A stretch of DNA of 32,000 nt from an uncultured Chloroflexia bacterium (GTDB lineage: Bacteria; Chloroflexota; Ktedonobacteria; Ktedonobacterales; JADMIN01), in contig CAVRAI010000014.1 in NCBI GenBank assembly GCA_963718915.1, positions 60,001 to 92,000 on the forward strand. The letters are read 5' to 3'. The stretch's first letter is position 1, and each line of letters begins with the position of its first letter. Below are positions 1 through 32,000 of the stretch, one piece after another. The translations under genes and the position numbers were made by a program. The notes under the pieces are model-generated. The model saw only the letters and a list, made by a program, of their open reading frames with translations. It was not told the DNA's origin and ran no database searches.

Positions 1-1
1 G

Positions 2-376
2 GTGCTACGTCCCGGCGGGCGGCTGGTGCTGATCGACAACATCGCGCCCGAAGACGCGGCGCTGGACGAGTTGGGCAACCGCTGGGAAAAGTGGCGCGAC
101 CCCAGCCACGTGCGCAATTACACCGCGAGCGAGTGGCGGACGTTTCTAGCGGATGCGGGCCTCGAAATCACCGACGAGGAGACACAGCGCAAGACATACG
201 ACTTCGTCTCCTGGACCGCACGCATGCGGATGCCAACGGATGAGCGCGCGAAGCTGGAGGCCGACATTCTGGGCGCTTCACCGGAGGCACGCGAATACTT
301 CGCGGTGACGGAGGCGGACGGCCACCTCGTCAGTTGGAGCGCGGACTTCCTGATTGCCCGCGCCGTCAAGCAATGA
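2..376 (+). CDS. class I SAM-dependent methyltransferase, C-terminal part (5' end outside window)
   Basis: ORF is open from the window edge. LRPGGRLVLID resembles the strand after the SAM-binding motifs of Methyltransf_11-type enzymes and is followed by a C-terminal cap region. Stop at 374-376. Confidence 0.6.
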   Translation: MLRPGGRLVLIDNIAPEDAALDELGNRWEKWRDPSHVRNYTASEWRTFLADAGLEITDEETQRKTYDFVSWTARMRMPTDERAKLEADILGASPEAREYFAVTEADGHLVSWSADFLIARAVKQ

Positions 377-396
377 TGTGTAGTACACAAAGCTGA

Positions 397-948
397 TTAT
401 GAACGGACAGGCCCAGTAGTAAGAGGAAACGTCGAGATGGTTCCCATCACATCGAGGCGCACCATATCGCCTTCCACCTGGTAATCCCAGGGTGGCTCGA
501 CGAAGGTTGTCCAGAGCTTGTTGGCCTGGGTATCCCACGCGGCCAGTTCCAGTTCGGCGGACATCACTATTGTCTCGCCATGGCGCTGCCAGTCGTGGAA
601 GCCAGTATCGGCGCCATCTTCCCATAACCGTAGAGGCTGTTTCAGGTCATAGGCCAGGAGGCGATCTCCGGCCCCAACGAAGAGAATGTGTGTCTCTGGC
701 ACAAGCAGAATACCGGGGTGAGAGCCTGCCCAATGGTTTGGCCAATAACGCTGGATGACGCGAAGAAACGGCCAGTCAAGTCCTTTTTGTACCGCGAGAT
801 AGAAGACGTCCCAGTCGGTGTGTTCGAGGCCAAACTCCTCTGAGAGCGCCGCGGGCGGACCGTAATACTCAGGAATACTTTCCGTCATCCTCACGACATA
901 GTCGGATAGCGTCACCTGGATCACTATGTCGCCTACTTTCTTACTCAT
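397..948 (-). CDS. hypothetical Trp-rich protein (about 183 aa), last gene of the left-hand cluster
   Basis: ORF 397..972. I prefer the ATG at 948 (MSKKVGD...) because plus-strand tcat at 945-948 gives an ATGA overlap with the GNAT stop. No family recognised. Visibly lower G+C than its neighbours. Confidence 0.55.
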   Translation of the reverse strand: MSKKVGDIVIQVTLSDYVVRMTESIPEYYGPPAALSEEFGLEHTDWDVFYLAVQKGLDWPFLRVIQRYWPNHWAGSHPGILLVPETHILFVGAGDRLLAYDLKQPLRLWEDGADTGFHDWQRHGETIVMSAELELAAWDTQANKLWTTFVEPPWDYQVEGDMVRLDVMGTISTFPLTTGPVRS

Positions 949-1808
949 CCCAGCGGCAGCAGCATCTCCCACTGGGTGTGGGGTGTCGGGCAGCCCAGCG
1001 ACAGGAGCGCGTCACCGAGCGGGTCGCCCGGCGCTACATTGATCGCCCGGAGCGGCGCGCCCGGCGTCGGGGCCATCAGCGCGCGAATTAGCGCCAGCGC
1101 ATCATCGCGGCGCGCTTCGGGGGTGGCGGCACGGGAGCCGAAATCCATGATGCTGAAGCCGAGACCAGATGGCATGTGAATCAGCGTGGCCCGGATGCCG
1201 TTCCCATCCATCAGAGCGGAGGCGTGGAGCGATGGCGCCATGTGCGCCAGTGAGGGACGATCCCGCTGCCATGGCGGCGGCGGCTGATGGAGCGCGGTGA
1301 AGTCGGCCAGCGCCTGCTCGACGGTGACATCCTCTACCGAATACAGCTCTTCGGCCAGAATCGCCCCTTCGGCCAGTGGTCCGGTGAAGACCGCCAGCGA
1401 CCGCACCTCCTCGAAGCCAAGGCGGGTGTAGAGCCGCCGCGCGGGGATATTCTGCGCCAGCGCCTCTAGCTCGACGGCGGCCAACCCAAGCGTCCGCGCC
1501 TCGTTCAGCGCCGCCTCCATCAGCGGAGCCGCCTGACCGCGCCCGCGCCACTGCGGCGCAAGCCCCATCCCAGCGATCCAGCCGCGCGACCCGCGTATCG
1601 CCAGCATGACCACGCCGCTGAGCTGTCCCTGTTCATCCACCGCGACGAATGAATGATCCAGCGCGACATCGTTCACCTCGATGAGCATGCGCAATGAGTC
1701 AACGGTGTGGGTCATCGGCACAAAATAGCCTTCAAACGAGCGATTGAAGGCCTCGACGACACGCTCTGGCGCGAGCGTCTCTGCTCGCAGATAGGTCAGG
1801 GTCTCCAC
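945..1808 (-). CDS. GNAT family N-acetyltransferase (two-lobed, 287 aa)
   Basis: AcCoA-binding motif A region: VVMLAIRGSRGWIAGMGLAPQWRGRGQAAPLMEAALNEARTLG...ARRLYTRLGFEE. GTG start at 1808, 22 nt after the stop of the upstream gene. Confidence 0.75.
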   Translation of the reverse strand: METLTYLRAETLAPERVVEAFNRSFEGYFVPMTHTVDSLRMLIEVNDVALDHSFVAVDEQGQLSGVVMLAIRGSRGWIAGMGLAPQWRGRGQAAPLMEAALNEARTLGLAAVELEALAQNIPARRLYTRLGFEEVRSLAVFTGPLAEGAILAEELYSVEDVTVEQALADFTALHQPPPPWQRDRPSLAHMAPSLHASALMDGNGIRATLIHMPSGLGFSIMDFGSRAATPEARRDDALALIRALMAPTPGAPLRAINVAPGDPLGDALLSLGCPTPHTQWEMLLPLG

Positions 1809-1830
1809 AGTGGTCCTTTTTCGCGGATAA

Positions 1831-2727
1831 TTAGCCGATGATATCCAGTAAGTGCAGCGGCAGGCTCACACGCTCGCCGGTATCCAGCTCGACGGTGGCG
1901 CAGCGGGTGCGCAGTCCGGCGGCGTCCACCGCCATATGCGCGGGGACATGGCGAATCATCCCCCGCATCCCACGGCGCGCGCCAGCGGCCACGCGCACGA
2001 TGGCTCCCGGCCGGAGCAGCACCGGAGGCGGCACATATTCGCCCACCGCCAGATCAGGGCGCGAGAGCAGCACCTCTGGCCGCACATTCTGGCGCGGATG
2101 TGAGGTGCCGTTGACGAGCGCCATCTCGCCCTCGCGGCGACGGAGCAGCGTCTGCATCTCCATCTGCATCGCGGCATCCCCCAGCCCCTCGGTCAGGATG
2201 ACGACCAGCGGCCCCGGCACCGCCAGCGGAATCCGCTGTTCGAGGAATGCGCTGATATCGGCACGGGCAAAGGACTCCAGTTCCAGCGCGGAGGCGCTCG
2301 CGGCGATTACACCCATCGCGCCATGGGCCGCGGCCCGTTGCAGTAATGTCAGTGGCGCACGCTGGGGATAGACGAGGATGGCTCCGCGTGGAATCAGCGC
2401 CACCGCTGGCGATTCACCCTGTGGCAGGAAAGCCAGCGGCCCAGCGGCGCTCTCGCCCAGGCCAATCAACCCCTGCAATAGCGTCGCCACGCCCTCGATG
2501 ATGATCCCCTTGCCCGGCGTCACCGCGATGACGCGGCCATCGATGCCCGCCAGCACCGGCGCGCGCCCGTTCTGCGTGGCGATCTCGGCGATAGGTTGCA
2601 GCGCACTGACACCATCTCCGGTCTGCACGCGCACCACCGCGCCCGGAGGAATCGGCCTGCGGCGACGCACCGTGATGGATGGCGCGATTGGGCGGCCCAG
2701 CGGGTAATCCAGCGCGACGTTGCTCAC
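1831..2727 (-). CDS. hypothetical protein with an N-terminal barrel-hybrid-like segment and a C-terminal KOW/SH3-like segment
   Basis: 298-aa ORF. GTG start at 2727 overlaps the stop of the upstream ATPase gene (GTGA at 2724-2727). The N-terminus (GAVVRVQTGDGVSALQPIAEI...LAGIDGRVIAV) resembles lipoyl/hybrid barrels. The C-terminus (GAIVRVAAGARRGMRGMIRHV...VELDTGERVSLPLHLLD) is KOW-like. Domain calls are by eye only. Confidence 0.6.
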   Translation of the reverse strand: MSNVALDYPLGRPIAPSITVRRRRPIPPGAVVRVQTGDGVSALQPIAEIATQNGRAPVLAGIDGRVIAVTPGKGIIIEGVATLLQGLIGLGESAAGPLAFLPQGESPAVALIPRGAILVYPQRAPLTLLQRAAAHGAMGVIAASASALELESFARADISAFLEQRIPLAVPGPLVVILTEGLGDAAMQMEMQTLLRRREGEMALVNGTSHPRQNVRPEVLLSRPDLAVGEYVPPPVLLRPGAIVRVAAGARRGMRGMIRHVPAHMAVDAAGLRTRCATVELDTGERVSLPLHLLDIIG

Positions 2728-4538
2728 AATTCGTTCTCCCCACGAAGCGCCTTCCGCCAGGCGCGCAACTGTTGCACGCGCATCTCAGGATCGGACGGCA
2801 GGAGTAGCGGACGCCCACGGGCGTCGACAATCAGGCCGAGAACGCCTCCCTCGACCGGCTCGCTCGACCGCGCGTGCTGGCCCGGCCCCAGGCCAATATC
2901 CACATTCGGCGCTGGATAGAGCGAGAGCAGCACGCGGTCGCCGGGAGCCACCGGCAGCCGCACGAGCGTGCCACTGGCAATCTCCGCCTCCTCCTGCCGC
3001 CCATCCAGAAATTCCATCACAACGCGCAGCGCCAGTTGGCCCTCAGGCGCGTCGCCATGGATCGAGATGGCGGAGCCGAGCAACAGCGGCACGGCGTCGG
3101 TGCTGGAAAGCGCCGCCGCGATATCGGGCGAGACCATCGCCAGGTTGCCGATCATACCAGCAATCTGCGCGCTATCGAGCACCAGCGAGGTGATGCCCCG
3201 TGGCTGGAGGCCATCCAGCAGGACTAGCGCGGCGTCGGCGGGATGGGCGACATGCGCCAGCACGCCCCCCGTGCCGAGCACGATATCCATCGGGTGCAGG
3301 CCCGCCATCCGGGTGCCGGGCGCGTGCATCGCCAGCCGGATGGCTTCGCGGGCGAGCGCATACTGGATTTCGAGCGCGAGTGGTGTCGCTGGCAGCAGAC
3401 GCGGGCGCAGCATGTGAGTCAGGACGTATTCGCGCAGATCATCCTCATCGATCGGCGCGGCGATCCAGCGGAGGATGCTGTCGATGCCCACAGCGCGCGC
3501 CAACTGTGCGCTGCCCGCGCCAACGCCCGCCGTCGGATGCACCGCGGGCAAAAACTCACCCTTGGCGGTGGCTCCGGCCAGTTCGGTCGAGCTCGCGCCG
3601 ACATCCACCGCGACGACATTCATCTGAAAATGATGCGCCAGGAAACGCGCCACACCACCCAGCGAGGTCACCGTGGCCAGCGGGGGCGTCGCCACCATAC
3701 GACGTAATGCCGCGTATCCGGGCGCCTCGCGCAGCACACAACTCTCGTAGAGCGCGCTCACGGCTCGTGTCAGGGGCGCCAGCGTCGACGGCGAGAGCGC
3801 CTCGACACTCTGCGCGTTCGTGCGCCCTTGTAGCGTCGTGGCGACGACCTGCGCGTCAGACGGCGCGCCGCTGAAAATGACTGGGAGGCCCGGCGGACGC
3901 GGGTAGGAGACATCCATCGGGGTTGGCTGGAGCATATCAATTGCTCGCACGACTGACTGCGCGGTGTTGGCAATCGCGTTGCCGGGCAGCTGCGTTGGCG
4001 ATCCAACAATCAACGCCGCATGCGGCTGAATCGCGCGCAGACTCGCGGCGAGGCGGTGCAGGTCGCTCTCGGAGAGCGGCGCATCGGGTGGTGGCAGTTG
4101 GATCGTCTCGAGCTGGATGAACAGTCCGCTGAGCGCGCGCTGTAAGAGCATCGCCAGCGATTCGCGTCCAGGCCCAAGCGTCATCAGGCGCATTGGCCCC
4201 CCGGCGCTCGATACCAGCACGGCGAGGTCTACCCCTGCGCCATCCTCATCCTCAGGCTGAATTGGCTGGCCCGCGCGCATCAGGATGCGGCCGGTGATCC
4301 GCTCGATCTCACCCATGGCGTTGCGCACGCCGAGCATGATATCGGCCTGGGGCGCGGCGAGCGTCGTGGGAACGCTGACGCTCGCCAGCATCCGGTAGCG
4401 ACTCTCCACCAGGCCCACCAGCGCCGCCTTGGTAAAAGCTGACCCGCAATCAAGCAGCAGCAGCGAACGCGCGGCGCCCGGCTGACGACCGCGCCCAGCA
4501 TCCGGCGACTGCGTCGCATTACTCGTGGCGCCCAACAC
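2724..4538 (-). CDS. GlmL/MutL-like ASKHA (actin-fold) ATPase, 604 aa, with a C-terminal extension
   Basis: Phosphate-1 motif LLLLDCGSAFTKAALVG, phosphate-2 motif VVAVDVGASSTELAG and adenosine motif IVLGTGGVLAH, as in the glutamate mutase L (GlmL) family. AAGGAGG lies 5 nt upstream of the GTG at 4538. Confidence 0.75.
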   Translation of the reverse strand: MLGATSNATQSPDAGRGRQPGAARSLLLLDCGSAFTKAALVGLVESRYRMLASVSVPTTLAAPQADIMLGVRNAMGEIERITGRILMRAGQPIQPEDEDGAGVDLAVLVSSAGGPMRLMTLGPGRESLAMLLQRALSGLFIQLETIQLPPPDAPLSESDLHRLAASLRAIQPHAALIVGSPTQLPGNAIANTAQSVVRAIDMLQPTPMDVSYPRPPGLPVIFSGAPSDAQVVATTLQGRTNAQSVEALSPSTLAPLTRAVSALYESCVLREAPGYAALRRMVATPPLATVTSLGGVARFLAHHFQMNVVAVDVGASSTELAGATAKGEFLPAVHPTAGVGAGSAQLARAVGIDSILRWIAAPIDEDDLREYVLTHMLRPRLLPATPLALEIQYALAREAIRLAMHAPGTRMAGLHPMDIVLGTGGVLAHVAHPADAALVLLDGLQPRGITSLVLDSAQIAGMIGNLAMVSPDIAAALSSTDAVPLLLGSAISIHGDAPEGQLALRVVMEFLDGRQEEAEIASGTLVRLPVAPGDRVLLSLYPAPNVDIGLGPGQHARSSEPVEGGVLGLIVDARGRPLLLPSDPEMRVQQLRAWRKALRGENEL

Positions 4539-4555
4539 GCTCGCCTCCTTGTCGC

Positions 4556-6250
4556 CTAGCCGCGTCTCAAGAACCCGAAGAACCCACCCTTGCGCTTCTT
4601 CGGCGCCTGTGCCGGTTGCTGGCGGGTCGGTTGTTGTCGGCCTCGGCGCGATGTCTCATAGCCGTCGCGGGCATCTCGCGCGGCCCGTGATCGCCCTGTC
4701 TGGCCCTCGGGCATCCGCCCGCGCTGTCCGGGTTGTCCGGGTTGTCCGGGTTGCCCGCGATGCCCATTCCGGCCGTTCTGAGCGCCATAGTCGCCATAGT
4801 CTTCGTAGGCTTGAGGGTCATTAAGGTCATTGTAGCCATCATTGCCACCGTAGCCGTTATACCCGTTCCGGCCGTTGTCGGCTCTGCCCTGGCGTCCGGA
4901 TGGATGGGCCGCATGGTCGCCCTGGCCATATCCCCCTTGAGACTCTTCACGGAGCCACCCTGGTTTCTCTCTCTCGCCCAGCGGTCGCGCCGCCTGTTGT
5001 TTGCGCGATGCCGCGCCGCGATTGGCGGTTCCGGCCTGCGACGCGCCAAAGTCGCGCTCAGCGGCCGGGTTCGCGACAGGTGGCGCCGGTACCCGGCTGG
5101 TGCGCTCGCGCGCGAGGTTGTTGTCTGGCGCCTGTGCCTCATTGCCACGCACCCATCCTGGCAGCATGGAGGGGTCGATCAAATCGGAGGCTGACCATCC
5201 CGGCTGCGCTGCCGCGCCAGCGGCAGACTGCGGCATACCGCCTTGCCGGGGGACGCCCGCCTGTCCCTGATTCCGCATCCATTCGGGGAGCGCGCTGGGG
5301 TCGACAAGCTGGTTGGCGGAGAACCCCGGCTGACCATTCATCGGAACAGGCGCCTGCTGCTGCATTGGCCTCTGCATTGGTGTCTGCATTGGTGTCTGCA
5401 TCGGCATCCCCGCGTACCCCGCTGGCGGGATGGCGTTCCCGACGGGGACAGCGGGGTATCCGCCCCAGCCTGGCGCGGCGGGGGGCGGTGGCGCGGCGAC
5501 TGGCGCCTGCGCGGGAGACGCTGGCTCATTGCGCATCCACCCCGGCAGAGCGGCCTCATCCACCAGCGATTGGGCGCGCATACCCTCGCCTCCACGCATG
5601 CCGTCGGGCGCTACCTGTCCCTGCTGGCCACCAAGCCAGGTAGGCAGGGCATTGGGATCGAGCAGCGAACTGGCGGGCATGCCACCACCAGCGAGCGGTC
5701 CCTGATAACTGCCCGCGTTCTCGATGGACGGGAATGCGTTGGCGTCGGGCCGTTGAACTGGCGGTTCCTGCGCCGGGGCGGGCGCGTAGCCACCGTATGC
5801 GCCATTGCCACCATAGCCCGGCGCGGGTGGCTGATTGGCAGGGGGATATGCGGGAGGATATGCGGGAGGATATGCGGGAGGATATGCCTGCTGGGGAGGG
5901 TAGCCCGGCGCTCCCGGTGTTCCGGGAATCGGCTGACGCTGTGTCGGCTGCGCCGAGTCCGCTGAGGCCTGGCGGAGCCAGTCGGGCAGCGCCTCCTCAC
6001 TCACAAGCTCGTTCACCGAGAAGCCCGGTCGCGCGGCTGGCTGTCCCGGCCCATACCCCGGCGCTGGTTGCTGGTACTGCTGAGGCGCCTGCGCTGGTTG
6101 CGGCGGCGCCTGATAGCCCCAGGCAGCGGCTGTTCCATCATAGCCGTTGGCCTGATACTGCTGGGCGGGTGGCGCGAATCGCTGGCCGCAACGCGGACAC
6201 GCTGGGACGGGAGCTTGAAGCGGCTGGCCACAACGCGGACAAGTTGTCAC
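4556..6250 (-). CDS. zinc-ribbon protein with a long Pro/Gln/Gly/Tyr-rich disordered region, repeated ALPxW(L/M)R motifs and a basic amphipathic C-terminus
   Basis: N-terminus is MTTCPRCGQPLQAPVPACPRCGQ (2 x CxxC). GAGGAG lies 5 nt upstream of the GTG at 6250. Has 5-6 copies of L(V/I/L)(D/S)xx(A/M)LPxW(L/M/V)(R/G) and ends in KKRKGGFFGFLRRG. Confidence 0.75.
   Translation of the reverse strand: MTTCPRCGQPLQAPVPACPRCGQRFAPPAQQYQANGYDGTAAAWGYQAPPQPAQAPQQYQQPAPGYGPGQPAARPGFSVNELVSEEALPDWLRQASADSAQPTQRQPIPGTPGAPGYPPQQAYPPAYPPAYPPAYPPANQPPAPGYGGNGAYGGYAPAPAQEPPVQRPDANAFPSIENAGSYQGPLAGGGMPASSLLDPNALPTWLGGQQGQVAPDGMRGGEGMRAQSLVDEAALPGWMRNEPASPAQAPVAAPPPPAAPGWGGYPAVPVGNAIPPAGYAGMPMQTPMQTPMQRPMQQQAPVPMNGQPGFSANQLVDPSALPEWMRNQGQAGVPRQGGMPQSAAGAAAQPGWSASDLIDPSMLPGWVRGNEAQAPDNNLARERTSRVPAPPVANPAAERDFGASQAGTANRGAASRKQQAARPLGEREKPGWLREESQGGYGQGDHAAHPSGRQGRADNGRNGYNGYGGNDGYNDLNDPQAYEDYGDYGAQNGRNGHRGQPGQPGQPGQRGRMPEGQTGRSRAARDARDGYETSRRGRQQPTRQQPAQAPKKRKGGFFGFLRRG
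4724..4757. repeat. in-frame 9-bp tandem repeat (ttgtccggg, about 3.7 units) encoding (GQP)n
   Basis: Read directly: ctgtccggg ttgtccggg ttgtccggg ttgcccg. Lies inside CDS 4556..6250. Confidence 0.9.
5360..5407. repeat. in-frame 12-bp tandem repeat (ctgcattggtgt, 4 units) encoding (MQTP)n
   Basis: Read directly: ctgcattggcct ctgcattggtgt ctgcattggtgt ctgcatcggcat. Confidence 0.9.
5844..5888. repeat. in-frame 12-bp tandem repeat (ggatatgcggga, about 3.75 units) encoding (PPAY)n
   Basis: Read directly: ggatatgcggga x3 followed by ggatatgcc. Confidence 0.9.
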
Positions 6251-6834
6251 GATACTCCTCGATTCAATAGGGCAGCGCCTGCGTGACCATCATCGTGCGA
6301 AGGGCGGCCAGTGCTAGTGGGTTATCTTTTGTGCTCTTAAACCAACAATAATTGCGATGTTCAGAATCCCCGGTGCGAGAATGTATCTCAGGCCGTGCGC
6401 CAGTGTATCACTCACGCCGTAGCCCCGCAACCCGACAGCCCTTTTGTAGCAGTGGCAATCTTCGGTCGGATCGTCGTGGGACATTCCCCTAAGCCATTGT
6501 ATCCGCTTGACACGCCAGATAGCCATCTCAGGGCGAAATTGTGACTCCCCTCATACTACGCAAGCAACGAAGCGTGCTGCCATTATGATGCCATATCTTA
6601 TTCTGCGTGGCAAGCTAGCGATACGTACCGCAAGCGGAATTCGTCAGAACTTCCAGGGTCTGCTACGCAATTTGGTACGTGCGCAAACGCTCCTTGTCTG
6701 GTACGATTACATCGAGCAAGAGAGCGTGGACGGCTCTACCTCCTTTTTCGGCTGTGCGGCGGCGTCTCGCCACGTATGGCAATGACTGTATCGTGAGCCG
6801 CCGCTCACCCTTGCCGTCGAGAGGGGGCACATCC

Positions 6835-7176
6835 ATGGCACGACGAAAGCAAGCTGTTGAGGTCGCCGCGGAGACGGAACCCGAGCAACCAAAACGACGC
6901 CGCGGACCACGCGCGGGATCAGAGAACGCGCGCCGTGGCGGCATGGCCGTCCGGGAGAAGTATGGGCCTGAGTTCTTCGCCAGGATTGGCTCGAAGGGCG
7001 GTCGTACTGTCCGCGAGCGGCGCGGTCCAGAATTTTACGCGAATATTGGGCGGCTTGGAGGCCAGACAACCCGTGATACGCTTGGTGTCGAACACTACGA
7101 GCGGATTGGTCGGATGGGCGGTCTGCGGGCGCGTCGGCGCGAGCGGGACGCGCAAGAGGCGGGCAAGTCTGAGTAG
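6835..7176 (+). CDS. KGG-repeat general stress protein (GsiB/Con-10-like)
   Basis: Three repeats of G(P/V)E(F/H)(F/Y)xxIGxxGG: YGPEFFARIGSKGG, RGPEFYANIGRLGG, LGVEHYERIGRMGG. The ATG at 6835 is preceded by gagaggggg. The longer ORF from 6679 has an implausible N-terminus. Confidence 0.75.
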   Translation: MARRKQAVEVAAETEPEQPKRRRGPRAGSENARRGGMAVREKYGPEFFARIGSKGGRTVRERRGPEFYANIGRLGGQTTRDTLGVEHYERIGRMGGLRARRRERDAQEAGKSE

Positions 7177-7290
7177 GTGTTTGTCACGATGGAGCGCGTT
7201 CCATATCCATTGACCGGAGCGCTGTCGCGTTCAAGGTCAACTGGCTGCACGTGGTTGTAGGTTTAAATCAGGTAAAGCAGATCGATATCC

Positions 7291-7316
7291 GCCGACATCC
7301 CGCGAAGGATGTCGGC
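7291..7316. terminator. 10-bp perfect hairpin between convergent genes (candidate bidirectional terminator)
   Basis: gccgacatcc-cgcgaa-ggatgtcggc followed by attgtgttg on the plus strand. It lies between the KGG gene stop (7176) and the monooxygenase stop (7354). Confidence 0.45.
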
Positions 7317-7353
7317 ATTGTGTTGCTCGTCGTCTATTCCAGCCAAGTGGATC

Positions 7354-8667
7354 CTATCGTTGTGGCGCGGGCATGGCGGCTGAGGATACTGGATACTCCT
7401 TCAGCGTCACGGCGTTCGCCGACTTCTCGACCCCACTGGACATCAGCGCCTTGAGCGGCCAGTGCTCCATCATACGCATGACCTGATTGACCATCCACGC
7501 CTGCGTGCGCGACCTCGGCAACAGGAAGCCCTGTGCGCCGTCGGCGAACTTCTGGGCCTGCCTGACCGCTTCGTCCAGTTCGCACTGGTATCGGGCATAT
7601 GCGGCGGTGTAGTCGCCGCCAGCGGTCGCCAGTTCTCCCGCCAGCGTATACGCGCCCACCAGCGCCAGACTCGTCCCCATCCCAGACATCGGCGAGGGGC
7701 AGTAGGCGGCGTCTCCCAGCAGCGCCACCCGTCCGCTCGACCAGCGCTCCATGCGCACCTGGGCAACCTGGTCAAAGTAGAACTCGGGCGCGCTCCACAT
7801 TGCTTCGAGTAACCGGGGAATCTCCCATCCTTCTCCGGCGAATGTCTCCGCCAGGAGCTGCTTCTGCCGTGCGCTATCATGGCGATCAACGCGCAGATGC
7901 GGCATGGCAAAGTAGAACATGGCGCGCACTTCGGTGTTTTCCCGCACCGGATATAATCCAACGCTCTTGCCAGGCGCGCGCCGAGTTCCAGGCATCCGGT
8001 AGAACAGTTCCCAGCCATCGAGGTGATACGCATTGGGGGCGCTGAAGATGGCAACATAGCAGCCCATGTCGCGGGTGAATCGCGCCTCATCGCCGAACGC
8101 CAGCCTGCGCACGTTGGAGTGGAGGCCATCGGCGCCTATGACGAGATCGAAGGTGCGTGGCGTCCCGTGCTCGAAGGCCACATGCGCACCCTCGTCGTCC
8201 TGCCTGATGCTGGTGATGGAGTCGTCGAAGAGATACTCGACGTCGTTGCGCGTCGCCTCGTAGAGGATGCGTACCAGATCGCCGCGTAGAATCTCGATCT
8301 CGGCAATCAGGCCACCTGAGCCGTTCATGGTATCGGACCCCATGCTTACCAGCCGTTTGCCCGCGCTGTTGACCACAGACATGCCGTGCGTTCCAGTATG
8401 CGCCCGTTTGATGTCGTCCGTGATCCCCATACGCTCGACGACGACGCGGGCGGTTCCACGCAGGTCAATCGCCTGGCCGCCGCTGCGTGGCGCTGGCGCG
8501 CGCTCGACGATGGTGACGTTGAAACCGTAGTGGCGCAGCCAGTAGGCCAGCGCTGGCCCGGCGACACTCGCGCCGGAAATGAGGATGTTGCGTCGTGGTC
8601 TCCATAGTAGTCGATCTCCTCGCTGATGCTCGTCAATGCTCGTCGCGATATTGCACAAACGTGTCAC
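7354..8667 (-). CDS. FAD-dependent monooxygenase (group A flavin aromatic hydroxylase type)
   Basis: Dinucleotide-binding N-terminus NILISGASVAGPALAYWLRHYGFNVTIVERAP, plus DLVIGADGLHSNVRR and GRVALLGDAAYCPSPMSGMG motifs. The start is uncertain: GTG 8667 and TTG 8658 both lie inside operator 1. Confidence 0.8.
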   Translation of the reverse strand: MTRLCNIATSIDEHQRGDRLLWRPRRNILISGASVAGPALAYWLRHYGFNVTIVERAPAPRSGGQAIDLRGTARVVVERMGITDDIKRAHTGTHGMSVVNSAGKRLVSMGSDTMNGSGGLIAEIEILRGDLVRILYEATRNDVEYLFDDSITSIRQDDEGAHVAFEHGTPRTFDLVIGADGLHSNVRRLAFGDEARFTRDMGCYVAIFSAPNAYHLDGWELFYRMPGTRRAPGKSVGLYPVRENTEVRAMFYFAMPHLRVDRHDSARQKQLLAETFAGEGWEIPRLLEAMWSAPEFYFDQVAQVRMERWSSGRVALLGDAAYCPSPMSGMGTSLALVGAYTLAGELATAGGDYTAAYARYQCELDEAVRQAQKFADGAQGFLLPRSRTQAWMVNQVMRMMEHWPLKALMSSGVEKSANAVTLKEYPVSSAAMPAPQR

Positions 8668-8675
8668 ACATTTGT
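8655..8675. promoter_or_regulatory. 21-bp palindromic operator 1 (probable TetR site)
   Basis: acaaacgtgtcacacatttgt pairs at 9 of 10 positions around a central base. It overlaps the 5' end or leader of the monooxygenase gene. The half-site ACATTTGT occurs three times between 8668 and 8730. Confidence 0.65.
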
Positions 8676-8706
8676 CTTACACATTTGTACAACACGGTGG
8701 AGTAGT

Positions 8707-8735
8707 TTGACAAGTGTCTCAGACATTTGTACAAT
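8707..8735 (+). promoter_or_regulatory. sigma-70-type promoter for the TetR gene with operator 2 (8710-8730) in its spacer
   Basis: TTGACA (8707-8712), a 17-nt spacer and TACAAT (8730-8735). The spacer carries the palindrome acaagtgtctcagacatttgt, which pairs at 9 of 10 positions. Confidence 0.6.
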
Positions 8736-8804
8736 TTTGACCGACTGGGGATGATACTGATTTCGGTGAGGATGTTGTTGTTATGAGGTGGCTCGCTTAA
8801 GCGT

Positions 8805-8880
8805 GCCGGAAGCCCAAAGGCCCCGGCGAATCAGTGTATTCGCCCATTCGCCGTAGCGTTGACGCTACGGCTTGCCCGCC
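8805..8880. repeat. multi-hairpin dispersed repeat, copy A (in the tetR leader)
   Basis: The three modules are gccggaagcc-caaa-ggccccggc, ggcgaat-cagtgt-attcgcc and gccgtagcg-ttga-cgctacggc, followed by cttgcccgcc. Aligns with copies C, D and E. Confidence 0.7.
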
Positions 8881-8935
8881 CACACAACAACCCAGACGAA
8901 GTTAGTATGGTTCTTTTCACTGGGGGGACTACTAT

Positions 8936-9535
8936 ATGGGCAATCGCGAAGACCTGCTTGCTGGCGCGCAGCGCTGTTTGTATGAGAAGGGCTATGCGCG
9001 CACCACCGCGCGCGACATCGCGGCGGCCTCCGGCGTGAGCCTGGCGGCTATCGGCTACCATTTTGGGTCGGTGGAGGCGCTGCTGAACGCGGCGATGATT
9101 CAGTCTATTGACGACTGGGGCCAGCAGCTAGGCCGCGACCTGGCCGCCGACTCCGAGCGCTACGCCACGATGGAGCCGCTGGAGCGATTCGCGGCGATCT
9201 GGACGCGCGTGATCGAATCGCTGGAGACGGAACGGGCGCTGTGGGTGGCGACGCTCGAGGTCGCCGCGCAGATCGAGCGCGCGCCGGAGGTTCGCGCGTT
9301 CCTGGCCGACGCCCTCCAGCAGGGACGACTGGGGCTGGCGCAGTTGTTCCAGGGCATCGACCCCGTGAGCGATGAGCATACCGCATGGATGGTTGGCTCG
9401 CTCTATCAGGCGCTGATGTCGGGTGTGGTGGTGCAGTGGCTGGCCGACCCTGAGCGCGCCCCCTCCGGCGACGATCTCGCCAACGCGCTGCGCATCATCA
9501 CGGAGACGGTTGAGGACAGGACAACAGGCGGATGA
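8936..9535 (+). CDS. TetR/AcrR family transcriptional regulator
   Basis: N-terminal HTH region: LLAGAQRCLYEKGYARTTARDIAAASGVSLAAIGYHFGSVEALL. Divergent from the monooxygenase gene. G-rich RBS (gggggga) upstream of the ATG. Confidence 0.9.
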   Translation: MGNREDLLAGAQRCLYEKGYARTTARDIAAASGVSLAAIGYHFGSVEALLNAAMIQSIDDWGQQLGRDLAADSERYATMEPLERFAAIWTRVIESLETERALWVATLEVAAQIERAPEVRAFLADALQQGRLGLAQLFQGIDPVSDEHTAWMVGSLYQALMSGVVVQWLADPERAPSGDDLANALRIITETVEDRTTGG

Positions 9536-9661
9536 TATCATGGTCCGCGGTATCCGGGCAGCGCCGTTGGCTGATAAGTCCTGCCACAGTTGATTGGAGC
9601 AGCGCCTTGACCGAAACGATACTATTGCCTCGTTGTCGAAAACGCCCTCGCTCAGTACGAG

Positions 9662-10105
9662 ATGGCCTACACGGTTCTTGAATGCTTGCCGGAGCTTGCC
9701 GACACCGCCGCCTTCTGCGAGTATTACCATGTCGCGCTCGACCAGTCCGCGAACACGATTCTGGTGGCATCGCGAAAAGTCGAGCCAACCAGATATGCCA
9801 TATGCGTCGTCCTCGCCACGACCCGATTAGATGTCAATCAGAAGGTCTGCGAGCTGTTAGACGTGAGGAAGGCGTCCTTTGCCAATGCGGAAACGACGAT
9901 GCAACGCACCAGCATGCTGATTGGTGGCGTCACCGCGATTGGCGTCTCCGATATGCCCATCTATCTCGATAGCGCCGTCATGCAGCCGGAGCAAGTGGTC
10001 ATGGGCGGCGGCAACCGCTCCAGTAAGATTCTCCTCGATCCACAGGAGCTGCTGAAGCTGCCCAATATAGAGGTCATCGAAGGGCTAGCCAGGCCAAAGG
10101 AATGA
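9662..10105 (+). CDS. YbaK/ProX-type aminoacyl-tRNA trans-editing deacylase domain protein
   Basis: 147 aa. The MLIGGVTAIGVSDMPIYLDSAV...VVMGGGNRSSKILLDPQEL pattern is typical of the YbaK/EbsC fold. Confidence 0.75.
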   Translation: MAYTVLECLPELADTAAFCEYYHVALDQSANTILVASRKVEPTRYAICVVLATTRLDVNQKVCELLDVRKASFANAETTMQRTSMLIGGVTAIGVSDMPIYLDSAVMQPEQVVMGGGNRSSKILLDPQELLKLPNIEVIEGLARPKE

Positions 10106-10144
10106 TTCGCATATTGGTTTGAGGCAGTGTATTTGGGGAGACAT

Positions 10145-10170
10145 GCCGTAGCCTGAAGGCCACGGCGAAT
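10145..10170. repeat. multi-hairpin dispersed repeat, copy B (truncated to hairpin 1 plus the GAAT box)
   Basis: gccgtagcc-tgaa-ggccacggc-gaat lies between convergent genes (YbaK stop 10105, DprE1-like stop 10179). The ggccacggcgaat segment is identical to copy D. Confidence 0.55.
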
Positions 10171-10178
10171 GGGCGCTA

Positions 10179-11606
10179 TCATTCCCCAAACAGCGGGGCG
10201 ATGGCGCGCTGATAGAGGTCGGTGGTGAGCAGCCCCCGCGGATCGTGTTGCTGCTTGAGCGTGTGGAAGCGTTCGAGTGCGTCGCCATACATGCGCTGTG
10301 TCTGCGCGGGCGCCAGTGTGCTATCCTTGGCGAAGTAGATACGCCCGCCCGCCTCGGCGGTGACATCGTTGAGCGCACCCAGCAGCTTCCGCAGCTTTTC
10401 TTCCTGTCCTCGCCGCACGGGATAATCCAGCGCCAGCGAGTAGCCATCCACCAGGCAACTGAGCAGCGCATCGGAGGCGCGGTGCTTCTTCAGCACGACG
10501 AAACTCGGTGTCAGCCCGGCGCGCTGCGAGCGGTCGAGCATCTCGCGAAAGGCGGCGCTGGCGGCCTCAGCGGGAATCATGCTCTGATGCTGCAACAGGC
10601 CACCGGGCCGATAGCTCTCGCGCCAGTCGGGGATAGCGTCCAGCGGGAAGTTCGCGCCGACATAGCTGCTAAGGTGCGAGCTTCGATGACGCACTCCCTG
10701 GCCGCTCATCCACTGGCCGCGATTGGAGAGCCAGACGCCCGCCGGACTGGTCAGCGGGCGCGCCAGCCGTGGCAGCCAGCCCTTCGGCAGCCGCGCCGCG
10801 AGGGGCGTACGGTGCGTCTGGTAGGCCTCGGTGAGGGTAAGTTCGGGATGGGCGTCTTCGTCGGGTTCGAGGTCACGCGACATCTTCAGCAGGCCACGGC
10901 CCAGCCGTTTCCCGCGCGCGCTGCTATCGATCCACGCCACCAGATCGGTCGCCCAGGTGGTCGCCTCGTCTAGCGCGGCGATGAGTTCGTCGAGTGAGTT
11001 GTGTACCGAGGTAACCTCCCAGACGTTGCCGGACTGCACGCGCCGTGTCTGGAGTGTCAGCGCGGTGAACGCGCCAAGCAGGCCCATCCCGCCGACGGTC
11101 GCCGCGAAGAGGTCGCTATTGCTCTCGCGCGAACAGGTGAGGGTCTGGCCGGAAGGCAGCAGCAGATCGAACGCTAGGAGGCTCTCATCGAACGCGCCAG
11201 CATGCCAGTTATTCTTGCCATGCGCCTGCATCGCCGCCGCGCCGCCCACCGTGACCGCGCTCGTGCCGGGAACCACCATGGGCCACCAACCGTCGGGGAG
11301 CGTCCGCCGCCAGACCTGCGCGATGGTCACGCCCGGCTCGACGGTGATCCGTCCGCTCTCGGCGTCCCACGCCTGGATACGATTCAGCCGCGAGCAATCC
11401 AGCACCAGCGCGTTGGCGTTGAGCGCGGCGTCGCCATAACTGCATCCCGCGCCACGCAGCGCGACCGTCTGGCCAGCGCGCGCCGCCTCGGCGAATATAT
11501 CCGCGATATCGGCTACCGCTTCAGGCCGCGCTACCTTGCAGCGGGCGGACTGCGCCAGTCCCCAGCCGGTCAGTTCTTCATCCATGACATCGAGCGCAAC
11601 AGACAT
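10179..11606 (-). CDS. DprE1-like FAD-binding (PCMH/FAD_binding_4) oxidoreductase
   Basis: LTGWG, RGAGCSYGDAALN, VTVGGAAAMQAHGKNNW, GGLLQHQSMIPAEA, GGRIYFAKDS and the QQHDPRGLLTTDLYQR tail match, from memory, the blocks of M. tuberculosis DprE1: LTGWGR, RGLGRSYGDNAQN, VTVGGAIACDIHGKNHH, GFLQYQFVIPTEA, GGRLYTAKDS. I prefer the ATG at 11606 (MSVALDVMDEELTGWG). The longer ORF to 11825 overlaps the upstream gene. Confidence 0.8.
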   Translation of the reverse strand: MSVALDVMDEELTGWGLAQSARCKVARPEAVADIADIFAEAARAGQTVALRGAGCSYGDAALNANALVLDCSRLNRIQAWDAESGRITVEPGVTIAQVWRRTLPDGWWPMVVPGTSAVTVGGAAAMQAHGKNNWHAGAFDESLLAFDLLLPSGQTLTCSRESNSDLFAATVGGMGLLGAFTALTLQTRRVQSGNVWEVTSVHNSLDELIAALDEATTWATDLVAWIDSSARGKRLGRGLLKMSRDLEPDEDAHPELTLTEAYQTHRTPLAARLPKGWLPRLARPLTSPAGVWLSNRGQWMSGQGVRHRSSHLSSYVGANFPLDAIPDWRESYRPGGLLQHQSMIPAEAASAAFREMLDRSQRAGLTPSFVVLKKHRASDALLSCLVDGYSLALDYPVRRGQEEKLRKLLGALNDVTAEAGGRIYFAKDSTLAPAQTQRMYGDALERFHTLKQQHDPRGLLTTDLYQRAIAPLFGE

Positions 11607-11679
11607 AATTGCGAGTTCTTTCTTGATATTACCTTGGCAACGCGAGCTATGAGTATCCCGCATGCGGCATTCGTGATAT

Positions 11680-12111
11680 TTAGCCCCATCTAGCTCGCGA
11701 TGGCGTGCCGGTAACGAGTATGTGGCCCGAACGAGCATCGAAGACGATAAAGGCCGTACTTTTCGGCGCAGGCGCACTTTGTGAACGACCCGGCGCCGGA
11801 GGGCCAAAGACGCGGAATTCGCCACTCAATTCCACATAACAGACAGCCAGATCCGCCGAGTAGTTAGCCTCGAATGCATCATCTGCCGTTGCATGGCCTA
11901 CATCTCGTATCGTAGCAAACATGACATGAGTCACCGTTGGGTGGCCGACCACCTGAATTTTGCCAAGGGGAGCATTTCGGCCAAGGTAATCACGCACATC
12001 CTTCTCAGAAAACGAAGGGACGGAGTTGCCACGCGGTTGAATGGCTGGCCGACCTCTATCCACCATAGCATCCGCTCCTCTATTCCGACTACTCGCCAGG
12101 AAGGACCTCAT
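11680..12111 (-). CDS. hypothetical small protein (up to 143 aa) between the DprE2-like and DprE1-like genes
   Basis: ORF in the operon direction with non-repetitive, plausible composition (EKDVRDYLGRNAPLGKIQVVGHPTVTHVMFATIRDV...). Lower G+C than its flanks. No family recognised. An alternative start is at 12066. Confidence 0.45.
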   Translation of the reverse strand: MRSFLASSRNRGADAMVDRGRPAIQPRGNSVPSFSEKDVRDYLGRNAPLGKIQVVGHPTVTHVMFATIRDVGHATADDAFEANYSADLAVCYVELSGEFRVFGPPAPGRSQSAPAPKSTAFIVFDARSGHILVTGTPSRARWG

Positions 12112-12168
12112 CCCAACTCTTCCCTACAAATGGAGAGTGGCCGCAGGCTGGGAGAGGTTAGCTACAGC

Positions 12169-12987
12169 CTACACTGGCAGGCGCGTCATCACAAAGGCGG
12201 GCAGCTGGCGGATCGTCCACATGATGGGTCGCCAGTAGCCCGGCACGTAGGCCACGGCACGCCCGCGTTCGGCGGCGGAGACGATATGGCGCGCGGCCTC
12301 CTCGGGCGAGATGGTGGCCCGCGCGGGCAGCTTCAACGCGGCAGTCATCGGCGTGGCGACGTAGCCCGGCTTGACCGTGACCACCCGCACCCCGCTCCCC
12401 TTGAGACGATAGCGCAGCGATTCCAGCCAGGTGGTCAGCGCCGCCTTCGACGCCTGATAGGCGCTGTTGCCGCGCCGCCCGCGCTCGCCCGCCACCGACG
12501 ATACTCCGACCAGCGTGCCGCTCCCCCGCGCCGTGAACAGGTCGGCGGCCAGCCCCAGCCAGCGCATCGCGCCGATGGTATTCGTTTCGAGCATAGCGCG
12601 CTCGTCCTCGAACGGCCAGTCGCCCGTCGCGCTATCCGGCGGAGGCATGATACCCGCAGTATAGACGACCATCTGGAGCATCTGCCCTCCCAGATCGGTC
12701 ACAATCTGGCGCAGCAGAGCGGGCGCGGCATCGTAGTCGCGCACATCATGGGCATAGGCGCGGGCGCACTCGCGGCCAGCGGCATCGTTGAGATCGCCAC
12801 ACAAGCTGGCCAGTTTATCCTCATTCCGCGCCACCAGCGCTAGCGTGTAACCCCGGTGCGCCAGCTCGCGGGCCACCGCCGCGCCGATGCCGCTGGAGGC
12901 GCCAATCACCAGCGCGCCGCGCCCTGATGCGTCGGCTGGTACGGGCAGCGTTGGCAGCGTTGGCTGCGTCATAGGGTGGTCCGTCAT
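12169..12987 (-). CDS. DprE2-like short-chain dehydrogenase/reductase
   Basis: Cofactor motif GASSGIG and catalytic region SSVAGERGRRGNSAYQASKAAL (YxxxK). The tail YVPGYWRPIMWTIRQLPAFVMTRLPV resembles, from memory, the Rv3791 tail ...[21 protein letters not shown]. The ATG at 12987 overlaps the nuoN stop (ATGA at 12984-12987). An alternative ATG is at 12972. Confidence 0.8.
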   Translation of the reverse strand: MTDHPMTQPTLPTLPVPADASGRGALVIGASSGIGAAVARELAHRGYTLALVARNEDKLASLCGDLNDAAGRECARAYAHDVRDYDAAPALLRQIVTDLGGQMLQMVVYTAGIMPPPDSATGDWPFEDERAMLETNTIGAMRWLGLAADLFTARGSGTLVGVSSVAGERGRRGNSAYQASKAALTTWLESLRYRLKGSGVRVVTVKPGYVATPMTAALKLPARATISPEEAARHIVSAAERGRAVAYVPGYWRPIMWTIRQLPAFVMTRLPV

Positions 12988-14618
12988 TTGATGAGCGTCT
13001 GCGCTGCCATGAGCGCCCAGTTCACCAGTTGCATCGGCACAATGCCCAGCGCGAGCGTGAGGATGCCCGCCAGCCCCAGGCCGATCCAGGTGACGGGATG
13101 CACTGGCGCAGGCTCCGCCGAGAGCACTTTCTGTGCGGTGGCGACACTGATGGCGGTTGCTGGCTCGGCGACGGCGACGCCGCCCGCAGAGGTTGTCACG
13201 ACCGGCTCACTGGCCGGGGCAGGCTCATCAGCTGTTACCAGCAGTGGCGCGGTGGCTGGCTCGATGAAGTACATTGCCCAGATGACACGCAGGTAGTAGT
13301 ACATGCCAAGCAGGCTGGCCAGCACGCCGATGATTGCTAACTCGACATGCGCGCCCTGCATCGCCGCGTAGAAGACGTACCACTTGCCGATAAAGCCCGC
13401 CGTCGCGGGAATGCCCGCCAGCCCCAGCATGAAGACCGCCATCAGCGCCGCCAGCGCCGGATTGCGGCGACTTAGCCCAGCGAAATCGTCCAGCGTCGTC
13501 CCCTGGCCATCGCGCCGCTCTATCGCCAGCACCACGCCGAACGCGCCGAGATTCATCACGGCATAGGTCGCCAGATAGATCAGCAGGGCCTGCAAGGATG
13601 CCTGCGTATGGGTGGCGATGGTCACCATCATGTAGCCAGCGTTCGCCACGCTCGAATACGCCAGCATCCGCTTGACATCGCGCTGGGTCACCGCCAGCAG
13701 GTTGCCGCCAACCATCGTCAGTATGGCGACGGTCCAGAAGACTGGCTCCCACTCTGGCCGGAGCGACGAGAGCGCGAAGAGAAAGACCCGCGCCAGTCCG
13801 ACGAACGCCGCGACCTTGGTGCCGACCGACATGAACGCCGTCACCGAGGTCGGCGCGCCGACGTAGACATCCGGTGTCCATGCCTGGAACGGGATCGCCG
13901 ATACCTTGAAGCAGAAGCCGACCGCCATCAGTCCCAGCGCCACCAGCAACAGCGGCCCAAACCCGGAGCCAAGTGGCGAGTCGCGATGGCTGCTCAGGAA
14001 GGCGCGAATCGCGGTGAGGTTGGTTGAGCCGGTCGCGCCATAGGTGAGCGCCATGCCATAGAGCAGGAACGCGGATGCGAACGAGCTGAGGATGAAATAC
14101 TTCATGCCCGCTTCCTGCGAGCGGCGCCGGGTGGTGATGATGGCCGAAAGGACGTAAAGGGCCAGCGAAAGCACCTCCAGCCCGATGAAGAGAATCATCA
14201 GGTTGCTGGCGGCGGACATCAGCATCATGCCCAACGCGGCCAGCAGCATCAGCGTGTAATATTCGCCCTCGTGAACAATGCCCTGACGTTCGAGATAGCC
14301 CGGCGAGAAGAGCAACGCGACGCCCACCGCGAAGAGGATGACGACATTGGCGAAGAGCGCGACACGGTCGTCGTTGACCATGCCAAAGAAGGCGTCGCCA
14401 TTGGTTCCATCCATCCAGAGCATCACCGTGGCGAAGAGCGCGCCGCCGACTCCCGCCAGCCCAATCACCGCCAGCCAGCCTTTGCGCCCGGGCACGGCGA
14501 CCAGATCGGCGAGCAGCGTCAGCAGACCCGCGACCAGTATTATCAGCTCTGGCCAGATGTGCAGCCAGTCGGTGAAGTCAGGGGTAAACGTGAATGGTGA
14601 AATAACCGCAATCGTCAT
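12984..14618 (-). CDS. nuoN: NADH-quinone oxidoreductase subunit N
   Basis: Polytopic antiporter-like subunit at the last position of the nuo order. ATGA overlap with the nuoM stop at 14615-14618. Confidence 0.92.
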   Translation of the reverse strand: MTIAVISPFTFTPDFTDWLHIWPELIILVAGLLTLLADLVAVPGRKGWLAVIGLAGVGGALFATVMLWMDGTNGDAFFGMVNDDRVALFANVVILFAVGVALLFSPGYLERQGIVHEGEYYTLMLLAALGMMLMSAASNLMILFIGLEVLSLALYVLSAIITTRRRSQEAGMKYFILSSFASAFLLYGMALTYGATGSTNLTAIRAFLSSHRDSPLGSGFGPLLLVALGLMAVGFCFKVSAIPFQAWTPDVYVGAPTSVTAFMSVGTKVAAFVGLARVFLFALSSLRPEWEPVFWTVAILTMVGGNLLAVTQRDVKRMLAYSSVANAGYMMVTIATHTQASLQALLIYLATYAVMNLGAFGVVLAIERRDGQGTTLDDFAGLSRRNPALAALMAVFMLGLAGIPATAGFIGKWYVFYAAMQGAHVELAIIGVLASLLGMYYYLRVIWAMYFIEPATAPLLVTADEPAPASEPVVTTSAGGVAVAEPATAISVATAQKVLSAEPAPVHPVTWIGLGLAGILTLALGIVPMQLVNWALMAAQTLIK

Positions 14619-16267
14619 GCGCTGACCCCCGCATCTTCTCTCTCGCTCGACACCAGTGGGCGCGCCACCTCTAGCTCATACGCACGATTCATTCGCGCCT
14701 CAGCGATTTCCCGCGTGCTGATGGTATGGATGCCCATGCCCAGTGGCCCGCCCGCACTCGTGTGATACTGGCTCAGAATTTCGCCGACGGGCCGCTCCAT
14801 GGGCCTGGTGAGCACGTTCGGCACGAACCCCAGGAAGAAGATCAGTGCGAGCAGCGGCAGCAGTGGCAACCACTCGCCCATACGCAGGTCAGCCGCCTTC
14901 TTCGCGCTGGCGACCGCGTTCGCGCTGCCCTCGGCAGCAGGAGCTATACCCTCCATCGCGCCCTGGAAGAACCGGAGCATATACCACGCCGCTGGGATGA
15001 CGACCAGCGTCCCCAGCACGCCGAAGAGCGTACTTGACTGGAAGGTTCCCAGGAAGGCCAGGAACTCGCCCGCGAAACTGTTGAGGCCTGGCAGACCCAG
15101 CGCCGACATCGCCGCGATCATAAAGACGGCGGCCAGCCAGGGGAGCTTCGTCGCCAGCGCGCCAAAATCCGCCAGCCGCCGCGTGCCTGTGCGCGTCTCG
15201 ATGGCGCCCGCGATCAGGAAGAGCGCTGCGATGACGATGCCGTGGTTGACCATCTGGACGACGGCGCCCTCCACGCCCTGGATGTTGAGCGCGAAGATGC
15301 CCAGCACGATCACGCCCAGGTGGCTGATGCTGACATAGGCTAGCAGCTTGATGAAGTCGAGCGCGACCAGCGCCTGTAGCGCGAAGTAAAGGATGCTGAC
15401 GACAGCCAGCGTCTCCATCAGCGGGGTCAGCGTATGCACCGCCTGCGGGAAGAGCGGCAGGCAGAAGCGGACGAAGCCATAGACGCCCGTCTTGGCCATG
15501 ACGCCCGCGATGAGCACGACCACCGGGATCGGCGACTGGCTATAGGCGTCGGGCACCCAGCCGTGCAGCGGGAAGAGACCGGTCTTGACGGCGAAGGCGG
15601 CGGCGAACGCCAGGAAGAGCAGCACCTGGGGATGGTCGGGCACGCCCGCGTTGAGCAGCGCCGAGAGATCGAGGTTGAAGGCGGTTCCGTGCGCGTCGCT
15701 GACGGCGATGCCCGTGGCGATGATGCCAACGAGCATCAGCAGTGAGCCAGCGCTGGTATAGAGCACAAACTTGATGGCGGCGTCACCGCGCCGTGGTCCA
15801 CCGAACATGCCCAGCAGCAGGTAGGCAGGCACCAGCATCACTTCCCAGAAGACGTAGAAGAGGAAGAGATTGGTCGCCAGAAAGACGCCCTGCATGCCGA
15901 AGCTGAAGAGCAGCATCAGCGTGAAATACTGGCGCGACCGGTCGCCCGCCCGCGCGATGTTGAACGACGCGCCAACGGCAATCAGCGTCAGCAGCGCGTT
16001 GAGGCTGAGCAGGTAGAGGTTGATGCCATCGGCGCTCACGGTGTAGTTGATGCCCGTGCCGGGCAGCCAGGGCGCGTGCTCGGTGATCGCCAGCATGCGG
16101 GAGCCGTCGAGGCCCAGACGCGGAATCAGCGCGAGGGCGAGCGCCAGATCCACCAGCGCCGCCAGCAGCGCCCAGCCCCAGCCGACCAGCCGTGGCAGGA
16201 GCAGCGCGCCGATGGCGCCGACGAGCGGCACGAAGAGAATTGCGCTCAACACCGGAAAGTTTGACAT
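14615..16267 (-). CDS. nuoM: NADH-quinone oxidoreductase subunit M
   Basis: Antiporter-like subunit (FYVFWEVMLVPAYLLLG, HGWVPDAY) in the expected operon position. Confidence 0.92.
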   Translation of the reverse strand: MSNFPVLSAILFVPLVGAIGALLLPRLVGWGWALLAALVDLALALALIPRLGLDGSRMLAITEHAPWLPGTGINYTVSADGINLYLLSLNALLTLIAVGASFNIARAGDRSRQYFTLMLLFSFGMQGVFLATNLFLFYVFWEVMLVPAYLLLGMFGGPRRGDAAIKFVLYTSAGSLLMLVGIIATGIAVSDAHGTAFNLDLSALLNAGVPDHPQVLLFLAFAAAFAVKTGLFPLHGWVPDAYSQSPIPVVVLIAGVMAKTGVYGFVRFCLPLFPQAVHTLTPLMETLAVVSILYFALQALVALDFIKLLAYVSISHLGVIVLGIFALNIQGVEGAVVQMVNHGIVIAALFLIAGAIETRTGTRRLADFGALATKLPWLAAVFMIAAMSALGLPGLNSFAGEFLAFLGTFQSSTLFGVLGTLVVIPAAWYMLRFFQGAMEGIAPAAEGSANAVASAKKAADLRMGEWLPLLPLLALIFFLGFVPNVLTRPMERPVGEILSQYHTSAGGPLGMGIHTISTREIAEARMNRAYELEVARPLVSSEREDAGVSA

Positions 16268-16274
16268 AGACCTC

Positions 16275-16303
16275 TATCCAGACCGTTCCCACTCATGGGT
16301 GGA
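16275..16303. repeat. 29-bp direct repeat, left copy (pseudo-copy of the nuoL 3' end just upstream of the nuoM start)
   Basis: tatccagaccgttcccactcatgggtgga matches 16415-16443 at 27 of 29 positions, 140 bp away. Confidence 0.9.
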
Positions 16304-16322
16304 TTGTTTTTCAGCAACGTGT

Positions 16323-16394
16323 CGGAGCCTGAAGGCTCCGGCGAATTCCGCCTCCGATGATTAGCCGCGGCATTGATGCCGCCGACAGCCCGCC
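16323..16394. repeat. multi-hairpin dispersed repeat, copy C (nuoL-nuoM spacer)
   Basis: Reads cggagcc-tgaa-ggctccg, then gcgaatt, then gccgcggca-ttga-tgccgccgac, then agcccgcc. Collinear with copy D. Confidence 0.75.
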
Positions 16395-16414
16395 AATTCC
16401 GCAAACGGTTTTCG

Positions 16415-16443
16415 TATCCAGACTGTTCCTACTCATGGGTGGA
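16415..16443. repeat. 29-bp direct repeat, right copy (contains the real nuoL stop codon and last codons)
   Basis: tatccagactgttcctactcatgggtgga. The tca at 16433-16435 is the nuoL stop. Confidence 0.9.
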
Positions 16444-18412
16444 CGACGAAATACACCAGGATGAGCGCGGCGCCGACGAAGATCGCCAGCGCATAGTTGC
16501 GCGCGTAGCCAGTCTGCAGACGGCGCAGACCCTTGCTCATGCCGCCGACGAGCTGTCCCAGTCCGCGTGATCCCCGCCCGAAGAGGCCCTCTTCGAGTCC
16601 AATGCGCCAGAGCACGCCGATGGACATCACTGGCACGACAAAGACCGCGTCGTAGAGTTCGTCAATGTAATACTTGTGCTGCAGGAGCGCCACCAGCGGA
16701 TTGCGCGACGGGGCGAAACGTGGCTGGCGTCGCCCGTAGAGCGCCCAGGCAATCGCGATGCCGATGGGGCCAGTCACCAGGCCGATAGCGGTTCCTGACC
16801 AGAACAACCCGCTGCCAGTTGGGACGCCCATGTTCACGGTATACGTCGATGGTTCGAGGAATTTGCCAATCGCGTCGTTCCAGGGTGTGCCGTAGAAGCC
16901 GCCAATGACCGAGAGGACGCCCAGCACGATCATCGGGACCATCATCGTCGCGCCGACCTCGCGCACGTTCCGTAGCGGATCGCGCGCGTCACCCTGAGCG
17001 CCATGTTCACCGTGCGCGCCATGTGCGTCGTGCATGGCAACGGGTTCGCCGCGATACGTTCCGAGGAAGACGCCGAAGATCAGGCGGAAGATGTAGTAGC
17101 CCGTCAGGACGGCGGTAAACAGCCCCACGCCGTAGAGTACGTACCAGCCCGTGCCACCACCTGTCCGCGCGCGTTCCAGCACGACGCTGAGGATGCCATC
17201 TTTGCTCCAGAAGCCGGAGAGCGGGAAGACGGCGGCCAGCGCCAGCCCACCGACGACGAAGAGCCAGAACGTGCGTGGCAGCTTCTCGCGCAGCCCGCCC
17301 ATCTTGCGCAAATCCTGCTCGCCAGCCAGCGCGTGAATTACCGCGCCCGCCGCCATGAAGAGCAGCGCCTTGAAGTAGGCGTGGGTCGTCAGGTGGAAGA
17401 TGCCGCTGGAGAAGCCGCCCGCCGCCTCGCCCATGAACATGTAGCCCAACTGGCTCATCGTCGAATAGGCCAGCACGCGCTTGATATCCATCTGGACACA
17501 GGCGATGGTCGCGGCGAAGAGAGCAGTTGCCCCGCCGACGATGCCGACAACCGCCAGCGCGGTCGGCGACTGAGTATAGAGTCCCGACATGCGCGCCACC
17601 AGATAGACGCCCGCCGTCACCATCGTCGCCGCGTGGATCAGCGCGCTGACCGGCGTTGGACCTTCCATCGCGTCGGGCAGCCAGACGTGCAGCGGCAACT
17701 GCGCCGATTTGGCCGCCGCCGCGACGAAGAGCAGCAGCGCGATGGCGGTGATAGTGTTCGGATCGGGTCCATGGAGCGGTGTTGAAATAGCGGGACCGAC
17801 AAAGATTGGACTGTATTGCAGCGTGCCAAAGGTCTTGAAGATCAGGAAGATAGCGAGGAGCAGCCCAAAGTCGCCGATGACGTTGACGACGAAGGCTTTG
17901 CGCGCGGCGGCCACCGCCGAGGGGCGCGTATACCAGAAGCCGATCAGCAGGAACGACGCCAGGCCGACGCCGCCCCAGCCGACGAGCAGCATCAGGAAGT
18001 TATCCGCCGCGACTAATAGGGCCATGGTGAAGATGAAGAGGTTGAGGAAGGAGAAGAAGCGCCAGTAGCCGGGGTCGTCCGCCATATAGCCGATGGAGTA
18101 GACGTGGATGAGGAAGCCGACGCCTGTCACGATCAGCAGCATCACCGCCGAGAGCGGGTCGGAGAGCAGGCCGAACGGAATCTTCAGGCTGCCGGATATG
18201 ACCCAGGTCCACGGCATCATATCGGAGAAGCGCGCATTGGGCGCGACGCCGAGCATCGAGATGAAATCGGCGACGGCCAGCGCGAACGCCGCCAGCACCA
18301 CCCCGCAGCCAATCAGCGAGATGGCCATACGCGGCAGCGCGCGCCCGAAGAGTCCGAGCGCGACGAAGCCCGCCAGCGGCAGGAGCAGGATGAACGGCGT
18401 CAGGTTTAACAT
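16433..18412 (-). CDS. nuoL: NADH-quinone oxidoreductase subunit L
   Basis: 659-aa antiporter-like subunit with the long C-terminal region typical of NuoL. Follows nuoK with a 1-nt gap. Confidence 0.93.
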   Translation of the reverse strand: MLNLTPFILLLPLAGFVALGLFGRALPRMAISLIGCGVVLAAFALAVADFISMLGVAPNARFSDMMPWTWVISGSLKIPFGLLSDPLSAVMLLIVTGVGFLIHVYSIGYMADDPGYWRFFSFLNLFIFTMALLVAADNFLMLLVGWGGVGLASFLLIGFWYTRPSAVAAARKAFVVNVIGDFGLLLAIFLIFKTFGTLQYSPIFVGPAISTPLHGPDPNTITAIALLLFVAAAAKSAQLPLHVWLPDAMEGPTPVSALIHAATMVTAGVYLVARMSGLYTQSPTALAVVGIVGGATALFAATIACVQMDIKRVLAYSTMSQLGYMFMGEAAGGFSSGIFHLTTHAYFKALLFMAAGAVIHALAGEQDLRKMGGLREKLPRTFWLFVVGGLALAAVFPLSGFWSKDGILSVVLERARTGGGTGWYVLYGVGLFTAVLTGYYIFRLIFGVFLGTYRGEPVAMHDAHGAHGEHGAQGDARDPLRNVREVGATMMVPMIVLGVLSVIGGFYGTPWNDAIGKFLEPSTYTVNMGVPTGSGLFWSGTAIGLVTGPIGIAIAWALYGRRQPRFAPSRNPLVALLQHKYYIDELYDAVFVVPVMSIGVLWRIGLEEGLFGRGSRGLGQLVGGMSKGLRRLQTGYARNYALAIFVGAALILVYFVVHP

Positions 18413-18413
18413 A

Positions 18414-18713
18414 CTAGCCCTTCAGCGTATTCAGCTCGTCCACGTCAATCTCGTGGCGCGCGCGGAAGATCGAGACGATGATCGCCAGCCCCACCACCAC
18501 TTCGGCGGCGGCGACCGTCAGCACCAGGAAGACGAACATCCAGCCGTCTACCGAGTTCAGGAAGTGCGCGAAGGCCATGAACGACAGGTTGACGGCGTTG
18601 AGCATCAGCTCGATGGACATGAACATCACCAGCGGGTTGCGGCGCACCAGCACGCCTATCGCGCCGATGGTGAAGAGCAAGGCGCTCACGATGAGATACG
18701 CGGTGACTGGCAT
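18414..18713 (-). CDS. nuoK: NADH-quinone oxidoreductase subunit K
   Basis: 99 aa with three TM helices and the conserved ELMLNAVNL segment. Confidence 0.93.
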
Positions 18714-18726
18714 GGTAAGCTCCCTC

Positions 18727-19263
18727 CTACTCGCGTACGAAGCGGCGGCTCATCACCACCGCTCCCAGCACCGCGATCACCAGCAGCACGCCCGTGACCT
18801 CGAAGGGAAACGAGAAGCCATGGAAGAGCGCCAGACCGAACGCCTCGGCGTTGCCAAAGCGCGCGACCGCCTGCGACAGTCCGTTGAGGCCCGCCGTCTT
18901 GGCGTCCGCGGCCAACGAGCCGTTGAGCAGGGCGATAATCAGGCCGCCCGCCAGAATGATGCCCAGGCCCAGGCCCGCGCCCCACTGCCAGCGCAGCCGA
19001 TCCGGCCCGCTGATGCCGCCGCCCTCAGGTGTGAGCATTGTCACCACGAAGAGGAAGAGCACCATCACCGCCCCGGCGTAGATGAGTATCTGAATCGTGG
19101 CGATGAACAGCGCTTCCAGCATCAGGAAAAAGAACGCCAGGCTCACCAGATTCAGAATCAGGCTGAGCATGCTGTAGATTGGGTTACGAAACGATATCAC
19201 GCCCAGCGCCGAGGCCACAGAGACGGTGGCCAGCACGAAGAAGGCGATCACAGTTGCTGTCAT
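18727..19263 (-). CDS. nuoJ: NADH-quinone oxidoreductase subunit J
   Basis: 178-aa membrane protein ([13 protein letters not shown]..., [17 protein letters not shown]) in the expected operon position. Confidence 0.9.
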
Positions 19264-19269
19264 GCGCGC

Positions 19270-19941
19270 TCAGCCCTCCCTCTTCGACTCAAGCTGCTCC
19301 GGCGTGGAGAACTCGTCGGCGGAATGAACGATGGTGGGCTGCGTCGCGGGTTCGGTCTCGGCGTCGAGCAGGATCTGCTGCTCGGCGGGCAGATTGGCCT
19401 GGCCCACCGCCGTCGCGGTCGCCTCAAGCCCATCGAAGAAGCCCTGGCGGCTGGGGATCGGCGTCGTCGTCTCCTCCGGCGGATTCGGCGACCAGTCGAG
19501 GATCGCGCCGCGCGTCGAGGTCCCTTCCGGCTCGAGCAGTTGTTCTTTATGGTAGACCAGATCATCCGGGCGCAACGACGACAGCTCGTAGATGTTTTCG
19601 AGCGTGATGGCGCCCGTTGGGCACGCCTGCTGGCAGTAGCCGCAGAAGATGCATCGCAGCAGATTCACATCGAAGATCCGGGCATAGCGCTCGCCGGGCG
19701 AGACCCGATGCTCGTCGGTGTTTTCCTCCGCCTCGATGTAGATGGCGTCAGCCGGGCACGCGCCCGCGCAGAGATAGCAGCCGACGCAGCGCTCCAGCCC
19801 GTTCTCGTAGCGGTGCAGCACATGCCGCCCGCGAAAACGCGGCGGAAGGTCGCGCTTCTCCTCAGGATAGGAGACGGTTGTTGGCTTCTTGCCCAACTCC
19901 TTGAGCGTCGTCGCCAGCCCCTTGATTATTTCCATTCCCAT
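19270..19941 (-). CDS. nuoI: NADH-quinone oxidoreductase subunit I (2 x [4Fe-4S] ferredoxin type) with an extended C-terminal tail
   Basis: Cluster motifs CVGCYLCAGACP and CIFCGYCQQACP. About 223 aa. Confidence 0.93.
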   Translation of the reverse strand: MGMEIIKGLATTLKELGKKPTTVSYPEEKRDLPPRFRGRHVLHRYENGLERCVGCYLCAGACPADAIYIEAEENTDEHRVSPGERYARIFDVNLLRCIFCGYCQQACPTGAITLENIYELSSLRPDDLVYHKEQLLEPEGTSTRGAILDWSPNPPEETTTPIPSRQGFFDGLEATATAVGQANLPAEQQILLDAETEPATQPTIVHSADEFSTPEQLESKREG

Positions 19942-19986
19942 GGGTATTCTCGCTATCTATCTCGTGAAGCCGATAAGGCATGCCCA

Positions 19987-20054
19987 CCGTTGCCTTCAGG
20001 CCACGGCGAATTTTCCCCTCATTCGCCGCGGCATGTATGCTGCGGACAGCCTCC
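19987..20054. repeat. multi-hairpin dispersed repeat, copy D (nuoH-nuoI spacer)
   Basis: Modules are ccgttgcc-ttca-ggccacgg, ggcgaat-tttcccctc-attcgcc and ccgcggcat-gt-atgctgcgg, followed by acagcctcc. The nuoH-nuoI spacer is 153 bp. Confidence 0.75.
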
Positions 20055-20094
20055 TTAAATACTGACTCGTATGTCGACTACCACTTCGCGGCGT

Positions 20095-21354
20095 TCAGGG
20101 CGTGGCGACGGTGGTATCCGCGTCCGCGATCTCAGCGGCGTCCACTGGCATGACCGGCGGCCGTGCTGGATCGATGGTCGCCATGCGCACGCTGGATGGC
20201 AGCACCAGATCGAGGTCCGCTGTCGCGGACGTGGTGGGCGTTGCCCTGCGTCGCGCCCGCAGCCGCGTGTAATAGATGGCGCTGGCGATCAGCAGAATGA
20301 ACAGCCCGGCCAGCCCGCTGATCCACCATGGCAGGTCGAAGGCGATCACCACGGCGGTCACGAGCGCGTTGAGCACCGAGAGCGGCAGCAAGACCTGCCA
20401 GCCAAACCGCATCAACTGATCGTAGCGAATGCGGGGCAGCGTCGCGCGCAGCCAGATGAAGATGAACAGGAAGAACGCCACTTTGATGCCGTACCAGACG
20501 AAGGGCGCGCCGCGAATGCCACTGAGCGCGCCCAGTGTCCACCCGCCCAGGAAGAGCGTTGCCAGCACCGAGCTGGTTGTAATCATGTTGATGTATTCGG
20601 CCATCTGGAAGAGGCTCCAGCGCAGGCCGCTGAACTCCGTCAGATAGCCCGCGACCAGCTCCTGCTCCGCTTCGGGCAGATCGAACGGGGCGCGGTTCAC
20701 CTCCGCGATCGCCGCGATGCCGAAGAGGATAAAACCCAGCGGCTGCGCCAGGATGAACCAGATGCCCTGATGCACCTGCGCGTGGACGATATCCACCATA
20801 TTGAGGGTGCCCGCGAACATCAGCACGCCCGCAATCGAGAGGCCGATGCTGACCTCGTACGAGACCATCTGCGCCGCCGAGCGCAGCGCGCCAAGCAGCG
20901 AATAGTGGTTGCCCGATGACCACCCCGCCAACACGATGCCATAGACGGCCAACGACGAGATGGCGAGGATATAGAGAATGCCGACGTTGATATCGCTGAT
21001 AAACGGCGCCCAGGCCAGCGCAATGGGCGTTGTTCCCCAGGTGGTGCGGTCGCCCAGCGGGATGACGGCGAACGCCGAGAGCGCGATGAAGACGGCCAGC
21101 GCCGGAGCCAGCAGGAAAGTGAACCGGATTGCGCGCGCGGGGATGAACTGCTCTTTGAACGCCATCTTGAGCGCGTCGGCGACAGGCTGGAAAACGCCCA
21201 GTGGGCCAGCGCGATTCGGCCCGACTCGCCGCTGGAAGCGCGCGAGCACCCGCCGCTCGATCAGCGTCATATAGGCGAACGCGGTCAGCAGCAGCACGAT
21301 GGCGATAATGCTCTTCACGACCGCCGCGACGACAGCCCACGCAACATCAGACAT
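20095..21354 (-). CDS. nuoH: NADH-quinone oxidoreductase subunit H with a C-terminal low-complexity tail
   Basis: The blocks LIERRVLARFQRRVGPNR and EAEQELVAGYLTEFSG are characteristic of NuoH/ND1. TGATG overlap with the nuoG stop at 21352-21356. Confidence 0.93.
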   Translation of the reverse strand: MSDVAWAVVAAVVKSIIAIVLLLTAFAYMTLIERRVLARFQRRVGPNRAGPLGVFQPVADALKMAFKEQFIPARAIRFTFLLAPALAVFIALSAFAVIPLGDRTTWGTTPIALAWAPFISDINVGILYILAISSLAVYGIVLAGWSSGNHYSLLGALRSAAQMVSYEVSIGLSIAGVLMFAGTLNMVDIVHAQVHQGIWFILAQPLGFILFGIAAIAEVNRAPFDLPEAEQELVAGYLTEFSGLRWSLFQMAEYINMITTSSVLATLFLGGWTLGALSGIRGAPFVWYGIKVAFFLFIFIWLRATLPRIRYDQLMRFGWQVLLPLSVLNALVTAVVIAFDLPWWISGLAGLFILLIASAIYYTRLRARRRATPTTSATADLDLVLPSSVRMATIDPARPPVMPVDAAEIADADTTVATP

Positions 21355-23684
21355 CAGTTCTGTCCCCCATGCGTTCGCGGCAGCGCGGGTTCATCGCCGC
21401 CAGCGCCGCCAGAGACCCCATGCTCGACCATATCCCAGGTCAGATAGGGGCTGCCCACCAGCGCTGGCTTGCCATTCGCGTCGTCCGCGCCCACCCTGAA
21501 CGGCCAGCGCGCGCCTTCCTGCCCCAATCCACGGCGCGAGACCCCCGCGTAGAGCGGTACGACGCGCCTGATCTCCGCCAGAATCTCTATCGGTGAGCCA
21601 TAGCGCCAGTTCAGGCCAAGCGCGTTCGCCAAACCGCCGAGAATCTGCCAGTCGGGCAGCGCCCCCGGCAGCTCGTCCATCGCGCGGCGCACCACCTGCA
21701 CAGCCCGTTCCGTGTTGGTAAACGTGCCATCCTTCTCGGTGTAGGCGACCGCTGGCAGCACCACCGTCGCGTATTTCGCCGTCTCCGTCAGGCAAAGATC
21801 CTGCACGACGAGGAAATCGAGCGCTTCGAGCTGAGCCAGTTGTTCCGCCGTGGCGTGACGCGCGGGATCAGCCCCCATCACATATAACGCGCGAACCCCC
21901 CCATCGAGCATCGCATCGTAGTTCTTCCCGGCTGCTTTGGGCAGTTCCTTCCCCCATGCCTGTGCCAGCGTCGCGCCGTCGGCGAGCGGCAGATAGCCGG
22001 GAAGCTGGTCGGGCAAGACGCCCATATCGCGCGCGCCAAGCGAGTTGCTGTCTTCCATCAGCGGGCCAGCGCCAGCGCCGGGACGCCCGAAGTTATCGGT
22101 GAGCAGCGCCAGTTGCAGCACATCCTGCGGCAGCGTCGCGCCGGTCGGCTCGCGGGTTGCCATCTCATCGTAGAGCAGTACCGCGCCACTGGCCTGTGCG
22201 ATCTCGCGCGCCAGCGCCCGCAGCGCCTTGATATCGGCGCCCGCCGTCCGCGCCAGCGTCTGCGCGTCCGTGCCAGACAGCGAAGTCCGCAGCGCCTTGA
22301 CACTCGCGGCGCGTTTAGTGGCGAAATCGCCACGGGTTAACTGCTCGCTCAGCGCCACACTGAGCAGCGCGCGCGCCACCGTCCCTGTCTGCCCGGCGGT
22401 ATAGCGGATCGTGCCCGCCGCCAGACGGTCGAGCCGCGTCGGTTCCGGCGTGACGACATAGACGCGCGTCCCTTTGCGAATGGCACGGCGGATGCGCAGG
22501 TCGATAATCGGCTGGCGCTGGTAGGTGTCGGTTCCCAGCAGCACGATCACGCTGGCCTTCTCCAGCCCGGCGATAGAGTCGGTCCAGACCCAGGGCAACC
22601 CGTTGCGCTCCATGGCGGGGAAACGTCCGTGATAGTGGTCAACGTTGTTCGTGCCGATCCCGGCGCGCAGCAGCTTCTGGAAGAGGTACGACTCTTCATT
22701 GGTGGTATGGGTCGAACCGATGCCGCCGATGGCATCCGCCCCATGCTGCTTGATGATATCGTGCAGCCGGACTGATATCGTCTTCAGCGCATCGTCCCAA
22801 CTGGCTGGCTGGAGCCGCCCATGCTTGTGGATCAGCGGCGTGCGCAAACGATCAGGGCTGTTCACCACCGTCATGTTCCAGCGGCCACGGTCGCAGAGGA
22901 AGCCCTCGTCAATGGCGTCGTTGGTGCGGCTATACTGGCGGGTGAGCTTGTTCACCCGTACGTCCACCAGCACGTTGCAGCCGACCGAACAGTGGCCACA
23001 GACGCTCGGAGTGCGCTTCAACTCCCACGGGCGCGTCACGAAGCGGAAGCTTTTGGCCGTCAGCGCGCCGACCGGGCACATCTCGACCACATTGCCAGAG
23101 AAAATCGAGTCGAACGGCGCATCCACCTCGACGCCGACCTCCGTCTTGAAGCCGCGCTCCAGCATGACCAGGCCGTTTTCCATCGCGACATCCTGGCAGA
23201 AGCGGACGCAGCGCTGGCAGGAGATGCAGCGCTCGCGGTCAAGCAGTATCTGGTCGCTGACCGGAACTGGTTTGGGGAAATGGCGCTTGCTCAGATCGAA
23301 GCGACTCGCGCCTGGCCCGTGGCGTAGCGTGAAATCCTGCAGGTCGCACTCGCCGCCCTTATCACAGATGGGGCAGTCGAGTGGATGGTTGATGAGCAGG
23401 AATTCCAGCGTGCCCTGGCGGCTCTTCTTAACCATCGGCGAGGTGGTGGAGACGACCATGTTGGGCATGACGGTGGTCGTGCAGGCGGTCATCGGCTTGG
23501 GCATCCCCTTGACCTCGACAAAGCACATGCGACATGCGCCCAGTGGATCCATCTTGGGATGGTAGCAGTAGATAGGAATCTCAATGCCAAGCCTGCGGGC
23601 AGCCTCCCAGAGCAGCGTTCCCGGTGGAACACTGATCTCGCGCCCATCTATCGTGATCGTGACCAGCTCTTGTTGCTCACCCAT
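21354..23684 (-). CDS. nuoG: NADH-quinone oxidoreductase subunit G (75-kDa-type Fe-S subunit)
   Basis: N-terminal 2Fe-2S and 4Fe-4S motifs (ITIDGREISVPPGTLL..., CYHPKMDPLGACRMCFVEV, HPLDCPICDKGGECDLQ, CISCQRCVRFC) followed by a molybdopterin-oxidoreductase-like domain. I prefer the ATG at 23684 over the GTG at 23711. Confidence 0.92.
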   Translation of the reverse strand: MGEQQELVTITIDGREISVPPGTLLWEAARRLGIEIPIYCYHPKMDPLGACRMCFVEVKGMPKPMTACTTTVMPNMVVSTTSPMVKKSRQGTLEFLLINHPLDCPICDKGGECDLQDFTLRHGPGASRFDLSKRHFPKPVPVSDQILLDRERCISCQRCVRFCQDVAMENGLVMLERGFKTEVGVEVDAPFDSIFSGNVVEMCPVGALTAKSFRFVTRPWELKRTPSVCGHCSVGCNVLVDVRVNKLTRQYSRTNDAIDEGFLCDRGRWNMTVVNSPDRLRTPLIHKHGRLQPASWDDALKTISVRLHDIIKQHGADAIGGIGSTHTTNEESYLFQKLLRAGIGTNNVDHYHGRFPAMERNGLPWVWTDSIAGLEKASVIVLLGTDTYQRQPIIDLRIRRAIRKGTRVYVVTPEPTRLDRLAAGTIRYTAGQTGTVARALLSVALSEQLTRGDFATKRAASVKALRTSLSGTDAQTLARTAGADIKALRALAREIAQASGAVLLYDEMATREPTGATLPQDVLQLALLTDNFGRPGAGAGPLMEDSNSLGARDMGVLPDQLPGYLPLADGATLAQAWGKELPKAAGKNYDAMLDGGVRALYVMGADPARHATAEQLAQLEALDFLVVQDLCLTETAKYATVVLPAVAYTEKDGTFTNTERAVQVVRRAMDELPGALPDWQILGGLANALGLNWRYGSPIEILAEIRRVVPLYAGVSRRGLGQEGARWPFRVGADDANGKPALVGSPYLTWDMVEHGVSGGAGGDEPALPRTHGGQN

Positions 23685-23760
23685 GACCTGTTTTCTTCCC
23701 GCTTGCCACACGTCCCCATCGGTTGCTTATGCCTGGCTCAATTCCTGGCTCATACTCGGC

Positions 23761-25122
23761 TTACGCATGTGCGCCGACGGCCACTCCGCGCGCTCGCGGC
23801 CCAACCAGGCAGCCATGCGCCGTGATGTGGTGAAGATACTCGTCGTAGAACAGCTTGATACTGCTGGTGATGGACATCGTCGCGGCATCGCCCAGCGGGC
23901 AGAAGCAGCGGCCCAGCATGTTATCGCAGATATCCGCCAGCAGCGGAATATCGCTCTCTTTGCCGTGTCCTTCTTCTAGACGTTCCAGCAGTTGCACCAG
24001 CCAGAAGGTCCCCTCGCGGCACGGCGTGCACTTGCCGCAGGACTCGTCGCGATAGAACTCTGACATCCGCAGCACCGCGCCGACGATGCACGTCTGGTCG
24101 TCCAGCACAACCACGCCGCCGGAGCCGAGCATCGAGCCTGCCGCCGCGACCGATTCATAGTCCAGCGGCGTATCGAGTTGCGAGGGCATCAGGAATGGCG
24201 TCGACGAGCCGCCCGGAATGATCGCCTTGATCTGCCGTCCGCCGCGCGCCCCGCCGCCGTAGTCTTCGATCAGCGTTCGTAGCGGTATGCCCAGCGGCAG
24301 CTCGTAGTTGCCGGGCCGCTCCACATGCCCGCTGAGGCAGTAGATGCGCGTGCCCTTGCTCTTTTCGGTACCATAGGCGGAGTAGACATCGGCGCCGTGT
24401 TCGACCACCGCCGGGACGGTTGCAATCGTCTCGACGTTGTTGATGACCGTTGGACTGCTATAGAGGCCGACGACCGCTGGGAATGGTGGCTTCAGCCGTG
24501 GATAGCCTCGCCTGCCCTCCAGCGATTCGAGCAGCGCGCTCTCCTCGCCACAGATATACGCGCCCGCGCCGCGATGCACCGTGATATCGAGATCGAAGCC
24601 GCTGCCAAGGATGTTCTTGCCCAGCAGCCCGGAGCCATACGCCTCGCGCACAGCCCGCGACATCCGCTCTTCCGCGAGGGGCAGCTCGCCGCGGATGTAG
24701 ATAAAGGCATGGTGGACTTTTGTGGCGTAGGACGAGATGATCGTTCCCTCGACCAGCAGGTGCGGGCAGACCTCCATTATCATGCGATCCTTGAATGTGC
24801 CCGGCTCGCTCTCGTCGGCGTTGACGCAGAGATAGCGCGGCTTCGGGCTGTTCGCTGGCAGGAAGCCCCATTTCATACCCGTGGCGAAACCAGCGCCGCC
24901 GCGGCCGCGCAGGCCGGAACGCTTCACCTCATCCAGCAGCGCATCCGGCTCGAATTGCCTGAGCGCTTTGGCGAGCGCCTCATAGCCGCCATTGGCGCGA
25001 TAGACCGCAATGCGGTCAATACCCGGCACATCGAAGGCGCGCGTGACGAAGCGGGGTGTTGGCCCGAGTGGCAGCGCATCGTTGGTGGGAGTGGTGGGCG
25101 GCGTTCCTGGTGTATCTGTCAT
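23761..25122 (-). CDS. nuoF: NADH-quinone oxidoreductase subunit F (FMN/NADH-binding)
   Basis: GRGGAGFATGMKW, ESEPGTFKDR and the 4Fe-4S motif ESCGKCTPCREG. Confidence 0.95.
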   Translation of the reverse strand: MTDTPGTPPTTPTNDALPLGPTPRFVTRAFDVPGIDRIAVYRANGGYEALAKALRQFEPDALLDEVKRSGLRGRGGAGFATGMKWGFLPANSPKPRYLCVNADESEPGTFKDRMIMEVCPHLLVEGTIISSYATKVHHAFIYIRGELPLAEERMSRAVREAYGSGLLGKNILGSGFDLDITVHRGAGAYICGEESALLESLEGRRGYPRLKPPFPAVVGLYSSPTVINNVETIATVPAVVEHGADVYSAYGTEKSKGTRIYCLSGHVERPGNYELPLGIPLRTLIEDYGGGARGGRQIKAIIPGGSSTPFLMPSQLDTPLDYESVAAAGSMLGSGGVVVLDDQTCIVGAVLRMSEFYRDESCGKCTPCREGTFWLVQLLERLEEGHGKESDIPLLADICDNMLGRCFCPLGDAATMSITSSIKLFYDEYLHHITAHGCLVGPRARGVAVGAHA

Positions 25123-25765
25123 GGTGTATCCGCCCCATTCTGCTGCGCTTTATGCGCATGGTCTTTGCGCGCATGACCATCATGCGCCGGGTCGAGAGCT
25201 GACGCTGGCTCGTCGATTGCGCCGATGGCGGTGACCGTCGCCATGCCGCGCCCATCGCTGATGGGCGCCACGGGCTGGCGATCTCTTCCACCGCGCCATC
25301 GTTCTCCAGATAGCCAATCAGCGCGCTGGCGTCGGAGTCCGTCACATTCTCGACGAAGCGGCCATTGACCTGCGCCACGGGCGCCATGCCGCATGCCGCC
25401 AGGCACTCGGCGGACTCCAGGGTAAAGCGCCCATCGCTGGTCGTCTCGCCCCGGTGGATGCCCAGCCGCTCCTCCAGATAGGCCATCATATCATCACAGC
25501 CGCGCAGATAGCAGGAGATGCTGGTGCAGACCTTGATGACGTAGCGCCCTTTTGGCTCCTGGGTATACATCGAATAGAACGTGACGACCGACTCGACCTC
25601 GTCGGGCTTGACGCCGATGGCCTCAGCCACCGCCTGAATCCCTTCGGGCGTAACGTAGCCAGTCTCCTCCTGCACGAGATGCAGGCAGGGCAGCATGGCC
25701 GAGCGCGCCGAGGGGTAACGCGCGACGATCTCGCGCAGACGAGTCTGTAGCTCATCGCTGGTCAT
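25119..25765 (-). CDS. nuoE: NADH-quinone oxidoreductase subunit E, requiring a frame change near 25272-25277
   Basis: Thioredoxin-like 2Fe-2S domain with all four Cys (VCTSISC, CLAAC) in frame 1 starting at 25765 (TGATG overlap with the nuoD stop). Frame 1 then runs 107 nt into nuoF with Arg-rich nonsense. A second frame (ORF 25119..25406) gives a plausible tail and stops in an ATGA overlap with the nuoF ATG (25119-25122). Confidence 0.8.
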
Positions 25766-26994
25766 CAGCGGTCAACCTCCCCCAGCACGATGTCGATGCT
25801 GCCGATAGCCGCCACCACGTCCGAGATGAGATAGCCCTCGATCATCAGTGGCAGCGCCTGAAGATTGGCGAACGATGGCGCGCGCACGTGCATGCGATAC
25901 GGTTTCGCGCTGCCATCGCTGACCATATAGAAGCCAAGCTCGCCCTTGGGCGACTCGGTGCGCACGTAGACCTCGCCAGCGGGCGGGCGATAGCCCTCGG
26001 TGTAGAGCTTGAAGTGATGGATCAGCGCCTCCATATTCGAGGAGACCTCGTACTTTTGCGGCGCGACGATCTTGGGATCATCCACCTGCCAGCGGCCTTC
26101 GGGCATCCCATCCATCGCCTGCTGGACGATCTTCAGGCTCTCGCGCATCTCCAGCATGCGGACGAGATAGCGGTCATAGACATCGCCGTTCTCGCCGACC
26201 GGCACGTCGAAGGCGAACCGCTCGTAGCCGCAATAGGGGAAAACTTTGCGCACATCATAGGCGACGCCGCTGCCACGCAACGTTGGGCCGCTGCACCCCA
26301 ACGCAATCGCCCTATCGGCTGGCAGCAGGCAGATGCCGCGCGTGCGGTCGATCCAGAGGCGGTTGTTGGTGAGCAGGTCGTGATATTCGCGCAGCCGCTT
26401 CGGAAAAATCTTGATGAAGTCGCGCACCAGGCGCTCGAAATTGGGTGGCAGGTCGGCCTGGAGTCCGCCGGGCATGATGTAGCTGGTCATCATGCGCACG
26501 CCAGAGCATGCCTCGAAGATGTCGAGAATCAGTTCGCGCTCGCGGAAGCAATAGAGGAAGACACTCTGCGCGCCCAGGTCGAGCGCGCTGGAGCCGAGCC
26601 AGACAAGATGGCTGGCGATCCGCTGCAGCTCGGCCAGCGCCACCCGCGCGAACCGCGCCTTTTCCGGCACGTCAATGCCCAGCAGCTTTTCGACGGCGAG
26701 CGCGTAGCCAAGGTTGTTGCAGAGCGGCGCCAGATAGTCCATGCGGTCGGTCAGGACCAGTGATTTGAAGTAGCTTTTGTCCTCGGCGGTCTTCTCGATG
26801 CCAGTGTGCAGATAGCCGATATCTGGCCGCGCCTTGAGAATGGTCTCGCCGTCCAGTGTGAGCACGAGTCGTAGCACGCCATGCGTCGAAGGGTGCTGCG
26901 GGCCCATATTGATGGTCATCGTGTCGCGGCGCGTACTCTCGTCGAGTTGCTCGCTCTCGTCCACCTGAAGCATTCGTGGTTCCTCTAGCTGCAT
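25765..26994 (-). CDS. nuoD: NADH-quinone oxidoreductase subunit D
   Basis: INMGPQHPSTHGVLRL and the C-terminal DIVLGEVDR motif. Confidence 0.95.
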   Translation of the reverse strand: MQLEEPRMLQVDESEQLDESTRRDTMTINMGPQHPSTHGVLRLVLTLDGETILKARPDIGYLHTGIEKTAEDKSYFKSLVLTDRMDYLAPLCNNLGYALAVEKLLGIDVPEKARFARVALAELQRIASHLVWLGSSALDLGAQSVFLYCFRERELILDIFEACSGVRMMTSYIMPGGLQADLPPNFERLVRDFIKIFPKRLREYHDLLTNNRLWIDRTRGICLLPADRAIALGCSGPTLRGSGVAYDVRKVFPYCGYERFAFDVPVGENGDVYDRYLVRMLEMRESLKIVQQAMDGMPEGRWQVDDPKIVAPQKYEVSSNMEALIHHFKLYTEGYRPPAGEVYVRTESPKGELGFYMVSDGSAKPYRMHVRAPSFANLQALPLMIEGYLISDVVAAIGSIDIVLGEVDR

Positions 26995-27009
26995 GGTGTT
27001 CCTCGAATC

Positions 27010-27705
27010 TCAGCGAGCATCGTCGTTCGCGGGTGTATCTGGTAGCGCATCCTCTGACGTATCCGACGTCAGGTTGTCTGAGCGTGGCACGCCGGTGCGG
27101 TCGGTGGTGCGCAGGGTCTGTTCTCCCATGCCGACTGGCAGCGACTCGTCAAAGAGCACCTGGCCGCCCCAGTGCGGCTCCGGCAGATGAATGCCCGTCA
27201 GCGGGTAGTCCTTGCGTAATGGGTGGCCCACCCAGTCCTGCGGCATGAGAATGCGCGTCTGGTTGGGATGCCCGGCGAAGCGAATGCCGAACAGGTCGTA
27301 GATCTCGCGCTCGAACCAGTCCGCGCCCGGCCAGACCGCCGTGACGGTGGGTAGCTCCGGGTCGGGCGTATCTTCATCGCCGACCTGGGCCTTCAGCCGG
27401 ATGACGCCATAGGTCGCCAGCGAGAGCAGGTGGTAGACGATATCGTAGCGTGGGTCGTGCTCGAGCCAGTCGACGGCGGTGATATCAGCCAGATAGTTAT
27501 AGGCGAGTTGCTTCTCGTCGCGCAACGCCTGGCAGACCTCGGCGATGCTCTCCGGGCGGACGATGATGGTCATCTCGCCACGGTATTCGGTGGCGTCCAG
27601 TACGTCGTCGGGAAACCGATCGCGCAGGAAGGCGACGGTTGCCGCGGCCAGCGGATTCGACGGCGTCATCAGTTCCGGGGCGCCCATACGCTGTTCGTCA
27701 GCCAT
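27010..27705 (-). CDS. nuoC: NADH-quinone oxidoreductase subunit C with an acidic C-terminal tail
   Basis: 30-kDa subunit blocks (AVDWLEHDPRYDIVYHLLS, WFEREIYDLFGIRFAGHP). I prefer the ATG at 27705 (MADEQ...), which has gaggac upstream and lies 4 nt after the nuoB stop. Confidence 0.9.
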   Translation of the reverse strand: MADEQRMGAPELMTPSNPLAAATVAFLRDRFPDDVLDATEYRGEMTIIVRPESIAEVCQALRDEKQLAYNYLADITAVDWLEHDPRYDIVYHLLSLATYGVIRLKAQVGDEDTPDPELPTVTAVWPGADWFEREIYDLFGIRFAGHPNQTRILMPQDWVGHPLRKDYPLTGIHLPEPHWGGQVLFDESLPVGMGEQTLRTTDRTGVPRSDNLTSDTSEDALPDTPANDDAR

Positions 27706-27709
27706 TGTC

Positions 27710-28311
<602 letters not shown>

Positions 28312-28321
<10 letters not shown>

Positions 28322-28665
28322 CGGAAGGCCCCTTTGCGCCAGACGTAGAAGAATGGAATGATGAGGATGACCGCGAAGACGATCAGCTCGACCAGCCCCA
28401 GCACCTTGAGTTGGCGCATGAGGATAGCCAGCGGGATGATCGACGCGGCCTCGACATCGAAGATGATGAAGAGCATGCCGGTAGTGAGGTATTTGACCGG
28501 GAAACGCGAGCGCGGCGCCTCGACCTCCTGAATGCCAGACTCGTAGGGAGCCAGCTTTTCAGGGGTTGGGTTCTTGGGGCCGAGGATGAAGGTGACGAGA
28601 ATCACCAGAACCGCGAAGATAAACGCCAGTCCCATCAGGATGAGAACGGGCACGACTTCAGGCAT
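28312..28665 (-). CDS. nuoA: NADH-quinone oxidoreductase subunit A
   Basis: Three-TM protein with PYESG and FIIFDVE blocks. The ATG at 28665 is preceded by GGGAGG with a 7-nt spacer. The GTG at 28680 lies inside that RBS. Confidence 0.92.
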
Positions 28666-28743
28666 ACACGGGCCTCCCACCGTCTGACACGCGCTCGCTG
28701 CCGACGTGCCCGCAGCGAAAGGCTACCTGGCACGCCATAGGAT

Positions 28744-28772
28744 AATGTAACACGGGTCGGGAAGTGTGTCAA
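28744..28772 (-). promoter_or_regulatory. candidate sigma-70-type promoter of the nuo operon
   Basis: On the minus strand: TTGACA (28772-28767), a 17-nt spacer and TACATT (28749-28744), about 80 nt upstream of the nuoA ATG. Confidence 0.45.
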
Positions 28773-28886
28773 ACGTCGAATGGTGCACAAGACCGCTTAA
28801 ACAGCGGATTTGTAGCCCATCAGCAGGGAGACTTCCGCAGCGCCGAGTGGCCCAAATGGCCGCTTCGAGCGCGCCGCAAATCGCAC

Positions 28887-28916
28887 GATGACCATTGATG
28901 ACCATTGATGACCATT
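28887..28916. repeat. perfect 3 x 10 bp tandem repeat (gatgaccatt)
   Basis: Read directly as gatgaccatt gatgaccatt gatgaccatt. It abuts the stop codon (28916-28918) of the endonuclease gene and lies about 115 bp upstream of the candidate nuo promoter. Confidence 0.95.
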
Positions 28917-29494
28917 CAGGAGAGCATGCGAACTGGCTGAACACTCTCCTGCTCAGGATGCTGCTCGCGGCGCAAATAGGCCACGGCGCTGGTGAGGATG
29001 GCGATGTCTTCGCGCGCGCAGCCGATCATGGCGTTGCAGAGGTGGCACAGCAGCTCGCGCACCTGCCCCGTCTTGTGGTTGTGGTCAACGACGAGCTTCT
29101 CCTCAGACGTGCCGCAGATGGCGCACCGCCCATTTTGCCGCGCGTGCATGGCGTTGTAGTGAGCGATGGTCATACTATATTTGGCTTTCAAGTCCATGCT
29201 TCTGATGCGGTCGGGATATTTGGCGTCGCGCTCCTTGCGTTTCCGGAACTTGCATTGCTTGCACAGTGATTCCACCCCATAGAGACATATCTTATGCTTG
29301 TGAAACGCGGAGAGTGGCTTCCATTCCTCGCAAACCGTGCAGACTTTCCCCTGAGGTTTCTCATCCTCGGAGTGGTCGCGCGGATCGCCACTACAACAGG
29401 TTCTGCAGCGACCGCGTAATGCAATTCCATCTCTTTTGACTCGCCAGAACTCAGCCTCGTCTTTGAGTACCCCACACTGCGTGCAGCGCTTCAT
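28916..29494 (-). CDS. recombination endonuclease VII / HNH-type nuclease with two N-terminal Cys4 zinc-ribbon repeats
   Basis: C-terminal CAICGTSEEKLVVDHNHKTGQVRELLCHLCNAMIG matches the Endonuclease_7 family signature. The N-terminal repeats are CTQCG...F...RGRCRTCC and CTVCEEWKPLSAF...SLCKQCKF. GGGAGG RBS. Visibly lower G+C. Confidence 0.8.
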   Translation of the reverse strand: MKRCTQCGVLKDEAEFWRVKRDGIALRGRCRTCCSGDPRDHSEDEKPQGKVCTVCEEWKPLSAFHKHKICLYGVESLCKQCKFRKRKERDAKYPDRIRSMDLKAKYSMTIAHYNAMHARQNGRCAICGTSEEKLVVDHNHKTGQVRELLCHLCNAMIGCAREDIAILTSAVAYLRREQHPEQESVQPVRMLS

Positions 29495-29550
29495 CTACAA
29501 TACCTCCCAAGCAAATTCACCGTTTGCTAGAAGATATGTGGTGAAGACAG

Positions 29551-29587
29551 CAAAAAGCGGAAACACTGTCTAAAAAGTGTTTCCGCT
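29551..29587 (-). terminator. rho-independent terminator downstream of tRNA-Ala
   Basis: On the minus strand: agcggaaacact-ttttagac-agtgtttccgct, a 12-bp perfect stem followed by TTTTG. Confidence 0.8.
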
Positions 29588-29598
29588 CATGTACTTGG

Positions 29599-29673
29599 GG
29601 TGGAGATGATGGGACTCGAACCCACGACCCCCACGATGCGAACGTGGTGCTCTCCCAGCTGAGCTACATCCCC
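29599..29673 (-). tRNA. tRNA-Ala (anticodon CGC)
   Basis: Manual fold: GGGGATG TA GCTC AGCTGGGA GAGC A CCACG TTCGCAT CGTGG GGGTC GTGGG TTCGAGT CCCAT CATCTCC A. The G3:U70 pair is the Ala identity element. The 3' end is encoded as ACC then C, so the terminal CCA is not fully encoded. Confidence 0.92.
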
Positions 29674-29740
29674 AGGCGCAGAAAAGTATACCACGCGGGC
29701 AGCGGCAGCGCAAGAGCGTGAGCAGGCGGCGCTGTAGCGT

Positions 29741-30478
29741 CTACTCGACGTCCCATTCCGCGCACCACCAGTCCGCGTGTGGCATATCGTTCTCGTGTGC
29801 CGCCCGCAAGAGCGCCGCCGCATCGAAGGGGACGCGCCGCAGGTCAACGCTCAGAGTGGCGCCTGAGACCGTCAGAATCGCGTACTCGCCCCAGGGTGGG
29901 TTGCGCACATTGGCCCCCGGCGATGGCGTGCGGTCGTAGGCGAGGCCAACGCTGCCGGGATTCAGCACCAGAGCTGTTCCGAAGCGGCGCAGCATCTGGA
30001 TGTGCGTGTGGCCACCCGCGTAGATATGCGCGTCGCAGCCCGCGAAGAGTTGGGCCAAATCGTCATCGCTCGTCGTCGCGCGGATCGGGTCTTTGAACGA
30101 CTGTGGCGAGCCGTGGTAGCAGAGCAGCGTCGCGTCGCCATCGAGGGCAATGGAGACCGTTGGCTCGAATGCCGCGATAAATTCGCGGTCACCTGGCGAG
30201 AGCCGCGCCAGCGCCCAGGCGTCGATCTCCTGCAGGTTGCGGAATAGCTCGTCCGTCGCGGGCGGCTCAGGCGTCAGCAGGGTCGTGTCGGCGTCGCCCA
30301 TCACCACCGGGCAGCCGATCTCACGCAGACGGCTCACCACCTCCTCAGGCTGCGGCCCAAAGGCGGCCACGTCGCCCAGGCAGACGATACGATCTACCCC
30401 TTCACCCGTCATGTCGTCCAGTATCGCCTCGAAGGCGACGAGATTGCCGTGGATATCCGCGATGATGGCGATATGCAT
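29741..30478 (-). CDS. metallophosphoesterase (YfcE/MJ0936-type, Metallophos_2)
   Basis: MHIAIIADIHGN, CLGDVAAFGP, GGHTHIQ and LNPGSVG motifs. I prefer the ATG at 30478 over the upstream ORF extension to 30592. Confidence 0.85.
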   Translation of the reverse strand: MHIAIIADIHGNLVAFEAILDDMTGEGVDRIVCLGDVAAFGPQPEEVVSRLREIGCPVVMGDADTTLLTPEPPATDELFRNLQEIDAWALARLSPGDREFIAAFEPTVSIALDGDATLLCYHGSPQSFKDPIRATTSDDDLAQLFAGCDAHIYAGGHTHIQMLRRFGTALVLNPGSVGLAYDRTPSPGANVRNPPWGEYAILTVSGATLSVDLRRVPFDAAALLRAAHENDMPHADWWCAEWDVE

Positions 30479-30579
30479 CTCTCTTCTCCTGCCGCGTGGT
30501 AGACTCTCCCCAGCAATCATAAGCCATGAGCAACGACATGTCAGCATGATATGGAAGATATGAAGGAGGGGATAGGCGC

Positions 30580-31452
30580 ATGGCCCGGACATATGGCAAC
30601 CAGTCGATGGTGGCTCCGCTGAAGCGTGTGCTGGTGAAGCCGCCCAGTGAGAGCGCTGAAGATGTCAGGCGGTGGCAGGAGTTTGGCTATCACTTCCCGC
30701 CGGATGTGGACGAGACGCGCCGCCAGCACGATGGCCTAGTGAAACTTCTGCGTGATGCGGGCGCCGAGGTCGTTCTCGCCGAGGAGGCGCAGCCCGCCCT
30801 GCTCGACTCCATCTTCGTCACCGATCCCGGATTCGTCACCGACGCGGGCGCGATCATCGGCCACATGGGCAAGCAATTGCGCCGGGGCGAGGAGCCAGCG
30901 CTGGCCCGCGAGCTAGCCCGGCTGGGTATCCCCGTTCTTGGCGCGCTCGAAGGGGACGAGACACTCGAAGGCGGCGACGTCCTCTGGCTCGATCCTGAGA
31001 CGCTCGTCATCGGACGGAGCTATCGCACCAACGACGCGGGCTACCAGCGGGTGCGTGCGCTGCTGGCGGGCAGCGTGAAGAACATTCATCAGGTACAGAT
31101 GGCGCACTGGCACGGTCGTGGCGAGATACTCCACCTGCTCTCGGTCATCAGCCCAGTGGCCGAGAACCTGGCGCTGGTCTATCCTCCACTCGTTCCGGTT
31201 CCGCTCTACGAGTTGCTGGAGGCGCGCGGTATCCGCACAATAGAGGTTCCCGATAGCGAGTTCGTCACCCACGCGCCTAACGCGCTGGCGGTCGCGCCGG
31301 GCCACGTCATCACGATGCAAGGCAACCCCATCACCGCCGGACGCCTGCGCGACGCGGGCGTCACCGTCTGGGAGTACGAGGGGCGCGAGCTGACACTCAA
31401 CCGCGACGGCGGAGCCACCTGCATGACCTGCTGCCTGTTGCGGGACTATTGA
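30580..31452 (+). CDS. guanidino-group-modifying enzyme fold protein (DDAH / arginine deiminase / amidinotransferase family)
   Basis: LEGGDVLWLDPETLVIGRSYRTN, ILHLLSVISP and the C-terminal nucleophile region GGATCMTCCLLRD. GAAGGAGGGG RBS. Confidence 0.7.
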   Translation: MARTYGNQSMVAPLKRVLVKPPSESAEDVRRWQEFGYHFPPDVDETRRQHDGLVKLLRDAGAEVVLAEEAQPALLDSIFVTDPGFVTDAGAIIGHMGKQLRRGEEPALARELARLGIPVLGALEGDETLEGGDVLWLDPETLVIGRSYRTNDAGYQRVRALLAGSVKNIHQVQMAHWHGRGEILHLLSVISPVAENLALVYPPLVPVPLYELLEARGIRTIEVPDSEFVTHAPNALAVAPGHVITMQGNPITAGRLRDAGVTVWEYEGRELTLNRDGGATCMTCCLLRDY

Positions 31453-31500
31453 GGCGCGTTCTTGAGTGCAGTGGTCGCATAGCGCGTTGACCGTTTGCCT

Positions 31501-31587
31501 GCCGAGGCCTGATGACCCCGGTGTATGGCTCTGCCCAGCCCTGCGCATGTCAGTTCGCCGTAGCATTTACGCTACGGCCTGCTCGCC
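31501..31587. repeat. multi-hairpin dispersed repeat, copy E (diverged; the last hairpin is well conserved)
   Basis: The segment cagttcgccgtagc-atttac-gctacggcctgctcgcc aligns with copy A (cattcgccgtagcg-ttga-cgctacggcttgcccgcc). The upstream ccgaggcctgatgaccccgg resembles hairpin 1. Lies between convergent genes. Confidence 0.5.
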
Positions 31588-31595
31588 GTATTGCA

Positions 31596-32000
31596 TCAGT
31601 CGCTCGTCGTCTCATCCACTGGCGGTGCGGCTCGTCTGTGGGGCGCGTCGAGCAGCCAGAGTGTGGCGAAGGTTGGCCGCATCGTATCGTCCACCGTGTT
31701 CAAGACGCTCTCGGTCAGATGCTCGATATCCACCAGGCTGGGCAGCCGCGCCGCGAAAGCCTGGATCGTCCGCGCCGCGTCGTAGCTGCTCCGGTAAAAG
31801 CGCCGATTGATGCCGCGCTGGACCCGGCCCCGTAGCGGCTGGAAGAGCGTCGCGATGAACAGCGTCGAGAGCGTGATCGCCACCTCCGACCCCTGGGTGG
31901 ACTCGTGGGTGATACTGCTGAACAGCACTCCCAGCAACACCACCATCACGAAGTAGACGAGCGCCAGCAGAACGGTCAGCGAGCCGTAGATGAGCGTCCG
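31596..32000 (-). CDS. C-terminal part of a membrane protein (5' end outside window) with an RRFYR-type juxtamembrane segment
   Basis: The frame stays open to the window edge (RTLIYGSLTVLLALVYFVMVVLLGV...). TM helices are followed by LFQPLRGRVQRGINRRFYRSSYDAARTIQAFAARL, a segment I associate with sensor-type membrane proteins. Confidence 0.55.
   Translation of the reverse strand, partial: RTLIYGSLTVLLALVYFVMVVLLGVLFSSITHESTQGSEVAITLSTLFIATLFQPLRGRVQRGINRRFYRSSYDAARTIQAFAARLPSLVDIEHLTESVLNTVDDTMRPTFATLWLLDAPHRRAAPPVDETTSD

Follow-up and report, generated by a model that had tools for sequence, protein, structure and literature searches.

A putative scaffold-ATPase-P3 module of Ktedonobacterales with relatives in several bacterial phyla and apparently unrelated to glutamate mutase

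The minus strand of the window (the whole 32-kb stretch of DNA that was analysed) carries five co-directional open reading frames (ORFs), which encode a Zn-ribbon scaffold protein of 564 aa (4556..6250), an ATPase of 604 aa (2724..4538), a protein of 298 aa designated P3 (1831..2727), a GNAT acetyltransferase of 287 aa (945..1808; Acetyltransf_1, 56 bits) and a protein designated P5 (397..948), of 183 aa counted from its ATG, whose longest ORF begins at GTG 972. The stop codon of the scaffold (TAG, 4558-4556) is followed by a junction of 17 nt (4539..4555) in which AAGGAGG, at 4544-4550, stands 5 nt before the GTG start of the ATPase at 4538. The ATPase stop and the P3 start overlap in GTGA (2727-2724), 22 nt (1830-1809) separate P3 from the GTG of the GNAT gene at 1808, and the GNAT stop and the P5 start overlap in ATGA (948-945). 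No terminator-like site was found between any of the five genes, which are linked by these short gaps and overlaps. The ORF coordinates and junction sequences agreed with the preliminary description as regards the five co-directional genes and the way they are joined, and its account of the five products held in the light of profile matches, composition and the fold matches of P3.

The scaffold begins with a Zn-ribbon (residues 4-23, CPRCG...CPRCG; 6182..6241), matched by Pfam Zn_ribbon_3 with 24.5 bits, slightly below the cut-off of 27; its four Cys are kept in the orthologues. Pro, Ala, Gly and Gln account for 56% of the residues, a disorder-type composition, and a Gly/Tyr/Gln-rich low-complexity region is present. 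The presumably disordered part contains five copies of a Trp motif of about 12 residues (consensus S-L-[IV]-D-x-x-A-L-P-x-W-L-R) at 5966..6013 (NELVSEEALPDWLRQA), 5624..5671 (SSLLDPNALPTWLGGQ), 5525..5572 (QSLVDEAALPGWMRNE), 5267..5314 (NQLVDPSALPEWMRNQ) and 5141..5188 (SDLIDPSMLPGWVRGN), and a degenerate sixth, KPGWLRE, at 4946..4966. The motif appears to resemble the FtsZ C-terminal peptide, with its hydrophobic-P-x-aromatic-hydrophobic-basic pattern. Across scaffolds the copies numbered from 4 to 16 and reached densities of 8-13 per 1000 aa vs. a background of 0.37, and conservation among 236 motif instances extended to positions beyond the search pattern (L at -6, 65%; D at -4, 63%; A at -1, 58%; R at +5, 62%). 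Exactly one ORF per locus contained at least three motifs, always upstream of the ATPase gene and co-directional with it; this held wherever a Ktedonobacterales locus included upstream sequence, as well as in Anaerolineae and in locus L049. Anaerolineae scaffolds begin with LPDWLRGH, and in the planctomycete cluster a single copy (MKPRIPDWLRHAF) stands at the start of a small protein encoded directly upstream. The scaffold is not shared by all lineages, since no Trp-motif protein was found in the Bacillota and Cloacimonadota loci; one Bacillota locus has, upstream of its ATPase, a gene for an unrelated protein that is disordered and rich in repeats.

The ATPase was assigned to the ASKHA (actin/Hsp70-fold) superfamily and, within it, to the MutL/GlmL family of Pfam (PF13941), which matched with 119.6 bits over profile positions 2-447 of 450. 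Its AF2 model (pLDDT 84.7) was matched in Foldseek by hydantoinase/acetone carboxylase, FtsA, PilM, Hsc70 and DdrA, the best matches being the ASKHA subunits of hydantoinase A, acetone carboxylase and acetophenone carboxylase (E 5e-11 to 5e-8, TM-score ~0.3); the TM-scores of structural matches to the ATPase and P3 were low (0.2-0.44) and thus inform on the superfamily fold only. A weak match to Pfam Hydantoinase_A was obtained for the Cloacimonadota homologue. The nucleotide-binding signature is intact in its phosphate-1 motif (D30-C-G-S-A-F-T-K37, 4428..4451; G32 and T36 invariant across phyla), its phosphate-2 motif (D312-V-G-A-S-S-T318, 3585..3605; D312 and G314 invariant) and its adenosine motif (G424-G425, 3264..3269; G424 invariant). 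The model and the alignment also delimited a clade-specific C-terminal domain, beta-rich and closed by a terminal helix (residues 481-604, 2727..3098), which starts past the ends of the Pfam MutL (450 positions) and NCBIfam GlmL (459 positions) profiles. It contains the motif D572-A-R-G-R-P577 (2808-2825), and the cross-phylum alignment showed DxRGR(P) to be kept in Chloroflexota, Bacillota and Planctomycetota.

P3 is predicted to combine an N-terminal barrel-sandwich hybrid, lipoyl-like (about 2428-2688; weak match), a central alpha/beta domain (about 2065-2379; AF2 model, pLDDT 79) and a C-terminal KOW-like domain (about 1834-2010; weak match), and it displayed no obvious catalytic residues. 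Among 51 loci of sufficient length (Ktedonobacteria, Chloroflexia, Anaerolineae, other Chloroflexota, Bacillota and Cloacimonadota), 50 showed a P3 homologue, either immediately behind the ATPase gene or as an in-frame fusion to it; the exception is L049, where scaffold and ATPase occur without an adjacent P3. Fusions were found in four Cloacimonadota loci (L048, L051, L054, L055) and in an Ozemobacteraceae protein of 1003 aa, and of the 35 Ktedonobacterales loci that have both genes, 15 join them by a 4-nt stop/start overlap. The pair was also present in Thalassoroseus (Planctomycetota), a Phycisphaerales genome and another Bacillota genome. Clustered at 50% identity, the P3 family comprises 1,878 representatives. 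Its conservation is high in Planctomycetota: a planctomycete member of 375 aa was matched by all 8,000 scored candidates at E<=1e-5, most of the best 120 of these had the same length and 60-65% identity with it, and the organism-named sequences among those 120 came from Planctomycetota. P3 thus appears to be an obligate partner of the ATPase, which had been regarded as an orphan and belongs instead to a large clade with a partner of its own. Judging from the cross-phylum conservation and the gene fusions, the arrangement of scaffold, ATPase and P3 exceeds chance.

A presumed membrane-targeting function may be assigned to the basic-aromatic C-terminal tail of the scaffold (KKRKGGFFGFLRRG, 4559..4600), which appears to resemble the membrane-targeting helices of MinD and FtsA. 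The pattern [KR]n-G-[WF]-x-x-[FL]-F-G-R-[KR] closed 31 of the 33 listed Ktedonobacterales scaffold tails, the two exceptions being an ORF split in two (L004) and a GVFAK[IL]KRVLGFGR variant (L030/L032). Tails of the RRRGLFGRR type were found on the ATPases of Anaerolineae and of L049, and transmembrane helices replace the basic-aromatic tail on Anaerolineae and Chloroflexia scaffolds. In Planctomycetota and Anaerolineae the genes of the ATPase-P3 pair stand beside those of four membrane proteins that are conserved. The Planctomycetota and Chloroflexota clusters have in common DUF6754, two polytopic membrane proteins and one TM-domain-TM protein. None of the four was detected within 10 kb in the 36 Ktedonobacterales loci; the use made of the module may differ in this lineage.

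The preliminary description treated the five genes as one unit, and a functional operon with GNAT and P5 as integral members, for instance with GNAT acetylating the scaffold or the ATPase, would agree with the short gaps, the overlaps and the lack of terminator-like sites, as well as with 15 loci in which 14-79 nt separate GNAT from the P3 gene before it. Those 15, however, are from 31 evaluable Ktedonobacterales loci; GNAT was missing from the other 16 and followed P3 in no locus outside Ktedonobacterales or in any other phylum, which marks it as a probable optional, lineage-specific accessory gene restricted to this order. As for P5, no homologue was present in 55 related loci, including genomes with an ATPase 94-95% identical, in which a DUF2283 gene on the opposite strand occupies its slot; profile searches of Pfam and NCBIfam returned no family match, and its composition (GC 55.6%, GC3 ~62.5%) deviates from the GC3 of 78-79% of its neighbours. 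P5 is therefore best regarded as an unrelated recent insertion outside the module, which would not need it even if co-transcribed, and the beyond-chance arrangement does not seem to extend to this fifth gene. A five-gene unit is accordingly very unlikely: conservation of the neighbours in related genomes held for scaffold, ATPase and P3, only partly for GNAT and not for P5, leaving three genes as the probable unit.

A classical GlmL-type chaperone, reactivating a B12 enzyme encoded elsewhere (glutamate mutase or an aminomutase) with P3 as a DdrB-like small Rossmann-like subunit, would be in keeping with the place of the ATPase in Pfam MutL, a family described as reactivating glutamate mutase (PMC4682846), with DdrA among its fold matches and with the central alpha/beta domain of P3. 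The curated profiles argue against it, as the ATPase scored 29.5 bits with NCBIfam GlmL (NF040745) vs. a cut-off of 475 and 21.6 bits with the ornithine-pathway relative vs. 600, and TIGR01319 gave no match in the NCBIfam profile search; this bears out the earlier view that the protein is not the GlmL of glutamate mutase. The context free of glmS and glmE noted before was likewise confirmed, and more widely: neither these genes nor another B12 enzyme were found among the large ORFs of the window or in sister genomes just past its edge, and no B12 enzyme lay beside the ATPase-P3 pair in 58 loci of five phyla. The neighbours of the module included complex I, an FAD monooxygenase, an LEA-like protein, a methyltransferase, LysR and DUF6909; those conserved among related loci are membrane proteins and the disordered scaffold, no enzymes. 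Considering also the extra C-terminal domain and the obligate partner, both missing from canonical GlmL profiles, we hold this reading to be the least probable of those weighed here.

Unlikely, too, is that the ATPase polymerises as an FtsA- or MreB-like protein into a scaffold-anchored cytoskeletal or division filament. FtsA and PilM are among its best fold matches, the scaffold joins a membrane-targeting-like tail to multivalent motifs of the FtsZ-peptide pattern, and the conservation of P3 is very strong in Planctomycetota, where such a filament could matter most, members of this phylum having been reported to be devoid of ftsA and ftsZ (PMC8871954). Against it, the FtsA, MreB and PilM families of Pfam did not match at E<=1, and the nearest relatives by sequence and fold lie in the hydantoinase/GlmL branch. 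Polymerisation is not known from any member of that branch. Moreover, most Chloroflexota carrying the module should have FtsZ too. An Hsp70-like chaperone, for which we see still less probability, would use the ASKHA part, the beta-rich domain and the helix as nucleotide-binding domain, substrate-binding domain and lid, take the Trp motifs as client-like segments and remodel the scaffold, e.g., as a condensate, rather than act as a membrane machine. The domain order points that way, as do Foldseek matches to full-length Hsc70, DnaK and Hsp110 over 620-700 aligned columns, the low-complexity region of the Zn-ribbon scaffold and the repeat-rich protein of the Bacillota locus. However, TM-scores to these Hsp70 proteins were just 0.21-0.25, Pfam HSP70 gave no match, the loci are devoid of a J-domain or GrpE-like partner, and the conserved membrane-protein neighbours of two phyla would be left unexplained.

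All these data taken together suggest that Ktedonobacterales possess, in scaffold, ATPase and P3, their own form of a module that is widespread in several bacterial phyla, apparently unrelated to glutamate mutase, for which we found no previous literature. We consider it about an even chance (probability roughly 0.5) that our best explanation holds, in which the Trp motifs of the scaffold dock a complex of ATPase and P3 at the membrane. The ATP-binding protein would form a complex with the adjacent P3, the scaffold tail would bind the inner face of the membrane, and the Trp motifs would dock on ATPase-P3 and thereby gather several complexes there, with nucleotide binding and hydrolysis switching the complex between states. 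Since the pair is encoded together with four integral membrane proteins in Planctomycetota and Anaerolineae, it would most likely drive or regulate, from the cytoplasm, a machine embedded in the membrane, perhaps one for envelope, division or transport. The co-conservation, the ATPase-P3 fusions and the tail carried by the scaffold in Ktedonobacterales or by the ATPase in Anaerolineae agree with the earlier idea that a membrane-associated scaffold recruits a partner protein together with an actin-fold ATPase; that interpretation stands in its non-GlmL assignment and membrane scaffold, but not in the five-gene unit or the orphan status.

Compared with known systems, the ATPase shares with GlmL/MutL (PF13941; NF040745, TIGR01319) the Pfam family and the ASKHA nucleotide-binding signature, whereas it falls far below the curated cut-offs, is not flanked by glmS/glmE or a nearby B12 enzyme, and has an additional C-terminal domain of ~125 residues with DxRGRP as well as the obligate partner P3. 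FtsA docked on the C-terminal peptide of FtsZ and PilM docked on the N-terminal peptide of PilN are alike in the ASKHA fold, FtsA and PilM being among the best structural matches, in the short conserved peptides of a partner, which would serve for docking, and in the membrane link presumed for the basic-amphipathic tail; planctomycete and Anaerolineae proteins carry the peptide at their very N-terminus, as PilN does. In contrast, the ATPase is outside the sequence families of FtsA and PilM, which possess nothing that corresponds to P3 or to the beta-rich domain at the C-terminus, and the disordered scaffold carries between 4 and 16 copies of its motif. The ASKHA subunits of hydantoinase A, acetone carboxylase and acetophenone carboxylase gave the best Foldseek matches, but the enzymes concerned are soluble, act in metabolism and have hydantoinase B or a carboxylase as partner, none of which is encoded here. 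The diol dehydratase reactivase DdrA-DdrB also unites a large ASKHA subunit, DdrA being a fold match, with a small partner containing an alpha/beta domain, whereas the module lies in a context without a dehydratase or B12 enzyme and P3 possesses barrel-hybrid and KOW-like domains, both absent from DdrB.

All five minus-strand ORFs claimed in the preliminary description were present in the ORF listing of the window: the gene of the disordered Zn-ribbon scaffold (4556-6250, 564 aa), that of the GlmL-like ASKHA ATPase (2724-4538, 604 aa), P3 (1831-2727, 298 aa), the GNAT gene (945-1808, 287 aa), and P5 (397-948, 183 aa). Reverse-strand reading bore out the coupling signals proposed for their junctions, with the TAG stop of the scaffold gene (4558-4556) followed by AAGGAGG (4550-4544) and a 5-nt spacer ahead of the GTG of the ATPase gene (4538), a GTGA overlap of ATPase stop and P3 start (2727-2724), a 22-nt gap ahead of the GTG of the GNAT gene (1808), and an ATGA overlap of GNAT stop and P5 start (948-945). 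No terminator-like sites were found between the five genes, and a weak promoter-like site was located 5' of the scaffold gene (6613-6585). The product descriptions were backed by Pfam for the scaffold Zn-ribbon (24.5 bits, slightly below the cut-off of 27), the ATPase (broad family MutL, PF13941, 119.6 bits vs. a threshold of 27, with residues 27-479 aligned to profile positions 2-447 of 450) and the GNAT protein (Acetyltransf_1, 56.1 vs. 20.7 bits); no specific NCBIfam equivalog was reached by the latter.

Elsewhere in the window, a complex I (nuo) operon occupied positions 12984-26994 on the minus strand, in which Pfam matched three Proton_antipo_M subunits (nuoN/M/L-like) and, further on, nuoH, nuoG, nuoF, and nuoD; AT skew is strongly positive over the nuo membrane-subunit genes (13-19 kb). 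A LEA_5/KGG-repeat stress-type protein was encoded at 6679-7176 (plus strand), divergently from the scaffold gene, and tblastn found it in the same position in many Ktedonobacterales loci.

A genome scan with the ATPase alignment yielded 55 related loci (L001-L055), 36 of them from Ktedonobacterales-like genomes and the others from Chloroflexia, Anaerolineae, other Chloroflexota, Bacillota, and Cloacimonadota; gene membership in these loci was assessed by tblastn with the window proteins and by profiles from the P3 and ATPase alignments. Of 51 loci of sufficient length, 50 had a P3 homologue directly 3' of the ATPase gene or within one ORF with it, none of them with a B12 enzyme next to the pair; L049, without an adjacent P3, was the sole exception. 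The 4-nt stop/start overlap of the window pair was seen again in 15 Ktedonobacterales loci. ATPase and P3 formed a single protein of 972-1062 aa in four Cloacimonadota loci (L048, L051, L054, and L055), as well as a 1003-aa fusion annotated 'glutamate mutase L' in Ozemobacteraceae; the fusion of L054 carried an N-terminal Zn_ribbon_2 (PF12674, 26.6 bits; 9725-10000, plus strand), so that ATPase and Zn-ribbon are linked here by another, independent route. A conserved ATPase-P3 pair with a link to the membrane, to which Chloroflexota add a motif-repeat scaffold, is well supported, and the two members of the pair would almost certainly form a complex.

The five-gene unit of the preliminary description held in part, ATPase-P3 and scaffold being conserved together whereas the other two genes were not. 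GNAT was found 14-79 nt 3' of P3 in 15/31 evaluable Ktedonobacterales loci and in no other loci. Homologues of P5 were absent from all 55 loci by tblastn, its protein matched no family in Pfam or elsewhere, and its composition (GC 55.6%, GC3 62.5%) contrasted with the 78-79% GC3 of ATPase, P3, and GNAT. Judging from these sequence comparisons, the module does not include P5. The P5 slot, between GNAT and a methyltransferase gene, resembles a variable insertion site; in the closest genomes it holds a DUF2283 gene in opposite orientation.

The P3 family comprised 1,878 representatives at 50% identity, without a name in any source. Each of the 8,000 candidates scored against a 375-aa planctomycete member reached E ≤ 1e-5; the best 120 of these 8,000 were mostly 375 aa long with 60-65% identity to it, and those among the 120 with an organism name were Planctomycetota. 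The structural model (pLDDT 79) displayed three parts: an N-terminal lipoyl-like barrel-sandwich hybrid (profile against an E2p lipoyl domain, E 4.5e-6), a central alpha/beta domain weakly resembling the ZNRF3 protease-associated domain, and a KOW-like C-terminal domain. Only weak lipoyl and KOW domain matches were obtained in the PDB with the P3 profile. The modifiable lysine at the hairpin tip was absent, the equivalent stretch reading ATQNGRAP, which indicated that the N-terminus is a structural barrel-sandwich hybrid only. Residues invariant across phyla were nearly all glycine or proline, which makes a structural or adaptor role more likely than an enzymatic one. An NqrA/RnfC-like subunit was also considered and dropped, since the N-terminal barrel gave marginal matches (E 0.003-0.15; RnfC_N) and the remainder none.

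GlmL/MutL is described as the reactivating chaperone of glutamate mutase, encoded with GlmS and GlmE (PMC4682846). The window ATPase scored far under the curated cut-offs of the GlmL equivalog NF040745 (29.5 vs. 475 bits) and of the ornithine-pathway relative NF040744 (21.6 vs. 600 bits), and TIGR01319, the GlmL family model, gave no match at E ≤ 1. It is flanked by scaffold and P3, so that the glmS/glmE context is missing here; the remainder of the window encodes a FAD-linked oxidase, the complex I operon, a FAD monooxygenase, and the LEA/KGG-type protein. Past the window edge, where glmS/glmE might still have been adjacent, sister genomes carried glyoxalase-methyltransferase, LysR, DUF6909, response regulator, and transposase genes, and B12-binding or GlmE domains were found neither there nor among the scanned window ORFs. 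Of the rival explanations a trans-acting B12 reactivase, to which the broad MutL match would correspond, is the weakest, and the GlmL name is unfit for the role of this ATPase, as had been proposed. The hallmarks of its clade are an obligate partner, a C-terminal domain of its own and a conserved short linear motif, together with four dedicated membrane proteins in two phyla. Our analysis shows that the label 'glutamate mutase L' is wrong for the whole clade, thousands of whose proteins bear it, or 'hypothetical protein', in databases.

Two further rivals, both of low probability, concern what the ATPase does: it might polymerise as a cytoskeletal protein, or remodel the disordered scaffold in the manner of Hsp70. 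Its confident model (pLDDT 84.7, pTM 0.84) showed the two-lobed ASKHA fold, followed by a beta domain and a helix, and the sequence contained the phosphate-1 (DxGxxxTK), phosphate-2 (DxGxxxT), and adenosine (GG) motifs (D30, G32, T36, D312, G314, T318, G424, and G425), with nucleotide-binding residues invariant across phyla. Top Foldseek matches were ASKHA subunits of acetophenone and acetone carboxylases and N-methylhydantoinase, with FtsA, PilM, acetate kinase, Hsc70/DnaK, and DdrA further down; all TM-scores were low, so that the superfamily alone is established. At the level of sequence profiles, Pfam FtsA, SHS2_FTSA, and PilM_2 gave no match at E ≤ 1. Hsc70 and DnaK matched weakly (TM 0.21-0.25), and Pfam HSP70 did not match. 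No solved structure in the PDB was a sequence relative of the ATPase profile at E ≤ 1, and the closest homologues were from Ktedonobacterales (Chloroflexota). The ATPase reaches 125 residues past the GlmL and Pfam profiles, in a beta-rich domain and a terminal helix; this extension carries a D-x-R-G-R-(P) motif kept in Chloroflexota, Bacillota, and Planctomycetota.

The scaffold of the window, 56% of which is Pro, Ala, Gly, and Gln, contained five copies of a Trp motif (16-residue example, SDLIDPSMLPGWVRGN) and a degenerate sixth, KPGWLRE. In 236 instances from 33 Ktedonobacterales scaffolds the consensus was S-L-[IV]-D-[EP]-x-A-L-P-x-W-[LM]-R, with conservation also at positions outside the search pattern. 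Against a background of 0.37 core patterns per 1000 aa (six-frame ORFs, all loci), each motif-bearing locus contained exactly one ORF with at least three motifs (range 4 to 16), without exception 5' of the ATPase gene and co-directional with it; the Bacillota, Cloacimonadota, and L044-47 loci yielded no Trp motifs. Ktedonobacterales scaffolds ended in a basic-aromatic tail (KKRKGGFFGFLRRG, RRGWRRFFGRK or GGWLGFLRRGKR, and the related GVFAK[IL]KRVLGFGR in L030 and L032), presumably membrane-targeting, in all but L004, whose ORF is split in two. In place of the tail, Anaerolineae/Chloroflexia scaffolds displayed two transmembrane helices with a globular domain between them, and the ATPases of Anaerolineae and L049 carried one to three RRRGLFGRR-type motifs in their C-terminal extension. 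The presumed membrane anchor thus shifts between both proteins, on the scaffold in some lineages and on the ATPase in others, as would be expected if they act jointly at the membrane. The scaffold offers a clear bacterial case of a disordered protein whose short motifs make it a multivalent scaffold, and with its partners defined, binding, membrane recruitment, and ATP dependence become directly testable.

In L056 (Thalassoroseus pseudoceratinae, Planctomycetota) and L057 (Phycisphaerales), DUF6754 and three further proteins were encoded after a MutL-like ATPase and P3. These four match the membrane proteins that flank ATPase-P3 in Anaerolineae, L037, and L049, namely DUF6754, two polytopic proteins, and the TM-domain-TM part of the Chloroflexota scaffold; the 36 Ktedonobacterales loci had none of the four at a distance of up to 10 kb from the pair. 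Just 5' of the L056 cluster, a 122-aa protein starts with MKPRIPDWLRHAF, and Anaerolineae scaffolds open with ...LPDWLRGH, from which it follows that the Trp motif is older than the split of these phyla and was multiplied in Chloroflexota.

Several neighbours of the module were recorded in addition. At 15950-16610 (plus strand) of L057, rpmF (L32) and plsX lay directly 3' of the eight-gene cluster, and in the Bacillota locus L058 the ATPase-P3 pair lay two genes 5' of whiA, likewise in housekeeping surroundings. A 436-aa Gly/Gln/Ser/Tyr-rich protein 5' of the L058 ATPase (6656-7966, plus strand) had about four ~90-aa repeats, each containing (QY/AY)G(Y/-)(S/G)QTQDIGTTRSEQ(I/M)MQ..GMGG(M/I)SQ(V/A)MQADRNVGSG; it is a disordered repeat-motif protein in scaffold position, with a motif unrelated to the Trp motif. 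In the Anaerolineae loci L041, L042, and L050, the genes 3' of the module encode a fusion of a STAND/AAA_16 ATPase with an OmpR-type winged helix (L041, 14482-15867; L050, 14329-15705, plus strand) and then a large PAS histidine kinase; L041 and L042 have a single ORF call on the opposite strand in between. In 12 Ktedonobacterales loci (among them L011, L013-L015, L020, L025, L026, and L036) a ParA/MinD-like ATPase (Pfam AAA_31, CbiA) was encoded 5' of the scaffold gene, followed in 7/12 by an unannotated 150-aa protein directly 5' of the scaffold gene and co-directional with it; both are absent from the window.

The preliminary description had matched the module to no described system, and no paper was found in literature searches nor any Pfam, NCBIfam or PADLOC entry describing it. 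P3, scaffold, membrane proteins, and distant homologues stayed below NCBIfam cut-offs, and the five window proteins plus two distant homologues matched no PADLOC anti-phage defence model. Since the module is widespread and strongly conserved in Planctomycetota, it probably serves a basic, unnamed cellular task, and this conservation makes it worth experimental follow-up. We propose that the Trp motifs dock on the ATPase-P3 complex, which would drive or regulate a membrane machine. More speculatively, ATPase-P3, the Trp-motif protein, and the four membrane proteins might together form the core of a trans-envelope machine, ancient and so far undescribed, for cell division or envelope growth, common to Planctomycetota, Chloroflexota, Cloacimonadota, and some Bacillota, an unlikely reading to which we give about one chance in eight. 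If true, the Ktedonobacterales form would be a variant with a multivalent disordered scaffold in place of membrane subunits. Such a machine might belong to the division apparatus that has long been sought in planctomycetes, because P3 is very widespread and highly conserved, with 60-65% identity, in a phylum reported to be without FtsZ and FtsA (PMC8871954).

For an FtsA/PilM-style short-peptide partner, a conserved candidate peptide, the Trp motif, is present. We presume, as a lead rather than a result, a likeness of the Trp motif to the FtsZ C-terminal peptide and of the scaffold tail to the amphipathic helices of MinD and FtsA. Taken as a whole, the system is undescribed; the superfamily of its ATPase is known and its proposed docking logic has precedents, the closest working analogies being the docking of FtsA to the C-terminal peptide of FtsZ and of PilM to the PilN N-terminus.

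Follow-up and report, generated by a model that had tools for sequence, protein, structure and literature searches.

What is the function of the protein encoded between positions 4556 and 6250 on the minus strand of the 32,000-nucleotide stretch of DNA analysed here (the window)? Its chain is long and of low complexity, a short tryptophan motif recurs along it, and it lies beside the gene for an ATPase. The original prediction was a membrane-anchored, multivalent scaffold with the motifs as docking sites. The gene is real and conserved in soil Ktedonobacteria, and its product is mostly disordered. The cluster contains the following genes.

945..1808, minus strand: GNAT acetyltransferase, often the fourth gene of the cluster (Pfam Acetyltransf_1)
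1831..2727, minus strand: 298-aa barrel/KOW protein (ORF; its first 4 nt are shared with the end of the ATPase gene)
2724..4538, minus strand: GlmL/MutL-family ASKHA ATPase, 604 aa including an additional beta-domain at the C-terminus (Pfam PF13941)
4556..6250, minus strand: zinc-ribbon, multi-motif, basic/aromatic-tail protein, called the motif protein below (ORF, 564 aa; 52 homologues; 314 motif-profile matches)

The gene and its zinc ribbon

The motif protein gene starts at a GTG codon with GAGGAG ahead of it, and 17 nt, including the RBS, lie between its stop and the AAGGAGG-GTG start of the ATPase gene. Proline (89), alanine (84), glycine (81) and glutamine (61) make up 56% of the 564 residues. 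All the strings quoted in the original prediction were found again in the translation, namely the N-terminus, five motif blocks, EREKPGWLRE and the C-terminus APKKRKGGFFGFLRRG. The 430-nt gap upstream of the gene has no Rfam match and contains a single weak sigma-70-like match at 6613-6585. The GC content of this stretch is 66-70%, with numerous overlapping spurious ORFs on both strands, and the gene itself contains short DNA tandem repeats. PADLOC and PHROGs gave no match for the motif protein, the ATPase or the 298-aa protein, and a defence-system or phage origin was rejected on these negative results.

6176..6250, minus strand: N-terminal Cys4 zinc ribbon, residues 1-25, CPRCG-x9-CPRCG (Pfam Zn_ribbon_3, 24.5 bits)

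The Cys4 N-terminus had been proposed beforehand and is borne out by the translation, which reads MTTCPRCGQ-x9-CPRCGQ with two CxxC knuckles, C4-x2-C7 and C18-x2-C21. Both zinc-ribbon models of Pfam that match residues 1-25 stay under their gathering thresholds (PF13248 with 24.5 against 27 bits, PF13240 with 16.6 against 25). The shortfall of PF13248 is narrow, and this model is just 26 positions long. Family members also have the CxxC..CxxC pattern at the N-terminus, once their ORFs are read from the first start codon.

The tryptophan motif and the C-terminal tail

5969..6025, minus strand: motif copy 1, residues 76-94, GFSVNELVSEEALPDWLRQ (identity to query across clade orthologues 0.88)
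5627..5683, minus strand: motif copy 2, residues 190-208, GMPASSLLDPNALPTWLGG (identity to query 0.92)
5528..5584, minus strand: motif copy 3, residues 223-241, GMRAQSLVDEAALPGWMRN (identity to query 0.88)
5270..5326, minus strand: motif copy 4, residues 309-327, GFSANQLVDPSALPEWMRN (55.7 bits against motif profile A1; identity to query 0.75)
5144..5200, minus strand: motif copy 5, residues 351-369, GWSASDLIDPSMLPGWVRG (identity to query 0.93)
4943..4978, minus strand: degenerate short copy, residues 425-436, GEREKPGWLREE (profile score about 10 bits; identity to query 0.72)
4559..4603, minus strand: C-terminal basic/aromatic tail, residues 550-564, PKKRKGGFFGFLRRG, candidate for membrane targeting (identity to query 0.87)

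The 19-residue motif is present in five copies of the form G[FMW]sAxxL[VIL]DxxALPxW[LMV]R, with tryptophans at residues 91, 205, 238, 324 and 366, and in one degenerate copy, EREKPGWLRE, with W432. Its core, LPxW[LMV][RG], is observed five times, against a mean of 0.0008 and never more than one in 20,000 composition-preserving shuffles. The 12 residues before LPxW, which played no part in the definition of the core, are 45% identical among the copies, as against 9.6% (maximum 26%) for random 12-mers from the same protein. Among clade orthologues the motif blocks are gap-free and 0.75-0.93 identical to the query, whereas the linkers contain gaps and are 0.44-0.69 identical. The motif is evidently real and under selection, and short conserved islands inside fast-evolving, compositionally biased linkers are the mark of a SLiM-bearing disordered scaffold, which this protein appears to be.

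Individual repeats retain their own flavour by rank across clades that share only about 30% identity. The 'LLDPNALPxWLGG' flavour of copy 2 returns at the same rank in distant orthologues, where the spacing from copy 2 to copy 3 is also kept at 33-36 residues. The 'SASDLIDPxxLPxWV' flavour of copy 5 is common to several clades, and the degenerate copy is the counterpart of the last, short 'ELPPWL[RQ]' copy elsewhere. It had been considered that the motif could be a lineage-specific artefact; it is not, being present in all orthologues in 4-16 copies with repeat positions kept across clades. Among known families, Pfam gives only sub-threshold partial matches to the motif, to DUF7012 (positions 8-30 of 62) and SnAC, and NCBIfam gives none. 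Matches of the motif profile to PDB sequences are at chance level (E about 1).

A profile search for the motif, proposed together with the original prediction, found 314 proteins at E ≤ 1e-3 among 1.84 billion representatives. The best 150 of these 314 have 4-16 copies each. Nearly all matches share one build, in which a zinc ribbon is combined with 4-16 motifs and a C-terminal tail of the basic/aromatic type. A single copy (55.7 bits) would suffice for detection by the profile. The motif is practically exclusive to this architecture. The family was found in the class Ktedonobacteria only.

The tail of the 564-aa protein reads KKRKGGFFGFLRRG. MinD and FtsA bind membranes through short C-terminal basic/aromatic amphipathic helices, and a tail of this type had been suggested here. 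Its conservation in orthologues holds up, as position and chemistry are kept in 169 of 187 family members, which have at least three K/R plus at least three large hydrophobic residues within the last 18. In 144 of the 187 the hydrophobic moment of the tail ranks among the highest 5% within the protein that carries it, and a TM-like segment was found in none of the 187. The amphipathic character stands for the Ktedonobacteraceae, where tails such as KRGFLETIREWFSR and KKRGLFGAFLDWLSR read as a clear amphipathic helix; the muH of those like KRGFLETIREWFSR is 0.63-0.64, reached by only 2% of shuffles. It is less clear for the glycine-rich tail of the window (GGFFGFLRRG), whose last 12 residues have a muH of 0.33, equalled by 44% of shuffles. 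The best 8-mer of the window tail has a muH of 0.65, close to the 0.69 of the E. coli MinD tail. The tail is purely polybasic in one orthologue (L034), and one upstream ORF (L025) is without a recognisable tail.

The tails of this family resemble those of MinD and FtsA in being a short C-terminal basic and then large hydrophobic/aromatic stretch on a protein without a transmembrane segment. Their best-window muH of 0.65-0.91 is in the range of MinD and FtsA peptides. They differ in that there is no homology and in that the tail here ends a disordered chain of about 500 residues, whereas those of MinD and FtsA are carried by a folded ATPase; the tail of the window clade is also glycine-rich and not demonstrably helical. 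The MinD helix is a weak, valency-dependent membrane anchor (PMC6803595).

The ATPase, its partner and the gene neighbourhood

The ATPase matches the Pfam MutL model PF13941 over residues 27-479 with 119.6 bits (threshold 27; E = 1.9e-34), and its ASKHA nucleotide-binding motifs are invariant (D30/G32/T36, D312/G314/T318 and G424/G425). In these respects it resembles GlmL/MutL, the accessory protein of glutamate mutase. It differs from GlmL in its score against the NCBIfam GlmL equivalog, far under the cut-off (29.5 bits against 475), and in a C-terminal beta-domain of 120 residues beyond GlmL in the AF2 model (pLDDT 83). Its database label is 'glutamate mutase L', yet no mutase gene lies nearby, and glutamate mutase genes were found neither in the window nor in related loci. 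The PDB fold matches of the model are ASKHA proteins, including Hsc70/DnaK, a diol-dehydratase reactivase, PilM and FtsA, at low TM-scores (0.2-0.3). In structure it is closest to enzymes of the carboxylase/hydantoinase type and to chaperone-like reactivases; we know of no recruitment of either by peptides. Searches by sequence found no solved structure for the ATPase or the 298-aa protein. Literature searches returned no papers for PF13941 and nothing relevant on GlmL, or on Ktedonobacter with cell division and FtsZ.

The 298-aa protein has an N-terminal barrel-sandwich-like beta-domain, an alpha/beta middle and a C-terminal KOW/SH3-like barrel in its AF2 model (pLDDT 82). The five-stranded C-terminal barrel matches KOW domains of Spt5 over about 60 residues (TMt 0.78-0.85, rmsd 1.3-3.0), and Pfam KOW is recorded in one homologue and faintly in another. 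Weak Biotin_lipoyl/RnfC_N/NqrA_N matches are also found among the homologues. No whole-protein fold match was obtained for the 298-aa protein; the matches are per domain, to KOW and, weakly, to the ZNRF3 ectodomain. In the window clade, as in loci L002, L015/L026, L029, L030/L031, L032 and L039, the barrel/KOW gene is immediately followed by one for a GNAT homologue, which is absent from L001, L014 and L016. A gene for a ParA/MinD-superfamily ATPase is nearby in eight loci.

The ATPase gene had been placed immediately downstream of the motif protein gene, and the same order recurs in every diverged locus examined. This adjacency was reached from the side of the motif protein in six loci (L001, L002, L009, L010, L011 and L013) and from the side of the ATPase in three others (L014-L016). 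Of 18 metagenome loci whose ATPase shares at least 40% identity, 17 have the motif protein, or its tail, immediately upstream. The support for a coupling of the motif protein to the ATPase is purely genomic, in the form of strict adjacency found from both directions.

In nearly every locus the ATPase gene is followed by the barrel/KOW gene, and in some distant loci the two are fused. A contig scan with the single ATPase sequence recovered close relatives only; an alignment-based metagenome scan reached the distant ones. The distant relatives of the ATPase (23-31% identity) are without the motif protein, and the ATPase-barrel/KOW pair is kept. In place of the motif protein, a protein of 100-130 aa that contains a hydrophobic segment is encoded near them in 13 loci and a polytopic membrane protein in 12 loci, alone or together. 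The pair is older and wider than the motif protein, and any motif-binding site on it would be a lineage-specific gain.

Role of the motif protein

The constant position of the gene just before that of the ATPase suggests that the motif protein is probably a membrane adaptor of the ATPase machine. With roughly even confidence, we regard it as a Ktedonobacteria-specific, membrane-tethered multivalent adaptor for the ATPase module, where we infer both the partner and the membrane binding. The protein would be a cytoplasmic, largely disordered adaptor. Its C-terminal tail would serve as a short anchor of the MinD/FtsA type, amphipathic and aided by electrostatics, that rests against the cytoplasmic side of the membrane. 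Flexible spacing would come from the P/Q/G/A-rich chain, and the 19-residue motifs would act (G-[FML]-S-A-x-x-L-[VIL]-D-x-x-A-L-P-x-W-[LM]-R) as short linear sites, each for one copy of a folded partner. The likeliest partner would come from the same operon, either the GlmL-family ASKHA ATPase or the barrel/KOW protein or both, so that several copies of the ATPase module could be gathered at the membrane. Gene adjacency does not single out any one operon protein as the receptor of the motif, and the barrel/KOW protein, or a partner encoded elsewhere, may serve just as well. Further points that weigh against an adaptor are the glycine-rich tail of the window clade, the exceptional tails of L034 and L025, the distant ATPase-barrel/KOW pairs that exist without a motif protein, and the kinship in structure of the ATPase to proteins that are not known to be recruited by peptides.

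Parts of such an arrangement are known from other systems. ZipA has an N-terminal transmembrane helix, a P/Q-rich linker and one globular C-terminal peptide-binding domain. Like ZipA, the motif protein would combine a membrane anchor, a long P/Q-rich flexible linker and a binding element to tether a cytoplasmic machine. The polarity is reversed, however, as here the tethered protein carries the peptides, and many of them. ZipA is mentioned as an anchor of FtsZ (PMC4117426; bioRxiv 10.1101/2023.08.29.555414). In two known pairs an ASKHA protein, PilM or FtsA, binds a short cytoplasmic peptide of its membrane-anchored partner, PilN or FtsN respectively (PMC7613929). As in these pairs, a protein that is here probably membrane-associated is encoded beside an ASKHA-fold protein, and the two are proposed to touch through a short, conserved linear peptide. 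The bitopic PilN and FtsN have a single peptide, whereas the motif protein has 4-16 copies and a putative amphipathic-tail anchor, and the ATPase here belongs to the GlmL/hydantoinase branch and not to that of FtsA and PilM.

Several other explanations have to be weighed against a membrane adaptor. A functionless low-complexity artefact or mis-called ORF in GC-rich DNA might be suspected from the 66-70% GC, the overlapping spurious ORFs and the short tandem repeats in the gene. Its probability is negligible, as conservation refutes it: the reading frame, the zinc ribbon, the motifs and the tail persist in hundreds of homologues with identities as low as about 30%, and the islands of conservation coincide exactly with the motifs and the tail. 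The gene also has an RBS and the spacing of an operon gene. It is possible, but fairly unlikely, that the Trp/Leu/Arg motifs act as stickers that interact with one another or with the zinc ribbon of the same protein, forming a condensate or mesh at the membrane that organises the ATPase and other proteins non-stoichiometrically. The long P/Q/G/A/Y-rich spacers with evenly scattered aromatic/arginine motifs, the copy number of 4 to 16 between clades and the freely varying linker length all suit such behaviour. The motif, however, holds about 56 bits of information over about 19 residues and has rank-specific flavours, far above typical low-specificity stickers, and such behaviour would not explain why the gene stands so strictly, one to one, beside one particular ATPase gene. 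It also seems fairly unlikely that the disordered protein is a client, with the motifs serving as recognition sites through which the GlmL-family ATPase carries out ATP-driven remodelling, release or turnover. The placement of the ATPase in the GlmL family by Pfam and NCBIfam and its fold matches to Hsc70/DnaK and the diol-dehydratase reactivase are in favour, and the gene adjacency fits as it does the scaffold model. All fold matches of the ATPase have low TM-scores (0.2-0.3), however, and the conserved membrane-type tail and zinc ribbon better fit an adaptor. The ATPase module is moreover widespread without the motif protein, so this protein cannot have been the ancestral substrate of the module.

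Two further possibilities relate the protein to cytoskeletal systems. Spire, Cordon-bleu and VopL/VopF, which are eukaryotic or effector proteins, act on actin through tandem WH2 repeats, and Spire adds a zinc-finger membrane-binding module. By analogy, the GlmL-like ATPase might polymerise or assemble, with the motif protein as its membrane-bound nucleator or tether in a new cytoskeletal or positioning system, which the barrel/KOW partner and, in some clades, the neighbouring ParA-like ATPase would join. The two cases share several motifs of about 20 residues, disordered linkers and an actin-fold ATPase as the (here proposed) target; there is no sequence similarity to WH2, however, and no LKKT/V is visible in the motif. 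We consider this quite improbable. Still less probable is a role in division or septation, in which the core [AL]-L-P-x-W-[LM]-R would mimic the C-terminal peptide of FtsZ and bind FtsA, SepF or other receptors multivalently. The FtsZ peptide has the consensus D/E-I/V-P-x-F/Y-L-R/K (bioRxiv 10.1101/2023.08.29.555414), and the E. coli FtsZ tail is DYLDIPAFLRKQAD (PMC4117426). Five core positions match at class level (aliphatic, P, x, aromatic, L/M, R/K), FtsA, a partner of the FtsZ tail, is an actin-fold protein, and the ParA/MinD-superfamily gene is close by in 8 loci. The E. coli tail nevertheless scores -2.5 bits against the motif profile, where a true copy scores 55.7, and no FtsZ chain was found among PDB sequences at E ≤ 10; on these two results the mimicry was set aside as a low-probability rival. 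In addition, the Trp is invariant in the motif where FtsZ has F/Y, the conserved upstream half GFSAxxLxD is without a counterpart in FtsZ, and the motifs are internal and in 4-16 copies, whereas the FtsZ peptide is single and C-terminal, after a linker.

As a probable membrane adaptor, the motif protein differs from the peptide-ASKHA pairings known to us (FtsZ-FtsA, FtsN-FtsA and PilN-PilM), which involve a single peptide each. To our knowledge, few long disordered proteins of bacteria repeat a high-information linear motif many times. This family offers a clean and testable case: the peptide is defined and 19 residues long, a candidate receptor is encoded by the adjacent gene, and the candidate membrane anchor measures 15 residues. 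It also points to a much wider, uncharacterised two-gene module, consisting of a GlmL-like ATPase with a C-terminal beta-domain and a barrel-sandwich/KOW protein that are sometimes fused. Ktedonobacteria are abundant soil bacteria with actinomycete-like mycelial growth, and they form spores. A putative membrane adaptor specific to this class would be a reasonable entry point to their cell biology.

The motif protein and its repeats

The motif protein is the first gene of a minus-strand operon. The features of the window are as follows.

945-1808, minus strand: GNAT acetyltransferase, fourth gene, after the barrel/KOW gene
1831-2727, minus strand: barrel/KOW protein (298 aa), third gene, with a 4-nt overlap with the ATPase stop
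2724-4538, minus strand: GlmL/MutL-family ATPase (604 aa; Pfam MutL PF13941), next gene after the motif protein
4556-6250, minus strand: motif protein, ORF of 564 residues
6679-7176, plus strand: small hydrophilic protein, divergent from the operon
12984 to ~28300, minus strand: respiratory complex I (nuo) cluster, with NuoN/M/L-type antiporter subunits, NuoG-like, NuoF 51-kDa and NuoD 49-kDa
18478-20058, plus strand: 526-aa ORF, opposite strand inside the nuo region
29601-29673, minus strand: one tRNA gene (Rfam RF00005, 64.9 bits)

Translation of the ORF contains the elements described in the original prediction: a zinc ribbon, five motif blocks (GFSVNELVSEEALPDWLRQ, GMPASSLLDPNALPTWLGG, GMRAQSLVDEAALPGWMRN, GFSANQLVDPSALPEWMRN, GWSASDLIDPSMLPGWVRG), a sixth, degenerate copy (EREKPGWLRE) and the C-terminal tail (...APKKRKGGFFGFLRRG). 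The N-terminus reads MTTCPRCGQ-x9-CPRCGQ, residues 1-25 are matched by Pfam zinc-ribbon models at a score slightly below threshold, and P/A/G/Q make up 56% of the body. The GTG start is preceded by a GAGGAG ribosome-binding site, and 17 nt separate the stop from the AAGGAGG-GTG start of the ATPase gene. The core LPxW[LMV][RG] occurs five times, against a mean of 0.0008 when this protein was shuffled 20,000 times, and the 12 residues before it are 45% identical among copies, compared with 9.6% for random 12-mers. The repeats are therefore real and far above chance. That the motif protein is an artefact is extremely improbable. The gene also has short in-frame DNA tandem repeats at 5844-5887 (12 nt x 3.7, encoding (YPPA)n), 5360-5405 (12 nt x 3.8, (MQTP)n) and 4725-4757 (9 nt x 3.7, (GQP)n), which are likely the source of strain-to-strain variation in linker length.

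A homology search found 52 relatives, and all those with a taxon name are Ktedonobacterales (phylum Chloroflexota). At about 30% identity, relatives still have the zinc ribbon, more than one [LMIV]PxW[LMIV] motif and a C-terminus of basic and aromatic residues, for example RGGWRRLFGRR. The consensus of 440 PxW-centred units is G-[FML]-S-A-x-[SD]-L-[VIL]-D-[EP]-x-A-L-P-x-W-[LM]-R. Each repeat rank (ordinal place in the protein) has its own flavour that is maintained between clades: LLDPNALPxWLGG at rank 2, SLVDExALPxWLRAxP at rank 3, 33-36 residues beyond, SASDLIDPxxLPxWV at a late rank, and a short ELPPWL at the final rank, the counterpart of the window's degenerate sixth copy. Within the window clade, identity to the query is 0.75-0.93 without gaps in the motif blocks and the tail, and 0.44-0.69 with gaps in the linkers. 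Conserved gap-free motifs between variable linkers are the hallmark of short linear motifs within a disordered chain.

The motif-HMM search that had been proposed was run with profile A1, built from 68 repeat units of 30 residues each, against 1.84 billion representative proteins. It matched 314 proteins at E <= 1e-3, 238 at <= 1e-10 and 138 at <= 1e-30, and the best 150 of the 314 have 4-16 matched stretches per protein. The matches have one architecture: an N-terminal CxxC...CxxC (in complete N-termini), no transmembrane segment, and a C-terminal tail. Where a gene call lacked the Cys pattern, it was restored on reading the ORF from the first start codon. Matches with names are Ktedonobacterales or Ktedonobacteraceae. 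Since one true motif copy scores 55.7 bits against A1, single-copy carriers in other architectures are detectable, yet the total is tiny. The family is one of disordered cytoplasmic proteins with 5-16 highly specific, individually conserved 19-residue motifs, a zinc ribbon and a conserved basic/hydrophobic tail. No model in Pfam, NCBIfam, PADLOC or PHROG covers the motif protein, databases label it 'hypothetical protein', and no paper on it was found in the literature.

Operon partners and the wider module

The ATPase matches PF13941, the glutamate-mutase accessory GlmL family, which has the ASKHA fold. It scores far under the NCBIfam GlmL cut-offs, and no mutase gene lies near it despite its database label, 'glutamate mutase L'. 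Beyond the ASKHA core, its AF2 model (pLDDT 83) has an additional C-terminal beta-domain, predicted with confidence, and a terminal helix. Foldseek matches of this model, all with low TM-scores, include acetophenone/acetone carboxylase and hydantoinase-type subunits, Hsc70/DnaK, diol-dehydratase reactivase, PilM and FtsA. Among 36 homologues there is no variation in the phosphate-1, phosphate-2 and adenosine motifs. The barrel/KOW protein has no family match in Pfam or NCBIfam. In its AF2 model (pLDDT 82), a beta-barrel at the N-terminus is followed by an alpha/beta domain and then by a C-terminal barrel that superposes on Spt5 KOW domains (TMt 0.78-0.85), and its homologues have weak matches to biotin-lipoyl, RnfC_N and NqrA_N (barrel-sandwich hybrid). 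The PF13941 match, the models and the Spt5 superposition thus bear out, at the fold level, the names that the original prediction gave to these two proteins.

The motif protein and the ASKHA ATPase are obligatory operon partners. Among homologous loci in other genomes and metagenomes (numbered L001 onward), every locus reached from a motif protein of a diverged clade has the GlmL-like ATPase as its next gene (L001, L002, L009, L010, L011, L013). In the other direction, every ATPase homologue taken from a long contig is preceded by a zinc-ribbon/motif/tail protein (L014-L016). An alignment-seeded metagenome scan found 18 loci whose ATPase shares at least 40% identity; 17 of them have the motif protein, or its tail, immediately upstream. 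All coupled loci except L013 have the barrel/KOW gene after the ATPase; in L013 a 128-aa Cys-rich protein (L013:14059-14445) replaces it as third gene. A GNAT gene comes next in the window clade, L002, L015/L026, L029, L030/L031, L032 and L039, and not in L001, L014 or L016. It may be a facultative fourth operon gene.

Eight loci of the RGGWRR-tail clade (L002:3-842, L014:1375-2238, L016:641-1504, L022, L023, L027, L034, L037) have a ParA/MinD-superfamily ATPase (Pfam CbiA/AAA_31), under every NCBIfam equivalog cut-off, a few genes before the motif protein. In L014 and L016 an overlapping 145-149-aa gene lies downstream of this ATPase, and the window has neither gene. One ATPase homologue, P0079, is 85% identical to that of the window and carries the NCBI label 'Nitrososphaerota archaeon'; the other named relatives are all Ktedonobacterales, so its contig is probably mis-binned.

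Elsewhere in the window, the divergent hydrophilic protein at 6679-7176 (Pfam LEA_5 at 50 bits, cut-off 40) has repeated GG..R/EFY..IG.KGG units and is a stress/desiccation-type protein. The nuo cluster is not connected with the motif protein. The 526-aa ORF inside it has no Pfam family; it could be a genuine unknown gene, or else an antisense artefact such as GC-rich DNA produces.

The metagenome scan also reached ATPase relatives at 23-31% identity that retain the C-terminal domain. The motif protein is absent from every one of these loci, and the barrel/KOW protein lies downstream in almost all. In L075, L079-L081, L083, L084, L087 and L092 the two are in one reading frame of about 1000 aa; for L079 (4842-7862, 1007 aa), the one checked against Pfam, the MutL domain is confirmed at residues 54-529. 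A fusion like this is good evidence for joint action of the two proteins, and argues for the window genes 2724-4538 and 1831-2727 being a single functional unit. Near the distant ATPases, 13 loci (among them L042:4442-4864, L045, L046, L047, L050, L053, L056, L065 and L067) encode a protein of 100-130 aa in which the hydrophobic segment PAIFFLE..KPLS[YF][IV]G[GS]Q is conserved. A polytopic membrane protein of about 216 aa beside a protein of about 1100 aa is found at 12-13 loci (e.g. L063:4297-4944 and L063:944-4297). None of these three neighbors has a family in Pfam or NCBIfam, and they point to a widespread uncharacterised membrane-associated system. This gene content marks the ATPase-barrel/KOW pair as an uncharacterised module, old and widely distributed, in a membrane context, and the zinc-ribbon/multi-motif protein is a Ktedonobacteria-specific first gene in its upstream slot.

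The C-terminal tail

Motif proteins have four types of tail.

Type 1: KKRKGGFFGFLRRG, window clade
Type 2: RGGWRR[LF]FGR[RK]
Type 3: SGVFAKLKRMLGFGR, long forms of 1100-1360 aa with 15-16 motifs
Type 4: K[KR]G[FL][FL][ED][AT][IL]R[DES][WF][FL]S[RK], Ktedonobacteraceae

At least three K/R and at least three large hydrophobic residues fall within the last 18 in 169 of 187 family members, and the hydrophobic moment of the tail is within the top 5% of segments of its own protein in 144 of 187. Amphipathicity is clear in the Ktedonobacteraceae tails, whose moment is reached by only 2% of shuffles. Over 12 residues, the glycine-rich tail of the window has a moment indistinguishable from that of its shuffles. 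Its best 8-mer moment, 0.65, is nevertheless similar to the 0.69 of the MinD tail. Two exceptions are the motif protein of L034 (ORF 2703-4892), with a purely polybasic tail, GRRKRKRRRN, that has no hydrophobic residues, and L025, where the ORF upstream of the ATPase is without a recognisable tail. In MinD, the C-terminal amphipathic helix is accepted to be a membrane anchor that is weak and depends on valency (PMC6803595).

A putative membrane-tethered adaptor

We infer, with about even confidence, that the motif protein is a membrane-tethered multivalent adaptor for the ATPase module. The tail would keep the protein at the membrane and each motif would capture a single molecule of a folded partner, for which the ATPase and/or the barrel/KOW protein would be the most economical choice, so that several copies of the module would be concentrated there. 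PilM and FtsA, both ASKHA proteins, bind short cytoplasmic peptides of the membrane-anchored partners PilN and FtsN (PMC7613929), a precedent for the proposed binding of motif peptides by the ATPase.

The motifs may instead bind each other, making a self-associating sticker-and-spacer scaffold, which is unlikely; that the motif protein is a client of a chaperone-like ATPase is also an unlikely reading. By analogy with tandem-WH2 nucleators, it could be a membrane nucleator or tether of an assembling ASKHA ATPase, which we consider quite improbable. The core [AL]LPxW[LM]R is similar to the consensus of the C-terminal peptide of FtsZ, D/E-I/V-P-x-F/Y-L-R/K (bioRxiv 10.1101/2023.08.29.555414), suggesting functional mimicry of the FtsZ tail. 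However, the E. coli FtsZ tail scores -2.5 bits against the motif profile, and no FtsZ chain is among its PDB sequence matches at E <= 10. The likeness is thus limited to residue classes at five positions and gives no evidence of relatedness. Functional mimicry is a very unlikely reading.

A membrane-tethered disordered adaptor offering linear peptides to an ASKHA protein is already known in general. For the putative adaptor of the Ktedonobacteria, what is new is the multivalency (5-16 copies), the amphipathic tail with a zinc ribbon, where the tail would serve as anchor, the motif itself, and the partner family.
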